A stretch of DNA of 64,000 nt from Candidatus Omnitrophota bacterium (lineage in GTDB: Bacteria; Omnitrophota; Gorgyraeia; Gygaellales; Profunditerraquicolaceae), in the NCBI GenBank assembly GCA_026387335.1, contig JAPLLX010000006.1, positions 125,702-189,701 of the forward strand, written 5' to 3'. Numbering within the stretch: the first letter of the stretch is position 1; each line of letters begins with the position of its first letter. Shown one piece after another: positions 1-64,000 of the stretch. The position numbers were made by a program, and so were the translations under genes. Below the pieces are notes generated by a model that saw only the letters and a program-made list of their open reading frames with translations, made no database searches and had not been told where the DNA came from.

Positions 1-258
1 ATCAATCGTCTTGGCTGTTGGTTCGAATATATCGATGAGCCTTTTATGCGTGGATAAATCGAACTGCTCGCGCGACTTCTTATCAATAACCGGAGAACGT
101 AAAACTGTGTAGATCTCTCTTCTGGTAGGAAGAGGAACCGGGCCGGCGATTTTGGCGCCGGTCCGTTTAACAGTTTCAACAATCTCTAAGACCGCCTGGT
201 CCAAGAGACGATGATCATAAGCTTTTAATTTTATCCGTATCTTTTGAGCAACTGACAT
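1..258 (-). CDS. rpsJ: 30S ribosomal protein S10, 3' end truncated by window edge (start codon at 256-258)
   Basis: Minus-strand translation [86 protein letters not shown] is a typical S10 sequence; it lies directly downstream of tuf as in the conserved str/S10 arrangement. Confidence 0.85.
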
Positions 259-263
259 ATTTT

Positions 264-1469
264 TTAGGCGATTATCTCGGTAACAACACCAGCGCCTACG
301 GTATGGCCGCCTTCGCGGATGGCGAAGCGCGATTCCTTTTCCATGGCGATAGGTGTGATTAATTCCACATCTAGATTAATATTATCCCCGGGCATAACCA
401 TCTCTACACCTGTCGGGAGTGTCACATTTCCGGTAACATCGGTTGTCCGGAAATAGAACTGCGGCCGGTAACCTTTGAAGAAGGGAGTATGCCTTCCGCC
501 TTCTTCTTTGGTTAAGATATAAACCTGGGCCTTAAATTTGGTATGTGGAGTAATGGATTTAGGAGCAGCAATAACCATACCACGTTCAATATCGTCCTTT
601 TCTACGCCTCTTAAGAGCAACCCTACATTATCTCCGGCATGCCCTTCATCCAGGAGCTTGCGGAACATTTCTATTCCGGTAACTACTGACTTCTTTACTT
701 CCGGCCTTAAACCTATGATCTCGACTTCTTCGCTTAATTTTACTTTACCGCGCTCTATTCTTCCGGTGGCAACCGTACCTCTACCTTCAATACTGAATAC
801 GTCTTCCACTGCCATCAAAAGCGGTTTATCCATGTCTCTTACCGGTAAAGGAATAAACTCATCGCAAGCCTTGATCAAGTCTAAAATCGGTTTGCAATCC
901 GCGCTGGCCGGATCGTTCACTGCGGCCATTGCCTTAGAAGCGCTACCGCGGATAATCGGTGTTTTATCTCCGGGATACCCGTATTTAGTAAGCAACTCTC
1001 GGACTTCCATTTCCACTAAGTCCAAAAGTTCGTTATCCGTAACCAAATCTACTTTATTTAAGAACACGACCATTGAGGGAACGTTTACCTGCCTGGCCAA
1101 AAGAATATGCTCTCTGGTCTGAGGCATAGGGCCGTCAGCAGCAGAAACAACGAGGATTGCGCCGTCCATCTGCGCAGCTCCGGTGATCATATTCTTAATG
1201 TAGTCAGCGTGACCCGGGCAGTCGATATGCGCGTAATGCCGGGCATCTGATTCGTATTCAACGTGGGCAACAGAAATAGTAACGGTCTTGGTATCGTCTC
1301 TTACTGTTCCGCCTTTAGCAATATCAGCATATGCCTTAGCGGTAGCCTTACCCAGCTTAGCCGAAATATTAACAATAGCAGCAGTCAAAGTAGTTTTACC
1401 GTGGTCAATGTGGCCGATAGTTCCGATGTTAACGTGTGGCTTATTTCTTACAAATTTCTCTTTAGCCAT
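264..1469 (-). CDS. tuf: Elongation factor Tu
   Basis: 401 aa with [15 protein letters not shown]-loop, DCPGHADY and NKVD motifs; RBS AAGGAGGAG upstream of the start. Confidence 0.97.
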
Positions 1470-1482
1470 TTTTTCTCCTCCT

Positions 1483-1535
1483 TGCCCCTAAGGGCACACC
1501 CGCGCAATTCCTTATAAGCGCGGGGTGTGTTTTTT
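1483..1535 (-). promoter_or_regulatory. Dual-hairpin 5' leader element directly upstream of the tuf RBS (copy 1 of 2)
   Basis: mRNA sense: CACACCCCGCGC-loop-GCGCGGGTGTG, then TGCCC-TTAG-GGGCA abutting AAGGAGGAG, then ATG. A second copy with compensatory stem changes is at 25745..25786. Confidence 0.5.
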
Positions 1536-3636
1536 AACGAAAACTCTTCCTGGTCGAACCGGTAGCGGCGAAACCCGTAACGATCTTTTCTGCTATATGT
1601 GCAGGCACTTCGGTGTAAAACGAAGGCTCTATTGTATAGGATGCGCGGCCCTGTGTCAAGGATCTTATTATAGTCGCGTAATTAAAAACTTCAGCTAGCG
1701 GAATGTTCGCGCGTATGGTGCGTAAGTTCAGGCGCTGGGCCAAGGAAATTATTTTGGCCCGTCGGGAACTCAAATCCCCGATAACCTGGCCCATAAACTC
1801 TTCCGGGACAACTACTTCCATATCCATAATCGGCTCCAATAAAACAGGGTTGCCTTTTTTTAAACCGTCATTAAATGCCAGCGAGCCGGCCATCTGAAAC
1901 GCTAATTCCGAAGAATCAACTTCATGAAAAGACCCGTCGATTAAAAGGACTTTGACATCGGTAACCGGATACCCGGCTAAGACGCCGGATTTTGCCGCGC
2001 CAAATACCCCCTGCTTTACTGCCGGTATATATTCACGCGGGATAGACCCGCTTTTAATTTTATCTTCAAAAGTAATCCCTGTCCCAGGGGTCTCCTGCGG
2101 TTCCATCTCAATAACGCAATGCCCATATTGGCCGCGGCCGCCGGACTGGGAGATAAACTTGCCCACTGACCTTACTTTTTTCCTTAAGGTTTCCCGGTAG
2201 GCTACCTGAGGCTGGCCTACCTGAGCTTCAACGTTAAATTCGCGTAAAATCCTGTCAATAATTATCTCCAGATGTAACTGACCCATACCCGCGATAAGAG
2301 TCTGTCCGGTCTCCTGATTATAAGTTACGCGGAAAGACGGATCCTCATCTTCAAGTTTATGTAAGGCTAACCCCAATTTCTCCTGAGCGTCCTTAGATGC
2401 CGGCTCAATGGCCTGCTGAATAACCGGCTCAGGGAAACGCATTGCTTCAATTAATATATGGTTATTTTCCGTGCACAGAGTTTCTCCGGTCTTAGTATCT
2501 TTTAATCCCACCAGAGCCGCGATCTCACCGCAAGAAATACTCTCTACAACTTCCTGACGGTTAGCGTGCATCTTAACGATCTTGGTGACTCTTTCTCTTT
2601 CTCTTTTAGAAGCGTTATAGATATATGTACCGGAACTTAAAACCCCTGAATATACCCGGGTAAAGAATATTTTTCCGACATAAGGGTCAGTGGCTACCTT
2701 AAAACATAACGCGCAGAAAGGCGCTTTTTCAGAAGCCTTGATCTCTTCAAATTCGCCTGTTTCCGGATTTGTCCCTTTAATCGCCGGAACATCAACAGGA
2801 GAAGGCAGATAATCTTTTACCGCGTCGAGTACCAGTTGGACCCCTTTATTTTTAAAAGCCGCTCCGCAAAGGACCGGAACAAATTTATTGGCAATAACGC
2901 TCTTTCTTATCGCGGTTTTCAATTCCGCAACCGGTATATCCTTGCCGTGTAAATAATCTTCCATTATCTTATCATCGACTTCAGCCAACCTCTCAAGCAT
3001 GACCGTGCGCTGTTTGTCGGCTTCTGGCAAAGCCTGCGCAGGGATCTCCTGGATTTCAAAATCTTTACCTAAATCATCTTTATAATAAATAAGTTTCTTT
3101 TCCACTAAATCTATGATGCCTTTAAACTCCCCGTCTTTTCCGAAAGGAAGCTGGATGGGAGCAGCATTTGCGCCTAACCTCTTATGCATCTGGTCTATGG
3201 CCTCCAGGAAATTAGCGCCGGTCCTATCCATTTTATTTACAAAAGCGATCCGCGGGACTTCATAGCGGTCAGCCTGGCGCCAGACTGTCTCGGATTGCGG
3301 CTCGACTCCGCCTACTCCGCAGAAAACCACTACTGCGCCGTCTAAAACCTTCAACGATCTTTCAACTTCAATAGTAAAATCCACGTGGCCGGGAGTATCA
3401 ATAAGGTTAATATGTACATCTTTCCAGATGCAGGTAGTCGCGGCCGCGGTAATCGTAATGCCTCTCTCCTGCTCCTGGACCATCCAGTCCATGGTCGCCG
3501 TCCCTTCATGGACTTCCCCTAATTTATAATTTCTACCGGTATAAAAAAGGATGCGCTCGCTGGTTGTAGTTTTCCCAGCGTCAATATGGGCGATAATCCC
3601 GATATTCCTGATTTTTTCTAATGGAACTTTTTCCAT
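1534..3636 (-). CDS. fusA: Elongation factor G
   Basis: 700 aa; [23 protein letters not shown], and EF-G domains IV/V. Confidence 0.97.
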
Positions 3637-3642
3637 ATTATA

Positions 3643-4113
3643 TTACCACCTAAAATGAGCAAACGCCTTGTTGGCTTCCGCCATCTTATGGGTATCATCT
3701 CTTTTCTTTATGGCTGAACCTTCGCCTTTATACGCCGCGATAATCTCTTCCGCCAGTTTCTGATCCATCGGCCTGCCTTTTTTATTCTGGGCAAAATCCC
3801 TCATCCAGCGTAAAGCTATTGATGTTCCACGCTCCTGGCGTACTTCAATCGGGACCTGATAAGTCGCGCCACCCACTCGGCGGGGCTTGACTTCCAGGCG
3901 GGGCCGGGCATTATCCAGCGCTTTGTAAAAAACCTTTAAGATATCCTGCTCATTAAGGTTTTTCTTTACGATCTCAAACGCGCCGTAAACAATTTTCTCG
4001 GCAATAGATTTCTTGCCTTCAACCATAACCATATTCACGAATTTCGCAACGATCTTGCTGTTAAGTTTCGGGTCCGCTAATATTACTTTTTCCTGGGCTT
4101 TTCTGCGTCTCAT
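3643..4113 (-). CDS. rpsG: 30S ribosomal protein S7
   Basis: 156 aa with typical S7 sequence; position between rpsL and fusA (str operon). Confidence 0.95.
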
Positions 4114-4481
4114 TTAGGCCTCTTTGCTCCGTATTTTGAACGTGATCTTCTTCTCTGGTTAACTCCTGCGGCATCCAATGTGCCTCTTACAATATGATAC
4201 CTTACCCCGGGCAAGTCCTTAACCCGGCCTCCCCTGACTAAAACTATGGAATGTTCCTGTAGGTTATGCCCTTCTCCCGGGATATAGGCGGTGACTTCTA
4301 TCCCCGTAGTCAACCTGACCCTGGCAATCTTACGCAGGGCTGAGTTTGGCTTTTTAGGCGTCATAGTGCGCACCTGTAAACATACACCGCGCCTCTGGGG
4401 GCAACCCTTTAAAGCCGGAGATTTACTCTTTTTATTCTTGGACCTTCTTCCTAACCTGATCAACTGCGAAATTGTGGGCAT
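4110..4481 (-). CDS. rpsL: 30S ribosomal protein S12
   Basis: 123 aa; [10 protein letters not shown] motif; overlaps the rpsG start by 4 nt. Confidence 0.95.
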
Positions 4482-4485
4482 ATGC

Positions 4486-7400
4486 TTATTCCTCTTTTTT
4501 TTCTTTTAATGTTTTTACGACTTCAATATCCCGATGATCGCGGAACCCTGTCCCTGCCGGAATAAGATGTCCGACGATAACATTCTCTTTCAAACCGAAT
4601 AGCTCATCGCGTTTTCCGGATGTGGCGGCTTCCGTGAGCACCCGGGTCGTCTCCTGGAAGCTGGCGGCTGAGATAAAACTTTCGGTGGTAAGTGAGGCTT
4701 TGGTAATGCCTAATAACAACGGCGTAGCTATCGCGGGCTTTGCGCCCTTTTTAATTACTCTGGAGTTTTCCTTCTGGAATGTCCATTTATCCACCTGTTG
4801 GGTAGCCAAAAATTCTGTATCGCCCGGATCCTCAACCCGCACCTTCTTTAACATCTGGCGGATGATCAATTCAATATGTTTATCGTTGATCCGCACTCCC
4901 TGCAAGCGGTATACTTCCTGGACCTCATTAACCAAATATTCCTGTAAAACTTTATCTCCGCAGACCCGTAAAATATCCTGTAAGACTACCGGTCCGTCGG
5001 TTAGCTGCTGGCCCGCATCCACCTTGTCACCTTTATAAACATTAGGATGCTTTCCGTGCGGTATAACATATTCTCTCTGCATACCGGTTGTTGATTTTAC
5101 GATGATTACCCTCTGGCCTTTTTTCGTCTCACCGAATTCTACAAAGCCGTCTATTTCGCTGATAATCGCCGGATCCTTAGGCCGCCTGGCTTCAAACAAC
5201 TCCGCCACGCGCGGAAGGCCGCCGGTAATATCTCTGGTCTTAACGACCATGCGCGGTATCTTAGCTAACAGGTCGCCGCCGTCAACTTTCTGGCCATCCT
5301 TAACCATAATATGCGCTCCGATGGGAATAGGATAGATCCCTAATACTTCTTTTGAGCTATCCAGAATTACGATCTGAGGATGGAATTCCTGCTTATGTTC
5401 CACAACCACGCGCTCAATTAACTTGGTCACCGGATTCAGCTCTTCCTTGATAGAGACATCTTCCTTTAAATCTTCGTATTTTACGGTTCCGGCGACTTCC
5501 GTTAAAACCGGCAGGGTATAAGGATCCCAATGGATAAAAGCTACGTCCTTGGCCACTTCTCCCGCGTCAGCAACATTAATAAACGCGCCCTGAGGAATAG
5601 CAAAACGCTCTAATTCTCTTCCCTGTTTGTCATTAATACTCAAGAAACCGTTTCTATTTAAAACAATAAATTCTTTATTCTTGGCGACTATCCTTAAGTT
5701 ATGATACTTGAGTATACCTTTGTTCTTAGATTTGATAAATGACTGTTCAACTTTCCGGGAAGCTGTACCGCCGATATGGAAGGTCCTCATGGTTAACTGG
5801 GTTCCGGGCTCGCCGATACTCTGCGCCGCTACCACTCCTACTGCTTCTCCCAACTCCGCCATTCTTCCTGTAGCCAGGTTCTTTCCGTAACATTTAGTGC
5901 AAACTCCTCGGCCGCTCTCGCAGGTCAGGACACTGCGGATGCGTATTTTCTCGATCCCCAGCTTCTCGATCATCTCCGCCTGCTCTTCGGGTATATCTGA
6001 ACCTGCGGCCACAATGACTTCATCGGTAATAATATCCACAATATTATCCAGGGCCACCCGGCCGATTATACGGTCCTTTAGCGATACCACTTCTTCATCA
6101 CCTTCAATAATCGCTGAAACTGTAATACCGTTAAGAGTACCACAGTCTTCCTCGGCAACAATGACTTCCTGGGCTACATCTACTAACCTGCGGGTCAGGT
6201 AACCGGCGTCGGCGGTTTTTAAGGCGGTATCGGCCAGACCTTTGCGCGCGCCGTGGGTAGAGATAAAATATTCCAAAACATTCAGGCCTTCCTTGAAATT
6301 TGCGGTAATCGGACTTTCAATGATTTCTCCCGAAGGTTTAGCCATAAGCCCGCGCATTCCGGCTAGCTGCCTGATCTGTAAACGGGAGCCTCTGGCGCCG
6401 GAATCGGCCATCATAAATATGGGGTTAAATGCATCCATCCCCTTAAATAACAAATCTGAAATTTCGTCTGTCGCATGCGTCCAGATATCAATAATCTTAG
6501 ACTTGCGCTCGCTGTCCGTAATAACACCGCGGCGATACTGCTCTTCCACCTTAGCTACTCTTTCTTTAGAATCTTTTAAAACTTCCTGCTTGGCTGCTGG
6601 AACCTGAAGGTCATCAATACCGATAGAGATGCCGCCGAGTGTCCCGATTTCAAAACCCAACCTCTTAATATCGTCAAGAAAACTAATCAACGCTGCGTGG
6701 CCAAACCTTTTGTAACAATCAACCACAAGATCACTGACCTTAGCCTTATTTAATTCCTTGTTCACAAAACCAAATTCTTTAGGTAAAACCTGATTAAAGA
6801 TTACCCTGCCTACTGTAGTAGCTATGCTTTGTTTTCCCGGAATTAACTTCTTTTGATCCAAGTCAAAAACATCCTCTACTCTCACCTTAATCTTAGTGTG
6901 TAAAGCTACCACGCCGTCCTGATGGGCAATGATTACTTCATCGGCATTCGCGAAACTCATGCCCTCTCCAATTGCTCCTGATTTTTCTTTGGTAAGATAG
7001 TGCACCCCCAGGATTATATCCTGCGTGGGAGATATGACTGGCCGGCCGTCAGCGGGAGAAAATACATTATTAGAAGCCAACATTAAAATCTTGGCTTCTA
7101 ATTGGGATTCCAGGGATAGCGGCACGTGAACAGCCATCTGGTCGCCGTCAAAGTCAGCGTTAAAAGCTGTACAAACTAACGGATGGATTTTTATGGATTT
7201 ACCTTCGATCAGAAGCGGCTGGAATGCCTGGATGCCTAAACGGTGCAAGGTAGGCGCGCGGTTCAACAATACCGGATGATCCTTAATCACCTCATCCAGT
7301 ATATCCCAAACTTCGATCTTGCCGCGCTCAACCATACGCCGAGCGCCTTTAATAGTATGCACAAATCCTTTTTCTCTCAGTTTCTTAATAATAAACGGCT

Positions 7401-8502
7401 CAAACAATTCCAAGGCCATCTGTTTAGGAAGCCCGCACTCATGAAGCTTTAATTCGGGTCCGACAACAATGACCGAACGGCCGGAGTAATCTACGCGCTT
7501 ACCTAATAGGTTCTGCCGGAAACGGCCCTGTTTGCCCTTTAACATATCGGAAAGGGATTTTAAAGGACGGTTATTCGCGCCCATTACGGCTTTACCATGC
7601 CTGCCGTTATCTAAAAGCGCATCGACTGCCTCCTGCAACATGCGCTTTTCATTGCGGATGATGATTTCCGGGGCGTTCAACTCCATTAACTTTTTTAAAC
7701 GATTATTCCGGTTAATTACCCTACGGTATAAATCATTAAGGTCTGAAGTGGCAAATCTTCCGCCGTCTAACGGCACCAGCGGCCTTAAGTCCGGAGGGAT
7801 GACCGGCAAGATCTCCAAAATCATCCAATCGGCGTTATTACCGGATTTCTTAAAATCTTCAACGATCTTTAAGCTCTTTAAGCCTTTACGGTTATTTAAA
7901 GCATCTTTTGACTTTTCCAGGTCCCGGCGTAATTTACGGCACTGCGCGTCCAAATCCAGTTCTTTTAAGAGGTCTCTTACTGCTTCGGCGCCGATCTTAG
8001 CCTTAAAATTAGAGCCATACTTGCCAAGAGCCTCCTGATATTTTTCTTCGGTCAAAAGCTCTTTTTTCTTTAAAGGAGTGGTTCCGGAGTCAATAACGAC
8101 ATACTCTTCATAATAAATAATTTTTTCTAAGTCCCTTAACCCTATATCCAGTAAAGCCGACATTCGAGAGGGGACTGCTTTAAAGAACCAAATATGGGTA
8201 ACCGCGGTGGCCAACTCAATATGGCCCATACGCTCGCGTCTTACCGAAGAGCGGTCAACGGTAACCCCGCAACGGTCGCAGGTTATTCCTTTAAATTTAA
8301 TGCCTTTATATTTGCCGCAGTTACATTCCCAATCGCGCACCGGCCCGAATATCTTTTCACAAAAAAGCCCGTCTTTTTCCGGTTTTAACGTGCGGTAATT
8401 GATTGTTTCGGCTTTTTTTACTTCCCCTTTGGACCAAGATTTAATTATCTGAGGGCTAGCGATCTTAATTGAAATACTATCGAAAGAAACTATCTCATCC
8501 AT
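4486..8502 (-). CDS. rpoC: DNA-directed RNA polymerase subunit beta'
   Basis: 1338 aa; [12 protein letters not shown] catalytic motif and N-terminal zinc-binding cysteines. Confidence 0.97.
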
Positions 8503-11500
8503 TATTTTACCTTTTCTGTCCGGATATCAAGACACAGACCCTGCAATTCCTTGATTAAAACATTAAATGACTCAGGTGTGCCGTGAGTCAGACGCTGTTC
8601 ACCTTTAACAATAGCTTCGTAAATTCTGGTCCTTCCTGAAACATCATCGCTCTTTACAGTGAGCATTTCCTGCAAAGTAAATGCCGCGCCGTAGGCCTCT
8701 AAGGCCCAGACTTCCATTTCGCCTAATCTCTGCCCGCCGAATTGCGCCTTGCCGCCTAATGGCTGCTGGGTGACCAGAGAATACGGGCCGATGGAACGGG
8801 CGTGGATCTTCTCATCAACCAAGTGGATGAGTTTCATTACATACATATAACCTATTGTTACTCTATGGTCAAACGGCTCGCCGCTATATCCATCATACAA
8901 TTGGATCTTCCCGTCTTCAGGAAGTCCGGCTTTTTTAAGCATCTCTTTAATTTCTTTCTCTGACGCTCCGTCAAAAACCGGAGTGCCTACATAAAGGCCG
9001 AGTGTTTTTGCCGCCCAACCCAAATGGCACTCTAAAATCTGGCCTACGTTCATACGGCTGGGAACACCTAACGGATTTAAAACTACTTCTACAGGAGTGC
9101 CATCAGGCAAATAAGGCATATCTTCTTCGGGCATAATCCGGGCAACCACACCCTTATTCCCGTGCCTTCCCGCTAATTTATCTCCTTCGGAAAGCCTGCG
9201 CTTGGTAGCGATATAAACCACTACTCTTTTTAAGACACCGGCGGGAAGTTCGTCTCCGCGCCTGACCTTTTCGATCTCCTGCTCCTGCTCGGAAAGCAAT
9301 TCCTGCACCTGTTCATCAAAAGAAGCGGCTAAAATCTTGGCCTCTTCATTATCGCTAAAATCATATTTTTCTATTTTCTTCTTATCCACGCCTAAAAGCT
9401 GGCTCAAACGGGCAATCTTCTCAGTCTGCACAAATTCCACTTCCTGCTTATAATAAGCTTTCAGTTCCCGGATTTTGGCTAACTCCTTACTCTTCTCTTC
9501 TTTGGTTTTCCTGCCCCTGTCTTTACGCGCGAAAACATGCACATCGATGACTACGCCTTGAACACCCGGAGGGACAATCAAAGAAGTATCCCGCACATCC
9601 CCGGCTTTCTCACCGAATATAGCCCTTAAAAGCCTTTCTTCCGGCGATGGTTCGGAATCAGTCTTAGGTGTGATTTTACCTACTAATATGTCTCCGGGGG
9701 TAACTTCCGCGCCTATGCGGATAATCCCGCCTTCGTCCAGATTAGCCAGGGCCTCTTCGCTGACATTGGGAATATCGCGAGTAATCTCTTCATTGCCTAA
9801 ACGGGTCTCTGTAGCCTCAATATCAAATTCTTCTATATGGATAGAGGTAAAAGCGTCTTCTTGGACCAATTTCTCGCTTATTAAAATAGCGTCTTCAAAG
9901 TTATAACCTCGCCAGGGCATAAATGAAACTAACACATTCTTGCCCAAAGCTAATTCGCCGTTCTTAGTAGCAATACCGTCGGCAATCACATCGCCCTGTT
10001 CGACCTTTTCACCCAGCCTGACAATCGGCCTCTGATTAATGCAGGTATCGTTGTTGGTGCGCAGAAATTTCTTTAGATGGTAAATTTTCTTTCCGACTGT
10101 AATTGAAGAAGCGTCAATACTGGTGACCTTGCCTGACTCTTGGGCCACCAGGACTGTCCCGGAATCGCGGGCAACTTTTTCTTCCATTTCGGTCCCGACA
10201 AAAGGCGCTTCAGTAATCATTAAAGGCACACCCTGTCTTTGCATATTTGAGCCCATAAGCGCTCGGTTAGCGTCATCATGCTCTAAAAACGGAATTAAAG
10301 ACGCGGCAACGGAAACCAATTGCTTCGGAGAAACATCCATATATTGCACCTGTTTGCCAGCTACTTTCGGGAAATCATTTTTATAGCGGCAAGATACCTC
10401 TTTTTCTACAAAGTATCCGCTTTCATCCAAAAGAACGTTGGCCTGAGCAATAACCTTATCTTCTTCAATGTCGGCGGTAAGATAATCAATTTTTTTAGTA
10501 ACCCTGCCGTCTTCCACCTTGCGATACGGAGTTTCAATAAGACCTAAAGTATTTACCCTGGCAAAAGTGCTTAAGGAGGCGATTAAACCGATATTCGGGC
10601 CTTCGGGAGTTTCAATAGGGCAAACCCGGCCATAATGCGAAGGATGAATATCTCTTACTTCAAACCCCGCGCGTTCACGAGATAAACCACCCGGGCCTAA
10701 AGCGCTTAAGCGCCTCTTGTGGGTCATTTCAGCCAAAGGATTTATTTGGTCCATAAACTGGGATAACTGGCTGCGGCCGAAGAAATCCCGGATCTGGTTA
10801 GACAATAACTTGGAATTGATCAGATAATGCACATTAACATTATCAAATTCGCCTAATATACTTAATCTTTCGCGGATAGACCTTTCCACGCGCGACAGAC
10901 CTATACGCACCTGGTTCTGGACTAATTCTCCGACGGTCTTGACCCTGCGGTTTCCTAAATGGTCAATATCGTCAATTTTTCCAATGCCGGAATTTAAATT
11001 GATCAAATACTCTATCACCTTAATCACGGTATCGGAATCCAGAACTCTTTTTTCCAGGGACACGTCCATCCCTAATTTTCTATTCAGGATAAATCGGCCT
11101 GCCCGCTCTAAATCGTAACGGGCAGTATCAAAGAATAGCCTGTAAAATAAAGCCTCCGCCGCCTCTTTGGTTACCGGTTCGGTCGGCCGCATTTTGCGGT
11201 AAAAATCCATATAGGCTTCTTCTTTATTCTTAGTGTAATCTTTTTTGAGGGTATTGGTGATTTCCGGGTACTCTTTACCGAAGGCGGCGATTATATCCTT
11301 GTCTTCGGAAAAACCGAGTATCCTTAAGATCTGGGTTGCGGGAAAATTTCGGCGGCGGTCAACATAAGCTAAGACTGTTTCAGTAAGGTCATATTTAAAC
11401 TCCAGCCACGCGCCGCGATAAGGAATTACCCTTCCGTAAAATATCTTTTTACCGGTCGGATGGAGCTCTTCTTCAAAAGATACTCCGGGAGATCGTTGTA

Positions 11501-11906
11501 ACTGACTGACCACCACCCGCTCATCGCCATTAATGATGAACGTGCCGGTCTCAGTCATCAACGGAATCTCGCCGAAATAAGCATCCTGCTCCTTGGTTTC
11601 TTTAGGAGTAGTCAGGCGGAATTTTACCTTAAGGGGAAGGGCATAGGAGAGGCTTCTGATCTTAGACTCAGCCAGGCTATATTTTGGCTTACCTAAAGAA
11701 TAGCTGATGAATTCCAGCTTAACCGAGCGATTTGGGCTTTCAATCGGGAATATCTCGCTAAAGACTTCCTGGAGCCCCTGATGCTTTTTTTCTCCGGGCT
11801 TGGCATTTAATTGCAAAAACTCAGCGTACGCCTCAAGTTGAACATCCAAAAGATTAGGTATATTATATACTTCTTTTATCTTGGCAAAGCTTTTTCTCTT
11901 TAGCAT
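8502..11906 (-). CDS. rpoB: DNA-directed RNA polymerase subunit beta
   Basis: 1134 aa; conserved beta-subunit blocks, and synteny rplL-rpoB-rpoC. Confidence 0.97.
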
Positions 11907-11923
11907 ATTGTCCCGTATTTTAG

Positions 11924-11953
11924 GGTAGCTTAAGAAATTTACCCAAAGCTACC
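11924..11953 (-). promoter_or_regulatory. rplL-rpoB intergenic stem-loop (attenuator/processing-site-like)
   Basis: Perfect 8-bp inverted repeat GGTAGCTT / AAGCTACC with a 14-nt loop in the 63-bp spacer between rplL and rpoB; no U-run follows it. Confidence 0.4.
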
Positions 11954-11969
11954 GTTACTGACAGATATA

Positions 11970-12356
11970 TTATTTAAGCTCTACTGTGGCTCCGGCTGCT
12001 TCCAGTTTCTTCTTTAATTCTTCGGCTTCTTCTTTAGTTGCGCCTTCTTTAATCGGCTTAGGAGCTCCATCAACTAAATCTTTGGCTTCTTTTAAGCCAA
12101 GACTGGTAATGGTGCGCACCTCTTTGATAACGGCGATCTTACTTGCGCCTGCGCTGGTTAAAACTACCGTAAAAGTAGATTTCTCTTCAGCTACCGGAGC
12201 TGCGCCTGCGCCTGTACCGGCTGCGGGAGCGGCCATCATCGGCATATTCGCCTTTACCCCGAATTTTTCCTCAAGGGCCTTGACTAAATCCGCCAGCTCT
12301 AACACCGTCATACCCTCTATGGATTTAATCATCTCGTCTAATTTTGTACTTGCCAT
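11970..12356 (-). CDS. rplL: 50S ribosomal protein L7/L12
   Basis: 128 aa; Ala-rich hinge and a C-terminal domain ending ...[13 protein letters not shown]. Confidence 0.93.
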
Positions 12357-12369
12357 CTTCTTCCTCCTT

Positions 12370-12897
12370 TTAACTTGTCTTTTTTTGTTTTATCTGGTCT
12401 AAACAATAAACAAATTTCGCCAATACCTGGTTTAGGGTTATAACCAAACCTGATATTGGCGAATTTAATGCCCAGACTACCTGGGCGCGTAAAACTTCCT
12501 TGGCGGGAAGCTTGGACATATATTCTATATCGGACTTTTGGATAATCTTATCTTTTAAGAAACCACCCTCAAGCTTCAATTGCTCGTGCTCTCTGCTAAA
12601 ATTACAGAGCGCCCGGGATGTGGCCACCGGCTCATCCTTAATAAAAATCAGGCCGCAGGGCCCGTCTATATTTTTGATTAAAGGTTCCAGGGTAGAATCC
12701 TTAAAAGCGCGCCGGGCGACGCTATTCTTCACTACAAACAAAGAAGCGTGTCCGCCTTTTAAGGTCTGCCTTAAAGAACACAGATCCGGGCTCTTGACCC
12801 CGGAATATTTAACGATAAATACCGCCTCGGATCCCTTTAACGTGTTCTTGATGCGGTTCTCGGAAGCCTCTTTAAATATTAACCCTAACTTTTTCAT
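12370..12897 (-). CDS. rplJ: 50S ribosomal protein L10
   Basis: 175 aa; L10-like sequence, positioned between rplA and rplL. Confidence 0.88.
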
Positions 12898-12901
12898 AAG
12901 T

Positions 12902-13582
12902 TTACACCGCTAATTTTAAACCCGGATTCATGGAAGTCGCAATGGATAGGCTGCGCATAAACTTTCCTTTTATGGATGCGGGTTTGGCCTCATTTAGCGC
13001 TTCGATGACCCTGGAGGCGTTATCATATAATTTATCTTCACTGAAAGACGCTTTTCCTACTGAAAGATGTACTCCGCCTTGCTTATCCACGCGGAATTCG
13101 ACCTTACCCTTTTTAACGTCTTCAATAGCTTTTAATATATCATTGGTAACCGTCCCGGTTTTAGGACTGGGCATAAGGCCCCGGGGGCCTAAGATCTTGC
13201 CTAACTTACTTAAGTCTTTCATCATCTCCGGAGTGGCAATGGCGCAATCAAAATCCATGAATCCCGCGGCTACTTTATCTATAAGTTCGATGCCGCCGAC
13301 AAAATCTGCGTTGGCCGTACGGGCAATTTTTTCATGTTCACCTTTGCAAAAAACCGCGACCCGGACTTTCTTCCCCGTGCCATGGGGTAAAATAACCGTA
13401 CCCCGGACCATCTGATCAGATTTCTTGGTATCTACCAATAAATGAAAATGCAAATCAACCGAGCTGTCAAACTTAGGCAAAGACATCTTCTTTAAGATAC
13501 TAATGGCTTCTTTAAGTTGATAGACCTTATCTACTTCTGTTTGCTTTTGCGATTCCTTATATCTTTTGCTGCGAGTCTTCAT
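12902..13582 (-). CDS. rplA: 50S ribosomal protein L1
   Basis: 226 aa; typical L1 sequence including GPRGLMP. Confidence 0.93.
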   Translation of the reverse strand: MKTRSKRYKESQKQTEVDKVYQLKEAISILKKMSLPKFDSSVDLHFHLLVDTKKSDQMVRGTVILPHGTGKKVRVAVFCKGEHEKIARTANADFVGGIELIDKVAAGFMDFDCAIATPEMMKDLSKLGKILGPRGLMPSPKTGTVTNDILKAIEDVKKGKVEFRVDKQGGVHLSVGKASFSEDKLYDNASRVIEALNEAKPASIKGKFMRSLSIATSMNPGLKLAV

Positions 13583-13588
13583 AGTGGA

Positions 13589-14017
13589 TTATCCCTCAAC
13601 CACAATACCCATGCTGCGGGCTGTGCCGGTAATGACCTTGACTGCCTGGTCCATATCCGAAGTATTTAAATCCGCCATCTTCTGTTTGGCAATCTCCTCT
13701 ACCTGCTTGCGCGTGACTTTACCGATGATCTCCTTACCGCTTATACCGGAAGCTTTAGCTAAATTCGCGGCTCGCTTCAGGAGCACCGAAGAAGGAGGGC
13801 TCTTGATTATAAAAGTAAATGACCGGTCATCGTAAACGCTTATAACCACGGGTAAGATCAACCCATCCCTGCCCTTGGTCTGGTCATTAAACTGCTTGCA
13901 AAACTGCATAATATTGACCCCGTGCTGGCCTAATGCGGGGCCGACCGGAGGCGCAGGGTTGGCCTGAGCTGCCGGAACATGTAATTTAATTTGCGCCTTA
14001 ATCGCTTTCTTAGCCAT
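13589..14017 (-). CDS. rplK: 50S ribosomal protein L11
   Basis: 142 aa; [22 protein letters not shown] is the L11 N-terminal domain. Confidence 0.95.
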
Positions 14018-14019
14018 AT

Positions 14020-14547
14020 TTATACTTTCTCAACTTGCCAGTATTCTAATTCCACCGGCGTAGAGCGCCCAAAAATAGAAACACTTACCTTAATCTTACC
14101 CTTTTCCGGGTGGATCTCGTCGATTGTCCCGTTAAAATTCTGGAATGGCCCTTCGGTGACCCTTACCTGTTCGCCTTTCTCAAAAACGATCTTAGGGCTG
14201 GGTTTAACTTGAGTATCCTTTGTCTTCTTTAAAATATTATCTACTTCGATTTGCGGCAGGGGCATAGGTTTCTTTCCTAAGCCTATAAATCCGGTGACTC
14301 CGGGAGAGCTTTTAACAAACAAATAAGTCTGCTCATTCAGTTCCATCTCAATCAATAAATAACCGGGGAAAAACTTCCTTTGAGAAATTTTCTTTTTGCC
14401 TGAACGGACCTCAGAAACCTGCTCGGTAGGAATGATCACGCTGGAAATCGCGTCCTGCATACCGCTAACGGCAATCTTGTTCTCTAAAGAGGTCTTGACC
14501 TTATCCTCTAATCCTGTTTGTGTGTGCACTACGTACCAGCTCTTCAT
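14020..14547 (-). CDS. nusG: Transcription termination/antitermination factor NusG
   Basis: 175 aa; NGN domain ([11 protein letters not shown]) plus a C-terminal KOW region; secE-nusG-rplK synteny. Confidence 0.92.
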
Positions 14548-14738
14548 TATTTAAATAAAAGGCTTAATAACTTGGAGAGGAATACATCCAGTACCCCGAT
14601 AAAAACACCCAAAGCTACAGTGACTACGATGACGACCAGGGTGGAAGCTAATAATTCTTCGCGGGTGCTCCAGGCGACCTTTCCCAGTTCTGCCTTAACC
14701 TCTTTTATAAAATTAACAGGTTTTGCGAATATTCCCAT
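14547..14738 (-). CDS. secE: Preprotein translocase subunit SecE
   Basis: 63 aa, single TM helix, immediately upstream of nusG and downstream of tRNA-Trp. Confidence 0.8.
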   Translation of the reverse strand: MGIFAKPVNFIKEVKAELGKVAWSTREELLASTLVVIVVTVALGVFIGVLDVFLSKLLSLLFK

Positions 14739-14776
14739 AACTTACTCTTTTTTTACCCTCTACCGCTTTCTAACTA

Positions 14777-14847
14777 CAGGAGCGGCAGGACTTGAACCTG
14801 CAGTCACGGTTTTGGAGACCGTTGGTTTGCCATTAACCGACGCCCCT
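14777..14847 (-). tRNA. tRNA-Trp (anticodon CCA)
   Basis: Minus-strand sequence AGGGGCGTCGGTTAATGGCAAACCAACGGTCTCCAAAACCGTGACTGCAGGTTCAAGTCCTGCCGCTCCTG folds as a cloverleaf: 7-bp acceptor, anticodon loop CTCCAAA, and T-arm GGTTCAAGTCC. Canonical position upstream of secE. Confidence 0.85.
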
Positions 14848-15014
14848 ATCATTAGTTATTTCGTTTCTTTATGCGGGGTATGCTTATGACAGGACTTACA
14901 GAATTTACTGATTTCTAAACGGTCCTGATGCAGTTTTTTATTTTTTGTCGTCGTATAATTTCTATTTTTGCAAACCGTACACTCTAATGTGATTATTTCG
15001 CGCATATAATTTTA

Positions 15015-15087
15015 AGCTGGAGACGAGAATTGAACTCGTGACCCCGTCCTTACCAAGGACGTGCTCTGCCAACTGAGCTACTCCAGC
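15015..15087 (-). tRNA. tRNA-Thr (anticodon GGT)
   Basis: Minus-strand GCTGGAGTAGCTCAGTTGGCAGAGCACGTCCTTGGTAAGGACGGGGTCACGAGTTCAATTCTCGTCTCCAGCT; anticodon loop TTGGTAA; T-loop GAGTTCAATTCTC. Confidence 0.85.
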
Positions 15088-15232
15088 ATTTTTTTTGTTG
15101 GATACCTTGCCGGAGAAATTATCCTAAATATAAAAAAAAACCCACCAGAAGAATTCAAAAAAAAGAATTCTCTTTGTTCCCTTTTATCCTGTAATTAAAG
15201 TATTATGAATCCTGAATTTACGTGAGCAATAG

Positions 15233-15261
15233 AATATATACCGGATTGGCGGGTTTGTCAA
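15233..15261 (-). promoter_or_regulatory. Candidate sigma70 promoter for the tRNA-Thr/tRNA-Trp/secE-nusG-rplKAJL-rpoBC transcription unit
   Basis: Minus strand TTGACA (15256-15261), a 17-nt spacer, then TATATT (15233-15238). It overlaps the rsmA stop codon, about 145 nt upstream of tRNA-Thr. Confidence 0.5.
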
Positions 15262-16067
15262 GTATTTTTTAATAAATATTGTGTATTTGCCAAAAGCGCA
15301 AAGTTTTCCAAAGTCAGGCATTCCGGCCTGGTCTTAGGGTTTAAGCTGGATTGCTTAAAGAAAATATCCAAAACTTCCGGAGAAACCAACTCTAAGAGGC
15401 TGTTTTTCAATGTCTTTCTCCTCTGGTTAAAAGCTCCCCGGATGATACTGAATAATAGTCCTTCATCTTTCACCAAGACTGCGGGAAATTCCCTTATTTT
15501 CAACTCCAGGAACGCGGAATCAACTTTGGGAGCCGGCTTAAAGCAATTTTTGCTGATCTCAAAAATGATCCTGGGTAAAGTATAATATTGCACAAAACAA
15601 CTGAACGACCCGTAATCTTTATTGCCGGGCAAGGAAACGACCCTTTTGGCAAATTCTTTCTGGACCGTGATAAATATAGCGGATAACGACTTACGGAAAT
15701 TTAAGAGCCGCTCAATTATAGGGCTGGATATATAATAAGGGATATTGCCGAATACCTTTATCCTGGATTTAATCTTATTCTCTTTAATAAACCCGGCTAA
15801 ATCAAATTTCAGGATATCCTGATTAATTATTTGTATATTTTTACGCTCACTCAGTGTCTGGGTTAAAAGGTCATAGAGCCTCTTGTCAATTTCAATGCCG
15901 TAAACCTGCTTAATCTTGGCGGCAATGAGCCCGGTCAATTCGCCTCGGCCCGAGCCTACTTCCAAAACAATATCATCCGGCTTTAAATCCAGAGAGTTAA
16001 TTATCTTAAGCCTTATGTTTTGATCGATTAGAAAATTCTGGCCTAAACTCTTTTTAGGTTTGTGCAT
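15258..16067 (-). CDS. rsmA: 16S rRNA (adenine1518/1519-N6)-dimethyltransferase
   Basis: 269 aa; KSLGQNFLID and VLEVGSGRGELT SAM-binding motifs; pdxA-ksgA synteny. Confidence 0.9.
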   Translation of the reverse strand: MHKPKKSLGQNFLIDQNIRLKIINSLDLKPDDIVLEVGSGRGELTGLIAAKIKQVYGIEIDKRLYDLLTQTLSERKNIQIINQDILKFDLAGFIKENKIKSRIKVFGNIPYYISSPIIERLLNFRKSLSAIFITVQKEFAKRVVSLPGNKDYGSFSCFVQYYTLPRIIFEISKNCFKPAPKVDSAFLELKIREFPAVLVKDEGLLFSIIRGAFNQRRKTLKNSLLELVSPEVLDIFFKQSSLNPKTRPECLTLENFALLANTQYLLKNT

Positions 16068-16999
16068 TTTATGGCAAGTTTAATCGCGGCGATCATTGAA
16101 CTCGGATCGGCTAAGCGCGGGGTCTTAGCAATGTCAAAGGCCGTCCCGTGAAGAGGCGAAGTCCTTATAAAGGGAAGTCCCAGAGTCATATTGGCGCCCG
16201 CAGCGAAACCGGTCAGCTTTAAGGGTATGAGTGCTTGATCATGATACAAAGCAATCAGGCAATCGTATTTACCCTGATAAGCCCGCAGGATAGCCACGTC
16301 AGCTGCCAGGGGACCGTCAATATTAATTCCTTTTCTCAACATTTTAAGCGCGGGCTGCATAATTTCCTTTTCTTCTTTTCCGATTAAACCGTTCTCGGAA
16401 GCATGCGGATTAAGGCTGCAGAGCGCTAAGCGCGGATTCTGTATACCAAAAAGGTTTTTAAGCGCCTTAAAAACAATAGAGACATCTTTGCATAGCTTAT
16501 CTTTGGATAATGCCGCCGGCACTGCTTTTAACGGTATATGCCTGGTAATGAGGCCAAACTTTAAAAAATCATTAAGCAACAGCATAACTACCTCTTCGAC
16601 CCCTGTTTTATTAAGAAAATATTCCGTGTGGCCGCCATACTTATAGCCCGCTTTTATTACAGCTTCCTTAGATATAGGGGCGGTCACCAGGCAATCAATT
16701 TCTTTCCTGCGCAATAGATCCAAAGCCTTATCCAGATACTCAATAGACGCTCTCCCATACTCAGCGCTTATTTTCCCGCGGGAGAATTTCTGGCGGTTGA
16801 TATTGCCTAAATCTACCAACCTGGCTGCGCTTAAATCCTTTAACAGATGACCGTCGCCGATGACCACAAAGTCCGCCAGGTTTTTAAGTTTATTGACTGC
16901 CTTAAGGGTTATAGCCGGGCCTATTCCGGAAGGATCCCCTATAGTAATGCCGACTCTGATTTTATTTGATTTTAATATAGGATTTATTTTTAAGCTCAT
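16043..16999 (-). CDS. pdxA: 4-hydroxythreonine-4-phosphate dehydrogenase
   Basis: 318 aa; PdxA family sequence; position between the surA-like gene and rsmA mirrors the E. coli surA-pdxA-ksgA order. Confidence 0.88.
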   Translation of the reverse strand: MSLKINPILKSNKIRVGITIGDPSGIGPAITLKAVNKLKNLADFVVIGDGHLLKDLSAARLVDLGNINRQKFSRGKISAEYGRASIEYLDKALDLLRRKEIDCLVTAPISKEAVIKAGYKYGGHTEYFLNKTGVEEVVMLLLNDFLKFGLITRHIPLKAVPAALSKDKLCKDVSIVFKALKNLFGIQNPRLALCSLNPHASENGLIGKEEKEIMQPALKMLRKGINIDGPLAADVAILRAYQGKYDCLIALYHDQALIPLKLTGFAAGANMTLGLPFIRTSPLHGTAFDIAKTPRLADPSSMIAAIKLAIKCTNLKRV

Positions 17000-17921
17000 C
17001 TAACCATTTAACAAGTTCTTCCTGCATTTTCTTCTCAAAAATAAACGACTGGATTTTATACTGGACATCGCTAAGGGAAAGCTGTTTGGAGGGGATTATA
17101 TTAATCAGCCTGAACACATAATATTTATCATCCATCTTGACGACACTTGATACTTCATTAACCCCGAGGCTAAAAACCGCCTCCTCAATCTCCTTCTTTA
17201 AATTTTCTTTCCTTAGCACGCTAAACTTATTAACCGTAAAAGGGTATCTTCCCGCCAGTTCTTCGGCGCTCTTACCGGCCTTTAAATTATAGGCGAAGCT
17301 ATCCGCCAAATCTTCACTCTCAAAAGCGAAGGCCTCAAACTCCCTCTCTTCACCGGAAGAGAAATCCTTCTTCTTGTCTTCATAAAACTTAGTCACCTCA
17401 TCCGGCCTTACGCTTATTTTACTGCGCACTTTCTGCTCGATTATCCCATACATAAGGAATTGTTCCCTTATCTTGTTTTCAATATCCGCCTGGGTAAGCC
17501 CCTGTTTCATCAGGTCCGCCTGGAACTGCGCGTCGGAATTATAACGCTTCTTTATTTCACTTATCCTGGACTTTACCCTGCCTTCATCAAAAACTACCTT
17601 TTCTTTTCTAGCCTCCTGGAGGATCAAACGATCCTCAATAAGCCGGTTTAACAAATCCAACTTGGCTGAAGAAATTTTCTCCTCAAGGTCCTTTCCTTTA
17701 TACTCCCGGGAAAATTGCAATCTCATAAAATTAAGGAAATCATTTAAATCCTTCTGGGTTATCACATCATTATTCACGATAGCTACTATCTGATCCTGCG
17801 CGTATAGAAAGCAGGCAGTATTTAGTATGCAGCCTGCCGGAAGGATAAGATAAAAAAATAAAATAAACTTTAAGTTAATTATGCGTTTCATTAAACACCC
17901 CGGTCTTTTTAAAAGTATCAA
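16962..17921 (-). CDS. SurA-like periplasmic chaperone (SurA N-terminal-domain protein)
   Basis: 319 aa; signal peptide after an internal Met (MKRIINLKFILFFYLILPAG); SurA_N-like helical region; a rotamase domain is not obvious. Confidence 0.65.
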   Translation of the reverse strand: MILLKRPGCLMKRIINLKFILFFYLILPAGCILNTACFLYAQDQIVAIVNNDVITQKDLNDFLNFMRLQFSREYKGKDLEEKISSAKLDLLNRLIEDRLILQEARKEKVVFDEGRVKSRISEIKKRYNSDAQFQADLMKQGLTQADIENKIREQFLMYGIIEQKVRSKISVRPDEVTKFYEDKKKDFSSGEEREFEAFAFESEDLADSFAYNLKAGKSAEELAGRYPFTVNKFSVLRKENLKKEIEEAVFSLGVNEVSSVVKMDDKYYVFRLINIIPSKQLSLSDVQYKIQSFIFEKKMQEELVKWLDELKNKSYIKIK

Positions 17922-19782
17922 TTGCCTCCCTTAATAATCGGCAATAAAGGTCAAAACCGATAGCCGAAATAAAACCGTGCTGCTCTAACCCTAACAAGTT
18001 TCCCGCTCCCCTTATCTCTAAATCCTCCATGGCGATATTAAAACCGCTCCCCAGTTGCGTATAACTCTGGATCGCGTCCAATCTCTTACGGGCGTCCTTC
18101 TCTAAAACCATATTTTTAGGCACCATAAAATAGGCGTAGGCTTTGCGGTTAAATCTGCCTACCCTTCCGCGCAATTGATGCAAATCGGATAACCCGAACA
18201 TCTGCGCGTTATTCACGATTATAGTATTGGCGTTAGGAATATCAATTCCCGATTCAATGATCATTGTAGAGATTAAACAATCCACGCGGCCCTTCAGGAA
18301 TTCAGACATTACTCCTTCCAGTTCGCTGGGATGCATTTGTCCGTGCCCTACTGCCAGGCGCACATTCTTAGGCAGAATTTTAGCCAGCCTCTCTTTTATT
18401 TCTTGAATATCTTCTACCCGGTTGTGCAGAAAGAAGACCTGGCCCCGACGGGCTACCTCCCTTAAAATAGCCTGGCGGATTAAATCGTCATCATATTCTA
18501 CCACAATCGTCTTTATAGGCAACCTATTTTCCGGAGGCGTATTGATAACGGATAAATCGCGGCTGCCCATCAAGCTCATATACAAAGTCCTGGGTATGGG
18601 GGTGGCGGTCAAGGTAAGGACGTTGGCGGAAAATTTAAGCTTCTTTAACTTCTCTTTATTTTTTACCCCAAAACGCTGCTCTTCGTCAATGATTACCAGG
18701 CCCAAATCTTTAAAGGATACATCATCTGAAAGCAGCCTATGCGTACCTATTACTATATCCACAAAACCTTCCCTTAAGCCCCGCACAACTTCTTTCTGCT
18801 CATCCTTAGTCTTAAAACGGCAAAGGAGCTGGATATTTATAGGAAATTCCGTAAGCCGCGAACTAAAGTTTTGATAATGCTGTTCAGCTAATATTGTCGT
18901 GGGGACCAGATAGGCTACCTGTTTACCGTCCATTACCGCCTTAAAAGCAGAGCGCATAGCGACTTCCGTCTTGCCATATCCGACATCTCCGCAAAGCAGC
19001 CTATCCATCAGCTTTCCGGACTCCATATCCTGCTTCACCTCTAAAACAACAGTTGCCTGATCCGGAGTCTCCTGGTAAGGAAAAGTCTCCTCAAACTTAA
19101 TCTGCCAGGCTGTATCCTTAGAATAAACAAAACCTTTTGTGCTAACGCGCATTGCCTGCAGGCTTAATAAATCCCAGGCCATCTTTTGAATACCCTTGTA
19201 AGCCCGCTGTTTTACCCTGGACCATTCTTTTCCTCCCAGACGGTAGAGCTTCGGCCGCTTAGCGTGAAATGCGATATATTTCTGCACCAGGTGCATGGAC
19301 TCAACCGGGACATAAAGTTTCTCCGTACGGTCATACTCAATGACTAGATGGTCTTTAAGCTTATCGCCGGACTCAATCTTATTTAAACCTAAAAACCTGC
19401 CCACGCCATGCTCATTATGCACGACATAATCGCCTATCTTTAGATCCAGAAAACCGGATAACGGAAAATCTTCGGTTATCGGCGTAGTCTTTAAGGTTCC
19501 TGGCTTTCGGATAGGCAGAATAATGGCTAACTTATGCTCCCAAAGAGGCTCGCCCGTGGAAGGATTAAAAGTTTTGATCGATGATATTATATCGTTATTT
19601 AATTCTATGCGGATAGGAAGCTCAAATGAATTGGGGAAAATATCGATGATCCCGCCGCGGCGGGCGAAATCGCCTTCAACCAGTATAGCATCCTGTCTCT
19701 TATAGCCAAAATCAACTAAAATGGCCAAGAGCTTTTCTAAATCAGTCTCCTGGCCGGAATATAGCTTAAGGGATTTAAACAT
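17875..19782 (-). CDS. mfd: Transcription-repair coupling factor, compact form (635 aa)
   Basis: CarD/TRCF RNAP-interacting motif VVHNEHGVGRFLGL; superfamily-2 helicase motifs (GDVGYGKTEVA, DEEQRFG, QLRGRVGR). Lacks the long UvrB-homology N-terminus and the C-terminal D7 of E. coli Mfd. Confidence 0.8.
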   Translation of the reverse strand: MFKSLKLYSGQETDLEKLLAILVDFGYKRQDAILVEGDFARRGGIIDIFPNSFELPIRIELNNDIISSIKTFNPSTGEPLWEHKLAIILPIRKPGTLKTTPITEDFPLSGFLDLKIGDYVVHNEHGVGRFLGLNKIESGDKLKDHLVIEYDRTEKLYVPVESMHLVQKYIAFHAKRPKLYRLGGKEWSRVKQRAYKGIQKMAWDLLSLQAMRVSTKGFVYSKDTAWQIKFEETFPYQETPDQATVVLEVKQDMESGKLMDRLLCGDVGYGKTEVAMRSAFKAVMDGKQVAYLVPTTILAEQHYQNFSSRLTEFPINIQLLCRFKTKDEQKEVVRGLREGFVDIVIGTHRLLSDDVSFKDLGLVIIDEEQRFGVKNKEKLKKLKFSANVLTLTATPIPRTLYMSLMGSRDLSVINTPPENRLPIKTIVVEYDDDLIRQAILREVARRGQVFFLHNRVEDIQEIKERLAKILPKNVRLAVGHGQMHPSELEGVMSEFLKGRVDCLISTMIIESGIDIPNANTIIVNNAQMFGLSDLHQLRGRVGRFNRKAYAYFMVPKNMVLEKDARKRLDAIQSYTQLGSGFNIAMEDLEIRGAGNLLGLEQHGFISAIGFDLYCRLLREAIDTFKKTGVFNETHN

Positions 19783-19814
19783 CCGTAATATTTATCTAGC
19801 CTAAAACTTACTAT

Positions 19815-22016
19815 CTATTTGGAGCGCTTGCGGCCCCAGGCAAGAACTAAAGGCGAAGCAATAAAAACTGTAGAATATACGCCTGAAATGAAACCTACTA
19901 ACAAGGCAAAAGCAAAGTTATTTAATACCGCTCCTCCGTAGAGAAAAATGGCCAGAACAACCAATAAAGTCACTCCGGAAGTAAGTATGGTCCTGGAGAG
20001 TGTCTGGTTTACGCTTAAATTAATCAACTCATAAAGGCTGAGTTTCTGATAAGTACGCATATTCTCCCTGACCCGGTCATAAATGACGATCGTATCATTA
20101 ATAGAATAACCGGCAATAGTCAAAAAAGCGGTAATACTCAAGAGGTCAATGGGCCTGCCCGTAACAACCAGGGCCCCAAAAGTTATCAGGACATCATGGA
20201 TAAGAGCGATTACGCCGGCAATAGCAAAATTCATATGCTTAAACCTGAAAGCCACATAGACTAGTATGATGACTAAAGACCAAACTAGAGCCCATATGGC
20301 TTTTTCTTTTAAATGTTTCCCGGCTACAGGGCCGACGCGTTCAATCTTTAAAATCTGGATATCCTGTTTAGGAAAGGCCTCTTTTAATTTAGAGGTCAAA
20401 ATCTCGCTTTTATCTTCGACAGTACGGATTAAGACCGCCTTAGGGTTCTCTTTAAATTGCTGTATAGAGGCATCGCCCAAACCTACATCTTTTAATACGC
20501 CGCGTATTTTATCCACGTCCGGGACTTCTTTAAAACTGTATTCCTGCATTGAGCCTCCGGCAAAATCAATCCCGTAGACGCTGTCTCCCTTTTTAAAATA
20601 AGCCGCCAGCCCGATGATTATGACAATAAGTGAAAGAGCGTAAAAAAACCTGCGCTTCTTAATAAAGTCGATTTTAGTCTGGCCGATTAATCTAAGCATC
20701 GGTAGCGTCTTCAGCCACCCCAAACTTAACAAGATTTCAAATATGGTCCGCGTTACTACTATCGCGGTAAACATGCTCGCGATTAAACCTATGGTCAAGG
20801 TTACGCCAAAACCTTTTATTGAGCCTGTTCCCAACCAGATCAAAATAATTGCCGCAAATAGTGTAGTCAGATTAGAGTCAAAGATCGCGCTAAAGGCCTT
20901 GGAATAACCATTAGTTATGGCAGCCCGCAAATTCCTGCCGAGGTTTAATTCTTCACGGATACGTTCATTAATTAAAACGTTAGCGTCTACGGCCATACCT
21001 AAAGATAAAACCATGCCGGCAATTCCGGGCAAAGTCAAAGTTGCGGAGAATTCCGGTAATAAATACGGGAGTGCTCCTAACACGCCTAAAATCATAAACA
21101 AATTGAATATAAGCGCGATATTGGCGATCAAGCCGGCTAAAAGATAATAAACCGCCATAAAAACAAAAACAAGTATACCCCCGACTATGCTGGCTTTTAC
21201 GCCGCTATTTATAGAGTCCTGGCCTAATAGAGGCCCGATAGTCCGCTCTTCTTCAATATAAAGCGGCGCGGGCAAAGCGCCTGACCTTAACACATTCGCC
21301 AGGTCCTGGGCCTGTTCAACGCTGAAACGCCCGGTAATCACTGCTTCCCCCGAAGGAATAGCTTCCCGGATATTTGGGGCTGACTGTACTTTACCGTCTA
21401 AAACAATGGCTAATCTTTTCCCGACGTTAGCCGCAGTCACTTCCGCAAACTTCTTAGCCCCTTCAGCGTTAAAACGCAAAGAGACTACCGGCTCGTTAAA
21501 TTGGCTTGAGCTAAAATGCACGGATGCGTCAGTCAAGGCCTCGCCGATCAAAGCTGTATTTTTTTCCACTAAAATCGGCGCATTATCATCCTGGACATAC
21601 TTTAATTCATAGCCCTCAGGGACTTTTCCGGCTAACGCTTCGGTTAAACCCGCTTGATCCGAAGAAACCAGCTTAAATTCCAGCAAGGCGACTTTCCCGA
21701 TCAACTCCCTGGCCCGCTCCCTATCCGTAAAACCAGCCAACTCCACTACTATTTCATCAATACCGTGCTTCTGGATCAAGGGTTCCCGTACACCGTAGCT
21801 ATCTATCCTCTTTCTGATGACCTCCATGGCCCGGTCTGCGGCATCTACTCTGGCGTTTTCCGGAATTTTAGCTGTATCCACCTTAAGCAAAAGATGCATC
21901 CCTCCTTTTAGATCCAATCCCAGATTGATCCTCTTATCTAAAGGAAAGGTAAAATAAACGCACAATCCCATAATTGCCAGTATAAAAACGGATTTATAAA
22001 TAACCCTTTTCTCCAT
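19815..22016 (-). CDS. secDF: Protein translocase subunit SecDF (fused)
   Basis: 733 aa with 12 predicted TM helices in two SecD/SecF halves and a periplasmic domain. Confidence 0.9.
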   Translation of the reverse strand: MEKRVIYKSVFILAIMGLCVYFTFPLDKRINLGLDLKGGMHLLLKVDTAKIPENARVDAADRAMEVIRKRIDSYGVREPLIQKHGIDEIVVELAGFTDRERARELIGKVALLEFKLVSSDQAGLTEALAGKVPEGYELKYVQDDNAPILVEKNTALIGEALTDASVHFSSSQFNEPVVSLRFNAEGAKKFAEVTAANVGKRLAIVLDGKVQSAPNIREAIPSGEAVITGRFSVEQAQDLANVLRSGALPAPLYIEEERTIGPLLGQDSINSGVKASIVGGILVFVFMAVYYLLAGLIANIALIFNLFMILGVLGALPYLLPEFSATLTLPGIAGMVLSLGMAVDANVLINERIREELNLGRNLRAAITNGYSKAFSAIFDSNLTTLFAAIILIWLGTGSIKGFGVTLTIGLIASMFTAIVVTRTIFEILLSLGWLKTLPMLRLIGQTKIDFIKKRRFFYALSLIVIIIGLAAYFKKGDSVYGIDFAGGSMQEYSFKEVPDVDKIRGVLKDVGLGDASIQQFKENPKAVLIRTVEDKSEILTSKLKEAFPKQDIQILKIERVGPVAGKHLKEKAIWALVWSLVIILVYVAFRFKHMNFAIAGVIALIHDVLITFGALVVTGRPIDLLSITAFLTIAGYSINDTIVIYDRVRENMRTYQKLSLYELINLSVNQTLSRTILTSGVTLLVVLAIFLYGGAVLNNFAFALLVGFISGVYSTVFIASPLVLAWGRKRSK

Positions 22017-22046
22017 TTTCCCTTTTTCTCCTTGAGTATTCGCTGG

Positions 22047-22322
22047 TTACGCTTTTTTAATAACCGCTATGCAATTCTTTTCCAGCTCAATCTTTACATT
22101 CTCATCTATTCTTAAGATTATTGTTTTTTCTTTGACATTGACAATAGTCCCGTGTATTCCGCTGGAAGTGACTACTTCGTCATTTTTATTAAGATTACCC
22201 AGCATCTTCTGGTGCTCTTTTTCCTTCTGTCTTTGCGGCCGGATCAGCATAAAATAAAAAATAACAAAAATAAGCGCTAAAGGAACCAGATTAATTATCG
22301 AGTTAGTTGCTTGAGGCTGCAT
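22047..22322 (-). CDS. yajC: Preprotein translocase subunit YajC
   Basis: 91 aa; LALIFVIFYFMLIRPQRQKEKEHQKML is the YajC signature. Confidence 0.85.
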   Translation of the reverse strand: MQPQATNSIINLVPLALIFVIFYFMLIRPQRQKEKEHQKMLGNLNKNDEVVTSSGIHGTIVNVKEKTIILRIDENVKIELEKNCIAVIKKA

Positions 22323-22560
22323 TTTTCTTCTCCTTCTTTATAAGGCTCTTAACGGTGGCTGAAACTTGAGCGCCATTTTTAATCCAATACTGGATTCGCT
22401 CTGACTTTAATCTTGCCTCACCGGTTGTAGGAACATAGAACCCCAACTCTTCCAGGACTCTGCCGTCCCGGCCGGTTCGCTCATCATAAGCGGCAACCCG
22501 GAAATGCGGCTTACCTTTGGGATTTTTTCCGATTCTTCTTAAACGAATATGAACCGCCAT
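22303..22560 (-). CDS. rpsP: 30S ribosomal protein S16
   Basis: 85 aa; MAVHIRLRRIGKNPKGKPHFRVAAYDERTGRDG. Confidence 0.9.
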   Translation of the reverse strand: MAVHIRLRRIGKNPKGKPHFRVAAYDERTGRDGRVLEELGFYVPTTGEARLKSERIQYWIKNGAQVSATVKSLIKKEKKNAASSN

Positions 22561-22710
22561 TTTTTACTCCTCCTATAATAAATTGTTAATATCCAATCAC
22601 CAAATCCCAATGTCAAATGAAATCCCAATGACCCAATGTCCAGATTGGGACTTGAGATTTGAAGTTTCATTCGTCATTGAAACTTGGATATTGGTCATTT
22701 ACCAGTATTA

Positions 22711-24192
22711 CTATTTGATAATTGCCTCTATCAACGCTTTAGCTTTATTCACTGTCTCAAAATATTCTTTTTCCGGGACGGAATCCGCTACGATTCCGGC
22801 GCCAGCCTGAACATAGGCATACCCGTTTTTCATAAGGATCGTCCTTATAGTAATGCAGGTATCCATATTATGCGAGAAGCTAAAATAACCGACGCATCCT
22901 GCGTAAGGGCCGCGCCTGGTGTTTTCCAATTCGTCGATAATCTCCATCGCGCGGATTTTGGGGCTGCCGGAAACTGTCCCTGCGGGAAAGGTGGCTTTCA
23001 ATACATCATAAATATCATAACGTTTATTGTCAAGCCTTCCTTTTACATCGCTCACTAAATGCATGACATGCGAATATTTCTCCACGCTCATAAATTCATC
23101 CACTTCTACTGTCCCCACACGGCTCACCCTCCCTAAATCATTCCTCCCTAAATCCACCAGCATAAGATGTTCAGCTCTTTCTTTTTTATCGTTAATCAAT
23201 TCCTTAGCCAATTTTTTATCTTCTTTTTCATCTCTGCCGCGCGGCCGCGTACCGGCAATAGGGCGAGTCTCAATTATTCCGTCCTCGCAACGCACCAGCA
23301 TTTCAGGAGAAGCCCCGACTAGATACATATCTTTTAGTTGTAAGTAATACATATAGGGAGAAGGATTCAGGCTGCGTAAAGCCCGGTAAATCCTAAACGG
23401 ATCCTTATCCGTAATAAGCTTAAAGCGTTGAGACGGAACAACCTGAATAATATCCCCTTTTTTAATATACTTTTTGGCCTCTCTGACTGCGTTCTCAAAT
23501 TCGTTCTTCTTAAAATTTGAGCTAAATTTCATTTTTTGAGGAAGAGCTTCATTCTCGTTTTCATCAAGCGGCTGGTTAAAATCTACCTGAATAGATTCTA
23601 TCCTGCAAACAGCTTTATTATATAAAGCGCTCTTTGCGGCTGTTGAAAGTTTTCCTTTAGGCAAAATCACATTGCTTACGATCTTAATATTGTGATTAAC
23701 ATGGTCAAAAACCAATAGGGTATCCGCCAGCATCAAAACACTATCCGGCACCTTAAGCTCATCCGGATTTTTATCGGGTATATTTTCAAAAAACCTGACC
23801 GTATCATAACCTATATACCCAACCAGCCCCCCGCAGAAACGCGGCAGGCCGCGAACTTCGACGCTTTTAAAATCCCGCATTATCTTTTTTATTTCATCGA
23901 TGGGAGTGGATTTAGTAACAAATTTTCTGACCGCTTTCCTGGCGGAATAATTTATTTCAATTTTCCGGCCCTTAGATTTAAATACTAAGGCCGGAACGCT
24001 CCCTAAAAATGAATAGCGGGCGACCTTCTCTTGTCCTTCTACAGATTCCAATAAGAAAGCGTAATTATCTTTACTTATCTTTAAAAAGGCAGAGACCGGA
24101 GTCTCAAGATCGGCGTTGATTTCCTTATAGACCGGGATCACATTGCCTCTCTTGGTCAACCTTAAGAATTCTTTTAATGGAGGATGGATCAT
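22711..24192 (-). CDS. Anthranilate/aminodeoxychorismate synthase component I family (TrpE/PabB)
   Basis: 493 aa; chorismate-binding enzyme motifs ([28 protein letters not shown]). No adjacent glutamine amidotransferase partner, so TrpE versus PabB is unresolved. Confidence 0.8.
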
Positions 24193-24524
24193 TTTATCTT
24201 CCTAAAAAAACAACTTCTATTTCCCGTGTGGCAAGCTACGCCTACTTGGCGCACCTTGATTAAAAGCGCGTCCAGATCACAGTCATATTGAATGGATTTG
24301 ACAAATTGAAAATGCCCGCTAGTCGAGCCTTTGACCCAATACTCTTTACGCGAGCGCGACCAAAAACAGGTCTTGCCCATCTTTATGGTCCGGCGCATTG
24401 ACTCTTTGTTCATATAGGCCAGCATCAGCACTTCGCCTGTTTTATAATCCTGTATTATTGCCGGGATTAATCCGGATTTATCAAACTTAAAATCGCTTAA
24501 ACTAACCTTGGCTTTTTTTATCAT
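24189..24524 (-). CDS. hisI: Phosphoribosyl-AMP cyclohydrolase
   Basis: 111 aa; HisI-only domain (LIPAIIQD...MLAYMN...CHTGNRSCF). Confidence 0.85.
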
Positions 24525-25276
24525 AATCTAACCGGGATTCCCTTCTCCCTTAAATATTCCTTTACCTGTTTTATGGAATACGTCCCGTAATGGAATAGCG
24601 ACGCGGCCAGAGCGGCATCCGCTCCAGTCTGAGCAAAGCATTCATAAAAATCTTCCAGCTTTCCCGCTCCCCCCGAAGCAATAACCGGAACAGTTACTGC
24701 CGAACTTATTGTTTTAGTCAGAGCTAGATCATACCCGTCCTTGGTCCCATCATAATCCATGCTAGTCAGAAGAATTTCGCCAGCTCCAAATTCGGCTCCC
24801 TGTTTTGCCCACTCTAGGGCATCCAAACCCGTCGGAGTCCTGCCTCCGTTAACATAGACTTCCCAACCTTCTTTAACTTTCTTAGCATCAATAGCCAGGA
24901 CAATACACTGGCTACCGAATTTCTTGGATGCATCCTTAATCAACTCCGGAAACCTCACCGCCTGAGTATTTATAGATACCTTTTCTGCCCCGGCGTTTAA
25001 AAGATTTCTTATATCGGCTAAGTCGCCGACTCCACCGCCGACAGTAAAAGGCATAAAAATATTCTTGGCTATGTTTTCTACCAACTCTACGAGGGTCTTG
25101 CGTTTTTCCACGCTGGCAGTAATATCCAGAAAAACCAGTTCATCCGCCTCTTGAGCATCGTAGAGCTTGGCTACACTTACAGGGTCGCCGGCGTCTTTTA
25201 GGCCCAGAAACTTTACGCCTTTTACCACCCTGCCGTCTTTAATATCCAGGCACGGTATAATTCGTTTAGCAAGCAT
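24521..25276 (-). CDS. hisF: Imidazole glycerol phosphate synthase cyclase subunit
   Basis: 251 aa; [16 protein letters not shown] and SGGAG motifs. Confidence 0.93.
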
Positions 25277-25281
25277 AACTG

Positions 25282-25734
25282 TTATTTTGTTTTTTGATTC
25301 AGGTACTCGCCTAACAAAGCCCAGGTTTTCTTATTGGCCTTGCCGTTAATTGTTAAATTATTCGCTTTCTGGAACGCTTTTAGCGCCTCACGGGTCTGTT
25401 TACCCATATGGCCGTCAATGTTTCCCGGGTCATAACCGGCATTTTTCAAAGCTGTCTGAACATCTTTTACCTTAGGATGTTTAACGCTGGCTGACTTTTC
25501 TTTAACCTGCGCCGCTTCTGCTTCAACCTTAGCTTGTTGCTCATTAGCCTTATTTAAAGCCTCCTGTAATCCACTGATCTCCTGATCCTTGCTTTGAACC
25601 TGCGCTTCTAAAACCGAGACTTTATTCTTTAAACCCTGCATCTCCAAATCTTTCTGTTTGCCTGCGGTAGCGCATCCAGCCAGCGATATAGTAAATACAG
25701 TTATAAACACAACAACAAATACTTTCTTAAACAT
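25282..25734 (-). CDS. Lipoprotein with coiled-coil region and C-terminal peptidoglycan-binding (PG_binding_1-like) domain
   Basis: Probable true start is [21 protein letters not shown] (lipobox LAGC) at 25734, with AAGGAGGAAAC as RBS. The ORF-track start at 25761 translates the leader hairpin. C-terminal [16 protein letters not shown] matches the PG-binding-1 consensus. Confidence 0.65.
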
Positions 25735-25744
25735 GTTTCCTCCT

Positions 25745-25786
25745 TGCCCACAAGGGCACACCGGCCGATCCGATAAGGCCGGGTGT
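25745..25786 (-). promoter_or_regulatory. Dual-hairpin 5' leader element upstream of the lipoprotein RBS (copy 2 of 2)
   Basis: mRNA sense: ACACCCGGCC-loop-GGCCGGTGTG, then TGCCC-TTGT-GGGCA abutting AAGGAGGAAAC, then ATG. The outer CACACC/GGTGTG and the TGCCC/GGGCA stem are conserved; the inner stem co-varies relative to the copy at 1483..1535. Confidence 0.5.
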
Positions 25787-25792
25787 AACTCC

Positions 25793-26512
25793 CTAAGATA
25801 ATTTTAAGGCCTGAGGTAAAGTAAACTTTCCCTCATACAAAGCCTTACCCACAATAACCGCGCTGACTCCATCTTTCTCTAAACCTTTTAACCTATGTAA
25901 ATCCTCCAAGCTTGAGACTCCTCCTGAGGCGATAATTTTTAAACCGGTTAATTTTAAAAGTTTCTTAAGCTCTTTTATGTTCGGCCCGGTGAGAGTGCCG
26001 TCTTTTAGTGTATCGGTATAAATCAATTCCCTAAATCCCAGCTTCTTTAAATAAAGGCTAAAATTTGCTGCTTCGGTATTTTTATATCCGGTTTTCCAGC
26101 CCCGCACCATAATCTGGCCGTTGGCGGCATCAACTCCCACAATAACCTTATTTTTAAATTTTTTAAAAGCCTTGATTAAGAATTCTTTATCTTCAACGGC
26201 TTGCGTCCCCAAAACTACCCGGGCTACTCCCGCCTTTAAAACATCCTCAATTGCCTCTATATCCCTAATTCCCCCTCCGAATTCCACCGGAACTTTAATC
26301 TGTTTGGCTATCTCCTTAACCACCCCTAAATTCTTAGGCTTACCGCTAAAAGCTCCGTCAAGATCCACTATATGCAAAAATTTCGCTCCCTGAGCCACCC
26401 AATGCTTGGCGACTTTAAGCGGGTCTTTGGAATAAACCTTTTTATTGGATCTACCTTGCACAAATCTTACCACGCAACCGTCTTTTAAATCTATCGCCGG
26501 AATAATCAACAT
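25793..26512 (-). CDS. hisA: 1-(5-phosphoribosyl)-5-[(5-phosphoribosylamino)methylideneamino]imidazole-4-carboxamide isomerase
   Basis: 239 aa; HisA family (IIPAIDLKDG ... GGGIRD). Confidence 0.9.
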   Translation of the reverse strand: MLIIPAIDLKDGCVVRFVQGRSNKKVYSKDPLKVAKHWVAQGAKFLHIVDLDGAFSGKPKNLGVVKEIAKQIKVPVEFGGGIRDIEAIEDVLKAGVARVVLGTQAVEDKEFLIKAFKKFKNKVIVGVDAANGQIMVRGWKTGYKNTEAANFSLYLKKLGFRELIYTDTLKDGTLTGPNIKELKKLLKLTGLKIIASGGVSSLEDLHRLKGLEKDGVSAVIVGKALYEGKFTLPQALKLS

Positions 26513-27114
26513 AGGTTAACAAAGTTCTCCAACATCTTTAAACCGATCCTTTGGCTTTTTTCAGGGTGAAATTGCGCGCCGTATACATTGCCCTTGCAGA
26601 CAACACAAGAAAAATCAATCCCGTAGCCGCAAACCGCCGCATTTACATCTTTTTCATCCGGCTCAGGATAATAAGAATGGCAGAAATAGGCGTAGGCAGC
26701 ATCCGGAATATCTTTTAACAATAAACATCCGCTTTTGGTTATCTTTAGCTGGTTCCAGCCCATATGGGGAACCTTTAAATTTTTAACGGAAAACTTCTTT
26801 ACCGCGCCTTTGATTAACCCCAAGCCCTTGCGTTTAGGCGCCTCTTCACTTTTTTCAAATAAAAGCTGCATACCTAAACAGATCCCTAAGAATGGTTTTT
26901 TATTTTTTACCTCATTTTTAATTATAGCAGACAAACCCTGTTTATCCAGTTCCTCCATTGCGTCGCCAAATGCGCCTACTCCGGGCAAGACTATTTTCCG
27001 ACAGGCGGCAATTTCCTTAGGGTTATTACTGACCTTAGTTTTAGCGCCGTAAAGTTCCAGCGCCTTTTTTACGCTATGAATATTACCCATACCGTAATCA
27101 ATTATCGCGATCAT
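26506..27114 (-). CDS. hisH: Imidazole glycerol phosphate synthase glutaminase subunit
   Basis: 202 aa; class-I glutamine amidotransferase with the GICLGMQ catalytic Cys. Confidence 0.9.
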   Translation of the reverse strand: MIAIIDYGMGNIHSVKKALELYGAKTKVSNNPKEIAACRKIVLPGVGAFGDAMEELDKQGLSAIIKNEVKNKKPFLGICLGMQLLFEKSEEAPKRKGLGLIKGAVKKFSVKNLKVPHMGWNQLKITKSGCLLLKDIPDAAYAYFCHSYYPEPDEKDVNAAVCGYGIDFSCVVCKGNVYGAQFHPEKSQRIGLKMLENFVNLC

Positions 27115-27728
27115 TAATCAATTACCCCTTTAGTAGAAGGAATTCCCTTTCTGCGGGGATCGATCTGCGTAGCTATATCCAAAGCAATACCTAAAGCCTT
27201 AAAGATTGCTTCTAAAATTGTATGCAAATCAGGATTGAATGGCCCAACTTTTACATTAAGGGTTGCTCCTAAATGTTTTGCAAAAGATTCGAAAAAATGC
27301 TCCGCATCTTTAATTGAGTAACCATCAACTGTTACTAAAGCACTCCGAGTCGTACTAGGGTCAGTTTCGGCTTTCAAACTTAAATACCCCCTGCCGCTTA
27401 TATCAACGGTTACACTAGCTTCCACTTCTTCCATTGGTGCAGAAGCTGAGCCAATACGATTGATTCCTTTTTTATCACCTAAGGCTTTCTTAAACGCCTG
27501 CCCTAAAACTATACCCACATCTTCATTAGTATGGTGAATATCTATATTAAAATCACCCCTCTTAACAATTATTTCTAAATCGAAGTGACCCCAATAAGCA
27601 AATAAATCCAGCATATGATCAAGAAGACCGATACCTGTATTAATTTTCCTTTCTTCAGTACCATCGATGTTTAATTTATACGAAATCTCAGTTTCGTTTG
27701 TCTTTCGTGTATCTTCAGATATCCTCAT
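27114..27728 (-). CDS. hisB: Imidazoleglycerol-phosphate dehydratase
   Basis: 204 aa; IGPD family (DxHHxxE-type metal-binding motifs, e.g. HHTNED). Confidence 0.9.
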   Translation of the reverse strand: MRISEDTRKTNETEISYKLNIDGTEERKINTGIGLLDHMLDLFAYWGHFDLEIIVKRGDFNIDIHHTNEDVGIVLGQAFKKALGDKKGINRIGSASAPMEEVEASVTVDISGRGYLSLKAETDPSTTRSALVTVDGYSIKDAEHFFESFAKHLGATLNVKVGPFNPDLHTILEAIFKALGIALDIATQIDPRRKGIPSTKGVID

Positions 27729-27743
27729 TTCAATTTTTCTCCT

Positions 27744-28970
27744 TTATTCAAACCTCGCCTTTACTGAATCAATGTGCTTGCCTAAGCCTTCGATTCCGGC
27801 AATTTTTTCCAAAGGTTCGCGCATTTTTTCCAGGGCCTTCTTGGAATAACTGATGATGTGATTGCTTTTCATAAAATCACAGACGGATAACCCGGAAAAA
27901 AATCTGGCAGTCCCGCCTGTCGGTAAAACATGACTTGGCCCGGCAACATAATCGCCGACAGCAGTCGGGCTATACGGGCCTAAAAATATTGCTCCGGCGT
28001 TCTTTATTCCTTTAAGCAGCCGCTTAGGATTCTGCACTAAAATTTCAAGGTGCTCAGGCGCGATCCTATTACTAACCTCAACTGCCTGCTCTAGATTTTT
28101 AGTCAAGATAATATAACCATCCTGGCCGTCAGACTGGGACTTCACCTGTTGGGCCAAGGCTTTAGAATTGGTAATTAACACCGCTAAACCTTTGGCGTGC
28201 TCTTTTTGAGCGGCTAAATCCGCGATGATAAATTTCGGATCGCTAAAGCGGTTAGCGATAACCACTAGTTCCGTAGGGCCGGCGATCATATCGATATCCA
28301 CCTGGCCAAAGACCTGCCTCTTGGCTTCGCTCACATAAATATTTCCCGGGCCGACAATTTTATCCACCGCCGGGATTGTCTTTGTGCCGTAAGCTAAGGC
28401 GGCGATTCCCTGAGCGCCACCTACCCGATAAACCTCATCCACCTTTAATAAATCCGCCATTACCAATATGTGCGGATTAATTTGACCGTTTTTATTCGGC
28501 GGGCTGATCAGAACGATTTTTTTAACTCCGGCAATTTTAGCCGGAAGGACAGTCATATAAACCGTGGAAACCAATGGCGCGGTTCCGGCTGGGATATAAA
28601 TTCCCACGCGCTCCAGAGGCGTATAGTTTTCTCCCAATACCACCCCATCACTATCCTTAATTCTCCAGGATTTTTTCAGGGTCTTGCGGTAAAAACGGTT
28701 CACGTTTTCAATTACCGTCTTAAGGCTGGCTACAAAATTCGGACTGATATTCTGATACGCTCCGCTGATTTCAATTTCCGATACCTTAAGCTGCCTGGGC
28801 ATTAATTTAACACCATCAAACTTCTTGGTATATTTCAACAAGGCGTCATCGCCAAATGAACGCACGTCATCAATTATCTTTTTTACCTTGTCTTCAACCC
28901 GGGGTTTTTTAAATGCGCCGCGATTGTAGATTTTTTCTAACTGTTTGCTCCCAAAACGGATTATCTTCAT
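27744..28970 (-). CDS. hisD: Histidinol dehydrogenase
   Basis: 408 aa; HisD family length and sequence. Confidence 0.92.
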   Translation of the reverse strand: MKIIRFGSKQLEKIYNRGAFKKPRVEDKVKKIIDDVRSFGDDALLKYTKKFDGVKLMPRQLKVSEIEISGAYQNISPNFVASLKTVIENVNRFYRKTLKKSWRIKDSDGVVLGENYTPLERVGIYIPAGTAPLVSTVYMTVLPAKIAGVKKIVLISPPNKNGQINPHILVMADLLKVDEVYRVGGAQGIAALAYGTKTIPAVDKIVGPGNIYVSEAKRQVFGQVDIDMIAGPTELVVIANRFSDPKFIIADLAAQKEHAKGLAVLITNSKALAQQVKSQSDGQDGYIILTKNLEQAVEVSNRIAPEHLEILVQNPKRLLKGIKNAGAIFLGPYSPTAVGDYVAGPSHVLPTGGTARFFSGLSVCDFMKSNHIISYSKKALEKMREPLEKIAGIEGLGKHIDSVKARFE

Positions 28971-31546
28971 GGGTTAATTACCTTTCTTAATTCCTCCATA
29001 GCCTTTCCTAAATTTTCAGGCTTTGACCCGCCTGCCTGCGCGAAATCCGGCCTTCCGCCTCCTGAACCGCCGATAAGCGGGGCAACCTGACGGATCAATA
29101 CTCCCGCATCCAAACCCTTAGATAATAAATCCTGCGTAACCGCGATAACCAAATACGCTTTTCTTTGCTCATTATCCTGCGAACCTAAAGCAATCACCCC
29201 CTGCTTTAACTCCTCCTTTAACTTATCCGCCAGAAGTCTTAAAGCATTCATATCTAAACCAATCTCAAGTGAAGAAACGACATTTACGCCATTTATCTTT
29301 ATACTCTTACTTATAAGCCTGGGTATTGCATCCTTCAAGCTGTTATTTACTTCGAAGTTGCGCTTCTTCTCTTGCTCCTTTAACTCTTTTAGTTTATCTC
29401 TCTTCCTAGATTCTTCAATACCTTTTTGTTCTTCGTCCTTAATAAACTGCTCGGCAAAACTACCGGTCACTCCTTCAATCCTTCTTATACCGCTGGCAAC
29501 CGAACCTTCGCTGATTATCTTTATAAGGCCAATTTTACTGATATTATCAAGATGTGTCCCCCCGCACAATTCTTTAGAAATATCTCCGATACTCACCACG
29601 CGCACACACTCGCCATATTTTTCCTCAAAAAATGCCAATGCCCCTTCTTTCTTGGCCTCTTTTAAAGGCATCTCCTTACAACTTACTGCCTGATGTTTAT
29701 AAACATACTCGTTAGCTACCTCTTCCACCCTGGCCATCTCTTCTTTGGACAAACCTTTGAAATGCGTAAAATCAAAACGGAATCTATCTTCGGCAACCAA
29801 TGAGCCCTGTTGCTGAACATGGGTTCCTAAGACTTTGCGTAAAGCTGCCTGCAATATATGCGTAGCCGTATGGTTCCTGGCGATAGACATTCTGCGTTCA
29901 AAATCAATTTCTACTTTTACCTCATCAGCAATTTTAAAAGTTCCTACCGTTACTTTGCCCCAATGAAAATGTACCTTATCATGAATATCAGTATCCTCAA
30001 CTCTAAAGATACTCTCACCTTTAATTATCTTACCAGTATCGCCAACCTGTCCACCTGATTCAGGATAAAAAACAGTTTTATCTAATATTATTTCGAATGT
30101 CTCTCCAACACTTGCCATTTCTACCAACTTATTATTCTTAATAATCTTTAAGATTTTTGCTGCGCATTTAAATTCTTTATAACCTAAGAATTTTGTTTCT
30201 TTTACTTTCAAGTTTAAGTCTTTAACGCTAAAAACATCCCCTTTCATCGCGCTACCCAACTTTGAACGCGCCCTCTGCTCTTCCATGGCCTGTTCAAATG
30301 CCTTTTTCGAAAAACTTACCCTATGTTTATCTAACCATTGACGAGTCAACTCAAAAGGAATTCCATAAGTATCATGTAACAAAAAGGCCATATTCCCTAC
30401 AGTTTCAGCATTTGGCTTATCTATAAATTCGGTAAACTTACTTTTGAATAATTCCTCGCTAGAACCAAGCCCATTAATAAAGTTTTTTTCTTCAGCTAAG
30501 ACTATCTGAGCGATCTCCTCCCGTTGATTAATTAATTCCGGATAAGGCTTACGCATTATTTCAGCCACTATTGGCACCAAACGATCAAGAAAATGATCTT
30601 TAATCCCCAGGCTCATTAAATGGAGACTAGCCTTACGTATTATTTTTCTTACTACATACCCTCTTCCTTCATTCGAAGGCAAGACTCCGTCATAAATACA
30701 AAAAACCACTGCCCGGATATGATCAGCTATGGCATAAACTATTTTTAATTTAGGACTACGCGGCACAGCATTACAAATTTCTTTTACTATCGGCTGGAAT
30801 AATTCCGTCTCAAAATTATTCTGTTTACCCTGCATGACCGCAGCTAACCTCTCTAAACCCATACCCGTATCAATATTTTTATTGGGAAGAGGTTCTAAAG
30901 AACCGTCTTCTTTACGGTTAAACTGGGTAAAAACCAGGTTCCAAATCTCCACAAACCTGCCGCAGCTGCAGGAAGGATCACAAATCTTTTCACCGCAACC
31001 CACATCAGCGCCAAAATCATAAAATATTTCAGAGCAAGGGCCGCAAGGCCCGTTTGGGCCTTTTGTTTTGGCTTCAGCCGGCCAGAAATTATCTTTATCG
31101 CCAAGTTTAATAATTTTCTTAACCGGTATGCCTATTTTATCTTTCCAAATCTTATAGGCCTCAGCATCATCTTGATAGACCGAAACCCAAAGCTTATCTT
31201 CCTTAATTTTTAACTCTTTAGTCAGGAATTCCCAGGCCCAGGCAATCGCTTCATCTTTAAAATAATCGCCAAAGGAAAAATTCCCCAGCATTTCAAAAAA
31301 CGTATGGTGGCTGGAAGTTTTACCAACCTTATCCAAATCATCAGTGCGCAGGCAACGTTGGGAAGTAGCCGCGCGCTTAAAACCTGAATCAAACCCTAAA
31401 AATTCCTTTTTAAACTGGTTCATCCCCGCGGGAGTAAATAATACCGTGGGGTCATCCTTAGGCACAAGCGAATCGCTTTCCACGATTTTGTGTTTTTGGG
31501 ATTTAAAAAACTCGAGGAATTTTTCTCTTAAAGAATCTACCTGCAT
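28967..31546 (-). CDS. alaS: Alanine--tRNA ligase
   Basis: 859 aa; class-II AlaRS core, editing-domain HxxxH/CGGTH motif, C-terminal DHHA1; recA-recX-alaS synteny. Confidence 0.95.
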   Translation of the reverse strand: MQVDSLREKFLEFFKSQKHKIVESDSLVPKDDPTVLFTPAGMNQFKKEFLGFDSGFKRAATSQRCLRTDDLDKVGKTSSHHTFFEMLGNFSFGDYFKDEAIAWAWEFLTKELKIKEDKLWVSVYQDDAEAYKIWKDKIGIPVKKIIKLGDKDNFWPAEAKTKGPNGPCGPCSEIFYDFGADVGCGEKICDPSCSCGRFVEIWNLVFTQFNRKEDGSLEPLPNKNIDTGMGLERLAAVMQGKQNNFETELFQPIVKEICNAVPRSPKLKIVYAIADHIRAVVFCIYDGVLPSNEGRGYVVRKIIRKASLHLMSLGIKDHFLDRLVPIVAEIMRKPYPELINQREEIAQIVLAEEKNFINGLGSSEELFKSKFTEFIDKPNAETVGNMAFLLHDTYGIPFELTRQWLDKHRVSFSKKAFEQAMEEQRARSKLGSAMKGDVFSVKDLNLKVKETKFLGYKEFKCAAKILKIIKNNKLVEMASVGETFEIILDKTVFYPESGGQVGDTGKIIKGESIFRVEDTDIHDKVHFHWGKVTVGTFKIADEVKVEIDFERRMSIARNHTATHILQAALRKVLGTHVQQQGSLVAEDRFRFDFTHFKGLSKEEMARVEEVANEYVYKHQAVSCKEMPLKEAKKEGALAFFEEKYGECVRVVSIGDISKELCGGTHLDNISKIGLIKIISEGSVASGIRRIEGVTGSFAEQFIKDEEQKGIEESRKRDKLKELKEQEKKRNFEVNNSLKDAIPRLISKSIKINGVNVVSSLEIGLDMNALRLLADKLKEELKQGVIALGSQDNEQRKAYLVIAVTQDLLSKGLDAGVLIRQVAPLIGGSGGGRPDFAQAGGSKPENLGKAMEELRKVINP

Positions 31547-32004
31547 AGTTGATTTAATGTATCGATGATAACTTCGGGCGAGAATCCGCGGCGCGCTAAA
31601 TATGCGTAAACCCGTCTCTTGGCGCTAATCTGATCAATTCCTTTTAATCTGCTTAATCTCCCTTTGGCTAAATCTAAAACTGTTTCAACTTCGGAATAAT
31701 CTTTAACCTTGGCTGTCTCTGCCTCAATTATTTCTTTATCTACCCCCTTTTGCCTTAACTCCTGCTTGATTCTTCTTAATCCTAAGGGCCTTTTCAAGCG
31801 CGAGTTAATCCAGGCCCTGGCAAAAATATTATCGTCAATAAATCTTTTCTCTTTCAGGAAAGAAACTACTTCTTTAATCGTCTCTTCGGGAATTTTCTTA
31901 AGCTTTAGACGTCCGACTAGCTCATTAACGCTACGCAGCCGGAATTTAAGCAAAAGAAACGCGTAATCCCGAGCCTTATCAAAAGATTCTGCCCGTTTAT
32001 TCAA
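31537..32004 (-). CDS. recX: Regulatory protein RecX
   Basis: 155 aa helical-repeat protein immediately downstream of recA. Confidence 0.8.
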
Positions 32005-33085
32005 CGCTCAGTTTTTTCCTGACTTCTTTTTCTATCGCGTCCTGCAGTTTAGGATTTTCCTTCAAGGCCTTAATCGCCGCGTCTCTACCTTGTCCGAGTT
32101 TTTCATTATTAAATGAGAGCCAGGTCCCGGACTTAGTGATTATTTCCATATTCACGCCAGCGTCGATTACCGCTGCGGTCTTAGCGATTCCTTCGTTGTG
32201 CAGGATATCAAACTCGGCCTCACGAAAAGGCGGAGCAATCTTATTCTTCACCACTCTTACTCTGACATGATTACCGATGACTTTATCCCCTTCTTTTAAG
32301 TAAGCGATTCTACGTACATCTAATCTTACCGATGAATAAAATTTTAGCGCCCGGCCTCCCGGAGTAGTTTCCGGTGAACCGAACATCACCCCGATCTTCT
32401 CCCGCAGCTGATTAATAAAGATTACCGTAGTTCGCGATTTACTAATGGCGCTGGTCAATTTACGCAAGGCCTGCGACATCAACCGCGCCTGAAGCCCCAT
32501 ATGCGAATCTCCCATCTCGCCTTCGATTTCAGCCCGCGGAGTAAGCGCGGCAACCGAATCAATAACTACCAGATCTACGGCATTTGAACGCACCAGTGTC
32601 TCGGCTATCTCTAAAGCCTGTTCTCCGGTATCCGGCTGCGAAATTAAAAGGTCATCCAGGTTTACACCGATCAACTTGGCGTAAGTAGAATCAAAAGCGT
32701 GCTCAGCGTCAATAAACGCGGCTACCCCGCCTTTTTTCTGGTTTTCCCTGATCGCGGTCAAAGTAAGTGTTGTTTTTCCGGATGCTTCCGGACCGAATAT
32801 CTCGACTACCCTGCCACGAGGCAAGCCGCCCACGCCTAAAGCCACATCTAAAGTAAGCGCGCCGGTAGAGATAGTCTCCACATTCGCCTTGGTGTGGCTG
32901 CCCAGCTTCATAATCGAACCTTTGCCAAACTGTTTCTCAATCTGAGCCAAAGCCAATTCTAACGCCTTAGAACGATCAGAAATATTCTGCGCTACCTCAT
33001 CTTTTTTCTCTTTGGTAACCATAACTACCTCCAATTTAGTAAGTTTTAGATTCAATATTATATCCTGCCCCCGCCCCACTGTCAA
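31997..33085 (-). CDS. recA: Recombinase RecA
   Basis: 362 aa; [10 protein letters not shown] Walker A and near-universal RecA core motifs. Confidence 0.97.
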
Positions 33086-33170
33086 ACAAATAATACCCTC
33101 CTTTCTACTATAATAGACGCAGGGGTATACGAAATCTAACGTAGGACAAAGTTGACAGCCGGCCTAAAAT

Positions 33171-34361
33171 ATGCTACATTTAATGACTATGGAAGAAACT
33201 ACCAAACTAAAACAGGAACTTGAGCGCACTAAGACCGAGCTGGGCATACTTTATGAAATCTCCAATGCCATGCGCACCACCTTAAAACTGGATGAAATCC
33301 TTTATATCATCCTTACCGGCGTAACTGCGCATATAGGCTTAGGCTTTAACCGCGCCCTGCTCTTTTTAATTAACGAAAAGGAAGGCTTGATCGAAGGCAA
33401 AATGGGGATCGGGCCGGATTCCGGCGAAGAGGCCAACCGCATTTGGGGCCAGATAGAAGGCGAAAAAATGGACCTGGATGACCTGATTAGCGCTTATAAA
33501 TTCTCCAGTAACGACAATAACGGTTTTGAATCCGGATTTAATAAACAGGTACAGCAGATCAAGGTTTCACTGGCTGATAAAAATGAAAATCTGCTATCTC
33601 TAGTGGCCCTGGAAGGAATGCCCCTGCATCTTACAAAAGAAACAATCGCTAATTACCGGAACTCTTCGATCGTCCAATCATTAAAAAGCGAGGAATTGGT
33701 CCTAATCCCTTTAAAGGCCAAAGATAAGATAAACGGCATAATTGTCGCGGATAACTTTATTACCCGCGAACCAATCAGTAAAGATGACCTGCATATGCTG
33801 GCCATGCTCGCTAACCAGGCAGGCTTAGCCATTGAAAATTCCCAACTCTATGAGAAAACCGTAATGCTGGCGCATATGGATTCCCTGACGCAGCTTTGGA
33901 ACCACGGGTATTTTCAGTATCTCTTGCAGACAGAATTAGAAAAATCCCGGGCGGAAAAAGCTCCGCTTAGTCTGATCATGCTGGATATTGACCATTTTAA
34001 AATTTACAATGACACTCTGGGTCATCAAGCTGGAGATAAGATCTTAACCGAATTAGCTTTACTCCTTAAGGATCAATCACGTAAAATGGATTTTGTCTGC
34101 CGCTACGGCGGAGAAGAATTCGCGATGGTCCTGCCCCAGGCGGACAAAAAAGAAGCGTTCTTAATCGCCGAACGCTTGAGGATGGATATTGAAAAACACG
34201 CCTTTAGCCACGAAGATATATTTCCTACTAAGAAACTCACCGTCAGCCTCGGTCTTGCGTCTTTTCCCGAGGACGGGTTAGTCCCTGCCGAACTTGTTGC
34301 GGCTTCCGACAAGGCTTTATATCAGGCCAAGAATAAAGGAAGAAATAACACCTGCTGTTAA
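33171..34361 (+). CDS. GAF-domain diguanylate cyclase (GGDEF, active-site GGEEF)
   Basis: N-terminal coiled-coil/GAF-like region, then a GGDEF domain with RYGGEEF. The true start is probably a downstream in-frame ATG (33183 or 33189), because TTGACA-17 nt-TACATT at 33152-33180 overlaps the annotated start. Confidence 0.85.
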   Translation: MLHLMTMEETTKLKQELERTKTELGILYEISNAMRTTLKLDEILYIILTGVTAHIGLGFNRALLFLINEKEGLIEGKMGIGPDSGEEANRIWGQIEGEKMDLDDLISAYKFSSNDNNGFESGFNKQVQQIKVSLADKNENLLSLVALEGMPLHLTKETIANYRNSSIVQSLKSEELVLIPLKAKDKINGIIVADNFITREPISKDDLHMLAMLANQAGLAIENSQLYEKTVMLAHMDSLTQLWNHGYFQYLLQTELEKSRAEKAPLSLIMLDIDHFKIYNDTLGHQAGDKILTELALLLKDQSRKMDFVCRYGGEEFAMVLPQADKKEAFLIAERLRMDIEKHAFSHEDIFPTKKLTVSLGLASFPEDGLVPAELVAASDKALYQAKNKGRNNTCC

Positions 34362-37300
34362 ACCGCTACGGCTTCGTCTTTTACTTCCGCTGCGTCCTCT
34401 TTCTTATCGTGAGCAAATTTAACTGAAACAATCTTAGATATCCCGGAATTCTCCATAGTGATCCCATACATGACATTGGCGTTAATAATAGTCTTTTTAT
34501 TATGGGTAATCACAATAAACTGCGAGCCTTTGGCAAATTCCTGCAACACCCTTGAGAACCTGTCCACATTCGCCTCATCCAATGCCGCGTCGATCTCATC
34601 CAGGATACAGAAAGGCGAAGGCTTTACTTTGAATATGGCAAAGATAAGAGCGATAGCCGACATGGATTTCTCGCCGCCCGATAATAAAAGCACATTTTGT
34701 AACTTCTTGCCCGGAGGCCGGCAAATAATTTCAATACCTGACTCCAGGGGATCCTGTTCATCGATCAGATACACCTGAGCGTCTCCGCCGTTAAAAAGCA
34801 GGCGGAAATAGTTACGGAATTCCTCCCGCACCTTCTGGAACGTCTCCATAAACATCTGCTTAGTGGTACGGTTAATTTTTAATATCGCCTGATGCAGCGA
34901 TTCTTTGGCCGTCATAAGGTCTGTCTGCTGCTGGATAAGGAAATCATAACGTTTCTTCAATTCATCATACTCTTCAATGGCTACCAGGTTTACCGTTCCG
35001 CAAGAATCCAACTTCTTCTTTAGCTCAGCAATCTCCTGAACCAACGCGTTGACATCTATACCCTCGGGGATAGACTCAATACCCTCTAAATCTATTTTAT
35101 AGGCCTGCAGCATCCTCTCTTTGATACCCGCGTATTTATAATCTATATCTTTATCCAGCATCTGTAATTCATAAAGCTTATCTTTAAGATTATCCAACTC
35201 CAGCCTATCTGCCTCAATTTTAGCCGTTACATCTCCGGTGCCCTCGGAAACCTGGGCGTAGCGCGACTGGGCATCCTTAAGCAGGCCCGATTTAGCCTCG
35301 ATATCTTTATTATGCTCCCTGATCTTTAATTCACAGTCACCTGTTTCTTCCTTAAAAGAAGCGATCTTTTGGATAGAATCTTCGATCTGCTTCTCGGTAT
35401 TCTTTAAATTTTCTTTATCCCGGCTAAAGGTATCTTCTAAAATATTAAGCGTTTCTTCGTCTGAAATTACCCGCTTATGCAAAGACTCTAATTCCGTCTT
35501 AACTTGGGTAATCGCTACCAGTAACTCTTCCCGGGATTTATTGTTTAAGGTAACGCTATCCTCTTCCTGTAAAATAGAATCTTCGGCCAGCCTCTGGCTA
35601 TTATTTAATTCGCTAAGAGAGCCCTGAGCGGTAAGAATATTCGCCTCCAACACGGAAAGTTCTTTCTGCGTGTCATTAAGCTCTAATATAATAATATCCT
35701 CTTCCTCTTTAATTTTATTAAACTGCTCTAAAATTGTTGAGCGGGAAGTTTCTTTATTCGCCAGGTAAATTTCCTGCGCACGCAACTCCTGTTGCAAAGA
35801 TGAAATCGCCTTATTCATCCCCTCGATCCCGGCCTCCTTAGACTGTTTTGTATTTTTTAAAACATCCAGTTCCCCCAGGATCTTAGCGATTTTTTCATCG
35901 ATTTTACGCGTATCCAATTCAATGGGCTTGGCTTCGCCGGTCAGTTTAAAATTAGCCGGAAGATAAGCCTTATCTTCATCAGTCAGGCCGCTAAAATCAT
36001 TTATTTTAATCACCAGGCCGCTGGTCTTCTCTGTAGGGAGTTTATCTAAATACACAACCGCATTCATTGTCTCAGCTGTATCCAGGTATTTTTCCTTGAG
36101 TTTCTCCAGAAATTCTTTGTGCGATTCTAATGTCAGTTTTTGCCTTTCCAGATCCTCAATTTCCGTGTTAATCCCGCTTAACGCCAGCCCTTCCCCTTCT
36201 AAATCGCTCTTTACTGCCGTAATTTTTTGCAATAAATCACTGACTATAGCCTTCACCGAATCAACTTCCTGCGTAACCTTACTTAAACTTTCTTCAGTAA
36301 TGGCTTTTTCTTCATATACTTTTGCTTTATCAATTTCAAGCCTCTTCTTTCGTGAAATAAACACCTGCTGCTGGGAGTTAAATTCGGAAATCTGGTTTCT
36401 GGCCGCGGCTAACCTCACCACCAGATCCATTATCTCTTTCTTTAAACTTACAATTTTGGCTAAAGAGTTTTTTATATTTTGGGCATGAATACTTATCTGT
36501 TCTTCCTTCCCGGTCAAAGCGCGGGATTTTTCCTCAATAATACTTTTTAAGCCTTGGTACTCCCGCCTTACTTCATTTAATTTTTGTTCGTCAACAATGA
36601 GCTTACTCCTTACTTCGCCTATCTGTCCCTCTAAGGCGGCCTTGGCCCCTTCTAATTCCAAAGTTTTTTCTTTATTAAAGTTTATCCGTTCATTATTCCG
36701 GATTACCTGACTTTCCAAATTGAGCAGGTCGTTCTTTACCAACATTATATTCTCTTCCAGGACCTTTAGTTCGCTTGAGCGGGAGGCGATTTTCGCTTCT
36801 TGTTCGTGAATAACCTTTAAAAGCCCTTCTTCCCGCAGCTGCAGCTCTTTTAACTGGGAGATAACCTTATCCTTTTGGGTTAAAAGTTCCCTTTTAGTTA
36901 AAACCCCCTGCTCTACCTCTTTATTCTTAAGCTCTTCAAAAATCTCTCTGTATTTACGCGCGCGGTTAGCCTGACGCTCAAGGCTTCCGATTTGACGCTT
37001 TACCTCAATGACTATATCGTTGACCCGCAAAAGATTCTGCTCGGTTTCTTCTAACCTGCGGGTAGCTTCTCTTTTCTGAGCTTTGTATTTGGTGATCCCG
37101 GAGGCCTCATCAAAAACTAAACGCCTATCCTCCGGCCTTGAACTTAAGACCAGGTCAATCTTGCCTTGAGCGATTATAGAATAACTCTCGGCCCCTATAC
37201 CGGTGCCTAAAAGCAAATCTAAAATATCCTTCAGGCGGACCTGACTCTTATTCAAAAGGTATTCGCTTTCTCCCGAACGAAAGAGCCTGCGGGTAATCGC

Positions 37301-37594
37301 GACTTCGTCATTATCAAAATTAAAAAAACGGGCCTGGTTATCAAACGTCAAAGTCACTTCAGCCATGCCTAACGGCTCCTTATTATCCGTGCCGTTAAAT
37401 ATGACATCCAACATCTCCGAGCCGCGCAAAGACTTAGCTGACTGCTCGCCTAAAACCCAACGTATGGAATCAAAGATATTAGATTTACCGCAGCCATTCG
37501 GCCCCACGACCGCGGTAATGCCCGGCTCAAAATGTAAGGTGGTCTTATCGCAGAAAGATTTAAAGCCTAACAGTTCAAGTTTTTTAAAGTACAT
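34358..37594 (-). CDS. smc: Chromosome partition protein Smc
   Basis: 1078 aa; N-terminal Walker A (GPNGCGKSN), long coiled coils with a hinge, C-terminal signature LSGGEKS and Walker B ILDEIDAALD. Confidence 0.92.
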   Translation of the reverse strand: MYFKKLELLGFKSFCDKTTLHFEPGITAVVGPNGCGKSNIFDSIRWVLGEQSAKSLRGSEMLDVIFNGTDNKEPLGMAEVTLTFDNQARFFNFDNDEVAITRRLFRSGESEYLLNKSQVRLKDILDLLLGTGIGAESYSIIAQGKIDLVLSSRPEDRRLVFDEASGITKYKAQKREATRRLEETEQNLLRVNDIVIEVKRQIGSLERQANRARKYREIFEELKNKEVEQGVLTKRELLTQKDKVISQLKELQLREEGLLKVIHEQEAKIASRSSELKVLEENIMLVKNDLLNLESQVIRNNERINFNKEKTLELEGAKAALEGQIGEVRSKLIVDEQKLNEVRREYQGLKSIIEEKSRALTGKEEQISIHAQNIKNSLAKIVSLKKEIMDLVVRLAAARNQISEFNSQQQVFISRKKRLEIDKAKVYEEKAITEESLSKVTQEVDSVKAIVSDLLQKITAVKSDLEGEGLALSGINTEIEDLERQKLTLESHKEFLEKLKEKYLDTAETMNAVVYLDKLPTEKTSGLVIKINDFSGLTDEDKAYLPANFKLTGEAKPIELDTRKIDEKIAKILGELDVLKNTKQSKEAGIEGMNKAISSLQQELRAQEIYLANKETSRSTILEQFNKIKEEEDIIILELNDTQKELSVLEANILTAQGSLSELNNSQRLAEDSILQEEDSVTLNNKSREELLVAITQVKTELESLHKRVISDEETLNILEDTFSRDKENLKNTEKQIEDSIQKIASFKEETGDCELKIREHNKDIEAKSGLLKDAQSRYAQVSEGTGDVTAKIEADRLELDNLKDKLYELQMLDKDIDYKYAGIKERMLQAYKIDLEGIESIPEGIDVNALVQEIAELKKKLDSCGTVNLVAIEEYDELKKRYDFLIQQQTDLMTAKESLHQAILKINRTTKQMFMETFQKVREEFRNYFRLLFNGGDAQVYLIDEQDPLESGIEIICRPPGKKLQNVLLLSGGEKSMSAIALIFAIFKVKPSPFCILDEIDAALDEANVDRFSRVLQEFAKGSQFIVITHNKKTIINANVMYGITMENSGISKIVSVKFAHDKKEDAAEVKDEAVAV

Positions 37595-37608
37595 GTTTTC
37601 TCCTTAAT

Positions 37609-37788
37609 CTAATGCTGTTGGGACTGGTTCTCCAGCCACGCGTCAATTTTATCTTTTTTAAACCGCCACTGCCCTACTAATTTCAGCGCAGGGATCTTAT
37701 TATGTTTTACCCAATCATAAATAGTCCGGCGGGTAACTTTCAGGTAACCCGCTAAATCTTCAATCGTCATTAATCCGCTGCTGAGCAT
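37609..37788 (-). CDS. Small excisionase/MerR-type helix-turn-helix DNA-binding protein (59 aa; below the ORF-track length cutoff)
   Basis: Minus-strand ORF MLSSGLMTIEDLAGYLKVTRRTIYDWVKHNKIPALKLVGQWRFKKDKIDAWLENQSQQH, a classic AlpA/excisionase-family HTH. RBS AAGGAGAAG; its stop is 14 nt upstream of the smc start. Confidence 0.7.
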   Translation of the reverse strand: MLSSGLMTIEDLAGYLKVTRRTIYDWVKHNKIPALKLVGQWRFKKDKIDAWLENQSQQH

Positions 37789-37817
37789 ATCTTCTCCTTA
37801 AAGGAACAATTGTTCAC

Positions 37818-37846
37818 ATTATAGGGAAAGAAATAATTCTTGTCAA
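37818..37846 (-). promoter_or_regulatory. Perfect consensus sigma70 promoter driving the HTH gene (and probably smc)
   Basis: Minus strand TTGACA (37841-37846), an exactly 17-nt spacer, then TATAAT (37818-37823), followed by RBS AAGGAG and the ATG at 37788. The -35 lies inside an inverted repeat TTGTCAAGG / CCTTGACA (37840-37870). Confidence 0.65.
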
Positions 37847-37961
37847 GGAAAATCTTAACATCCCTTGACATAAAGATGCAATTAGGGCTATTATGTTGAT
37901 AAATGATGCAGGAATATGCTAAATAATCTTAGCATTAACTCTATGGCGGGCAATGACTTAT

Positions 37962-38873
37962 TTATAAAAACCAGGTTATCAAGGCACCTAAAAACATCCA
38001 GGTAGCAAAGGGAAGATTTTTTTTAACAATTCTATCCGCATGCAGGTCTACTATCCTTTGAAACAGCGGCGCCAAAAGTATGACTAACAAAGTTTTTCCC
38101 AATATGCTTTTTATATCCAGGACAAACCGCTCCCAGGGGTAATCCATCTTTAAAAAAACATAGCCCATTAAAATTAAAAGGGCTAAGGATATCATTTTGA
38201 TATTTTTGTTAAAAAATCTGGAAAGCGGCGTAAACACAAATAAAGAAATTACTATAAGAATATTCTGATCGCCTGGAATCCTGCTCCCAAACAGATTGTA
38301 TAGCGACACATTGATCACCTTAAACAACAAAAAAAAGAAAAAAAACCCCAACAGGATATCACCGGCTTTGACTATATTAAATTTTGCCAGCTTTCCCTTA
38401 ATGAACCCATAAATCTTATCTCCAGGCTTAGAAAAATTAAACGTATTAGCAAAATAAACCCCGGACTTCACAATCAAAAATATGGTAGGCGGTATAAAAA
38501 TAGCCGACAATAATAAAAAGGCGGCAAAATAATAATTAAAATATACTTTAGAATATTGTCCTATAGGGATAAGCGCAACATAACAAACAAACAACTTAGC
38601 ATCGCCGGCCCCCCACATTCTAAAATGCCATAATACGTAAGCAACCAAACCGCTGATGAGCAAGTTTATGCACCATTTATCAAAGTTCCAGGTTAAGCCA
38701 GGGTTGGTCAGAGAGGGCTTACAGAAAATCCAAATCAAGGCGTAAGCAAAAAAAGAATAAAGCAGGCCAAGGATGACCCATTTATTTTTAATCTTGCTTT
38801 CCTTTATATCTTCGTAACTGGTAATAAAACCGATAAGAAGAATTATGGGTAGGAAAATTACATTGCTTGCCAT
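37962..38873 (-). CDS. A24-family prepilin peptidase-like membrane protein (CpaA/TadV/FlaK-like) with a long C-terminal polytopic extension
   Basis: 303 aa polytopic membrane protein. First catalytic-Asp context (YEDIKESKIKNKWVI, compare D-x5-IPN) and second motif (WGAGDAKLF, compare GGGDVKLL) both match A24 aspartic peptidases. Confidence 0.6.
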   Translation of the reverse strand: MASNVIFLPIILLIGFITSYEDIKESKIKNKWVILGLLYSFFAYALIWIFCKPSLTNPGLTWNFDKWCINLLISGLVAYVLWHFRMWGAGDAKLFVCYVALIPIGQYSKVYFNYYFAAFLLLSAIFIPPTIFLIVKSGVYFANTFNFSKPGDKIYGFIKGKLAKFNIVKAGDILLGFFFFFLLFKVINVSLYNLFGSRIPGDQNILIVISLFVFTPLSRFFNKNIKMISLALLILMGYVFLKMDYPWERFVLDIKSILGKTLLVILLAPLFQRIVDLHADRIVKKNLPFATWMFLGALITWFL

Positions 38874-38876
38874 AGT

Positions 38877-39356
38877 TTAGACTCTAGAGGTACGCTTGCT
38901 TACTTCCGAAACCATTTTTTTAAATTCCGAGTAAGTACCGCCGGCTAATTTTAAGTATTTATAGTAATACATTACGTAGCTATAATTAAATAATATCCCC
39001 CGGCTTATCCTATATTCCCCGTTATGCCTTAAAACAAAGGCCAGATCCATCCAATTATCCAGGTTATCCGGATTAAGCGCAATCGCCTTTAAAAAATATT
39101 CCTTGGCCTTCTTGAAATCCTCACTAATATAATAAACATACCCGGCTAAAGCCAGGATGGTCTCATCCTCTTGCGCTTTTAACCAATCATTGATTTTTCC
39201 TTTTAATTGATTAAACTTCGAAGGGCAGGAATAATATAAAACTGCTAATTGAGGAAAGAGCGAGTCCTCCCTCTCGGCATAACCGGATACATTATTAGTT
39301 TTGCGGGGGAAAATCCGGAAGCCGCAGATAATGTCGAATTCTTCAGGAATAGTCAT
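38877..39356 (-). CDS. TPR-repeat protein
   Basis: 159 aa; KAKEYFLKAIALNPDNLDNWMDLAFVLRHNGEY is a typical TPR unit. Confidence 0.55.
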   Translation of the reverse strand: MTIPEEFDIICGFRIFPRKTNNVSGYAEREDSLFPQLAVLYYSCPSKFNQLKGKINDWLKAQEDETILALAGYVYYISEDFKKAKEYFLKAIALNPDNLDNWMDLAFVLRHNGEYRISRGILFNYSYVMYYYKYLKLAGGTYSEFKKMVSEVSKRTSRV

Positions 39357-40328
39357 TTAGTTAAATTGGATAATAAAAGGGGTTTCGGGAGCAAACTGCT
39401 TTTTTTGCCATTTGATTCTTTTTATCGCCCTGCCCCTTTTTAAGATTACCGTATCCTTACCTTCCAAAAATACACAATCGCCTCTTTTTAAATCAGCTTC
39501 ATAAAGGTTATTCTCCGGCATCTGCCCGATAAAATAAACATTTTTATAATATATCCTTTTATTTTTTATCTCACCCTCAAAAGCGTAAAATTTTCTCTCG
39601 TAAAAGACAAGCAGAGGCAATTTCAGATGCCTGTCAATATTCCTGACTAATTCCGGTTCCTCCTCATAAATAGCGCTCCTTATCTTCTTGGTCAAACTCA
39701 GGGTCTTGGCGCAATCATAAGAACAGGGCATATGATAAATATAAGAATACGTCACATCTTTAGTAAAAGGGTTGCACAGGAACGGATGCTTACCTTGAGG
39801 CGTATTTTTTAGTATCTCATAAAGGTGGCTGTACTTATTCCAGTTATTATATTTCCGAAAGAAAGCGACACAGCAGGCCGGATAGCCCAGGTCATGCCCG
39901 AATTTGAAAGCGTCTATCAACGGTTTATCGATAACCCTGTTTTTTATGATCAAAGGGTACCATCCGTTTCGAAGAGCCTTATCTAAGTTATTTTTTGTTT
40001 TAGCTACGAAGACATGGACAGCGCTATTGACCCGCGGCTGATTTAACGGCAAGCCAAAAGCGGTAGTGGTAGTTAAACGCTCCCTGCCCACAATACCCAT
40101 AGGTAGATCTGTTTTTTTGACTACATCAAAAATAGTATCTGGCTCAACAAAAAGCCCGTAGCTGGCACATATATTATTATACGCCTTAAGCCTGTTTACC
40201 GGTATCCAATCATCCATACAGGGCTTGATTCCCTTAATGGTAGCCATAATCATTACCAATTGGCCGCTATAGCCTTTTATCTCCACAAATTCCCTGCAGA
40301 ACTTTTTAGGCAAAAATGGCTCAAACAT
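39357..40328 (-). CDS. Hypothetical protein with conserved Cys/His motifs (GYPACC ... HMPCSYDC)
   Basis: 323 aa ORF tightly packed in the operon (0-nt gap to the TPR gene; 1-nt overlap with the upstream rSAM gene). No family recognised from sequence alone. Confidence 0.4.
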   Translation of the reverse strand: MFEPFLPKKFCREFVEIKGYSGQLVMIMATIKGIKPCMDDWIPVNRLKAYNNICASYGLFVEPDTIFDVVKKTDLPMGIVGRERLTTTTAFGLPLNQPRVNSAVHVFVAKTKNNLDKALRNGWYPLIIKNRVIDKPLIDAFKFGHDLGYPACCVAFFRKYNNWNKYSHLYEILKNTPQGKHPFLCNPFTKDVTYSYIYHMPCSYDCAKTLSLTKKIRSAIYEEEPELVRNIDRHLKLPLLVFYERKFYAFEGEIKNKRIYYKNVYFIGQMPENNLYEADLKRGDCVFLEGKDTVILKRGRAIKRIKWQKKQFAPETPFIIQFN

Positions 40329-41212
40329 TATTTAATAGGTTTAAATTCATTCCAACCAAAAATCTCCGGATATTCACGCCAAGGCCCCTCGCAACATTTA
40401 AAATACCTGCATTTCTTACAATTCGGTCCCTTAAGCTTCCCCTCTTCCTTGCGCCAACGGCTGAAATCCTCATTTATCTTTACATCAAAAACCTTGGTTT
40501 CCGGTATATGCTGCTCCGCTATACAATCCCGGTATTTGCCCAAAAGACAATAAGGTATCGCCTCTGTCCTGACGATCCTGCCTCTGGCGATCCCGATCTT
40601 TAAACCTTTTTTGACATAAGGCATGATCTCTTTTTTCCGGGGGACTATAAAACTAATATTCTTAAGGGCATTCCCTAAAATATGAGGATAAGCAAATTGA
40701 TACTGCGGTACGCCTAAATCGATCAGAAAATCAGCGATTTCGGGTAAGAAACGGTAGTTTTTCTGGTTAATGACCGTATTCGTGACCACCATCTTACCTA
40801 AGGATAAAATATTTTTAATACCCGCGCTACTCTGTTGGAAACTTCCTCTGGCGCCGGTAAGGTAATCATGTAACCTGGCATTATGTCCATGGATAGATAC
40901 GGCAAACATATCCGCCCCTGCCTTAATTATATCCCTACAAAAATCTTTATAAACAAACATCCGGCCATTAGTCTGAAGCTGCACCTTATACCCTAAACCC
41001 TTGGCAAAACTGACCAATCCTATGATATTAGGCCTTAAGGTAAGTTCACCGCCGGTAAATACCACCTCCCCAAAAGCTTTCCTGGACTTTTTTAAAATCT
41101 CCTTGATCTCTTGATCGCTCTTATCGGGGCAAAAATCCCTTTTATCGCCCTGTACGCAAAATTTACAGTGGTTATTGCATTTAAAACTAACCTTGATGTC
41201 AATACGATTCAT
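40328..41212 (-). CDS. Radical SAM protein with C-terminal Cys-rich (SPASM/twitch-like) region
   Basis: CNNHCKFC (CxxxCxxC) at residues 12-19; FTGGELTL glycine-rich motif; C-terminal CKKCRYFKCCEGPW. Confidence 0.85.
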   Translation of the reverse strand: MNRIDIKVSFKCNNHCKFCVQGDKRDFCPDKSDQEIKEILKKSRKAFGEVVFTGGELTLRPNIIGLVSFAKGLGYKVQLQTNGRMFVYKDFCRDIIKAGADMFAVSIHGHNARLHDYLTGARGSFQQSSAGIKNILSLGKMVVTNTVINQKNYRFLPEIADFLIDLGVPQYQFAYPHILGNALKNISFIVPRKKEIMPYVKKGLKIGIARGRIVRTEAIPYCLLGKYRDCIAEQHIPETKVFDVKINEDFSRWRKEEGKLKGPNCKKCRYFKCCEGPWREYPEIFGWNEFKPIK

Positions 41213-42135
41213 CTAAAATATACTCCTATTTCTTTATTTTCCAGCGTTAAATACGACACGCCGGCGGAGATACCCTCTATTATAGCACCGGTAGAAATTA
41301 ACCAGCTATTTAATCGCGCTGGGACAGGCTTCATAATAGGCTGTAACGATTTAAATGGGGTCGGCTTTTTAAGGCGGGCCCAAATTTTAACTGATTCAAT
41401 GCGGGACGTTTTATCTATGCGATAAAGAAAACCGATATGTCTTAAGGGAATCTTCCCTATGACAGCAAGATAATGCCCCAGATATATATCTTTGCTGTTT
41501 TGATATTTCCTGTACGCCCTTGGTATATCAGATAGATTAAACGCGGGACGTAAAATTGTATAAATTTTAAGCCGGCAACAACCATTATGTAAAAAATCAA
41601 TTCCTATCGCGTCAAACTGCGTATCTAAAAAATTGTTTTTTAATTTCAGCCAGCTTAAACCTAAAAGAGCGCAGAGCCTCTCCATTAAATAACCGCATTG
41701 AGCGTTATCGCTGATAACGCTAAGATATATTTTCATTACAGGCGGTTTGTTTTTTTTAAGCGTATACCCGAATTGAACAGGCCAGGAGGTATCATCCATA
41801 GAAGAAGTCAGGTCTTTTAGTATATTTAAATTAAACCTAAAACCTGATTCCTTATTCACGTAGCTGATTATACTGGCGATAGATTCAATCCTTTTCTTCC
41901 TTAAGACCCTGATTTTATTATAAGGAAGACCCGGCTTGTAAAAATTAAGGTGGAGTAATCGGATAGCTCTTTCAGAAGAAACAAGCGAAGACTCAAATGT
42001 ATTCAGGCCGCCGGAGGATCCGCCAAGACTACTGCTCCAGAGCATTTTTGTAATCTTATTCAGGTCTAATGACGAATAAATATCCCATTTTTTAGTTAAG
42101 GATAAGATTAAATTTTGTACCTGGGCGCCTTGCAT
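41209..42135 (-). CDS. Hypothetical protein
   Basis: 308 aa, with a repeated strand-like K(I/V)Y/W pattern (MKIYLSV, CRLKIYT, VKIWARL). No confident family assignment. Confidence 0.35.
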   Translation of the reverse strand: MQGAQVQNLILSLTKKWDIYSSLDLNKITKMLWSSSLGGSSGGLNTFESSLVSSERAIRLLHLNFYKPGLPYNKIRVLRKKRIESIASIISYVNKESGFRFNLNILKDLTSSMDDTSWPVQFGYTLKKNKPPVMKIYLSVISDNAQCGYLMERLCALLGLSWLKLKNNFLDTQFDAIGIDFLHNGCCRLKIYTILRPAFNLSDIPRAYRKYQNSKDIYLGHYLAVIGKIPLRHIGFLYRIDKTSRIESVKIWARLKKPTPFKSLQPIMKPVPARLNSWLISTGAIIEGISAGVSYLTLENKEIGVYFR

Positions 42136-42143
42136 ATTCTAAC

Positions 42144-43259
42144 CTACTCAAAAATACGTTTTTTTGCTTCTTGGACATATTCCTTAAAGATCGGATCACT
42201 TTTTGCTTTTTTCAATACTTCCCTGGCTAGATCAACGGAACAAGAATCGCGTATTTGTAAAACCTTATTGAAATTTACACCTTTAGTGGCCTCTGTTTGG
42301 ACTTCATTACTGCTGTAATTTCTCCAACATTGCCTGCATTGAGCACAGCCCGGATCATGCTTACAAAATCGGTATTTATTTTTTAGTCCTTCCTGGATGT
42401 CTCCTATTATATATTTTTCTTTATCTTTGGAATTGATCAAAAAGGGAGAAAAGGCCAGCGTGCCATCCGGATGGACCTCCAGACTCCCAAAAAATGGACA
42501 CTCTTTATCCCGGCTACTTATTCTTTTATCTTTTAGTTCGCGGTTGACCGTATTGAGAAAGATAAAATTCCCTCTCTTAATATTAGCATATATATATTGC
42601 CTTAATTTAACCATTCCTTTTTGGAAACACTCTTTTTGCTTTATACTCCAGCTAAATCGCCGGCTACAGATAGGCTCGATATTAATACTGCTAAACCCTA
42701 AATCCGTTAAATAGAGCAAATTATTGTATATTTTATCCGCTAAAGCGGGCAATACCCCGAATAAGGCACAAAGTTTTTCTTGTTTTATATTCTTTAAAGC
42801 CAGGGGGAGCTTGTTCAATACAGCGTCAAACGAACCCTTTTGATTGCCAAAAACCCTATTTTTATCGTGATAGTCTTTACGGCCATCCAAACTAATGGCT
42901 AATCCTATTTTGGCCTTTTTGAAAAAGCTTAATTGTCGCTGATTCAATAAAATTCCATTTGTGCCCAAAGAGATGCTTAAAGACTTCTTAACCGATCTTG
43001 CTCTTTTTTGGGCAAAGTTTATTATTCTTTTAACGAGCTTGAATTTTAAAAGAGGTTCGCCTCCGTAGAGCATAAGTAGTTTTTGATTACCCGGTGAATT
43101 TAAAAACAGGGTTATTGCTTTAATGGCGACCGGATAGGTTATTGTTTGGTTGTTTTTATACACAAAACAATAGCGGCAATCTAAAATACACTCAGTGGTG
43201 ACGGTTAACCTCAGAAGATAGATCTCTTTGTTAAATTGGACGGGTAAATTAGTCAACAT
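42144..43259 (-). CDS. Radical SAM/SPASM-domain peptide-modifying-type enzyme (anSME/PqqE-like architecture)
   Basis: CILDCRYC motif, LYGGEPLL, and a C-terminal auxiliary-cluster region CPFFGS...CKHDPGCAQCRQC. Confidence 0.85.
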   Translation of the reverse strand: MLTNLPVQFNKEIYLLRLTVTTECILDCRYCFVYKNNQTITYPVAIKAITLFLNSPGNQKLLMLYGGEPLLKFKLVKRIINFAQKRARSVKKSLSISLGTNGILLNQRQLSFFKKAKIGLAISLDGRKDYHDKNRVFGNQKGSFDAVLNKLPLALKNIKQEKLCALFGVLPALADKIYNNLLYLTDLGFSSINIEPICSRRFSWSIKQKECFQKGMVKLRQYIYANIKRGNFIFLNTVNRELKDKRISSRDKECPFFGSLEVHPDGTLAFSPFLINSKDKEKYIIGDIQEGLKNKYRFCKHDPGCAQCRQCWRNYSSNEVQTEATKGVNFNKVLQIRDSCSVDLAREVLKKAKSDPIFKEYVQEAKKRIFE

Positions 43260-43268
43260 ATTGTTTTG

Positions 43269-44120
43269 TCAAGCAGCCATTTTCCGGCAATCCCTGCAGA
43301 GTTTTGTTTTCCAAAATCTCAGTTTTCTCTTTTCTTTATACCTCAGAGCGTCTAAAGGACTTAAAAAGAATTTCCCTTTGAATCTTTTGTTTAAATCAAC
43401 AGGACAGGCGTATTCATAGCCATCCCATCCGATAAATGCATAGTTATCAAACAAAAACGAACAGCAAAAAACCGGATTTGCCGAACAAAAATAACCGAAT
43501 ATTCTTTTGTTCACGCTAGATTTTGGCCTAAGGCTAGAAAAATGATTTGCGGGTTTCCCCCGGTCAGCAAAAGGCACCAGGTTGACTAAGGCCTTCCGGC
43601 TGCTCCAATATTGGATGATTTTACTTTCCTCTTTAAGGTTTAGATTAGTGACTACTATATTTATCCTGACCTGAATATTACTTTTTGCATCCAGCAAAGA
43701 GTCGATATTCCTTTTAACCTGGTTAAACCGCGAACCCAAGCACATTTTTTCGTATATTTCCCTCTTTAAACTGGGGAAATTAATATCTACGCGATCAACC
43801 CGGGAATCTATAAATTGCTCCCTGATTTTGCTATCCATCAATAGACCGTTCGTAGAAATGCCCACCCGCAGGCCCTTGCGTTTTGCATATTTAATAATTT
43901 CCATCAAATGGCCGTGCAGCAGCGGCTCACCCAAACCACACAGATATATACCCTCATATTTATCGCTACTTAACCTGGAAATGATCTTTTGGCATAAGAG
44001 ATAATCCATCGCCCCGATATTAAATAATTTCTCCCGCGGGCAAAAAACACAGTTTAGATTACATTCATTAGTTATCTCGATCTCCGCTATTTTAGGGACA
44101 TTCATATTTAGTTTCCGCAT
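43269..44120 (-). CDS. Radical SAM protein (small, with C-terminal Cys-rich twitch-like region)
   Basis: ITNECNLNCVFCPRE; LCGLGEPLLH; C-terminal CCSF...YACPVD...CRDCRKM. Confidence 0.8.
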   Translation of the reverse strand: MRKLNMNVPKIAEIEITNECNLNCVFCPREKLFNIGAMDYLLCQKIISRLSSDKYEGIYLCGLGEPLLHGHLMEIIKYAKRKGLRVGISTNGLLMDSKIREQFIDSRVDRVDINFPSLKREIYEKMCLGSRFNQVKRNIDSLLDAKSNIQVRINIVVTNLNLKEESKIIQYWSSRKALVNLVPFADRGKPANHFSSLRPKSSVNKRIFGYFCSANPVFCCSFLFDNYAFIGWDGYEYACPVDLNKRFKGKFFLSPLDALRYKEKRKLRFWKTKLCRDCRKMAA

Positions 44121-44133
44121 AGATCCAACAGGG

Positions 44134-45687
44134 CTACTTTCGGCAAACGCCGATTAATGTTGTATAATCACTGCCTGATTTAAATCCTTCAATAACATCT
44201 TTATTTTGCCCGAAAATTTCAAAGTCACCGAAATTTCCCAATAATTTCCTAAATTCAAGGTAAGAATACTCTCTCTTATGAAAAGGATTTTCCGGGTAGA
44301 ATCTATCCCGGCGGGCATTTAAAGGAGTGGAAATCAAAAAAAATGCGCTGCGTTTCATCAATTCTAAAACTTTCTTCAGGAAAATAGCGGCGAACTTATA
44401 TTTATGATGTTCTATAAACTCAAAAGCAATTATTGTGTCAAACGTTTTAGGATGATTGAAGGAAAAAAAATCGCTGTTCTGAAAACGCGATTTTCGGGTT
44501 AAGTAGTTTTTATTCGCGAAATCTATGGCCTCTTTAGAGATGTCTATGCCGGTAAGCGAAGAATATAAACTGGCGTTTAATTCCCGTAATCCGTATCCTG
44601 TCCCGCAGCCGATATCTAAAACCTTTCCCTTAATATATTTATTGGCGAATCTATACCTGGCGATATGCTCGGGTATAATTCCCCGGAGAAAAGTAGCAGA
44701 GTGTAAAATGGGGTCGATTCTTTCCTGATAAATTATTTTTTTTAGTCCGGATAAAATTTTGTTTTTCCCGTTTAAATGATGCCTGCGGGAATCTTTAATG
44801 ACCACAACTTTGCCAGCGGTATAATCTAAATCAAATTGCCACTTGGCCTCACCTTTCAGATGGGTAGCTGGATCCTTGAGCCTACGCAATTGTTCAGGTA
44901 TATACTCAAATAGTTTATCGTTCTCCCACTTCTCCTTGAACAAGCAGAAACCTTTTCTTAAATCCGCCAGCCTCTTATTCATATCTTTATAAGAACTGCC
45001 GTTGTAATGATAGACGAACAGATTCTTACAGACTCCGACCTGAAACCCGGATTTTATCAGTCTAAAACAGAGATCTATGTCGTCAAAGTAGCCCGCTGGC
45101 GACACCTTAAATAATTCATCGAAATATCCGCACTTTTTAAACACTGACCTTTTAACAACCATACAGGCGCCAAAAATATAAGGGGAACCTTGAAAACCAT
45201 TTTCCCCTTCCTTATCCAGCAAGTGATTTATTTGGTTTACTTTATTTTCTAACCGGCTACCGGCTAGGCCCGTTGATTTAAATTGTAGGTATTGGTGGGG
45301 GTTGATTGAATCATTAAAGAGCGGCCCTAGAGCGGCGACCCGCGCAGAATAATAAAATCCTCGGATTATTTTTCTTACCCAATTATCCGGTAAGACCACA
45401 TCATTGTCGATTATGGCCACCACCCGGGCTTTAGACGCTTTAATTCCTAAATTTACACTCTTGGTCCTGCCTAAATTTGTATTATTCGTAATGCAGATTA
45501 TATTCTTTTCTTTTTTTAACCTTTCCAGGTAATTAATCAAAGCGGCTTCGCTGGAGGCGTCGTTGATTATTATAATTCTGTAAGGGCAACGCGTAGACCT
45601 AAAGATAGAACTAATGCATCTTTTAGTTAATAAATAATTATTATAAACGGGGACTATAATGTCTATTGGGGTTACGCTGGCAAACAT
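44134..45687 (-). CDS. GT2 glycosyltransferase fused to a class-I SAM-dependent methyltransferase
   Basis: N-terminal IDIIVPVYNN ... IIINDASS ... IDNDV (GT-A fold, DxD); C-terminal VLDIGCGTGYGLREL (motif I of a Rossmann-fold MTase). Confidence 0.8.
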   Translation of the reverse strand: MFASVTPIDIIVPVYNNYLLTKRCISSIFRSTRCPYRIIIINDASSEAALINYLERLKKEKNIICITNNTNLGRTKSVNLGIKASKARVVAIIDNDVVLPDNWVRKIIRGFYYSARVAALGPLFNDSINPHQYLQFKSTGLAGSRLENKVNQINHLLDKEGENGFQGSPYIFGACMVVKRSVFKKCGYFDELFKVSPAGYFDDIDLCFRLIKSGFQVGVCKNLFVYHYNGSSYKDMNKRLADLRKGFCLFKEKWENDKLFEYIPEQLRRLKDPATHLKGEAKWQFDLDYTAGKVVVIKDSRRHHLNGKNKILSGLKKIIYQERIDPILHSATFLRGIIPEHIARYRFANKYIKGKVLDIGCGTGYGLRELNASLYSSLTGIDISKEAIDFANKNYLTRKSRFQNSDFFSFNHPKTFDTIIAFEFIEHHKYKFAAIFLKKVLELMKRSAFFLISTPLNARRDRFYPENPFHKREYSYLEFRKLLGNFGDFEIFGQNKDVIEGFKSGSDYTTLIGVCRK

Positions 45688-45704
45688 ATTATCATTCCTT
45701 AGGA

Positions 45705-47684
45705 TTAATCGGGATACCGGACATTTATATTTAAAGCCTTTAGAAACCCCCGGACTTTTATCACCTTTCCCGCTTGCAATCCGTTACTCCCTCTCCCATT
45801 TTCATTATCTAGATAGCTGTCGACGTCAACGCGGATAGAATCTAATCCTGATTTCTTAAGTGACTTAAGTAGCCCGAATGAAATATGCGCGAGGCTCTCC
45901 ACTCTAGTTTGAAAAGACCAAGGGAAAGAATAAATTTTCCCGTTCTTTATCTCAACTGAAAGCTTAGCCACAAATTCCTTCGCCCGGGTCGCATCTTTAA
46001 GAAAATCATCTTCAATAAAATCTACATATTTATCATCAACATACAAAAATAGATCCTTAATCTTATTTATTATGGTCTGCGCAGTATTATTCCCGGTTTG
46101 TATGCGGGCTATCCGGTATTTGGAAAAATACTCTGATAATAAATAATGCGGTAAAGGACGGAAAATCCGCTTAGCCTTTAATAACTGGCCCGCTTTGCTC
46201 CCCAAGGAACCCTCGACAACAACAGGTATAGCGAACCGGGATTTAATGCGCCGGGCTAACCTTTTGATTTCTTCAATTTGAGCAGGCTCGCCTCCGACAA
46301 GACCGATACGAATCAATTTATTTTTTCCGGCTAATTCTATGATTTTTCTGGATAAATGAGGCTCCTGCCTGGCATCGAGAATTTTAACTTTTATATTATT
46401 TCTTACTAACGGTTCCGCTAATTCCAAAAGCTCTAAAGGATAAACAGAGGCATCATTTTCCTTTCCGGAAGCCAGATAGATCAACAACACATCAACAGGG
46501 CCTGGCGGGACTGTTTTGGCTATGGAATCAAAAATCGTTTTAGGTTGATAGGCAAGTTCGATTTTCGTCTTTAATTTATCTTGTTCTCTAATTAAATTCT
46601 CCATCCGCATGATAACCGACGTCCTGTACATAATTTCCGAACAGGGAACCTTACCGCCTAAATCATACGCCTTGGTGCCTTCCCTGTCTGAATAGTAGAA
46701 ACAACTCATTAAATCAAAATGCCCGAACAACGAGAATAGACTGTTAAAGTCTTTCCGGCTCTCCCCCGGAAAGCCATAAATCAAGTGCGTCCTCAGATCG
46801 ATTTTCTGGTTTATCCTTTTGATATCGGCTAAAATATTTAGAACGGCGTTAATATTATAGCTCCTGTTCATTAGCTTAAGCAAACGGGCAGAAACTGTCT
46901 GAATCGGAACATTCAGAGAGTCAATTTTTTTAAAGACGTTTTTATCGATATGGGGGTACAATTTTAGCAGCCGGTTAGGCTCAAAATATAAAATTCCCAA
47001 AGAATCAAAACTATCCCCGAGCTCGCCGCATAATAAATTCAAAAGCTCGGCAAAATTAGTCTTGATGTCTAAACCGTAACTACCGCAATCATCAGCCAAT
47101 AAGAAAAACTTTCTTAATCCGGATTTTATCCCCAGTTTAAACTCACGCAGTATCTGTTCCGGAGCTTTACTTTCAATATTTCCCTTGGCTTTTTTGATTA
47201 TGCAATATGAGCAATTATTAACGCACCCCTGGCCGATCTGTATATAGCCATACTCCAACTCTCCAATACGATCGGAGCAAAAATATTTGTTCAGCTTGCC
47301 CGTATAGACATCTTCCATTTTTATTTTTGCTGAAAAAATCTCGTCAAATTTCGTTAGCTCTTTCGGACCTACGGCGATTATCCTTTTATCCCGGGGGAGG
47401 TCTCGGTTGATTTTAGGAAGGCATCCACAGACTATTATCTGTTTTTTAGACGCAAATCTTTCTATCAAGGGCTCTAGTAAAGACAACGCTTCGTTTTCGC
47501 GCCTTTTATCAAAAGCGCAGGTAGTAATAATAATAAAATCGGCTTCTTCCGGATTATCAACTATCCAAAAACCGTTTCTTTCGAAGAAAGAATACAACTG
47601 GCTTCCTAAATAGGCGTTAGTCTTGCAGAATTTAAAACTAGTGGTTAAATAAACCTTATTAATTTTTGTTTTTCGCATAATCAA
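45705..47684 (-). CDS. MiaB-like (methylthiotransferase N-domain) radical SAM protein with an extra C-terminal Rossmann/B12-binding-like domain
   Basis: N-terminal MTTase-like block (ADFIIITTCAF), rSAM motif GCVNNCSYC, then about 280 extra residues including VDVLLIYLAS...KVKILDARQEP. Confidence 0.7.
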   Translation of the reverse strand: MIMRKTKINKVYLTTSFKFCKTNAYLGSQLYSFFERNGFWIVDNPEEADFIIITTCAFDKRRENEALSLLEPLIERFASKKQIIVCGCLPKINRDLPRDKRIIAVGPKELTKFDEIFSAKIKMEDVYTGKLNKYFCSDRIGELEYGYIQIGQGCVNNCSYCIIKKAKGNIESKAPEQILREFKLGIKSGLRKFFLLADDCGSYGLDIKTNFAELLNLLCGELGDSFDSLGILYFEPNRLLKLYPHIDKNVFKKIDSLNVPIQTVSARLLKLMNRSYNINAVLNILADIKRINQKIDLRTHLIYGFPGESRKDFNSLFSLFGHFDLMSCFYYSDREGTKAYDLGGKVPCSEIMYRTSVIMRMENLIREQDKLKTKIELAYQPKTIFDSIAKTVPPGPVDVLLIYLASGKENDASVYPLELLELAEPLVRNNIKVKILDARQEPHLSRKIIELAGKNKLIRIGLVGGEPAQIEEIKRLARRIKSRFAIPVVVEGSLGSKAGQLLKAKRIFRPLPHYLLSEYFSKYRIARIQTGNNTAQTIINKIKDLFLYVDDKYVDFIEDDFLKDATRAKEFVAKLSVEIKNGKIYSFPWSFQTRVESLAHISFGLLKSLKKSGLDSIRVDVDSYLDNENGRGSNGLQAGKVIKVRGFLKALNINVRYPD

Positions 47685-48486
47685 AAAAATACTGGTAACG
47701 CCGGCAACCCGTAGAATCCATTGCCCACTTTTTGTATATTTTGCTTATCTTGGCCTGAATTTTTCTGCGTTTGATTGTTTTATTTACGTAGTAAACAAGA
47801 AGGGCCAGCCTTTCTTCTTCATTCATGCCGGCTAATAGAGAATTTTGATGATTACGCTTTAAATAGAGAAGTTTATTAATTGTTTTAATCCTTCCGACCT
47901 CCTCCATTCTTATGAATAGATCCACGTCTTCGATATAACCAAACCGTTTCCTAAATCTTAGCCAACCGATTTTTTCTAAGTACCCCCTATTAAGCAAATA
48001 CGGCTGGCTCACATTTCCAGGATTTAGCGGTAATCCAAATTTCTTAAGGCGTAAAGGCACGCTGAATTTACCGCCTAAAATATGCGGGCTTAACTGCTTC
48101 CAAGAAACAATATTTTCTTCTATTTCATAAGAACAACCGCGGGCAATCGCGAAATTTTTATTTTTCTCTATAAAATCAGTGAACTCTTCCACGCAACCAG
48201 GCATAAGCATATCGTCATCGTCAAGAGGCAGGATATATTTTAAACGGGTAAGCTTAAAAAGCCTTTGCCTAGTGACACCTATACCGCATTTTTTCTGGGA
48301 GTATCTCCTTATTTTACCTTGGCCTTTGAATCTACTGATTATTTCCTCTATGCGTTGCTTTTCAACAGGAGTCGGCCCATCAAGCAAGATCACCAATTCC
48401 CAATTATTGCTAGTTTGATCAATTACGCTTTTAATTGCCGGAAAAAGGAATCTACTCCTGGTTACGGGCATCTGTACGGATATCAT
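47659..48486 (-). CDS. GT2 family glycosyltransferase
   Basis: 275 aa; PVTRSRFLFPAIKSV ... VILLDGPT ... PLDDDDML (DxD). Confidence 0.75.
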   Translation of the reverse strand: MISVQMPVTRSRFLFPAIKSVIDQTSNNWELVILLDGPTPVEKQRIEEIISRFKGQGKIRRYSQKKCGIGVTRQRLFKLTRLKYILPLDDDDMLMPGCVEEFTDFIEKNKNFAIARGCSYEIEENIVSWKQLSPHILGGKFSVPLRLKKFGLPLNPGNVSQPYLLNRGYLEKIGWLRFRKRFGYIEDVDLFIRMEEVGRIKTINKLLYLKRNHQNSLLAGMNEEERLALLVYYVNKTIKRRKIQAKISKIYKKWAMDSTGCRRYQYFFDYAKNKN

Positions 48487-49549
48487 CGCACGCCTCTAAA
48501 ATTAAGGTTTTATCCAAGGATGCTAAATTCAACGGGTCTATTTTCCTCCGCCTGACCCGGCTTTTCATTTCTTTCAGCCACCCATTGTATTTAAATTTAT
48601 TGGCCAAATACAGGCTTAATCCGTCAAGGTCGCGGTTATTTAGATAATACAATCTTGCCCAAAATGATTTATCGCTTCCGCTCCAAAGAGAAAAGAAGTT
48701 TCCCTTAAATTTCCCTTTCATATAAGTTTGGAGAAAAAATAAATTATCTTCCCGGCTGCGCACCCTGCCGTTAAGCTTAAACGATTTAACCCCTAAATCC
48801 CGGTAGAATTCTAAATCCTCCGGCCGTATACAGGGAGAGGTTAAGATATAATTAACATCCGTGATCATCTTTCTTATGCATTCCCGCTTAAAATAATCCC
48901 GGTCAAAGAACCGACTCTTATTGAAGAGCCCGACAAAGTAATAGTGATCTTTATTAAATGCGCAATTGTATAAGCAATCACTATTTACAATCAATTTAAT
49001 CTCTAGTCCCATTTTTTTAGATAACTTAAGCAGGCGTTTAAGATTAGGCACCTCTCTATTGACATCAATGGAAGGCGTAAGCATATTAATTTTATAATCC
49101 CTTAGCTGCGCCAGTTGCGCTGAATTCTTAATGTTAGCTACGGTGGAAATATTCAATTTATGGTCCCTGAACTTACGCGTAACAATATCCATCAGGCTTA
49201 GGCTGCTGACAGAGAGCTCATCCACCCCCAAGCCAAAGATCATCTTAATAAAATCAATTAACTCATTTTTCTTTTTCGGGTCGGTCTCAAATCTATGCAT
49301 GAAAGGAGAATTCAGGGTATATTCAAATACAAAACCAAGTTTATGCAGATAGGTTAGGTAACCTTTAAGTTTCCTGGGAGAGACTGACGGTAAGTTAAAT
49401 GGCGACCTGGCTGACGGCCAGACAGATGGATTAAGGCAGCCGTAAAAGGTTTTCACCCTTATTAGCTTATTTTTGAATTTCGCATTCAAATTTACTATAG
49501 CCTCAACTTCATCCTTGTTAAAGCTGGCTGGATAACTAAAATTTACCAT
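48452..49549 (-). CDS. Possible peptidase-U32-family protein (the U32 family includes O2-independent Fe-S hydroxylases); assignment tentative
   Basis: 365 aa; loose resemblance to U32 TIM-barrel proteins and a four-Cys cluster (CLYNC ... ECIRK ... SPCIRP). Confidence 0.35.
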   Translation of the reverse strand: MVNFSYPASFNKDEVEAIVNLNAKFKNKLIRVKTFYGCLNPSVWPSARSPFNLPSVSPRKLKGYLTYLHKLGFVFEYTLNSPFMHRFETDPKKKNELIDFIKMIFGLGVDELSVSSLSLMDIVTRKFRDHKLNISTVANIKNSAQLAQLRDYKINMLTPSIDVNREVPNLKRLLKLSKKMGLEIKLIVNSDCLYNCAFNKDHYYFVGLFNKSRFFDRDYFKRECIRKMITDVNYILTSPCIRPEDLEFYRDLGVKSFKLNGRVRSREDNLFFLQTYMKGKFKGNFFSLWSGSDKSFWARLYYLNNRDLDGLSLYLANKFKYNGWLKEMKSRVRRRKIDPLNLASLDKTLILEACDDIRTDARNQE

Positions 49550-49704
49550 TATTTCCCCGGAATTAGCTTCTTTTTGGTATTATATTCTGTCTTCCGGCAA
49601 TCCGCAAGCACTTTCAATCCAGCAAAATAAATTGAAATCGGAAAGTTAATATGGTTTAATAAGCAAGAGAGTTCGATACACTCTTCTAAAAACCTTACCT
49701 AAAT

Positions 49705-51306
49705 ATGGCTATATTCGGCTTTAGTGAAGACAATCCCGGTTTACTCGACAGAATGACCGGTTATCTTAAGGGACAAAAACCGGGCAAGGCTTATAAATTT
49801 TGCGCTAAAAATATTTGCCTGGCCTATGCGGATAAACTTCATAACGGCGATCCCAGAAATAACTTTGCTGTTTGCGATGGCAAAAAAACAATTGCGCTTA
49901 TTCTGGAGGGCCATATTTATAATACCCGGGATTTTGCGGCTGAATCAATCATTTGGCTATATAAAGAATACGGCTTAGATTTCATTAAGCGCCTGGAAGG
50001 AGAATTTACGTTTGTGCTCTATGATAGCCTGGCAGGTAAATTGATTTTTTACCGGGATGAATTTGGAACAAAACCTCTGTATTACTCTTATAAGAACGGA
50101 AAAATAATTTTTGCTTCAGAAATAAAAGCGATCTTCCGCCACCCCCTCAAACGAGAATTTAACCTTGAGGCGCTCGTTGAGCAATCAATATTAGGATTTA
50201 CTTATAACGATAAAACTATATTTTCCGGAATTTATTCCCTGCCGGCCGGCATTCCTACTCTATTCGACCTAAAGACACAAGCTTTTTCCTACCCCTCCTA
50301 TCGCCCTAAAAAAGGCTCTCGGAAAAATAATTTAACCGAGCTAGAAATTATCCAAAGGACAGAGAAACTAATCGTTGAATCTAGCCAGCGTAAGATTGCT
50401 TCGGAAAAAGAGATCGGCTTATATTTATCGGGAGGAGTAGATTCAACTTTAATCGCGGATATAATCCGGAACAATAAAATACGCGTAAACGCGTATTCCC
50501 TAAAGGGCCAAAAAAACCGCGCAGACTTATTTTATGCCGCAAAAAACGCTCAAAAATACGGTTTTCAGCATCAGATAATCGCAATAAAGGAAACCGAGGC
50601 TTTGCGTTTTTTACCCGCGGCTTGTTACCACGTTGAAAATATCTGGTTTCAGATGGCTAAAGTATACCTTTTTCTTCATAAAATAAAGGGTAATCAGCGG
50701 GTGAATTTATGGGGTATCGGCACTGAAGAATTCTTTAAAGGATTGGCTTCGCATATAAATCAGGAGGGATTCAGGAACTATTTAACCAATAGAATAACCA
50801 AAAAATACCCCCAGGCAAAGATAGTTCTTCCCTGGGCCCAAGAAATGCTTAGGCATCCGGCAAAGATAATGTTTGATGAAATTGCGCTGCGCACTCTTCT
50901 CTACCAAATAAGACTAATTTACCAGGTTTCGGCAAGTGTTAATCAAGAAGCGCGTTTTCCATACCTCTCTCAGAAAATAAGGAATTTCCTGGAACAAATA
51001 CCCCAAAAATTACATACTCAGAATGCTAACCCAAAATATATCATCCGGCAGATCGCCAAGACGCGAGGATTAAAATATAACAACAGGTTTAAATTAGGAT
51101 TTGATACCTCTTTGGATATGGAAGTTACTGCCAAATCCCTAAGGGAATTGTTTCCAAAAATAAAACCTAAACTAAAAAATCTAAAATTGTTTTCCGGTTT
51201 AAAATTTAACGCGGAGGAGATAATCTGTTTGGATATCTTAGACCGGGTAATGCTCAAAGAGACAAATCATTATAGCCAAGATTTACAAACAATATACCGG
51301 ATTTAA
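49705..51306 (+). CDS. Asparagine synthetase B-like amidotransferase lacking the N-terminal Cys nucleophile
   Basis: 533 aa; Ntn-glutaminase-like N-domain but MAIFGF instead of MCG(I/F); PP-loop SGGVDSTLIA in the synthetase domain. It is the only plus-strand gene in the accessory block, and a candidate promoter TTGAAA-N16-TTTAAT lies at 49633-49660. Confidence 0.8.
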   Translation: MAIFGFSEDNPGLLDRMTGYLKGQKPGKAYKFCAKNICLAYADKLHNGDPRNNFAVCDGKKTIALILEGHIYNTRDFAAESIIWLYKEYGLDFIKRLEGEFTFVLYDSLAGKLIFYRDEFGTKPLYYSYKNGKIIFASEIKAIFRHPLKREFNLEALVEQSILGFTYNDKTIFSGIYSLPAGIPTLFDLKTQAFSYPSYRPKKGSRKNNLTELEIIQRTEKLIVESSQRKIASEKEIGLYLSGGVDSTLIADIIRNNKIRVNAYSLKGQKNRADLFYAAKNAQKYGFQHQIIAIKETEALRFLPAACYHVENIWFQMAKVYLFLHKIKGNQRVNLWGIGTEEFFKGLASHINQEGFRNYLTNRITKKYPQAKIVLPWAQEMLRHPAKIMFDEIALRTLLYQIRLIYQVSASVNQEARFPYLSQKIRNFLEQIPQKLHTQNANPKYIIRQIAKTRGLKYNNRFKLGFDTSLDMEVTAKSLRELFPKIKPKLKNLKLFSGLKFNAEEIICLDILDRVMLKETNHYSQDLQTIYRI

Positions 51307-52443
51307 TCAGGCATCAAAACCCAGACCCGTGATATCAATAACCTTGCGCAGGTCTTTGTATTTTTTAAGTCGCAGCAATTTATTAAACAAATCTAGGCTG
51401 TTTTTTAATTCTACCCCGCAGGCCTTTTTAGTAGCTGAATAAGGGTAAACATCTACCCTGGAAAAACTAAACCTTTTTAAGAAATCTAAAGTCTGGACCA
51501 AATCATCTTTAGTCTCACCCGGGAATCCGACAATAATATCGGTAGTCAAACGTAGATTACGCACCTTGCGGCATAATTTATTAAACAACATCCGCAAGTA
51601 GGCGGAATCATATTTTCTACGCATCATCTTTAAAATACGATCGGAAGCCGACTGGATAGGAACACTTATTTCTTTATTGATCTTATCATTTAAGATGAGC
51701 TCCATAAGCTTATCCGATAAATCGTTGGGATAAAATTCCAAATAAAATACCTCCAGATTAGTCTGGGCTAAAATAAATTCTAATAACTGAGTGAAGGTAA
51801 AATGTTTGTTCCGCGGGTCATGCCAACCGCCCATGCAGGGCCCGCCAAATTCAATCCTCTTTATCCCTCTTAACCCCAACTGCCTAATCTGCTTTTTAAC
51901 CTCACTAAAACTGACATTCCTATTTTTCCGCAGGCAGGGGCAAATACAATAACGGCAATAATTATTGCACCCATTTTCTATTAATATTATCCCGGAATTA
52001 AGAGTGTTACGGTAAACCGGTTTATTAGATGAGGCTAGTGTTTTTCTTAAATATCCGGCAATGCCTTCTTCCCTTATAAATAATATATTCCGGAGACCTT
52101 TTATCTTGGTCTCTGGCAATGACGAGGATGGATAACTCAAGGAACAACCGCTTAATATTATCAAAGCTTCTTTATTGACCCTCCTAATGTAAAACAAAAA
52201 ATTCTTTACAAATTTTTCTAAGTAAGCGGTTATCGGGCAGGCATAAATAATAAAAACCTTTGCTTTGAAAGCCAGGCGTCTTTCTTGCGAATCGCGGAAG
52301 AAATCCCGGTCATCTCCAAAATATTGGTTATAGATAGAAAAGGAATTCTCTAAGGCAAAAGTTAACTGTTGCGCTTGGAACCGGTTAGCCGCGCAACCGT
52401 AAGATTTAATAAAAATGTCCGGATTTTTATTATTTTTAGGCAT
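51307..52443 (-). CDS. MiaB-like methylthiotransferase-family radical SAM protein (no TRAM domain evident)
   Basis: N-terminal MTTase block IKSYGCAANRFQAQ; rSAM motif GCNNYCRYC; 378 aa. Confidence 0.75.
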   Translation of the reverse strand: MPKNNKNPDIFIKSYGCAANRFQAQQLTFALENSFSIYNQYFGDDRDFFRDSQERRLAFKAKVFIIYACPITAYLEKFVKNFLFYIRRVNKEALIILSGCSLSYPSSSLPETKIKGLRNILFIREEGIAGYLRKTLASSNKPVYRNTLNSGIILIENGCNNYCRYCICPCLRKNRNVSFSEVKKQIRQLGLRGIKRIEFGGPCMGGWHDPRNKHFTFTQLLEFILAQTNLEVFYLEFYPNDLSDKLMELILNDKINKEISVPIQSASDRILKMMRRKYDSAYLRMLFNKLCRKVRNLRLTTDIIVGFPGETKDDLVQTLDFLKRFSFSRVDVYPYSATKKACGVELKNSLDLFNKLLRLKKYKDLRKVIDITGLGFDA

Positions 52444-52445
52444 CT

Positions 52446-53828
52446 CTAAAAATACAGATATTTCATATCGGCCCGCTTAATCCTGCCGGCTAGAGGAGAA
52501 AGTACTGCCCTGCATTTAGCAATAATTTTTTGATCATAAAAATATTTAGAAAAAATGGCGTACTCGCCCATATTAGCCGATTTAGAGCATAAAAATCCCG
52601 GTGTATCTTTAATTTTTTTTCTTGTTTTTAAATAGGCTATTTCTTTAGCGAAAACCTTATCCGGGTCTTTTTTAAAAATATCCCTGAATCTCTCTTTGCT
52701 GACCCTGCCGTAACGCAGCCAACTGGTTATAAAATATATCATTTCATCTCTTTGGGTTAGGCGGCAGGTTGATTGAATCGGGAGCTTCCCTTGGTTTAAA
52801 GAATAACAGTATTTATCCGGGTCGTTAAGATTAACGTATCTTGAATAACCGGTGGCATGAGAGACCGCCCCGGCTCCTAGACCTAAAAATGGGCTGTTGT
52901 GTTCTATCGCATCGGAGAGTTGGACATTCCGAGCTGCCGGGTTTAGGCCGTTAGCGTCAAATTCTATCGCCGCGTATCCGGCTTGCCTAATAACTGCCTG
53001 GCTGATTTTGGCCAAACGCTCTCTTAGATCCATCTCTTCTTTAGAAAGCTGGCCTCCGGCTTGCATAAATGCGGTTAAGGCTGTCGGATAAAAGGGATGG
53101 ATATGGATCAATTCGGGCCGCAGCCGAATTACCTCCTCAAGGGTTTTCAAAACACTCTTAGCGGTTTGCCCGCTTAATCCTACCATTAAATCAACATTAA
53201 TGTTGGCTATTCCGGCGTTGCGGGCATCCTGAAAACAGCGCTCAAATGATTCTTTTGACTGATAGCGATTAGCGGACTCTAGGACCCGGCTATCTAAACT
53301 TTGGATACCTATAGTCAGCCTATTCACGCCGTATTTCTTTAATAATTTGAGCTTAGTCCAAGATAAAAAATCAGGATTCCCCTCAAAGGATATTTGTCGG
53401 CATTGATTAAGGTTAAAACTCATATACAGAGCATCAAATAACTCTTTTAATTGGCCTAAGCTTAATAAAGCTGGCGTGCCGCCGCCAAGATAAACTGAAG
53501 ATAGGGGAAATTTTGCGAATAATGGTTTATAGATTTTTATTTCTTTCTTTAAGGCGGCGAGGTAATCTTTTAATGCGGCCCTTTGCGCTAACTCTTGAGA
53601 AAAATAACGGCAGAATGAACATTTTTGCTTGCAAAAGGGTATGTGCACATATAACCCCAGGTGCCTAAAATTATTGGCCAAGGATTTTGACCATGACCTT
53701 AAGATTTCCCGGTTTGAACGGGCTTTCCCCCACAAAAACATCGGGGGATATTGAATAGTGTAACCGCTAAAATCCGTATTAGCGATTCCCTCGGTGATAC
53801 GCTTGAACAAAAAATCGTTATTTTCCAT
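52446..53828 (-). CDS. HemN-like radical SAM protein (HemN/HemW; class C rSAM methyltransferase-type architecture)
   Basis: YVHIPFCKQKCSFCRYF and the HemN-family fold length (460 aa). Confidence 0.8.
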   Translation of the reverse strand: MENNDFLFKRITEGIANTDFSGYTIQYPPMFLWGKARSNREILRSWSKSLANNFRHLGLYVHIPFCKQKCSFCRYFSQELAQRAALKDYLAALKKEIKIYKPLFAKFPLSSVYLGGGTPALLSLGQLKELFDALYMSFNLNQCRQISFEGNPDFLSWTKLKLLKKYGVNRLTIGIQSLDSRVLESANRYQSKESFERCFQDARNAGIANINVDLMVGLSGQTAKSVLKTLEEVIRLRPELIHIHPFYPTALTAFMQAGGQLSKEEMDLRERLAKISQAVIRQAGYAAIEFDANGLNPAARNVQLSDAIEHNSPFLGLGAGAVSHATGYSRYVNLNDPDKYCYSLNQGKLPIQSTCRLTQRDEMIYFITSWLRYGRVSKERFRDIFKKDPDKVFAKEIAYLKTRKKIKDTPGFLCSKSANMGEYAIFSKYFYDQKIIAKCRAVLSPLAGRIKRADMKYLYF

Positions 53829-53833
53829 AACAT

Positions 53834-54978
53834 TTAATTAAGCAATTGCCGGGTCCCGTAAATTTTAGTAAACAAGCGGTTCCGGTGAAGTTTTCTTTCT
53901 ATTTCGAGAAAGGTATGGATATAAATCTGAGACAAGCGGCAGAATTGGGGAAAGTAGCGCTTAAAATCTAAGCCCCAAGAAGAAAAATAAATATAATGCC
54001 CAACCGGGCAGAAGCAGTATCTTAAATATTTACATCTATTGCAATCCTTACCGGTTAATTCCCTTATTTCTTTTCTCTTTTGGGCTAAGAGCTTAAGCCG
54101 TAAACGGTTATTTATCCCTTTATGGATATCCCCGATAATAAATTTTTTTCTTTCCGGCTGGGCTATAGAAAATACTTTATCGCAGCAATAAAAATTCCCC
54201 TCCCAACCTAAGTGGATTTTCTGGCAACGAATGGGTTTATAAAGCCCTTTTCCTCTTATAAATGTACCCAATAAAGAATTTTCAAAAATATCTTTACTAT
54301 CTTTGGCTTTCTCAAAGATAGAGATATAGAAATCGCTAAACTCCCGGAATGCTGATTCGGCTTTATCTAAGCCAGCTTTTGACCATTGGGTGTAAAGGTT
54401 AGGGAAGAAATTAATGCGGTTAAACCCCAGATTCCGGAGATATTTTATATTTTTGAGCAGGCCGCTGATTGTCTGAGGCGTAAAGACTAAAGCGGAATAT
54501 ATTTTATGTCTGGTGTTATCCAGATCCAGTCGCTTTAAGTTCCCGGCTAGGCGATCATGACTAGAGCCATATGCTTTGCGCTTGAAAGGACGGTTGGAGT
54601 CTTGAACCTTTTTCTGGCCGTCTATACTGACTGTGGTTATAATCCTGTTTTCTTTTAAAAAACTTGACCGGCTGGGAGTCAGAAGAGTACCGTTAGTAAC
54701 AACCGTAACCGCTAATTTTGAACTTCCCTTATTCTGCTGAATATAATGATACAGCTTTTTTAACTTTCCAAACCTTAAACAAGGTTCCCCGCCGACAAAA
54801 TTTATACTCTTAGTGTTTCCGGGAGATGTTAAAAAAAAACTACGGCCTTCTTTAACTGCTCAACATCCAGTTCTTTATCTTTACAACTGTCCTTTTTAAC
54901 GAAACAATAATGGCAATCTAAATTACAGTGCTTGGTCAAAAAGATGTTCAACGCCTCGGGATGACTTTCTAACACCAT
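53834..54978 (-). pseudogene. Radical SAM/SPASM maturase (HxsC-like position) interrupted by a single-base frameshift in a T9 homopolymer (54831-54839)
   Basis: From the ATG at 54976-54978: MVLESHPEALNIFLTKHCNLDCHYCFVKK...VVFF then stop. Reading on in the +2 frame through the T-run gives FFLTSPGNTKSINFVGGEP... and runs continuously into the annotated C-terminal fragment (53834..54271, CCDK...CNRCKYLRYCFCP). One extra T (T10) would restore an intact protein of about 380 aa. Confidence 0.7.
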
Positions 54979-55307
54979 CCCCCTCCTCGCCCATGGTTAC
55001 CGTGGTTAGAGTGGTTAGAGTGGTTAGAGTGGTTACTATGGTTGGTGTGCGAACTGGAATGTGGCGTAGAGGAAGTATGGCCGCCTCCCCCCCCAGAGAC
55101 GAGCGAGTTACTATGGCTGGAATGACTGGCATGCTGGGCCTGAGCGCCTTTAGGTTCTAGCATCATTCCCAATACGGCTAAAGATATGCCTAATTTAGCA
55201 ATATTCTTCTTAGAGGCGTTCCCTTCTTCATTAAAAAGAAAGTCTTTAATATTTCTTTTAGTAACGGGCAATTTTTTATTCACCTTCTTATGGAGCTTTT
55301 TTTTCAT
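54969..55307 (-). CDS. His/Ser-rich triplet-repeat secreted peptide (His-Xaa-Ser-repeat precursor-like)
   Basis: Likely start is MKKKLHKK (ATG 55305-55307), 6 nt after AAGGAGG; the ORF-track GTG start at 55376 overlaps the upstream gene. Hydrophobic segment IAKLGISLAVLGMMLEPKGAQA, then HASHSSHSNS...GGGGG...HSSSHTNHSNHSNHSNHSNHGNHGRGGGWC. Its stop overlaps the start of the downstream rSAM gene. Confidence 0.55.
   Translation of the reverse strand: MKKKLHKKVNKKLPVTKRNIKDFLFNEEGNASKKNIAKLGISLAVLGMMLEPKGAQAQHASHSSHSNSLVSGGGGGHTSSTPHSSSHTNHSNHSNHSNHSNHGNHGRGGGWC
54993..55047 (-). repeat. Tandem 9-bp coding repeats (GTGGTTAGA x3 perfect, plus degenerate flanking units) encoding the HSN triplet repeat
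   Basis: gtggttaga gtggttaga gtggttaga gtggttact atggttggt. Confidence 0.85.
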
Positions 55308-56073
55308 TACGCGCCTCCTTATTAAGGGTAGCACAATATTTCTGGATAAATTCTTCAAATCCCTCATACTTTTCACAAGTAGTTTCGTCCCCGCTGATAT
55401 AACCCTGGCACATTAATCTTATATTAGGATCTTTTATTCCGTTGCATTTAGCAAGATTCTTTTCCTTAATCGCTTTTATATAAATGACTTTATCTACACA
55501 AAAATCATTCTTGCACAGTTTAACGTTTCCGGTGGTAAAAGCCCTGCATTCATTGCGTTCTGCTTCATTTTGCGCCTTTTCACAGACAGAACTATCATTG
55601 TTCAGCACTCCTTGCATAAATAGTTTAAACCCTTCACTATTCCGGTCCTTCCAGGAATTCATCAATTGCAGGCTGTTAAAGCCGGACTTAAAAAATCTGC
55701 CGTATATACCCTGATACTCGGTAAAATTAACCCGGCAGTCTTCCAGAAGAGAAGGTTGTAAACTAAGTTTGCCGCATTCCTCTATATCATCCTTTACCAC
55801 TGAACGGCAGTAGATACAACCAGTTAGAAGCTCCACTATCGGGGCCACTCGGGGATCATTAAAGTCTACCTTGTTAATATAAAAATCCTTAGAGCAATCT
55901 GCTGGCTTTTTTTCTTGAGGATAAGTCTCCACTTCTTGGGGATAATCCTCGATTAACTCGGCTTCGCTAAAAAGGAAAGAAAAATGGCTACTCAACATAA
56001 GAGAAACCAGAGACAGGAAGATGACCTTTAGGGCTAGTTTAAATTTGTCCATTATCAGCTCCTCATCACCCAT
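55288..56073 (-). CDS. Cys-rich secreted/membrane-anchored protein (16 Cys in the mature part)
   Basis: 261 aa; N-terminal hydrophobic helix LALKVIFLSLVSLMLSS; cysteines in spaced pairs (CIYC, CEKAQNEAERNEC, CKNDFC). Lies between the rSAM gene and the His/Ser peptide. Confidence 0.5.
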   Translation of the reverse strand: MGDEELIMDKFKLALKVIFLSLVSLMLSSHFSFLFSEAELIEDYPQEVETYPQEKKPADCSKDFYINKVDFNDPRVAPIVELLTGCIYCRSVVKDDIEECGKLSLQPSLLEDCRVNFTEYQGIYGRFFKSGFNSLQLMNSWKDRNSEGFKLFMQGVLNNDSSVCEKAQNEAERNECRAFTTGNVKLCKNDFCVDKVIYIKAIKEKNLAKCNGIKDPNIRLMCQGYISGDETTCEKYEGFEEFIQKYCATLNKEARNEKKAP

Positions 56074-57497
56074 TTATAAAATATATCCTTTATCTTCTCA
56101 TCTTTGAGCTTAATAAATAAATAATCCAAAATACCCTTATTGATCTGGCACCAAAATGCGGACTTATTAAAAATGTTCCCATTTATGGTATAATTCTGCA
56201 AAGGACATACCCCGCAATAGGGTTTATATACGCACTGGCTGCATTCGGGAAGATTATCCAGGCATGACGCTATGCACATCGTTTTTACCACGTTACTCTT
56301 AAAAAAATCCCTGTGCGAACCGGTCCTTACATTACCCAGCCTAAAAGATTCGTCTTTCTGCCGGCTCATCATCCTTCCTTCGTCACAGGCATAAACATCG
56401 CCATTAAAATTATAAGCCATTTGCCCTGTCCCTGCCCCGCAGGGAGAACGCAAATCAACATAACCCGGATCTTTATCCGTCAAAATTTTAGTTAAAAATA
56501 TCACGGCGAACCTTTCCCGAAAATCTTTGCCTTTCATATTCAAATCTATTATATGATCCAAAGCCTTTTTATAAAAAGTAAGGAAATCCTGCCCGGAGAA
56601 AGCTAACCTCTTCCATACCTTCTTATTAGTCCCAAACGGGCTTAGCGGCCTTAAATGCATCCCTTCCAGCCCTAATTTTACATATTCATTGACAATTTCT
56701 TTCGGAAAAGGAAGGGCCAGGCGGGTAATCGTAGCCAGAGCGAACGGCTTATGGCAGGAATTTGCTTTTTTATACTCCCTTATTAATCTTTTCAGCCATT
56801 TAACCGTATTTTTATGACTATTTTTATTCCCCAGAGTAACCCTGCATTTGTTATGCACCTTTTCGGGCCCATCCAATGAAGTGCATATATGGATATCGTT
56901 CTTTAAAAGGTACTTAACTATTTTCTCATTCATAAAGGTCAAATTGGATACAACGGTAAAACGCAAGTCCTTCTTGGCTTTTTTGTTCTTCTCTTGAGCA
57001 TACCGAACAATAAATTTTATAATTTCAAAATTGACTAAGGGTTCGCCTCCCTGAAATTCAATAGTAATTCCTTTATTGGCAGATTCAAAAATCCTATCGA
57101 CAACTTTTTCAGCCGTAGCTATATCCATATCTAATTCATTTTCCTTAAGATCCCGGGAACTTGCCTGACAATAAATACACTTATGGTCGCATCTTAAAGT
57201 AACTACCACAATATGTAAAGCGGTGCCTGCACTCCTTAAAAACATATTTTTTTGCACGTATCTTTGGGCCAGGTTATCAAAGTTTAACTGACCCCGGATA
57301 AAACCTTTATTCCGCAACTGGGAATACTCTTGGGGCGAAGCTTGTTCTATTTTACCGCTAAGGAAGGCGTTAAAACTTGGGGGCTGCAAAAAAATATAAT
57401 CCCCTATGACATTAGTCAGCAAATATTGCCCGTTTAACCGCTTAAATTGAAAGAAACCGACCTTCTGTCTATCTATCTTTTCAGACTCTAGCAACAT
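56055..57497 (-). CDS. Radical SAM/SPASM peptide-maturase-type enzyme with an about 100-aa N-terminal extension (HxsB-like position)
   Basis: LRCDHKCIYCQAS; FQGGEPL; C-terminal SPASM CGAG...YACDEG ... CSQCVYKPYCGVCP. Confidence 0.85.
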   Translation of the reverse strand: MLLESEKIDRQKVGFFQFKRLNGQYLLTNVIGDYIFLQPPSFNAFLSGKIEQASPQEYSQLRNKGFIRGQLNFDNLAQRYVQKNMFLRSAGTALHIVVVTLRCDHKCIYCQASSRDLKENELDMDIATAEKVVDRIFESANKGITIEFQGGEPLVNFEIIKFIVRYAQEKNKKAKKDLRFTVVSNLTFMNEKIVKYLLKNDIHICTSLDGPEKVHNKCRVTLGNKNSHKNTVKWLKRLIREYKKANSCHKPFALATITRLALPFPKEIVNEYVKLGLEGMHLRPLSPFGTNKKVWKRLAFSGQDFLTFYKKALDHIIDLNMKGKDFRERFAVIFLTKILTDKDPGYVDLRSPCGAGTGQMAYNFNGDVYACDEGRMMSRQKDESFRLGNVRTGSHRDFFKSNVVKTMCIASCLDNLPECSQCVYKPYCGVCPLQNYTINGNIFNKSAFWCQINKGILDYLFIKLKDEKIKDIFYKWVMRS

Positions 57498-57700
57498 TTC
57501 TTGGTCGCTCCTAAGACGTAATTGTTAAATTCATCTACAAATATATCCTTGACCTGCGTATCTATATTCTCTATTTTTACTTCTAGGTAATCTTTACAAT
57601 CCTTGACCCTGAATTTTGCCAGATGAGCATAAGCAAGGATCGCTTTCTGGATCGCCTTTTTTTTATAAAACCGAGTATTAAATCTTACGTTTTCTGGCAT
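57488..57700 (-). CDS. Small hypothetical protein (70 aa, ends ...KKCC)
   Basis: ORF overlapping both neighbours within the operon; no family recognised. Confidence 0.3.
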   Translation of the reverse strand: MPENVRFNTRFYKKKAIQKAILAYAHLAKFRVKDCKDYLEVKIENIDTQVKDIFVDEFNNYVLGATKKCC

Positions 57701-58082
57701 TTTTCTGTTTTCTATGTTTCTTTTTCCAAGGCAAAGCTATACCTAAAGGATCATCCTGATAATCCAGTTTTTCGGAAAGACTGACTACACCCGGACCCGG
57801 TAAAGTAGTATATAAAGCGCGGCCAACGATATATTCCCTGATCTTTTTGTTATTCTTACTTATCTCGTATCTTAAGGCGCAGCGCAATAGCTCATTCTTG
57901 AATTCACCTTTTAACGCTTCCAGTTTTTTACCCGCAACCTTGCCTTTACTTTTAAAAAAAACCTTAATCTGATTTCCCTTAAGATCGCTATCCAAAAAAA
58001 TGTAGACGCGGTCAATAAATAAATAACAAGCATTCAAAATAGCTTCTAAAGGATAGATTCTTGCGCTTAGCTTAATCTCCAC
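57678..58082 (-). CDS. Small hypothetical protein with basic C-terminal tail (possible HxsD-like accessory protein; unverified)
   Basis: 134 aa, GTG start; located between the secreted paralogs and the rSAM/SPASM gene. Confidence 0.35.
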   Translation of the reverse strand: MEIKLSARIYPLEAILNACYLFIDRVYIFLDSDLKGNQIKVFFKSKGKVAGKKLEALKGEFKNELLRCALRYEISKNNKKIREYIVGRALYTTLPGPGVVSLSEKLDYQDDPLGIALPWKKKHRKQKNARKRKI

Positions 58083-58115
58083 TAAACTCCGCTCCTTCCT
58101 AAACTTAAGATTCCC

Positions 58116-58457
58116 TTAAGGTGACACAAAATAATCTACCGTACTCACCCATTTACTTTTATTTTTAACCCATACGTCACTAGCCGCGATCTCACCGTTA
58201 ACATCCAGTTCCGTCTGAACGCCCCCGTAGCTAGCTGCGCTGGTCGCTCCAATATTCACCTGCCCCTGGACAATAAGGCCGTTACTGGGCAGAGTGGTTG
58301 CTCTATACCCGGAGCCGATGGACATCTGGTCCGAGCGCAATTCTATATAACTACCGTAGGGCGAGGGATAGTAGGTAGCGATGGGGATGTTTTCTCCGGC
58401 AAAAACAGTTATATATCCTAAAAAAGATACCGCGATAATTAATAATAACTTCTTCAT
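58116..58457 (-). CDS. Secreted Gly/Ser-rich protein, paralog 1 (113 aa)
   Basis: Signal peptide MKKLLLIIAVSFLGYITVFAG; mature part ENIPIATYYPSPYGSY...VNGEIAASDVWVKNKSKW shared with paralog 2. Confidence 0.6.
   Translation of the reverse strand: MKKLLLIIAVSFLGYITVFAGENIPIATYYPSPYGSYIELRSDQMSIGSGYRATTLPSNGLIVQGQVNIGATSAASYGGVQTELDVNGEIAASDVWVKNKSKWVSTVDYFVSP
58149..58337 (-). repeat. 189-bp near-identical direct repeat, copy A (copy B at 58633..58821; about 98% identity)
   Basis: Copy A (58149..58337) aligns with copy B (58633..58821) with only 3-4 mismatches, which indicates a recent tandem duplication or gene conversion between the paralogous genes. Confidence 0.8.
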
Positions 58458-58470
58458 TGGAGGCCTTTAA

Positions 58471-58950
58471 TTAACCGCAGCATAAAAAAGATCCGGACGT
58501 AGGTATATCATAAGTAGTGGGGCTAGTGCCATATATTGGCTGAAACCAACTATACGTAGTCCCTGAACCGCAGAGGGTATTTCCAGTATTAGGTCCATAT
58601 GTCTTCATTGTACACCAGCTCAGACTCCCCAGCCATTTACTTTTATTTTTAACCCATACGTCACTAGCCGCGATCTCACCGTTAACATCCAGTTCCGTCT
58701 GAACGCCCCCGTAGCTAGCTGCGCTGGTCGCTCCAATACTCACCTGCCCCTCGATAATAAGGCCGTTACTGGGCAGAGTGGTTGCTCTATACCCGGAGCC
58801 GATGGACATCTGGTCCGAGCGTAGATTCGCGTAAACTCCGTAAGGCGAAGGATAATAAGTGGTAATGGTCAGATCTTCTGAAAAAGCAAAAGGGAAGGAA
58901 ATTATAATTAAACCTATAGAAATTACTAACGTGGTAAAAAATTTATTCAT
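58471..58950 (-). CDS. Secreted Gly/Ser-rich protein, paralog 2, with Cys-containing C-terminal tail
   Basis: Likely start MNKFF (ATG 58948-58950) preceded by AAGAGGTG. Shares the core with paralog 1, plus the tail CTMKTYGPNTGNTLCGSGTTYSWFQPIYGTSPTTYDIPTSGSFLCCG. Confidence 0.6.
   Translation of the reverse strand: MNKFFTTLVISIGLIIISFPFAFSEDLTITTYYPSPYGVYANLRSDQMSIGSGYRATTLPSNGLIIEGQVSIGATSAASYGGVQTELDVNGEIAASDVWVKNKSKWLGSLSWCTMKTYGPNTGNTLCGSGTTYSWFQPIYGTSPTTYDIPTSGSFLCCG
58633..58821 (-). repeat. 189-bp direct repeat, copy B
   Basis: See copy A (58149..58337). Confidence 0.8.
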
Positions 58951-59028
58951 TGCACCTCTTAGCATAATTCCTACTTGACCCTGCCCGCTCTTAAGAATAA
59001 ATTATCATAACTCCTGCAATGAGTCAAG

Positions 59029-60597
59029 TTAAAACAGGTGCGCCTTGACCCTGGCAATATCTTCTCCCTGCTTAAGCTCATTTATGAAATTTTCCATATT
59101 CTTCTCCCAGGCCCTATCCGTAAAAAAATAACGCGCGAGGTACTTATTCATTCGCCGCGGATCTTTAAACTTCCTGTTCATTAAAAATACGAACTGGACA
59201 GGCCTGAAATAATCAATCTTATTGCGGTCCAGGCACTCTAAGAAACGGGAATACCGGTATTCCATCAATTTCCTAGCCATATCCCACTTCCAACCCCGGA
59301 ATTCATCATAGGCAAACTCAAAACCCGGATTTGATTGCTCCCTAACATTAATAATCCTGTATTTTGCGCAAGATCTAAACATCAGACTTTCCGGTTTAAG
59401 CACAAACCTGTTTAAATTAACTCCTTTAATATACGCATTATTATCTCTTATGAATTCCAGCGTGGAAATGATATCCTGGCTCGTCTCAAAAGGCAAACCG
59501 ATCAACAGGTCTATCTCTACCCAGATGCCCAGGTCATGGCATAGTTTTAAAATATGGGAAGCGTGTTTAAGGTCAATGACTTTACCTATGTATTTCTGCA
59601 GTTTAATACCGGCGGATTCCAATCCGATCACCAGCCTTACTGCCCCCGCTTCTTTTAAACGCAAAAGTATTTCTTTATCCAGGTTATTAAAGGTGGCGCA
59701 GTCGGTAAACTTTATCTTTAGGCGCTCTTTTGCTATCTTATCGGTAAGATCCCGGACAGTCTGCTTGGTTGGATTGATATTCGAATTCAGAAAAAAGAAG
59801 TCCTGCGTCTTATGTTCCCGTTTAAGAAATTTTAGTTCGCGGATTATCCTATCGTAATCCTTTATCTTAAATCCGGGTTTTCCGGATAATTCACAAAATA
59901 TACAGCTATTCTGGCAGCCTTCGATAAACGTATACGGGAGCAATAAAGGAAGTGATTTTGAAACGCCGGTATATCTGGATAAATTGCTTATCCGCCCTGA
60001 ATGCGGGAGAAACTCCGAGATTATAGTATTCCTGCTGTATTTATATAGGCTAAGCGGAAACCCCTTAAAATTCGGCTCTAAGAAAATCCGGGGAAGTTTC
60101 GGGTTAAGCTTGTTTTTGACGTTTAAAAAATCAATAAAGCTGTCTATACTGGAAGTCTGGTAATCTATAAGGCCTGCCTCTCGGTAAGCCGGCAGCTCGA
60201 AATTAGCGACGATTATCACGCCATAGCTATCTTTTATCTTCTTCATCAGGCAGGCGGCGATAGCCTGGCTGTTGATTCTATCCAACGACGGGTAATGCCC
60301 GGAAAAACAGACATAATCATACCCCGAAAAATCTGTTAAGGCCATTACTTTTGCGGTTTCCGCATCAATCTCAGCGCAAGCAGACCCGCGTAGGTAATCA
60401 TTGACTCTGGCTTGGTCCAGAAAAACATCCGTTTTTATGCTCCCCTTTACCAAAGACCTGTAAAGTTTGACATAAAGATCGTCGATATCATGCTCTATAT
60501 TATTCTGGCTTAAAGCCGAACTTACTAGCGCCAGGCCCAAAGGAGGCATGAAGGCATGATAGAAATAGTAAGGGGTAAGAACTAATTTCACTTTCAT
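59029..60597 (-). CDS. Cobalamin-binding-domain radical SAM protein (class B-type architecture)
   Basis: N-terminal B12-binding-like region (VLTPYY...PPLGLALVSSAL) and rSAM motif EGCQNSCIFCEL; 522 aa. Starts 21 nt downstream of etfA. Confidence 0.8.
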   Translation of the reverse strand: MKVKLVLTPYYFYHAFMPPLGLALVSSALSQNNIEHDIDDLYVKLYRSLVKGSIKTDVFLDQARVNDYLRGSACAEIDAETAKVMALTDFSGYDYVCFSGHYPSLDRINSQAIAACLMKKIKDSYGVIIVANFELPAYREAGLIDYQTSSIDSFIDFLNVKNKLNPKLPRIFLEPNFKGFPLSLYKYSRNTIISEFLPHSGRISNLSRYTGVSKSLPLLLPYTFIEGCQNSCIFCELSGKPGFKIKDYDRIIRELKFLKREHKTQDFFFLNSNINPTKQTVRDLTDKIAKERLKIKFTDCATFNNLDKEILLRLKEAGAVRLVIGLESAGIKLQKYIGKVIDLKHASHILKLCHDLGIWVEIDLLIGLPFETSQDIISTLEFIRDNNAYIKGVNLNRFVLKPESLMFRSCAKYRIINVREQSNPGFEFAYDEFRGWKWDMARKLMEYRYSRFLECLDRNKIDYFRPVQFVFLMNRKFKDPRRMNKYLARYFFTDRAWEKNMENFINELKQGEDIARVKAHLF

Positions 60598-60618
60598 AGT
60601 TTTGTAAATAGCTATCTA

Positions 60619-61821
60619 TTAACGCTTAAGGGTTTCTTGGAATTTTTTAATTAAGGCAGGGATAATTTCAAAAAGGTCGCCGACTATTCCATAAGTAGCT
60701 ACCTTAAAAATAGGAGCTTCGGGGTCTTTATTAATGGCTACGATTATTTTTGAGGATTGCATACCGACCAAGTGCTGGATCTGGCCGGATATTCCGCAGG
60801 CAAAATAAATCTTCGGGGCGACGGTGCGTCCGGTCTGGCCCACCTGGTGCGAATAAGGCATCCAGCCGGCGTCAACTGCCGCGCGGGATGAACCAACGGC
60901 AGCGCCTAAAACCTGGGCCAATTCTTTTAATATCTTGAAATTTTCCGGGCTCCCCATTCCGCGGCCGCCGGAGACAATGATATCCGCTTCAGATAAGTTG
61001 ATCAATGATTCGACTTCCTCCACTATATCTAACAATTTCGTCCGCGAAAAATATAAAGAACTATCAAAGCTCTCTTTTATAATCTTACCTTTGCGCTTTT
61101 TATCTGCCGGCAGAGGTTGGAAGACTTTATGCCTGACTGTCGCCATCTGCGGACGGTAATTCGGAGAGATGATTGTCGCCATAATGTTCCCGCCAAACGC
61201 CGGACGAGTCTGAAGCAAGATCTTTTTATCCGGGTCAATATCCAGCCCAGTGCAATCCGCGGTCAGGCCGGCCTTAATATTGATGGCTACCCGCGAAATA
61301 AGCGAACGGCCGATATTGGTAGCTCCGCACAATAGAATCTCCGGTTTATGTTTTTTAATCAACTCCACTAATATATTTGTATAAGGCTCGTCCTGGAAAT
61401 TAGCTAATTCCGCAGCCTCGACTAAATAAATATTATCAGCGCCGCAGAAAATTAATTCGTCCAGCTGGTCTTCCATTTTATTGCCTATTAAAACGCCGCT
61501 TACAGCGCAGCCGATTTTCTTGGCTAATTCTTGAGCCTTACCTAAAAGTTCATAGGCCACCGACTGAACTTTACCGTTTTTCTGCTCTAAAAATACCCAG
61601 ATACCCTTATAATCCTTAATATCCGGAAGCTCGCATTTAGCCAAAGTCTTCTCAATTAAAACCGCCTTAAATTTACAGGCGTCTTGGCAGGCTCCGCAGA
61701 GAGTACACTTATGTAAATCAATGATTGCCTTTTTGTCCATAATGCGGATGGCATCAAATGGACAGGCTTTCAGGCATAAGGTGCAACCTGTGCACTTCTC
61801 AATGATAATCTGAATTGACAT
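60619..61821 (-). CDS. etfA: Electron transfer flavoprotein alpha subunit with N-terminal 2x[4Fe-4S] ferredoxin domain
   Basis: CTGCTLCLKACP and CTLCGACQDACK motifs followed by the ETF-alpha FAD-binding domain. Confidence 0.85.
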   Translation of the reverse strand: MSIQIIIEKCTGCTLCLKACPFDAIRIMDKKAIIDLHKCTLCGACQDACKFKAVLIEKTLAKCELPDIKDYKGIWVFLEQKNGKVQSVAYELLGKAQELAKKIGCAVSGVLIGNKMEDQLDELIFCGADNIYLVEAAELANFQDEPYTNILVELIKKHKPEILLCGATNIGRSLISRVAINIKAGLTADCTGLDIDPDKKILLQTRPAFGGNIMATIISPNYRPQMATVRHKVFQPLPADKKRKGKIIKESFDSSLYFSRTKLLDIVEEVESLINLSEADIIVSGGRGMGSPENFKILKELAQVLGAAVGSSRAAVDAGWMPYSHQVGQTGRTVAPKIYFACGISGQIQHLVGMQSSKIIVAINKDPEAPIFKVATYGIVGDLFEIIPALIKKFQETLKR

Positions 61822-62606
61822 TATGAGATAACCTCGCTTCTTAATAATTCCACTATCTGAGCCGCGATCTCCGGAACCTCGCCTTTAAGCATCTGGCCTC
61901 CGACTCTTTGCGGCGGAGTAAAAATCTTCACTACTTGTGTGGGCGAACCGCACAAACCAATGTTCTGCGGGTCCAAATCTAAATCTTTCTGACCCCACAT
62001 AATAATTTTGGCTGCTTTCGCGCGGATCATCCCTTTTAAAGAAGGAATCCGCGGTTCGTTTATCTCCTTAACTACGGTAAGTAAAGCCGGTAAGGGTGTT
62101 TCAATAATCTCAAACCCTTCCTCCAGCATTCTTTCTACGCGCATGGATTTGTCCGTTGCTTCTTCTACTTTCTTAACGTAAGTTACCTGCGGGATATTTA
62201 AATGCGTGGATATTCCGGGGCCGACCTGCGCGGTATCTCCGTCCGAAGCCTGCTTACCGCAGATAATCAAATCAAAGGCGCCGATTTTTTTAATTGCTCC
62301 GGACAAAGTATAACTTGTCGCCCAGGTGTCGCTTCCGGCAAATGCCCGGTCACAGACTAAAACCCCTTCGTCAGCTCCCATGGAAATCGCTTCGCGTAAA
62401 GCTCCGTCTGCTTGCGGAGGGCCCATGGTTACAATCGTAACCTTACCTCCAAACCTTTCTTTAAGCCGCACGCCTTCTTCAATAGCATACATATCAAAAG
62501 GATTGATAATGGATTTTACCCCTTCGCGGATCAAAGTGTTGGTTTCCGGATTTATCCTGACTTCAGTGGTTTCAGGGACCTGTTTTATGCAGACGATAAT
62601 ATTCAT
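61821..62606 (-). CDS. etfB: Electron transfer flavoprotein beta subunit
   Basis: 261 aa; MNIIVCIKQVPE ETF-beta N-terminus. Confidence 0.85.
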   Translation of the reverse strand: MNIIVCIKQVPETTEVRINPETNTLIREGVKSIINPFDMYAIEEGVRLKERFGGKVTIVTMGPPQADGALREAISMGADEGVLVCDRAFAGSDTWATSYTLSGAIKKIGAFDLIICGKQASDGDTAQVGPGISTHLNIPQVTYVKKVEEATDKSMRVERMLEEGFEIIETPLPALLTVVKEINEPRIPSLKGMIRAKAAKIIMWGQKDLDLDPQNIGLCGSPTQVVKIFTPPQRVGGQMLKGEVPEIAAQIVELLRSEVIS

Positions 62607-62607
62607 T

Positions 62608-63759
62608 TTATTTCGCCATCTCTCTAATCAACTGTAAACCTATAATATTACGCTGGATCTGGTTTGTCCCTTCGTAGATCTGAGTGATCTTGGCGTCGCG
62701 GACATATTTCTCAATTGGATAATCTTTCATATAACCGTATCCGCCGAAAATCTGCAGGGCATCTACAGTCACCTTCATCGCCACATCCGAAGCATACATC
62801 TTAGCCATAGCCGATTCCTTAGAGACATCTCTTGAGCCGGCGTCAATTGCCCGGGCGCAAGAATATACTAATGCCCTGGCCGCCTCAATTTCGGTCGCCA
62901 TATCCGCGAGCATCCATTGAATACCCTGGAAACTGGAAATTGATTTTCCGAACTGATGCCTCTCTTTGGCGTATTTTACGGCTAATTCCAGAGCGCCCTG
63001 GGCGATCCCTAAAGCCTGCGCCGCAACCCCCGGACGGGACATATCAAAAGTCCTCATAGTGACGATAAAACCCATACCTTCTTTAGCCAGTAAATTCTTA
63101 GCGGGAATTTTACAATCGGTAAATATTAATTCGCGGGTGGAAGATGCGCGGATACCGAATTTATCTTCTTTTTTACCGAAGGTAAACCCCGGAGTCCCTT
63201 TTTCAACGATAAAAGCTGACGCACCGCGCGCGCCTTTGTCCTTATTAGTCATAGCAATAACAGTATAAGTTTCCGCATCGCCGCCATTAGTAATAAAATG
63301 CTTTAGGCCGTTTAAAATATAATGCTCGCCTTCTTTTTTAGCGGTAGTCTTTATGGCGGAAGCGTCTGAGCCGGCTTCCGGTTCAGTTATGCCAAAAGCC
63401 GCGACTTTTTTACCGCTGGCTAAATCCGGAAGGTATTTCTTCTTTTGTTCATCATTGCCGAATAAAACTATCGGGAAAGTCCCTAACGCCGAGGCTGCGT
63501 AGCAAACAGCGATACCGCCGCAGGCGCGGGAGAGCTCTTCGGTAGCTAAGCAAAGGTTAGTGATATTGACACCCATTCCGCCGTACTCTTCAGGTATAAA
63601 TAAACCGAAAAGGTCGGATTCTCCGATGACCTTAAGCACATCCCAGGGGTATTCTTCGCTGATATCGTATTTGGCTGCCGCGGGACGCACCTTCTCTTCG
63701 GCGATCTTATGCGCTAATTCCTTGATCATCTTTTGTTCATCGGTAAACAAATAATCCAT
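62608..63759 (-). CDS. Acyl-CoA dehydrogenase (short-chain/butyryl-CoA dehydrogenase-like)
   Basis: 383 aa; ACAD N/middle/C domains (GFGITEPEAGSD, YEGTNQIQ). Confidence 0.9.
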   Translation of the reverse strand: MDYLFTDEQKMIKELAHKIAEEKVRPAAAKYDISEEYPWDVLKVIGESDLFGLFIPEEYGGMGVNITNLCLATEELSRACGGIAVCYAASALGTFPIVLFGNDEQKKKYLPDLASGKKVAAFGITEPEAGSDASAIKTTAKKEGEHYILNGLKHFITNGGDAETYTVIAMTNKDKGARGASAFIVEKGTPGFTFGKKEDKFGIRASSTRELIFTDCKIPAKNLLAKEGMGFIVTMRTFDMSRPGVAAQALGIAQGALELAVKYAKERHQFGKSISSFQGIQWMLADMATEIEAARALVYSCARAIDAGSRDVSKESAMAKMYASDVAMKVTVDALQIFGGYGYMKDYPIEKYVRDAKITQIYEGTNQIQRNIIGLQLIREMAK

Positions 63760-63816
63760 GTTTCCTCCTGTTTAATTCCAAAAATTATAACATAAAATAA
63801 TTATTTTACAAGATTT

Positions 63817-64000
63817 TTAGCAAGGCAATCTCATTACAATCGGGGAATTTGCAGCAGTTAATGCATTCTGCCCAAATCTTATGCGGGAGGCTCTCATGCT
63901 TAACGTGTTTAAACCCGAACTTTTTAAAATATCCCGGTTTATAGGTGAGTACAAATATCTTCTTTGCACCTAAATCAGCTGCTTCCTCTAAACAAACCTC
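63817..64000 (-). CDS. GNAT-family N-acetyltransferase (ArgA-short-form-like), 5' end outside window
   Basis: C-terminal ...LTYKPGYFKKFGFKHVKHESLPHKIWAECINCCKFPDCNEIALLKIL. Confidence 0.5.

Follow-up and report, generated by a model that had tools for sequence, protein, structure and literature searches.

The DNA analysed here, a stretch of 64,000 nucleotides from an uncultured Omnitrophota bacterium (the window), contains a radical SAM gene that stops after 49 codons at a run of nine T's and that continues in the −1 frame. Can a gene split in this way still supply its enzyme, and if so, by what route? An earlier note on this DNA had listed three candidate explanations: a homopolymer sequencing or assembly error, a genuine pseudogene, and slipped-strand phase variation toggling a second maturase. 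RNA-level recoding, which was missing from these three, is the best explanation. The split gene is probably functional, with full-length maturase being made only by a one-base slip on the U9 run of its mRNA.

The split gene and its product

The gene lies on the minus strand, where the run (A9 on the plus strand) stands in the context GCC GTA GTT TTT TTT TAA (Table 1). Standard reading of the 0 frame gives the 49-aa product MVLESHPEALNIFLTKHCNLDCHYCFVKKDSCKDKELDVEQLKKAVVFF, which ends in VFF before the TAA. The first codon of the −1 frame is TTA at 54832-54830; from there the frame encodes LTSPGNTKSINFVGGEP... and runs on for 332 codons without a stop until the TAA at 53836-53834. A single added T gives a product of 381 aa, as against 49 aa by standard decoding, and the junction-spanning peptide of this full-length product would be ...AVVFFLTSPGNTK. 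The T9 run, both frames, the GGEP motif and the rSAM/SPASM identity that had been proposed in the earlier note were confirmed in the sequence and in the homologue alignment, and its estimate of about 380 aa for the ORF that a T10 tract would restore agrees with the 381 aa found.

Table 1. Features of the split maturase gene and its neighbourhood (window coordinates)
Feature	Position	Strand	Basis or remark
HxsD	57678..58082	-	TIGR03976 66.9 bits (cutoff 50)
HxsD-like small protein (HxsD_rel)	57488..57700	-	NF038315 69.3 bits (cutoff 41)
HxsB radical SAM/SPASM maturase	56055..57497	-	TIGR03978 505.9 bits (cutoff 370)
Cys-rich 261-aa ORF between hxsB and precursor	55288..56073	-	No family by Pfam/NCBIfam
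HxsA3-like His-Xaa-Ser repeat precursor ending ...GGGWC	54969..55376	-	NF038309 43.7 bits, below 65-bit cutoff
9-bp tandem repeat, 4.7 copies, encoding HSN HSN HSN units of precursor	54994..55035	.	In frame
Putative complete recoded CDS, 381-aa rSAM/SPASM maturase; would need extra U or −1 shift within run	53834..54978	-	
0-frame ORF, 49 codons + TAA, with CxxxCxxC radical-SAM cluster motif	54829..54978	-	NCBI hypothetical protein MCX5696225.1
T9 (U9 in mRNA) slippery run, proposed recoding site	54831..54839	-	Sequence; identical in relatives
−1-frame continuation, 332 codons + TAA, with GGEP SAM-binding motif, remaining barrel and Cys-rich SPASM-type C-terminal domain	53834..54832	-	
HemN-like radical SAM gene, start 6 nt past maturase stop, same operon-like array	52446..53828	-	
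MiaB/RimO-like radical SAM gene, next in array	51307..52443	-	

The merged protein was aligned with about 70 intact homologues and fitted them without a gap, through the junction at which ...KKAVVFF is followed by LTSPGN.... NCBIfam rSAM/SPASM models matched residues 9-322, and in Pfam the Radical_SAM and Fer4_12 models matched with 59.2 and 36.5 bits respectively, while the Pfam SPASM model gave no match to the merged protein. The cluster cysteines are C18, C22 and C25, GGEP occupies residues 63-66, and C252, C266, C313, C316, C322, C324 and C347 are invariant in the homologue alignment. With CxxxCxxC, GGE and a C-terminal multi-Cys domain, the merged protein is predicted to be a radical SAM/SPASM peptide maturase. 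In an AlphaFold model of the merged protein (pLDDT 87.1, pTM 0.87) the junction falls within helix 1 (residues 39-51, pLDDT ~95), past the cluster loop and ahead of the GGE strand. The best PDB folds by Foldseek were CteB (5wgg, TM 0.75) and anSME (4k36, TM 0.64), and phmmer scored the merged protein against 5wgg at 3e-18. CteB, PapB and anSME share the CxxxCxxC and GGE motifs, a partial TIM barrel and a Cys-rich C-terminal domain for auxiliary clusters, but their identity to the merged protein is only ~21-23%, and CteB has an N-terminal RRE/SPASM-partner domain, whereas the merged protein begins at the barrel. No NCBIfam equivalog cutoff was reached, the best scores being those for PapB (131.6 bits, cutoff 340) and then HxsB (113.3 bits). 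The possibility that the second maturase is HxsC (TIGR03977) was rejected, as HxsC was absent from the best 25 NCBIfam matches of the merged protein.

The maturase follows directly on a His-Xaa-Ser precursor, in which H-x-S/N repeats are visible in the sequence. Precursor stop and maturase start share 10 nt (54969-54978), and both this overlap and the GGWC end are kept in intact and split orthologues alike; from this arrangement, the two genes appear to be translationally coupled. The 261-aa Cys-rich ORF further upstream, which matched no Pfam or NCBIfam model, was also called in L002, L052 and L053.

Because the window (42% GC) contains two A/T runs of at least nine, the T9 alone is not beyond chance. 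What is beyond chance is that it coincides exactly with the point where the two frames of a conserved protein family meet, and across which the alignment continues without a gap, that it is the sole run of at least nine touching coding sequence in the window, and that diverged relatives retain it. ORFs of at least 200 aa in the window hold 103, 28 and 10 A/T runs of length 6, 7 and 8 respectively and none of nine or more, which fits selection against slippage-prone 9-mers (criterion of PMC1088944). A role of the run as the tail of an intrinsic terminator, or of an attenuator separating precursor from maturase, was rejected, since a search found no terminator-like site at or near 54831-54860.

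Conservation of the split in relatives

The T9 run was identical in 8 of 8 assemblies (one NCBI MAG, three from Logan, three from JGI and one ENA MEGAHIT assembly), which come from at least six samples and four pipelines and which give the consensus, so that a minority T10 would not show. The T9 is the same in L002, L015, L016, L052, L053, L001 and L023. The split gene occurs as four sequence types, namely that of the window, an L015 type (97.8% identical in nucleotides, 96% in amino acids), L001 (74% aa) and L023 (72% aa), and the same −1 shift or added U is needed in all four. In a phylogenetic tree the split types formed one clade with 100% bootstrap support. The comparison of orthologous loci that had been suggested earlier was thereby made: the split is common to four lineages, while the sister L003/P0001 and all other orthologues (at most 64% identity) are uninterrupted. 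By this tree, the split has a single origin.

The downstream frame is open for 332, 332, 324 and at least 225 codons in the four lineages (the L023 sequence ends at residue 274) and contains no stops, and the split genes carry no second disabling lesion. Its pN/pS was 0.15 for the window and L015 and 0.26, 0.24 and 0.30 for the other comparisons, compared with 0.28-0.31 for intact pairs. Neutrality was rejected with p values from 4e-7 (window and L015, binomial) to 1e-22, and dS between split lineages reached 0.9-1.2. By these measures, purifying selection acts on the shifted frame as strongly as on intact orthologues. The run itself has been maintained. In L023 it is displaced by 1 nt (AG-T9-AAT, against G-T9-AAC/AGC elsewhere) with the total length unchanged, and it is still T9, so that run length was preserved through a change in the flanks. 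With amino acids and local codon usage taken into account, the run would be kept by chance with a probability of ~0.10 and 0.06 per lineage. The position of the 0-frame stop differs: it is immediate in the window and L001 and comes 9 codons later in L023.

Searches for further copies added little. Among ~15 billion predicted proteins there was no full-length protein more than 63% identical, indicating that no assembly to date contains a T10 allele. Used as a query, the 49-aa stub returned only itself (one candidate), HxsB as query gave no close relatives beyond the known set (98%, 82%, 75%), and a scan of GTDB representative contigs, the window's own genome not among them, found only intact, more distant orthologues.

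Explanations of the split gene

Some sequencing platforms are error-prone at homopolymers, and a true T10 could have been read as T9. The eight concordant assemblies, from different runs, and the same T9 in relatives of 72-74% identity exclude this sequencing or assembly error with near certainty, and at this position other orthologues have in-frame T8 and T9 runs that were called correctly in similar kinds of data. Loss of the gene through deletion of one T from a mutation-prone T10 tract, either once in an ancestor or repeatedly, is very unlikely. The site is a natural mutational hot spot, since intact orthologues use in-frame T7-T9 runs to encode the conserved (I/F)-F-L motif (T9 in L020, GAT TTT TTT TTA; T8 in L007, L012 and L024), and the NCBI annotation consists of the 49-aa stub only. 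Against a pseudogene stand the open downstream frame in four lineages, pN/pS values indistinguishable from those of intact orthologues, and the rejection of neutrality even for the window and L015, which diverged after the frameshift; four independent recent lesions would be unparsimonious in a monophyletic clade. The earlier note had taken a split shared by orthologues to mean a fixed pseudogene, a rule that does not hold here, where the orthologues are split yet the shifted frame is under selection. Conservation of both pieces might alternatively reflect a split enzyme, in which the 49-aa N-peptide would assemble non-covalently with a C-terminal protein translated from its own start. This is extremely unlikely. 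The C frame has no ATG, GTG or TTG near the junction: none occurs before 54271 (codon 196) in the window sequence, and the first such codon is codon 252 in L015 and codon 52 in L001. The junction cuts through the middle of helix 1 of the AlphaFold model and, with no start for the C part, the halves could not work as separate proteins; as the 0-frame stop varies in position between lineages, termination-reinitiation is likewise not conserved. Phase variation, in which slipped-strand mispairing at replication would toggle the tract between T9 (OFF) and T10 (ON) and thereby switch the second maturase and the Hxs-like system in subpopulations, had been singled out as notable in the earlier note and is quite unlikely. 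Contingency loci typically have their homopolymer close to the 5′ end of the gene, as is the case here (codons 47-49), and intermittent ON states could also sustain purifying selection. Phase variation is common among defence genes, and the canonical HXS system acts in anti-phage defence (PMC13128918). Campylobacter poly-G contingency genes share with this putative defence locus a 5′-end homopolymer in a defence- or surface-related setting. However, a hypermutable tract would be expected to vary from lineage to lineage, whereas here the consensus is T9 in eight assemblies and four lineages with dS up to ~1.2, and no ON allele, which would appear as an intact protein more than 63% identical, was found in any assembly or in the 15-billion-protein collection. 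The displacement of the run by one nucleotide in L023 with its length kept argues for selection on T9 itself, and conserved run length among all homologues indicates transcriptional, not replicational, slippage by the criterion of Baranov et al. (PMC1088944). The 9-bp tandem repeats in the adjacent precursor, to which the earlier note had drawn attention in this connection, are real, but they encode in-frame His-Xaa-Ser units and cannot toggle a reading frame; they were therefore rejected as a second phase-variation element.

With recoding at the RNA level as the preferred reading, the slip could be made by RNA polymerase or by the ribosome. RNA polymerase realignment is the most likely route: on the T9/A9 template the polymerase would realign and add one non-templated U, so that some of the transcripts would carry U10. 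The identical protein would result from a −1 shift of the ribosome on U_UUU_UUU (in the L023 lineage, U_UUU_UUA), which may make a contribution. That the ribosome acts alone, slipping on a faithfully transcribed U9, is a sub-case of RNA-level recoding that takes a small share of its probability and is itself unlikely. A canonical 0-frame X_XXY_YYZ heptamer is present in every lineage, U_UUU_UUU in the window and L001 (G UUU UUU UUU AA) and U_UUU_UUU or U_UUU_UUA in L023 (AGU UUU UUU UUA), and −1 programmed ribosomal frameshifting (PRF) would yield the same product as a U10 mRNA. The −1 PRF sites of E. coli dnaX (A_AAA_AAG) and HIV-1 (U_UUU_UUA) share this heptamer design and the −1 fusion product; the run here differs in exceeding what a heptamer requires and in having no conserved stimulators. 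Single-sequence folds downstream of the run had z-scores of +0.86, +0.43 and −1.08 against shuffles, and a 4-sequence alifold consensus (−9.1 kcal/mol) placed no hairpin after the site, so that a conserved downstream hairpin or pseudoknot was not detected; the upstream GAAGG is absent in L023, leaving no conserved Shine-Dalgarno-like stimulator. These results weaken the case for efficient −1 PRF and are silent on transcriptional slippage. Furthermore, a heptamer would suffice for PRF, yet there are nine T's in all lineages, and since nine-T runs are known RNA polymerase slippage sites, transcript heterogeneity is expected regardless. Because T9 contains a slippery heptamer whatever the register, transcriptional slippage and −1 PRF are inseparable by sequence.

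By either route, standard decoding would yield a 49-aa dead-end peptide, and the need for a slip would keep maturase output to a low, constant proportion of the synthesis of the abundant His-Xaa-Ser precursor, because the maturase start overlaps the precursor stop by 10 nt. The slippage itself, its dominant level (transcription or translation), its efficiency and its status as adaptive or merely tolerated are what we infer from these comparisons. It may be that a 'rescued' indel is being tolerated here, with no regulatory function. Tentatively, the T9 could instead be a selected, programmed slippage device that sets a fixed low ratio of maturase to precursor or that responds to nucleotide pools or transcription speed.

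Known slippage systems and Hxs loci

The locus has the sequence features of the 9A/9T class described by Baranov et al. (2005). A run of at least nine lies in the sense strand inside a coding region; a one-base insertion would fuse two ORFs into a longer product (381 vs 49 aa); run length is constant in all split homologues, with no indel variants (8 assemblies, 4 lineages); and the shifted-frame extension is conserved (pN/pS 0.15-0.30, no stops). In that study the conservation of both run length and shifted-frame extension was likewise the comparative criterion, and its sites (IS orfA-orfB fusions, Thermus dnaX A9, 'pseudo-pseudogenes'), like the poly(A) rescue in Buchnera and Blochmannia, have the same length of nine. 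The 'rescued indel' scenario is matched also in that a string of T-rich codons was already present where the frameshift lies. The 'pseudo-pseudogenes', however, are single-strain mutations, whereas the present split is fixed throughout a clade with dS ~1, and at Thermus dnaX the slip on A9 leads to a shorter product (PMC1088944), here to a longer one. In Shigella flexneri mxiE, insertion of one non-templated U by RNA polymerase, at a T9, joins two overlapping ORFs, and the longer functional product requires the slip (PMC1088944, PMC5009743). mxiE is likewise part of cellular DNA (chromosomal or plasmid), neither IS element nor virus, but it encodes an AraC-type regulator in another phylum rather than an rSAM peptide maturase, and its slippage has been demonstrated experimentally, whereas slippage here is deduced from conservation. 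For E. coli RNA polymerase, insertion rescued −1-frame reporters to 5-10% on T7/T8, with higher values on longer runs and a bias for poly(T) (PMC6260861).

If our interpretation is correct, the locus adds a conserved recoding site in an ordinary chromosomal gene of an uncultured phylum. Such sites are few in ordinary bacterial chromosomal genes. The textbook examples are dnaX, prfB, copA and mxiE/spa (see also PMC5009743). A full-text literature search found no recoding site in RiPP/Hxs radical-SAM maturase genes; if the T9 is programmed, it would be the first known recoding signal of a RiPP/rSAM maturase gene, and the gene would be among very few conserved slippage-dependent chromosomal genes in bacteria. 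Since the current annotation gives a 49-aa hypothetical protein followed by unannotated DNA, genome miners would score the cluster as having no second maturase. Heterologous expression of the native sequence would yield little enzyme unless the run were repaired to T10 or recoded, and the locus would provide a simple test of how enzyme-to-substrate stoichiometry is set in Hxs-type systems.

The canonical HXS anti-phage system of E. coli and Klebsiella (HxsD-HxsB-HxsC-HxsA; Li et al. 2026, PMC13128918), whose maturases are extremely scarce in E. coli, shares with this locus the HxsD and HxsB equivalogs, a putative His-Xaa-Ser repeat protein with an N-terminal hydrophobic segment, and more than one rSAM maturase. 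The locus may be an Hxs-like peptide-maturation system or possibly an anti-phage system. It differs in that its second maturase is no HxsC equivalog, and in that its precursor appears to be of the short HxsA3 type ending in GGWC, in which a peptidoglycan-binding domain was not detected. The gene order is D-D′-B-X-A-rSAM, compared with D-B-C-A in 99.6% of canonical HXS systems, and the hosts are Omnitrophota or CPR, whereas 99.7% of canonical systems are found in Pseudomonadota.

Reading frames and conservation of the T9 run

Across the junction the minus strand reads AAG GCC GTA GTT TTT TTT TAA CAT CTC CCG G. The earlier note described a radical-SAM (rSAM)/SPASM maturase gene split by one base at a run of nine T's, and its account of the run, the frames and the split was accurate in every detail. 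The 0-frame ORF contains the radical-SAM cluster motif C-NLD-C-HY-C and is annotated by NCBI, in a Candidatus Omnitrophica MAG, as hypothetical protein MCX5696225.1. One base back, the frame starts LTSPGNTKSINFVGGEP (first codon TTA), and a search of this −1 frame for ATG, GTG or TTG found none before 54271. Adding one T to T9 gives a 381-aa protein.

Features of the split gene and the Hxs-like locus around it
Feature	Coordinates	Strand	Basis or remark
HxsD	57678-58082	minus	HxsD model, 66.9 bits
HxsD-like	57488-57700	minus	HxsD_rel model, 69.3 bits
HxsB	56055-57497	minus	NCBIfam
Cys-rich ORF, 261 aa	55288-56073	minus	between hxsB and precursor
HxsA3-like His-Xaa-Ser precursor ending GGGWC	54969-55376	minus	
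Split maturase	53834-54978	minus	
0-frame ORF, 49 residues	ATG 54978 to TAA 54831-54829	minus	ORF reading
T9 run	54839-54831	minus	window sequence
−1-frame continuation, 332 open codons	TTA 54832-54830 to TAA 53836-53834	minus	ORF reading
HemN-like rSAM	52446-53828	minus	
MiaB-like (MiaB/RimO-like) rSAM	51307-52443	minus	

An independent Logan assembly of SRR20698650 equals the window sequence exactly, T9 included. The same T9 is present in a strain with 97.8% nucleotide identity (96% aa in the maturase gene), represented by two JGI metagenomes (L015, L016), an ENA MEGAHIT assembly (L052) and a Logan assembly (L053). Two distant relatives, L001 (Logan SRR12676968, 74% aa identity; GCC GCG GTT TTT TTT TAG) and L023 (JGI Ga0172381, 72% aa identity; GCG AGT TTT TTT TTA ATA), have T9 at the same place and require the −1 shift alike. 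The L023 run is shifted by one nucleotide (AG-T9-AAT, against G-T9-AAC/AGC in the others), with the same total length and still exactly nine T's. At the level of assembled sequences, T9 was found in 8/8 assemblies and 4/4 split lineages.

All other orthologues recovered (~45 loci, ≤64% identity) have the two parts in one frame; in-frame T runs at the homologous codon string of intact orthologues are T7 in L003, T8 in several and T9 in L020. A neighbour-joining tree groups the four split sequences in one clade (100% bootstrap) whose sister is the intact P0001/L003, so a single origin of the split is the parsimonious reading of these sequences. The ancestral junction was plausibly GTT TTT TTT TTA (V-F-F-L, T10). 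In L020 (Ga0265297_10091294, ~331-342; 54% identity) the in-frame run reads GAT TTT TTT TTA (D-F-F-L); should T9 also be slippery there, some transcripts of this intact gene would lose the reading frame.

The merged protein and selection on the downstream frame

The merged protein has Pfam matches to Radical_SAM and Fer4_12, and a series of NCBIfam rSAM/SPASM peptide-maturase models matches residues 9-322. PapB (131.6 bits) and HxsB (113.3 bits) scored highest; no model reached its equivalog cutoff, and HxsC was absent among the best 25 matches. The junction, KKAVVFF/LTSPGN, aligns gap-free to the consensus KKAIDxFLxxPG of ~70 uninterrupted proteins (370-390 aa); uninterrupted homologues come from Omnitrophota and CPR bacteria, with a top identity of 63%. 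An AlphaFold model built from the homologue alignment was confident (pLDDT 87.1, pTM 0.87), with the SPASM enzymes CteB (5wgg, TM 0.75) and anSME as nearest solved folds. In this model the junction falls midway along helix 1 (residues 39-51), with the cluster loop on one side and the GGE strand on the other.

Downstream of the run, pN/pS (Nei-Gojobori) was 0.15 between the window copy and L015, 0.26 and 0.24 between the window copy and L001 and L023, and 0.30 between L001 and L023, with 0.28-0.31 for intact pairs. Neutrality was rejected for the window-L015 pair (20.5 synonymous and 11.5 non-synonymous differences, p = 4e-7) and for the other pairs (p from 1e-13 to 1e-22). dS is 0.10 for window-L015 and 0.9-1.2 for the other between-lineage pairs, and no split lineage has a stop codon or second indel in the 225-332 downstream codons. 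Together, these results contradict inactivation in the common ancestor. Judged from these substitution patterns, the split gene is under selection.

Probable slippage and the competing explanations

The split gene is probably functional and expressed through slippage of RNA polymerase or of the ribosome, with the polymerase slipping on T9 as the likely main route. Runs of nine T's or A's are established RNA-polymerase slippage sites: in Shigella mxiE one non-templated nucleotide inserted at a run of U's fuses two ORFs, and Thermus dnaX slips on A9 (PMC1088944). With E. coli RNA polymerase, insertion on T7/T8 rescues −1-frame reporters at 5-10%, and slippage grows with run length and prefers poly(T) (PMC6260861). 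A ribosomal −1 shift on U_UUU_UUU would yield the same protein and probably contributes. Transcriptional slippage is favoured over it because such nine-base runs are known polymerase sites, because neither a stimulatory structure nor an SD-like element is conserved around the run, and because the heptamer would not require nine T's.

Phase variation is unlikely, although a minority T10 subpopulation may be present; it would give a mutable tract whose length varies from strain to strain, some of them carrying ON alleles. The run is invariant across the assemblies and lineages, its length was itself preserved through the L023 displacement, and searching the repaired protein against ~15 billion proteins gave no full-length relative above 63% identity. 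The criterion of Baranov et al., by which a run length conserved among homologues indicates transcriptional rather than replicational slippage (PMC1088944), therefore applies. A pseudogene is highly improbable given the selected downstream frame, free of stops and second indels; of the orthologue comparison proposed in the earlier note, the outcome that relatives are likewise split held for four lineages, but its reading as a fixed pseudogene fails on that selection. Still less credible is an enzyme working as two separate pieces: the C-terminal part has no start codon, the break falls within the modelled helix 1, and the 0-frame stop varies in position. A homopolymer sequencing or assembly error can practically be dismissed, as the concordant assemblies and the diverged copies all carry T9, and in comparable data sets the in-frame T8 and T9 runs of orthologues were called correctly.

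In window ORFs of 200 aa or longer, A/T runs number 103 at length 6, 28 at length 7, 10 at length 8 and zero at 9 or more; in this small sample that is suggestive of selection against runs of nine or more in coding sequence. The sole other A/T run of at least nine in the window is an intergenic A9 (15132-15140) just downstream of tRNA-Thr (15015-15087, minus).

The precursor stop and maturase start overlap by 10 nt, an arrangement kept, like the precursor's GGWC end, in split and intact orthologues; ribosomes ending the precursor would thus likely reinitiate on the maturase. With a slip required, maturase output would be limited to a fraction of that of the precursor, consistent with the E. 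coli HXS system, whose maturases are reported at very low levels (PMC13128918). The need for a slip may be adaptive, or it may go back to an indel at a T-rich string, a natural hot spot, that is tolerated as 'rescued'.

Slippage-dependent genes are already known, and the split maturase would add another; a full-text search found no report of recoding in this gene class or in this phylum. The split matters for annotation, to which the cluster's second maturase is at present effectively invisible, and for heterologous expression of such clusters; it also offers a clean comparative case of a probable recoding site fixed across dS ~1.

The surrounding Hxs-like locus

HxsB and HxsD are common to this locus and canonical HxsDBCA, recently shown to provide anti-phage defence in E. 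coli (PMC13128918), whereas gene order, precursor type, the second maturase and host phylum differ. Two HxsD-type genes, in tandem and overlapping by 23 nt, stand in place of the canonical one. The Cys-rich ORF has no Pfam or NCBIfam match; it has an N-terminal hydrophobic segment, and its counterpart in the 97.8% strain is called as 254 aa.

The flanks of the core (49705-53828, 59029-60597) hold three further radical-SAM genes (HemN-like, MiaB/RimO-like and B12-binding) and, on the opposite strand, an asparagine-synthase-like amidotransferase, so the cluster may install several modifications. The L001 downstream set differs, with a PP-loop Diphthami_syn_2 protein and two rSAMs.

The 9-bp tandem repeat that the earlier note placed in the neighbouring gene is real (54994-55035, 4.7 copies). 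The number of HSN/HxS units at this precursor C-terminus varies across lineages (window, L023 and the related loci L003, L017, L018); the window precursor has four HSN units and L023 none of that run. Its conserved parts are the C-terminal GGWC and the leader KDFL(F/L)xEEG...KNIAK(L/I)GISLA(V/I)LG. A G8 in the precursor ORF (C8 on the plus strand, 55087-55094) is in frame and encodes SGGGGGH; the 97.8% strain has an identical precursor protein, and the G8 stretch is not kept in L023 (SPGGQGGH).

The ORFs at 58116-58457 and 58471-58965 are tandem paralogues (70% identity over 113 aa, E = 8e-54) encoding small signal-peptide proteins with the common core YYPSPYG...LRSDQMSIGSGYRATTLPSNGLI...DVNGEIAASDVWVKNKSKW.

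Follow-up and report, generated by a model that had tools for sequence, protein, structure and literature searches.

The HXS system of Escherichia coli (HxsA/B/C/D, gene order D-B-C-A) is an antiphage system that blocks the entry of phage DNA, and the radical-SAM (rSAM)-dependent maturation of HxsA, by covalent modification and N-terminal processing, and its export were shown experimentally (PMC13128918). [quoted passage not shown] The E. coli substrate was insoluble when expressed alone. According to a published survey, 99.7% of the canonical HXS systems are found in Pseudomonadota.

Proteins of the HxsA3 family, such as P0073 of Lachnospiraceae (locus L014, HxsD-HxsC-HxsB), have a leader of the type ΦPxΦKKxIxDLIxxEEG, a hydrophobic helix, an AxA-like site and HxSHxSH repeats. 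They are about 190 aa long, with a long Ser/Pro/Ala-rich C-terminal extension, and their loci include a true HxsC (TIGR03977, 325 bits), unknown genes of 448 and 341 aa and, downstream, TelA and rhomboid genes. HxsA4 proteins have the same leader and about 90–110 aa, and belong to a set with HxsC4 and HxsD-like. Triceptide synthases belong to the rSAM/SPASM enzymes and work on aromatic-X-X motifs, among them the His motifs HAA, HNR and HTK (PMC11499958).

The window analysed here is a stretch of 64,000 nucleotides from an uncultivated Omnitrophota bacterium, in which HxsB, HxsD and HxsD-like proteins already exceed their NCBIfam cutoffs. A peptide of 112 aa encoded beside them, labelled "hypothetical" or left unnamed in annotation like its closest homologs, is probably an HxsA-type substrate of a divergent His-Xaa-Ser radical-SAM maturation system, and would close this annotation gap. 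It would be the HxsA, until now unannotated, of a divergent variant of the E. coli system. The features studied are listed in Table 1.

The window shares with E. coli HXS the orthologous families HxsB and HxsD, a His-x-Ser substrate with an N-terminal export signal, which in the window is a candidate one, and the concept of an rSAM-dependent maturation. It differs in the short peptide, with a long conserved leader, no peptidoglycan-binding domain (for which 112 aa leave no room), H-x-N repeats and a GGWC end, and in the locus, which contains two HxsD paralogs and additional rSAM enzymes besides a Cys-rich partner, and from which the HxsC-like gene is distant. The architecture is the same as that of HxsA3, which is the best HMM match of the peptide and is likewise linked to HxsB and HxsD; however, HxsA3 proteins lack GGWC. 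The similarity to HxsA4 extends to an end-to-end HMM alignment, to the HxsD-like protein, which is above its cutoff, and to the HxsC-type enzyme of the window, closest to HxsC4. In the true HxsA4 proteins P0145 and P0164, however, the HGS/HAS runs are long and the C-terminus is ...GSY or ...SND instead of GGWC.

HxsA3 (NF038309; 44.6 bits, E 9.4e-12, below the cutoff of 65; residues 14–100 against profile positions 3–80 of 81) and HxsA4 (NF038313; 31.1 bits, below the cutoff of 55; full-length alignment, 1–93 of 93) were the sole NCBIfam families matched by the peptide, and the NCBIfam search gave no match at E ≤ 0.01 with canonical HxsA (TIGR03979) or HxsA2 (NF038296). All 31 aligned members matched HxsA3 and 25 of the 31 matched HxsA4; four clade members scanned singly against HxsA3 reached 53–59 bits, still below the cutoff of 65. 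The family profile also retrieved the bona fide HxsA4 proteins P0145 and P0164 (HxsA4 scores 69.6 and 71.8). As judged from its leader and its period-3 His repeats, the peptide is a member of the HxsA3/HxsA4 superfamily that lies below both curated cutoffs. No Pfam domain was matched in the peptide, the Cys-rich protein, HxsD, HxsD-like or the small secreted proteins.

Table 1. Position, strand and supporting data of the features of the peptide and of the genes associated with it in the window.
Feature	Positions	Strand	Basis and remarks
Putative HxsA-like precursor/effector peptide gene, 112 aa	54969-55307	minus	ORF, HMM scores, 30 aligned homologs, strain differences
Shine-Dalgarno AAGGAGG	55314-55320	minus	6 nt before peptide ATG; read from sequence
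Conserved basic leader, residues 1-37, LPxxKRxIKDFLFNEEG	55197-55307	minus	Alignment; predicted helix 15-26
Hydrophobic helix, residues 38-50, KLGISLAVLGMML	55158-55196	minus	Candidate export-signal h-region or membrane anchor
AQA, residues 55-57	55137-55145	minus	Candidate signal-peptidase-I site; AxA-like motif kept in alignment
H-A-S-H-S-S-H-S-N block, residues 59-67	55107-55133	minus	Most conserved part of the core; consensus HxSHSSHSN
Gly5, G72-G76	55080-55094	minus	In the family, conservation is limited to the final Gly-Gly ahead of His77
H-x-N tract, seven His at period 3 (H87-H105)	54993-55049	minus	Translation; ortholog codons compared
Exact 9-bp tandem DNA repeat	55002-55035	minus	CAC TCT AAC x3 + 5' flanking base + 3' AAC-CAC
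Conserved C-terminal GGWC	54972-54983	minus	21/31 aligned members
rSAM/SPASM maturase "rSAM2", 381 aa if read through	53834-54978	minus	Broken by T9 run
Cys-rich secreted or anchored protein	55288-56073	minus	Likely start MDKFKL at 56052; accessory of WC-type loci
HxsB radical SAM/SPASM maturase	56055-57497	minus	TIGR03978 505.9 bits, cutoff 370
HxsD-like protein	57488-57700	minus	NF038315 69.3 bits, cutoff 41
HxsD	57678-58082	minus	TIGR03976 66.9 bits, cutoff 50
HxsC4/HxsC-like radical SAM, 294 aa	40328-41212	minus	14 kb from peptide in window
Co-conserved trio	37962-40328	minus	Pfam; co-occurs with the system in L017, L019, L028, L029
DUF483-like protein	39357-40328	minus	Pfam; co-conserved trio
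TPR protein	38877-39356	minus	Pfam; co-conserved trio
A24-family GxGD intramembrane aspartyl protease-like	37962-38873	minus	Pfam; conserved Asp + WGAGDAKL motif

Reading frame and architecture of the peptide

The ORF extends on the minus strand from an ATG at 55305–55307 to a TAG at 54969–54971, and its product reads MKKKLHKK...GRGGGWC. The preliminary description, made from the DNA alone, had proposed this ORF without naming its strand, and its frame, leader and periodicity are kept in about 30 close homologs and in 708 matches of a family profile search (cluster representatives at the 50% identity level). Indels between orthologs are in frame. Compared with strain L026, the gene shows five synonymous and no non-synonymous differences, all at third codon positions; read in the other same-strand frames, the same differences are nearly all non-synonymous. 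The ORF is a real, conserved coding gene under purifying selection. Out-of-frame conservation and the absence of any homolog with repeat periodicity had been named as signs of non-coding DNA; the homologs keep the peptide frame, and they preserve the H-x-N/S periodicity with different codons. Alternative ORFs overlap the repeat region on both strands (54923–55132, minus; 54993–55160, plus), as would be expected of microsatellite DNA in which the ORF is merely an artefact of the repeat. Such a reading has hardly any probability, as it is refuted by the conservation data described above, and a strong Shine-Dalgarno sequence precedes the ATG. An internal start at MMLEP (Met codons 55161–55166), suggested previously, was rejected, because protein-level conservation covers all of the sequence before it and the strain changes are synonymous, including those in codons 29 and 47.

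The leader ΦPxΦKKxIKDFLxxEEG, the hydrophobic helix, the AxA site and the period-3 His are common to the close homologs and the cluster representatives. In the alignment of 30 homologs P14, F23, E27, G29, K38 and L43 are invariant, and G40, S42, L46 and H59 are kept at 90% or more. Residues 1–37 contain 12 K/R against 3 D/E, the Kyte-Doolittle maxima fall in residues 36–50, and the AF2 model predicts helices at 15–26 and 33–49, with a disordered tail after them. Three of the features noticed earlier, namely the basic N-region, the hydrophobic stretch and the AQA-like site, are real and conserved, and the Gly5 linker and the C-terminal GRGGGWC (54972–54992) were also located. The N-terminal part had been called a signal peptide or leader. 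Features of both are present, the Sec-type ones being an h-region at 36–50 and AQA at 55–57, but the n-region would comprise 37 residues and is strongly conserved. Since this conservation exceeds that of a signal-peptide n-region and the segment is common to HxsA3/A4, it more closely resembles a recognition leader placed before an export or anchor helix.

Cleavage would take place at AQA, leaving a predicted tail of 55 residues with 12 His at period 3, one Arg and no Lys, so that, His aside, it holds a single basic residue. The His-Xaa-Ser triplets are H-A-S, H-S-S and H-S-N (59–67) and H-T-S (77–79), and S-H-S-S within residues 59–67 resembles, by analogy, the SHRSS motif that is modified in E. 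coli HxsA. In the long tract, H-x-N x6, Asn replaces Ser; the relatives L002 and L003 have H-x-S at this position.

The tract had been described as perfectly repeated 9-mers at 54993–55047. A periodic tract exists, but its exactly periodic stretch (Table 1) is only 34 nt long; the outer H-x-N units are coded by CAT AGT AAC, CAC ACC AAC and CAC GGT AAC and are therefore not perfect copies. The TRF program delimited a 9-bp array at 54994–55035 (4.7 copies, 93% matches). Within the exact tract 25 positions match at period 9, against a maximum of 12 and a mean of 7.9 in 200 window shuffles, and it is the sole long exact tandem tract of period 3–30 within the 64 kb. Variation in repeat number, which had been anticipated, is present among the orthologs of the family (3–8 period-3 His units) but not between two strains of 97.5% identity, in which the number is identical; the peptide sequence was absent from the cluster collection checked for repeat-number variants of the exact peptide. 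Since orthologs encode the H-x-N/S periodicity with different codons and in 3–8 units, the periodicity is selected at the protein level. The 9-bp repeat probably arose recently, by in-frame slippage that expanded a length-tolerant H-x-N tract.

Operon and associated genes

The HxsB gene ends 748 nt before the peptide begins, the Cys-rich gene being the only one between them, and neighbouring genes of the operon overlap by 10–23 nt. The order HxsD, HxsD-like, HxsB, (Cys-rich), peptide, rSAM is repeated in the related loci examined; in the synteny comparison L019 gave no HxsD-like gene. A profile search of the six-frame translation found no second HxsA-like gene in the window. The assignment as substrate is favoured by the co-operonic position of the peptide with HxsD, HxsD-like and HxsB, all above curated cutoffs. 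Against it, the peptide itself lies below both cutoffs, the HxsC-like gene is below cutoff and 14 kb away, and the adjacent rSAM/SPASM gene is frameshifted in the DNA. The suggestion of an rSAM-modified precursor nevertheless gained support from this operon, with its second rSAM/SPASM, and from the membership in the HxsA3/A4 superfamily.

The 12 His at period 3 and the signal-like hydrophobic segment with AQA would also fit a plain Sec-exported, His-rich peptide binding Ni, Zn or Cu, with rSAM neighbours by coincidence. This is very improbable in view of the tight linkage with HxsB, HxsD and HxsD-like, seen across phyla and with overlapping frames, and of an N-terminal region, common to HxsA3/A4, that is conserved beyond the needs of a signal peptide; metal binding by the mature product would add to rSAM maturation rather than replace it.

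No protein of the window reached the cutoff of HxsC or HxsC4. The HxsC-like enzyme scored 152 bits with NF038332 (HxsC4; cutoff 500) and 91 bits with TIGR03977 (HxsC; cutoff 268). Clear orthologs (37–76% identity) were found in L017, L019, L022, L003, L002, L023, L028 and L029, and weaker matches only (about 29–30%) in L021, at a contig end, and L024. In the relatives this gene adjoins the peptide gene or lies near it, directly after it in L019, and the peptide is consistently linked to an HxsC-like rSAM enzyme across relatives.

The Cys-rich protein was found in the window, L017, L021/22, L023, L024 and L028, and its orthologs have about 10 conserved Cys in common. It had no NCBIfam match. 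Its AF2 model, from a 3-sequence alignment, is of moderate confidence (pLDDT 62), and a Foldseek comparison with the PDB yielded no significant match (best E 0.8). Sequence searches of the PDB with the small secreted protein and HxsD returned nothing meaningful. A promoter and terminator scan of 53.5–59.2 kb was uninformative, because its counts equalled those of shuffles.

Proposed maturation and function

Export, cleavage site and chemistry of the peptide are inferred here. In the proposed pathway, HxsB and the HxsC-like enzyme, helped by HxsD and HxsD-like, would recognise the basic helical leader (residues ~12–37) while the peptide is still in the cytoplasm. These enzymes would modify the conserved His/Ser core covalently, at one or more sites; the +8 Da on E. 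coli SHRSS makes, by analogy, the HxSHSSHSN block the best candidate. The hydrophobic helix could then carry the peptide to or through the membrane, and either signal peptidase or the co-conserved A24-type protease may cut off the leader at AQA. A disordered tail of about 55 residues, rich in His, Ser, Asn and Gly, would be released into the cell envelope, where the secreted Cys-rich protein may be its partner. The end function most likely lies in the envelope, and either defence-like, as in E. coli HXS, or of metal or ligand binding.

A direct equivalent of the E. coli antiphage effector, whose matured periplasmic peptide blocks the entry of the phage genome, is conceivable but doubtful. For E. 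coli HXS, defence by an exported, rSAM-matured HxS-repeat effector was shown experimentally, and the maturation machinery is homologous (HxsB and HxsD above cutoff, and the HxsC-like enzyme); moreover, locus L017 adjoins a serine recombinase and a HEPN/nucleotidyltransferase pair. On the other hand, the absence of a peptidoglycan-binding domain and the single non-His basic residue of the predicted mature part mean that the electrostatic DNA-binding model of E. coli HxsA is not directly transferable. The peptide is also outside canonical HxsA, a family with the near-exclusive distribution in Pseudomonadota given above, the window neighbourhood consists of metabolic and other rSAM genes and is not a defence island, and PADLOC gave no defence-specific match, only generic rSAM similarity to viperins.

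The superfamily sharing this leader is large, as the 708 representatives indicate, and reaches uncultivated Omnitrophota, Patescibacteria and a 'Planctomycetia' MAG, in contrast to the survey of canonical HxsA. Short soluble-looking substrates of this kind, which have a conserved HxSHSSHSN block and, at the C-terminus, a separable WC module, may ease in vitro reconstitution.

The adjacent rSAM/SPASM enzyme and the C-terminal Trp-Cys

The ATG of rSAM2 falls within the Gly-Trp codons of the peptide, the two genes being overlapping. The idea that GGWC arises only because the start codon and RBS of the following gene overlap it was considered and rejected, because L023 and L025 retain GGWC without any gene overlap. 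The C-terminal Trp/Cys co-occurs with rSAM2 and the Cys-rich protein in the six loci of this type whose contigs span both positions. In L019, L002 and L029 the peptide lacks the C-terminal Cys, and rSAM2 and the Cys-rich protein are also missing; L003 has a tail Cys but no Trp, with a weak Cys-rich homolog and no rSAM2 ortholog.

Among characterised families, rSAM2 scored highest with PapB (131.6 bits), CcpM (107) and the SCIFF maturase (93.5), far under cutoffs of 340–500. In keeping with a substrate of PapB/SCIFF-type thioether maturases, the peptide has a single conserved Cys, but it shows no evident acidic acceptor motif of the kind typical for ranthipeptides. From the co-occurrence with the Trp/Cys C-terminus we infer a PapB/SCIFF-like role of rSAM2, which would act on the C-terminal Trp-Cys.

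The peptide could alternatively be a secreted RiPP precursor, with H-x-N/H-x-S converted into three-residue His cyclophanes and a thioether-like link of the C-terminal Cys made by rSAM2. Its period-3 spacing, kept at the protein level, recalls triceptide precursors (HaaA/HaaB, HtkA/HtkB, YhhA/YhhB), whose period-3 aromatic-X-X motifs are processed by rSAM/SPASM enzymes, in some cases on His, and HxsB and rSAM2 have a secondary similarity to cyclophane (GrrM/OscB, YhhB, FxsB, AmcB) and thioether (PapB, SCIFF, CcpM) maturases. The scores on the cyclophane models are nevertheless only 51–78 bits, with cutoffs of 310–445, and below the level of membership. The measured Hxs chemistry is +8 Da at one SHRSS site and not -2 Da per repeat, and the repeat number varies freely, the invariant parts of the peptide being elsewhere. 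This alternative is unlikely.

Beyond the assignment as an HxsA-type substrate, which we prefer, a distinct, undescribed Hxs branch might be constituted by the HxsA-like peptides of WC type in Omnitrophota, Patescibacteria and relatives. A dedicated PapB/SCIFF-like rSAM/SPASM, whose expression in this lineage would depend wholly on slippage at a conserved T9 run, would cross-link their conserved Trp-Cys, leader and helix would be removed by a dedicated GxGD (A24-type) intramembrane protease, and the mature His-ladder peptide would act jointly with a disulfide-rich secreted helical protein in the envelope. This proposal is speculative and, as a whole, rather improbable. If true, it would describe a multi-enzyme envelope system whose composition, and probably function, are unlike the phage-DNA gate of E. 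coli; should the WC-type branch not serve to gate phage entry, the Hxs machinery would have been reused for another envelope function.

The T9 run of rSAM2 corresponds to A9 on the plus strand, at 54831–54839. The orthologs are intact, and no near-identical intact allele was found, the best match being 63% identical. The RNA fold downstream of the run gave z = -0.04, and thus no evidence of a frameshift-stimulating structure after T9. The frameshift is conserved between strains, yet the gene is under purifying selection, which may point to recoding.

Coding status and family assignment of the peptide gene

The 112-aa peptide (MKKKLHKKVNKKLPVTKRNIKDFLFNEEGNASKKNIAKLGISLAVLGMMLEPKGAQAQHASHSSHSNSLVSGGGGGHTSSTPHSSSHTNHSNHSNHSNHSNHGNHGRGGGWC) was encoded on the minus strand, with a strong Shine-Dalgarno sequence, AAGGAGG, placed 6 nt 5' of its ATG. 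The Gly5 linker, the GRGGGWC end, the AQA site, the basic N-region and the hydrophobic stretch listed in the preliminary description were all found on re-reading the sequence; the internal start that it proposed (MMLEP, 55161-55166) was wrong.

A word-indexed search retrieved about 28 close homologs (85-116 aa, 48-68% identity), each named 'hypothetical protein' or nameless in the source records, the best carrying the NCBI label Candidatus Omnitrophota. In the 31-sequence alignment P14, F23, E27, G29, K38, L43 and H87 were invariant, the AQA-like site and the HxSHSSHSN and GG-H-SS blocks were also conserved, the H-x-N tract varied in length between members, and 21 of the 31 peptides ended in GGWC. 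The family profile recovered 708 relatives at E<=1e-3 (95 at E<=1e-10) among 1.84 billion cluster representatives; they were mostly of 80-130 aa, and the EEG leader motif was present in 124 of the best 150 of these 708. The identical peptide occurred in two independent assemblies, at locus L027 (100% identical to the window) and at locus L026 (a different strain, 97.5% nucleotide identity). Between the window and L026 the peptide gene showed five synonymous and no non-synonymous differences, all at third codon positions; read in the other same-strand frames, the same differences were nearly all amino-acid-changing. Out-of-frame conservation, or the lack of any homolog with repeat periodicity, had been named as signs of non-coding DNA; the homologs, the profile relatives and the all-synonymous strain differences show instead that both frame and periodicity are kept. 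The ORF is a real gene.

NCBIfam models exist for HxsA, A2, A3, A4, HxsB, HxsC, HxsC4, HxsD and HxsD-like proteins of the His-Xaa-Ser (Hxs) radical-SAM (rSAM) system. The peptide matched only HxsA3 (44.6 bits, cutoff 65) and HxsA4 (31.1 bits, cutoff 55), the HxsA4 alignment running end to end. HxsA3 was matched by 31/31 family members and HxsA4 by 25/31; four clade members scanned singly reached 53-59 bits on HxsA3, all of them, like the window peptide, under the cutoff of 65. The family profile retrieved bona fide HxsA4 proteins (P0145, 69.6 bits; P0164, 71.8 bits), and the bona fide HxsA3 protein P0073 (118.7 bits) had the same N-terminal architecture as the peptide. Some superfamily members, among them P0153 (522 aa), carried, besides an HxsA-like leader, very long (C)HSN/HGS arrays fused to a large C-terminal domain. 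Common superfamily C-termini were aromatic, with or without Cys (WC 24, QW 16, SW 7 and SY 6 of 150), which hints at several C-terminal modules.

Organisation of the Hxs-like locus

The features of the locus are detailed in the table. The genes 5' of the peptide lie on the same strand and overlap one another, and the ATG of rSAM2, an rSAM/SPASM gene, is embedded in the Gly-Trp codons of the peptide.

Coordinates of the features of the Hxs-like locus and its surroundings
Feature	Coordinates	Strand	Remarks
DUF483-like, TPR protein, A24-like protease trio	37962-40328	-	
A24-family polytopic protease-like protein	37962-38873		Conserved Asp; GxGD motif WGAGDAKL
Radical-SAM island	40328-60597		Nine rSAM genes in ~20 kb
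HxsC4-like rSAM	40328-41212	-	294 aa; HxsC4 152 bits, HxsC 91 bits; island
PapB-like SPASM gene	42144-43259		Island
rSAM gene	43269-44120		Island
MiaB-like genes, two	45705-47684; 51307-52443		Island
HemN-like gene	52446-53828		Island
rSAM2	53834-54978	-	Island
T9 of rSAM2	54831-54839		A9 on + strand
Peptide	54969-55307	-	ATG 55305-55307, TAG 54969-54971; HxsA3/HxsA4 below cutoff
H-x-N tract	54993-55049		H87-H105
9-bp array	54994-55035		4.7 copies, 93% matches
Shine-Dalgarno sequence	55314-55320		AAGGAGG
Cys-rich protein	55288-56073	-	Without annotation
HxsB	56055-57497	-	TIGR03978, 505.9 bits, cutoff 370; island
HxsD-like	57488-57700	-	NF038315, 69.3 bits, cutoff 41
HxsD	57678-58082	-	TIGR03976, 66.9 bits, cutoff 50
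Small secreted proteins, two	58116-58457; 58471-58965	-	Paralogous; Sec-like signals
B12-binding rSAM	59029-60597		Island

No canonical HxsC was found adjacent to the peptide in the window, where the best candidate by model score was the 294-aa HxsC4-like rSAM. In eight related loci a clear ortholog of this enzyme (37-76% identity) lay close to the peptide, and in L019 directly 3' of it; L021 (at a contig end) and L024 gave weaker matches of ~29-30% only. Locus L028 is a compact version with the whole set in ~9 kb: secreted protein, HxsD, HxsD-like, HxsB, Cys-rich protein, peptide, rSAM2-like, another rSAM, HxsC-like, DUF483-like, TPR protein and A24-like protease. The window has the set in two parts, with ~11 kb of extra rSAM, glycosyltransferase and AsnB-like genes between them.

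From the family matches, the operon and the HxsC-type partner it follows that the peptide gene probably encodes the unannotated HxsA-type substrate of a divergent Hxs system, in which HxsB and HxsD passed their models and the curated cutoffs for HxsA3, HxsA4, HxsC and HxsC4 were not reached. The earlier proposal of an rSAM-modified precursor was essentially right, given the HxsA3/HxsA4 matches and the operon shared with HxsB, HxsD and HxsD-like.

Haft and Basu defined the Hxs system by bioinformatics (cited in PMC9062424), and its characterisation as an antiphage system followed in 2026 (PMC13128918). In E. coli, a +8 Da modification was localised to the SHRSS motif, HxsC binds HxsD, and the matured protein is active in the periplasm (PMC13128918). 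In contrast to the E. coli system, the window peptide has no PG-binding domain and a core almost without basic residues, but a long conserved leader, H-x-N repeats and a GGWC end; its locus has two HxsD paralogs, extra maturases, a Cys-rich partner and the protease/TPR/DUF483-like trio. The window system is a variant of already known Hxs systems.

The trio co-occurs with Hxs-like loci in L017, L019, L028 and L029. The two small secreted proteins directly upstream of HxsD share the motif YYPSPYG(S/V)Y..LRSDQMSIGSGYRATTLPSNGL, gave no Pfam, NCBIfam or PDB match, and have homologs at the same position in L017, L019, L021, L023, L028 and L003; they may belong to the Hxs-like system. The rSAM island also contains a GT2/methyltransferase fusion, a GT2, a peptidase U32-like gene and, on the opposite strand, an AsnB-like gene; L017, L021/22 and L023 share synteny with parts of this gene set. 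Upstream of the Hxs-like locus of L017, the closest relative, positions 1-6149 encode a Toprim protein, a serine recombinase and a HEPN/nucleotidyltransferase pair, and thus resemble a mobile or defence-type region; the corresponding flank of the window has B12-rSAM and ETF/acyl-CoA dehydrogenase genes instead. Loci L002 and L023 lie side by side, ~5 kb apart, on contig CAYRDK010000002.1 of one MAG, one with a GGWC-type peptide, Cys-rich protein and rSAM2, the other with a ...GHGAW peptide and neither accessory.

Repeat tract, C-terminus and proposed maturation

Tandem Repeats Finder detected the 9-bp array within an H-x-N tract of seven His at period 3. Exact periodicity was limited to 34 nt (55002-55035), three CAC-TCT-AAC units with a flanking base 5' and AAC-CAC 3'; the perfect 9-mers described over 54993-55047 hold for this stretch and are otherwise overstated, because the outer H-x-N units use other codons. 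The repeat was far beyond chance: it had 25 matched positions at period 9, whereas none of 200 shuffles exceeded 12. No other long exact tandem tract with a period of 3-30 occurred in the 64-kb window. Since orthologs encode the identical His pattern with different codons (CAC TCA AAC CAC GGC AAC CAC TCC AAC in L019), period-3 His is selected at the protein level; the distant relatives L002 and L003 have H-x-S in place of H-x-N. The exact 9-mers of the window are a recent in-frame expansion. Among 31 sequences, tracts held 3 His units in 16, 4 in 3, 5 in 6, 6 in 2, 7 in 2 and 8 in 2, placing the window copy among the longest of the clade. The repeat-number variation anticipated earlier was thus seen across the family but not between the window and L026, where copy number was unchanged, and on this evidence the tract is evolvable, not hypervariable.

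GGWC was kept even without overlap between the peptide and the downstream gene (L023, 2-nt gap; L025, Patescibacteria, 7-nt gap), which rules out that this ending is a side effect of the embedded rSAM2 start codon. Loci with Trp and Cys at the peptide end (GGWC, GSWC or GPCGW; window, L017, L021/22, L023, L024 and L028) had both an rSAM2-type enzyme and the Cys-rich protein, and both were absent from L019 (..GSY), L002 (..GAW) and L029 (..NSW); L003 (..HCSGGVSKI) had no rSAM2 ortholog and a weak Cys-rich homolog. As the loci are phylogenetically related, this association is suggestive, not proven. On the short contig of L025, GGWC occurs together with an rSAM2-like gene (31% identity), and the order HxsD-like, peptide, HxsB leaves no Cys-rich gene between HxsB and peptide; this was the only exception among the examined loci with Trp and Cys ends. 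The best similarities of rSAM2 were to PapB, HxsB, CcpM and SCIFF maturases, every score being below cutoff. rSAM2 presumably acts on the terminal Trp-Cys.

The Cys-rich protein, encoded between HxsB and peptide, has 13 Cys (~10 conserved) and an N-terminal hydrophobic signal or anchor; its start is likely MDKFKL (56052), not 56073. Its model was all-helical, searches gave no family match and no significant fold match, and the protein probably serves as a partner outside the cytoplasm.

Given the family alignment, AlphaFold2 predicted two helices, over residues 15-26 and over 33-49, followed by a tail that is disordered from residue 56 on. Residues 1-37 (12 K/R, 3 D/E) are conserved beyond a signal-peptide n-region and are common to HxsA3, HxsA4 and the peptide clade; they would form the leader by which HxsB, HxsD and the HxsC-like enzyme recognise the peptide. 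The sole hydrophobic segment (38-50) is followed by AQA at 55-57, where predicted cleavage would yield a 55-residue product (S15 H12 G10 N7, one Arg, one Trp, one Cys). By analogy with SHRSS of E. coli, the HxSHSSHSN block, which contains S-H-S-S, would be the best candidate modification site, and the H-x-N tract, with its varying number of units, would serve as an array tolerant of length changes. The co-conserved A24-like protease, with its conserved Asp and canonical GxGD motif, could serve as a dedicated leader peptidase. Where the hydrophobic helix begins, the near-invariant K38-L-G40|I-S42-L43 bears a loose resemblance to a class III (prepilin-type) cleavage site; cleavage there is a secondary hypothesis only. 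The rhomboid gene downstream in HxsA3 loci would fit intramembrane processing. In these Lachnospiraceae loci (L014-L016) it belongs to a conserved downstream block (Halogen_Hydrol-like gene, TelA, TelA, rhomboid), and unannotated 341-aa and 448-aa genes lie between or beside HxsC/HxsB and HxsA3.

The T9 interruption of rSAM2

The rSAM2 frame is split by T9 on the coding strand, and orthologs in other genomes have a single frame; a near-identical intact allele was searched for and not found. T9 is also present in the divergent strain L026. 3' of T9, the window and L026 differed by 20 synonymous and 12 non-synonymous changes (pN/pS 0.16, zero new stops), compared with pN/pS of 0.00-0.35 in intact neighbouring genes, and both parts remain under purifying selection. 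A 381-aa protein colinear with the intact orthologs results if one T is added or if a -1 slip occurs on U UUU UUU, immediately ahead of the 0-frame UAA; no RNA structure was found downstream of T9. The shared T9, the selection on both halves and the restored protein fit gene death or sequencing error less well; they suggest that rSAM2 is recoded by transcriptional slippage or -1 frameshifting, and make it a candidate for programmed frameshifting or slippage.

Follow-up and report, generated by a model that had tools for sequence, protein, structure and literature searches.

In families of tandemly arranged surface-protein genes, for example those of adhesins or pilins, paralogs can evolve in concert by gene conversion. 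Precursors modified by radical SAM (rSAM) enzymes of the SPASM type, such as the Cys-rich ranthipeptide/SCIFF precursors and the triceptide precursors with aromatic-X-X motifs, are small proteins encoded beside their maturases. Phage-type tail fibres and spikes that carry Peptidase_S74 (PF13884, 'chaperone of endosialidase') are trimeric. The described system closest to the gene cluster presented here is HXS, an antiphage system of E. coli in which HxsB, HxsC and HxsD mature the periplasmic effector HxsA, which blocks the entry of phage DNA (PMC13128918). As published by Li et al. (Nat Commun 2026), it has four genes in total, in the order D-B-C-A, and 99.7% of its occurrences are in Pseudomonadota (PMC13128918). 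E. coli HxsA has a signal peptide, yet it is modified by HxsB/HxsC before it reaches the periplasm (PMC13128918).

The Omnitrophota are an uncultured, possibly host-dependent phylum, and their Hxs cassettes often open with one or two proteins that are predicted to be exported and fibre-like. Here we describe such a cassette, and the tandem pair of genes at its head, in a stretch of 64,000 nucleotides from a Candidatus Omnitrophota bacterium, which we refer to as the window.

The paired genes and their protein family

Two open reading frames were confirmed on the minus strand at 58471-58950 (159 aa) and 58116-58457 (113 aa), with a gap of 13 bp between them. The first encodes the long, or 'headed', paralog, in which a signal peptide is followed by the YYPSPYG motif, one stalk repeat, a neck, and a Cys-rich C-terminal knob (58474-58632, minus strand; residues 107-159) that ends in SGSFLCCG. 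Its Cys residues are exactly four, as the original prediction had it, at positions 113, 127, 157 and 158, and they are kept in all long orthologs. The second encodes the short, or 'headless', paralog, which has the same architecture without the knob; it stops seven residues past the neck Trp (…KWVSTVDYFVSP), contains no Cys, and is identical to P0010, an NCBI protein from a Candidatus Omnitrophica MAG. Over the whole protein, long and short are 70% identical. The long gene has an alternative in-frame ATG at 58965, which would give 164 aa, but since a strong AAGAGGTG Shine-Dalgarno sequence stands 4 nt ahead of the ATG at 58950, and since homologs start MNKFFT, the start is likely at 58950.

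Both proteins begin with a short basic N-region and a hydrophobic stretch of ~17-20 residues, the latter modelled as a helix (residues 2-19), followed by a small-residue site of the cleavage type (AFS/ED and VFA/GEN, the slash marking the site) and then by TYYPSPYG. This layout predicts, as had been proposed, a Sec-type signal peptide in both paralogs, which would be cleaved, and the conservation of the motif that follows was borne out widely, residues Y32, P34, P36, Y37, G38 and Y40 being invariant in family alignments of 16 to 86 sequences. A type IV pilin or class III signal was considered and rejected: the N-termini MNKFFTTLVISIGLIIISFPFAFS/ED… and MKKLLLIIAVSFLGYITVFA/GEN… have no G/FTLxE motif, and neither paralog matches the pilin models of Pfam and NCBIfam. 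The YYPSPYG codons lie at 58838-58857 in the long gene and at 58354-58373 in the short gene, both on the minus strand, and the DNA pattern encoding the motif has only these two occurrences in the 64-kb window, against 0 expected by chance. The consensus of the two paralogs comprises T-x-YYPSPYG-x-Y, a repeat of ~40 residues (…IGSGYR…NGLIVEGxVGIG…LDVNGEIAA) and the neck DVWVKNKSKW.

Searches of Pfam, NCBIfam, PHROGs and PADLOC with both paralogs gave zero matches. A profile of the family matched 3828 clusters at 50% identity, and of 397 matches to the motif in species genomes, 331 encode relatives. Family members were recognised by the motif T-x-Y-[YF]-P-[SAT]-P-Y-G-x-Y standing at most a few residues behind a Sec-type signal peptide, and stalks by at least one repeat of the form …AIGxxY…NGLIVEGxVGIGT…LDVxG; both paralogs have the two features. 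The 79 loci kept are nearly all labelled Omnitrophota, the rest being Planctomycetia/Planctomycetales, Elusimicrobiaceae, Patescibacteria or Deltaproteobacteria. The pair consists of minimal members of this large, undescribed family, which is almost confined to Omnitrophota. A literature search with the motif strings did not find the family, for which Pfam and NCBIfam hold no model, and a preprint on giant genes of Omnitrophota does not mention it. What emerges is an unannotated family of thousands of clusters with an unusually invariant N-terminal motif, and it probably accounts for much of the cell surface of Omnitrophota. A phage origin was rejected: there are zero relatives in IMG/VR, and a four-repeat family member used as tblastn query has no match in GenBank phages. 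Given these absences, we take the family to be cellular and not viral.

The relatives of the pair include giant proteins of up to 3,530 aa, in which profile positions ~45-100 recur in at most 16-18 copies, and the core of the pair corresponds to one copy of this repeat. Among 86 sampled members, 23 contain Peptidase_S74 and one Gp53-like_C. C1q is present in one member, and Cys-rich C-terminal ends are common in the sampled part of the family. The larger relatives, in which the N-terminal module and stalk repeats are joined to S74, to a gp53-like C-terminus or to C1q, resemble trimeric tail fibres and spikes, whereas the pair has a single repeat and neither S74, C1q nor any other recognised domain, the PF13884 chaperone domain being absent from both paralogs. 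The YYPSPYG proteins also differ from tail fibres in having predicted Sec signal peptides. By likeness to the larger family members, the pair may form trimeric fibres. Structure models of the pair itself were of little help. For the long form, AF2 with an alignment of 16 sequences gave an unusable model (pLDDT 48.9), and the AF2 monomer of the short form (63 sequences) is an extended chain almost without secondary structure (pLDDT 71, pTM 0.36). Foldseek gave nothing significant against the PDB (best E 2.5), and the sole match of a sequence-profile search of the PDB was at chance level (E 0.39).

The shared core and the age of the pair

The near-identical 189-bp segments reported in the two adjacent genes are real at the level of the sequence. 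The segment of the long gene (58633-58821, minus strand) comprises codons R44-W106 and encodes the stalk repeat and neck, and that of the short gene (58149-58337, minus strand) is identical to it at 186 of 189 positions (98.4%). The edges are sharp: just outside them, identity in the same register falls to 29% and 48%. A repeat search recovered the same pair of segments, stretched to 250 nt at 89%, with copies 484 bp apart.

A repeat of this kind in a metagenome-assembled genome is something that assemblers can mishandle, and the database protein P0015 does resemble a long/short chimera, so that the near-identical cores might be taken as a collapsed or duplicated repeat, or as a very recent duplication. 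We consider this extremely improbable. The tandem arrangement, with unique flanks around each copy, is present in three assemblies (the window, L083 and L084) and in five more divergent genomes; L083 and L084, assemblies of a sister strain, are identical to each other over 14,477 bp and 97.9% identical to the window, and because these two further assemblies carry the tandem pair we dismiss an assembly artefact, which the original prediction had named as its possible undoing. Moreover, the two copies in the window differ in their signal peptides (12% identity), in their C-termini and in length. Tandem pairs of long and short genes are present in at least seven distinct loci (window, L083/84, L003, L004, L162, L163 and L165), and separate long and short types persist between genomes at 46-61% identity, the range also of the long orthologs in L003, L004, L162, L163 and L165. 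The short orthologs of L003, L004 and L162 end in DYFVS/DYLVxS, and those of L163 and L165 have divergent ends (ECFVEP and GVFVVP, respectively). The long/short split is old and conserved, and not a recent duplication.

Within the core, the paralogs of the window differ at 3 sites, whereas the window differs from its L083 orthologs at 6 (long) and 7 (short) sites, and site 38 is A in both window paralogs and G in both L083 paralogs. Similarly, core identity between long and short inside one genome is 71-97% in 7 of 9 pairs, a count in which the window and L083 are sister strains and which includes P0005/P0014 and P0012/P0015 on the assumption of same-contig origin; across genomes, core identity averages ~48-50% and reaches 71% at most. 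Signal peptides within one genome are 4-30% identical, with the exception of the P0012/P0015 pairing, to which we give no weight because its members are on different contigs and P0015 is chimera-like. That the window paralogs differ less from each other than from the orthologs of a sister strain shows gene conversion, and the paralog cores are homogenised by its recurrent action, separately within genomes. The earlier alternative of recent duplication or ongoing gene conversion is consequently decided in favour of the second.

The conversion tract spans exactly the stalk repeat and neck, leaving the signal peptides and C-termini type-specific. In its sharp homogenised tract, in the greater likeness of paralogs within a genome than of orthologs between strains, and in the retention of variable ends, the pair resembles the concerted tandem families of surface proteins; it differs from them in that the tract covers only the part presumed to oligomerise, the stalk. 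As this stalk-only tract recurs in several lineages of the headed/headless pair, it suggests that matching stalks, and not antigenic variation, are under selection. Homogenisation limited to the stalk of a headed/headless pair predicts mixed oligomers.

The Hxs cassette and its linkage to the pair

The genes of the cassette were identified with the HXS models of NCBIfam (TIGR03976-03979) and related profiles, and all those given below are on the minus strand. HxsD (57678-58082; TIGR03976, 66.9 bits, cutoff 50) begins 33 bp past the short paralog, and on ortholog loci PF27806 (HxsD) is annotated as well. It is followed by an HxsD-like protein of 70 aa (57488-57700; NF038315, 69.3 bits, cutoff 41) and by the rSAM/SPASM maturase HxsB (56055-57497; TIGR03978, 505.9 bits, cutoff 370), whose next-best scores are to the thioether-forming maturases PapB and SCIFF, the cyclophane-forming GrrM/OscB and YhhB also matching. 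Next is a predicted secreted, Cys-rich protein of 261 aa (55288-56073) without a family match. Most of the Omnitrophota cassettes sampled have a counterpart of similar size (245-270 aa) at the same position, namely those of L003, L167, L168, L169 and L170, and the likeness is one of size and position, with no sequence match across cassette types at 1e-4. The HxsA3-like His-Xaa-Ser repeat protein (…HSNHSNHSNHSNHGNH…; 54969-55376) scores 43.7 bits with NF038309, below the cutoff of 65. HSN/HxS repeats can be seen in its sequence, the N-terminus includes a hydrophobic segment, and a peptidoglycan-binding domain was looked for in it and none was found. It is presumed to be both the effector and an rSAM substrate. 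Between HxsD-like and HxsB, the window has no rSAM gene that could be an adjacent HxsC (TIGR03977). An HxsC-like rSAM protein with a Radical_SAM Pfam match, which shares 48% identity with its HxsC4-like counterpart in L003, is encoded ~15 kb from HxsB (40328-41212), and the adjacent HxsC-like proteins of L003 and L004 score 92-96 bits against the TIGR03977 cutoff of 267.9. The region around the pair has the character of an island: its GC content is lower, and in related genomes it is missing between ETF-alpha and SMC.

Upstream of the pair is a B12-binding-type rSAM gene (59029-60597), which falls under all NCBIfam cutoffs. Profile matches to the flanking genes place the pair between it and the Hxs module, where the original prediction had put it. 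A first tblastn over 82 loci gave no homolog of the B12-type protein; L163 and L164 were later found to have orthologs, 81% identical, upstream of their long genes. Since the gene is confined to the window and these two loci, it is specific to one cassette type, and we rejected it as a conserved partner of the pair, a general role for which it had seemed a candidate.

Like HXS, the window has HxsD, HxsB and a His-Xaa-Ser protein with a signal or transmembrane segment in a tight cluster on one strand, with an HxsC-like rSAM protein as well in sister cassettes, and, as in E. coli, the presumed effector would be exported and is encoded beside cytoplasmic rSAM maturases. Unlike HXS, which has no fibre-like secreted proteins, the Omnitrophota cassette opens with one or two YYPSPYG proteins, and it adds the 70-aa HxsD-like protein and the ~260-aa Cys-rich secreted protein; its HxsA3-type effector has no peptidoglycan-binding domain, whereas the E. 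coli effector has one, and the window, where HxsC is not among the adjacent genes, has a B12-type rSAM gene upstream. The long and short proteins match none of the Hxs and PADLOC models and are outside the published HxsA-D composition. We infer that the window cassette is an Omnitrophota variant of HXS, whose antiphage role would follow from likeness to the E. coli system. HXS has been known as an antiphage system since 2026, reported as a four-gene system nearly confined to Pseudomonadota, and this locus, taken with the more than 1000 HxsD relatives described below, indicates a widespread and differently built version in Omnitrophota.

In each of the seven distinct loci that are informative (window, L083/84, L003, L004, L162, L163 and L165), the pair directly precedes HxsD, and the order after the pair is HxsD-HxsD'-(HxsC)-HxsB-HxsA3; in the subfamily to which the pair belongs, the suspected link to rSAM genes has consequently held, and its homologs are not unlinked, standalone genes. 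In L144, L166, L167 and L169, whose genomic surroundings differ, a single YYPxP[YF]G protein occupies the slot of the pair. Among six cassettes sampled through HxsD homologs, three have such a single member (L166, L167 and L169) and three have no adjacent family member (L168, L170 and L171), so that a family member is not obligatory in the cassette. Hxs homologs were sought in ~150 other family loci and none was found. HxsD itself has more than 1000 relatives, the named top matches all being from Omnitrophota MAGs, and is of two types, with 62-79% identity within a type and 28-36% between types. The pair is kept with both and does not itself split along these lines, its long and short proteins being 38-70% identical in all comparisons. 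Wherever the upstream flank of a pair-bearing locus is visible, which excludes L004 and L165 as uninformative, the locus adjoins either the B12-type rSAM gene or ETF genes, and because of these shared flanks part of the conserved adjacency could reflect common ancestry. Together, these comparisons show that the linkage of the pair to Hxs is conserved.

What the pair may do

The reading that we favour, with about even confidence, is that the two proteins are exported accessory envelope components, of the fibre-stalk type, of a variant HXS system. The pair would be an old tandem of small fibre-stalk proteins, one headed and one headless, forming the head of an Omnitrophota form of HXS that continues with HxsD, HxsD-like, in some cases HxsC, HxsB and the HxsA3-type effector. 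Long and short would be exported through Sec, and their identical stalks would let them co-assemble, probably into mixed trimers with fewer than three knobs. Such assemblies may assist the rSAM-matured HxsA3-like effector in the envelope, as its accessory scaffold, its anchor or a sensor. For the pair, we infer export, assembly into trimers or hetero-oligomers, and a part in HXS-type defence. If the pair does work with the HxS-repeat effector, it offers a clue to how that effector finds its place in the envelope or is triggered there.

A less likely reading, and in our judgement an unlikely one, is that the pair, or the entire YYPSPYG family, consists of substrates of the neighbouring rSAM enzymes, modified in the cytoplasm before Sec export, for instance by thioethers or other links within the four-Cys tail, or by cross-linking of the aromatic-X-Ser/Ala/Thr triads in YYPSPYG, and with HxsD or HxsD-like as substrate binder. 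That HxsD immediately follows the pair in every locus that is informative would fit this, as would the B12-type rSAM gene directly upstream in one cassette type and the resemblance of HxsB to maturases that form thioethers (PapB, SCIFF) and cyclophanes (GrrM/OscB, YhhB); E. coli HxsA, modified despite its signal peptide, provides a precedent (PMC13128918), and six invariant motif residues in up to 86 sequences resemble a signal for processing or recognition more than a structural element. The pair also resembles rSAM/SPASM precursors in being small proteins beside SPASM-type maturases, with a conserved four-Cys tail in the long form and aromatic-X-Ser-like triads in the N-terminal motif. However, it has classical Sec signal peptides, by prediction, and no leader or follower peptides; its family is huge; and the Cys tail, which had been suggested as the mark of an rSAM substrate, loses that value, such tails being common throughout the family, ~150 of whose other loci are free of Hxs, and the short form being Cys-free. 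Furthermore, the cassette already has an HxS-repeat protein resembling the demonstrated substrate, the pair has no HxS repeats, its long/short divergence does not track the deep split between HxsD types, and half of the other sampled cassettes have no adjacent family member. In a version that we think quite improbable, YYPSPYGxY is itself a signal for recognition and modification and not just a structural element, and an Hxs-type rSAM enzyme, binding through HxsD or HxsD-like, cross-links its aromatic-X-Ser/Ala/Thr triads as it would His-Xaa-Ser. If true, the HxsD-adjacent member would serve as the 'local' substrate in a maturation system for surface fibres that spans the phylum, Omnitrophota Hxs would be a system for fibre maturation or sorting instead of, or besides, an antiphage one, and a new N-terminal signal for protein sorting or modification would be defined.

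In an alternative that we likewise think unlikely, the two proteins are ordinary subunits of Omnitrophota surface fibres or adhesins, functionally untied to Hxs. Their genes would merely occupy a variable chromosomal hot spot past the ETF genes at which accessory cassettes come and go, and conversion would be a neutral by-product of the tandem layout. Genomes have several copies of this large family, mostly unlinked to Hxs; the visible flanks of the pair-bearing loci are all ETF or B12-type rSAM; the Hxs module beside the pair has been swapped or has deeply diverged (28-36% HxsD identity) with the pair retained; and in related genomes a different member of the family, unaccompanied by Hxs genes, lies downstream of ETF-alpha at a distance of a few kb. 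Against this, single members stand directly before HxsD in L144, L166, L167 and L169, among unrelated flanks and with gaps of 0-42 nt, an adjacency that by our informal judgement is far above chance for so small a fraction of genes. The spacing in the window, 13 bp between long and short and 33 bp between short and HxsD, is operon-like, and several lineages combine a homogenised core with ends that are still type-specific.

The promoter that had been proposed ahead of the long gene, TTGACT-N17-TAATTT, is present as a string at 59027 to 58999 on the minus strand, and it is weak: its -10 element matches at 3 of 6 positions, and the region is not enriched in promoter-like sites, with 20 against 14.5 +/- 4.2 in shuffled sequence. 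It overlaps a second weak candidate of the sigma-70 type, TTAACT-N17-TATGAT, which scores 9/12, the two together occupying 58999-59032 on the minus strand.

A tandem pair of fibre-like secreted proteins

A variant HXS cassette is headed by the genes for two exported-looking fibre-stalk proteins, whose stalks are kept identical by gene conversion. The long form (58471-58950, minus strand, 159 aa) and the short form (58116-58457, minus strand, 113 aa) are separated by 13 bp. Since AAGAGGTG immediately precedes the ATG at 58950 and MNKFFT is the N-terminus of all homologs, the long form probably does not start at an in-frame ATG further upstream (58965). As originally predicted, the two adjacent genes share near-identical 189-bp segments (58149-58337 and 58633-58821, 186/189 identical), and a repeat search recovered the same pair. 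In the two flanks of these segments same-register identity is 29% and 48%, and the full-length proteins are 70% identical. The predicted Cys-bearing tail of the second paralog is also there, the long form having four Cys (113, 127, 157 and 158) and the short form none. The DNA pattern coding for YYPxxPYG has two sites in the window, both in the pair, against a chance expectation of 0.

Neither protein matched Pfam, NCBIfam, PHROGs or PADLOC. A word-indexed search returned 22 relatives, one of them identical to the short form, and those with an organism name were Candidatus Omnitrophica/Omnitrophota MAG proteins only. When 1.84 billion cluster representatives were searched with a profile, 3828 clusters matched at E<=1e-3, with 806 still matching at E<=1e-10; numerous hits are 100-400-aa proteins aligned from residue 1. 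When one genome per species was scanned for Y[YF]P[SA]PYG[SV]Y, 331 of the 397 matches encoded relatives, and among the loci listed nearly all were in Omnitrophota MAGs, often several per genome. Every member has a signal peptide followed by (E/D)-x-hTITTYYPSPYG(S/V)Y, and the motif residues Y, P, P, Y, G and Y are invariant in all family alignments. Relatives also have a stalk repeat of ~40 residues ('…N-x-AIG-x-x-Y…AP-x-NGLIVEGNVGIGT…LDVxG') and a neck, DV[WY]hK….W.S, followed in many of them by a Cys-rich C-terminal domain. The conversion tract of the pair is exactly one such repeat plus the neck, and giant relatives of up to 3530 aa match profile positions ~45-100 as many as 16-18 times. 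Giants such as P0024, P0027, P0028 and others (1000-3530 aa) have 12-18 tandem stalk repeats and no Pfam domain, and P0024 begins with a hydrophobic segment in place of the YYPSPYG module.

Peptidase_S74, which acts as intramolecular chaperone in trimeric tail spikes and fibres of the endosialidase type, is present in larger relatives (23/86 members from species genomes), a gp53-like tail-fibre C-terminus in 1/86, and C1q forms the C-terminal end of another relative. No family member was found in IMG/VR or GenBank phages, so the family is a cellular one. The AF2 monomer of the long form was poor (pLDDT 48.9), that of the short form was an extended chain in which secondary structure was almost absent (pLDDT 71, pTM 0.36), and structural and PDB sequence searches gave no significant match; these results are compatible with a fibre that is an obligate oligomer, without proving it. 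Partly by inference, we regard the pair as minimal members of an Omnitrophota family of fibre-like surface or periplasmic proteins, the long form with a small four-Cys knob and the short form headless. A literature search for the motif found no paper, and as far as we could find the family is undescribed and has no curated model.

Homogenised cores in an old pair

Two metagenome contigs of a sister strain (L083 and L084), which come from different samples and are identical to each other across 14,477 bp, have 97.9% nucleotide identity to the window and carry the same tandem pair. The core differs at 3 sites between the window paralogs and at 10 between the sister-strain paralogs; between the strains the long orthologs differ at 6 sites and the short ones at 7, and core site 38 is A in both window copies and G in both sister-strain copies. 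Window paralogs closer than orthologs, together with a substitution common to both copies within a strain, are a hallmark of gene conversion after strain divergence, one of the two origins first proposed for the near-identity. The other, recent duplication, conflicts with the presence of both forms, the long one (W-C…C…SGSFLCC) and the short one, which lacks the Cys tail and ends …DYFVS or a variant, in five divergent loci (L003, L004, L162, L163 and L165), with between-genome identities of only 46-61% (long-long) and 38-70% (short-short). The long/short split is old. An assembly artefact is contradicted by the tandem pair in the sister-strain contigs, and that either process produced the near-identical cores is extremely improbable.

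Core identity between long and short forms of one genome is 71-97% in 7/9 pairs, compared with a mean of 48-50% and a maximum of 71% between genomes; P0005/P0014 were counted as a within-genome pair by assumption, and P0012/P0015 were given no weight because they lie on different contigs and P0015 is chimera-like. Within a genome, signal-peptide identity is 4-30%, and across genomes the signal peptides group by long/short type. Furthermore, a derived '…SIGYGADTG…' core is common to both L004 proteins, and '…EGRTGIGT…GGKQAELDVNGEIAASDVY…' to both L165 proteins. The high within-genome core identity and type-specific signal peptides indicate that core conversion is recurrent and that the N- and C-termini are kept distinct. 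P0015 (109 aa) has its first 55 residues as in long-type P0012 and the rest as in short-type P0031, and either arose by natural recombination between the two types or is a chimera that assembly produced across the homogenised core.

A variant HXS cassette

Directly downstream of the pair, after a gap of 33 bp, the window has HxsD (TIGR03976, 66.9 bits, cutoff 50), a 70-aa HxsD-like gene overlapping it (-23 bp; NF038315, 69.3 bits, cutoff 41) and HxsB overlapping the latter (-10 bp; TIGR03978, 505.9 bits, cutoff 370), all on the minus strand. The same strand carries a 261-aa Cys-rich secreted protein without family match (55288-56073) and an HxsA3-like gene with …HSNHSNHSNHSNHGNH… repeats (54969-55376; 43.7 bits, under the cutoff of 65). 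An HxsC-like rSAM gene (40328-41212, minus strand), 48% identical to the HxsC4-like protein beside HxsB in L003, lies ~15 kb from HxsB, and the layout suggests that the cassette was split when other rSAM and glycosyltransferase genes were inserted into it. The window also has a second HxsB-like rSAM/SPASM gene (53834-54993, minus strand), seemingly split over two reading frames, with tblastn pieces at 54993-54859 and 54808-53993 and a 145-aa SPASM-only protein (53834-54271) as sole intact ORF; as L083/L084 have the same split, it is a common frameshift/pseudogene or a programmed feature, not a single-assembly sequencing error.

The B12-binding-type rSAM gene upstream of the pair scores below every equivalog cutoff. 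The predicted position between this gene and the Hxs module stands for the window, but a B12-type rSAM gene adjoins the pair in the W-type cassette only. The predicted promoter string TTGACT-N17-TAATTT is present (59027 to 58999, minus strand), but its -10 element matches at only 3/6 positions, and the region shows no enrichment of promoter-like sites over shuffled sequence (20 vs 14.5 +/- 4.2); an overlapping TTAACT-N17-TATGAT matches at 9/12, Omnitrophota promoters themselves being uncharacterised.

The suspected genomic link to rSAM genes was borne out, since in all long/short loci with readable downstream sequence the pair is followed directly by HxsD and an HxsD-like gene. Next comes HxsB in the window, L083/84, L163 and L165, and HxsC-like plus HxsB in L003 and L004; the L162 sequence ends in the HxsD-like gene. 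These two arrangements correspond to two HxsD types (identity 62-79% within, 28-36% between), the long and short proteins show no matching split, and the ETF-alpha proteins of the window and L003 have 93% identity; consequently, the maturase module diverged or was swapped while the pair was kept. Because pair loci have common ETF or B12-rSAM flanks where visible, common ancestry could lie behind part of the adjacency, and other Omnitrophota-type HxsD genes were therefore sampled. HxsD relatives are abundant in metagenome data: a seven-sequence profile matched 1527 proteins at E<=1e-5, and among the best 120 every named one was an Omnitrophota MAG protein or simply 'HxsD'. Six such loci were examined. 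Three (L166, L167 and L169), all with unrelated flanking genes, have a single YYPxP[YF]G protein of 129-188 aa, ending …EVWFCxNY, 0-34 nt upstream of HxsD, and in L168, L170 and L171 no family member adjoins HxsD. L144 is an additional case of a member in this slot, and ~150 other family loci had no Hxs homolog. The link is thus specific and recurrent, not obligatory.

The HXS system itself is already known. In E. coli it blocks phage DNA entry (Li et al., Nat Commun 2026, PMC13128918); HxsA, which has a signal peptide, peptidoglycan binding and five HxS repeats and acts in the periplasm, depends on the rSAM enzymes HxsB and HxsC and on HxsD to be processed at its N-terminus and to gain a +8 Da modification (PMC13128918). 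HXS systems are reported to be 99.7% from Pseudomonadota, and >99.8% to have exactly four genes, 99.6% in the order D-B-C-A (PMC13128918). The Pseudomonadota figure probably reflects the tracing of HxsA in NCBI genomes. In contrast, Omnitrophota cassettes read (fibre protein x1-2)-D-D'-(C)-B-A3-(Cys-rich secreted protein), where D' is HxsD-like; they contain extra conserved secreted proteins, and their HxsA3-type protein, unlike E. coli HxsA, lacks a peptidoglycan-binding domain. The Cys-rich secreted protein is the second conserved extra component absent from four-gene HXS. As far as we could find, neither an Omnitrophota HXS variant headed by fibre-like secreted proteins nor concerted evolution of a headed/headless pair has been described.

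In most Omnitrophota cassettes examined, the Cys-rich protein (245-270 aa, no family assignment) comes after the HxsA3-like gene, with counterparts at L003 5730-6470, L167 8686-9498, L168 9324-10124, L169 8422-9228 and L170 8261-8998; in the window it comes before. All Omnitrophota HxsA3-like proteins (further copies at L003 5444-5710, L166 8957-9262, L167 8406-8699, L168 8968-9252, L169 8019-8315, L170 7915-8238 and L171 7958-8254) have a strongly basic N-terminus, a conserved 'F[IL]xDE[DE]G[YF][VI]SKE[NT]ILKIGLGT' with a hydrophobic stretch after it, and His-rich HxS-type repeats whose last residues are …H(A/T)S(H)SSY. With Gly placed ahead of the hydrophobic stretch, the layout is reminiscent of a long class-III-type leader, and an A24-family (prepilin-peptidase-like) gene is found at the L168 cassette end and at 37962-38873 in the window.

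Possible roles of the pair and its genomic island

The anatomy and linkage of the pair are solid, but we infer its function. Both proteins would leave through Sec export and then associate via their identical stalk repeats, the probable product being mixed trimers that bear fewer than three knobs. Such association would explain why the stalk alone is homogenised and the ends stay distinct. The HxsA3-like effector, once matured by rSAM enzymes, might then have the pair as its scaffold, anchor or sensor in the envelope, where the two proteins would possibly stand in for the missing peptidoglycan-binding function. We give mixed stalk oligomers serving this effector in the envelope about an even chance.

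That the pair are instead substrates of the rSAM enzymes seems unlikely. HxsD adjoins them, HxsB is similar to thioether- and cyclophane-forming maturases, E. coli offers a precedent for modification before export, and the YYPSPYG motif is extremely invariant; however, the short form is Cys-free, Cys-rich tails occur throughout the family, which is mostly unlinked to Hxs, the cassette already has a canonical HxS-repeat substrate, and the pair does not co-diverge with HxsD. Equally doubtful is that these are surface-fibre genes at a variable hot spot with no functional tie to Hxs, as this arrangement is met repeatedly where the genomic context is unrelated.

The pair lies in an rSAM-rich island of ~23 kb (37.6-60.6 kb) between ETF-alpha and SMC, with a GC content of 0.37-0.40 vs 0.43-0.46. 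It contains at least 10 rSAM genes, GT2 glycosyltransferases, a methyltransferase fusion, an asparagine-synthase-like gene, U32 and A24 peptidases, and TPR and DUF483 proteins. In related genomes without the island (L037, L060 and L065) SMC comes next after ETF-alpha, and another YYPSPYG gene lies between SMC and RecA (L037 9989-11578, with Peptidase_S74; L060 9905-10873; L065 10001-10654). At the SMC-RecA position the window has a plus-strand GGDEF/GAF gene (33171-34361).
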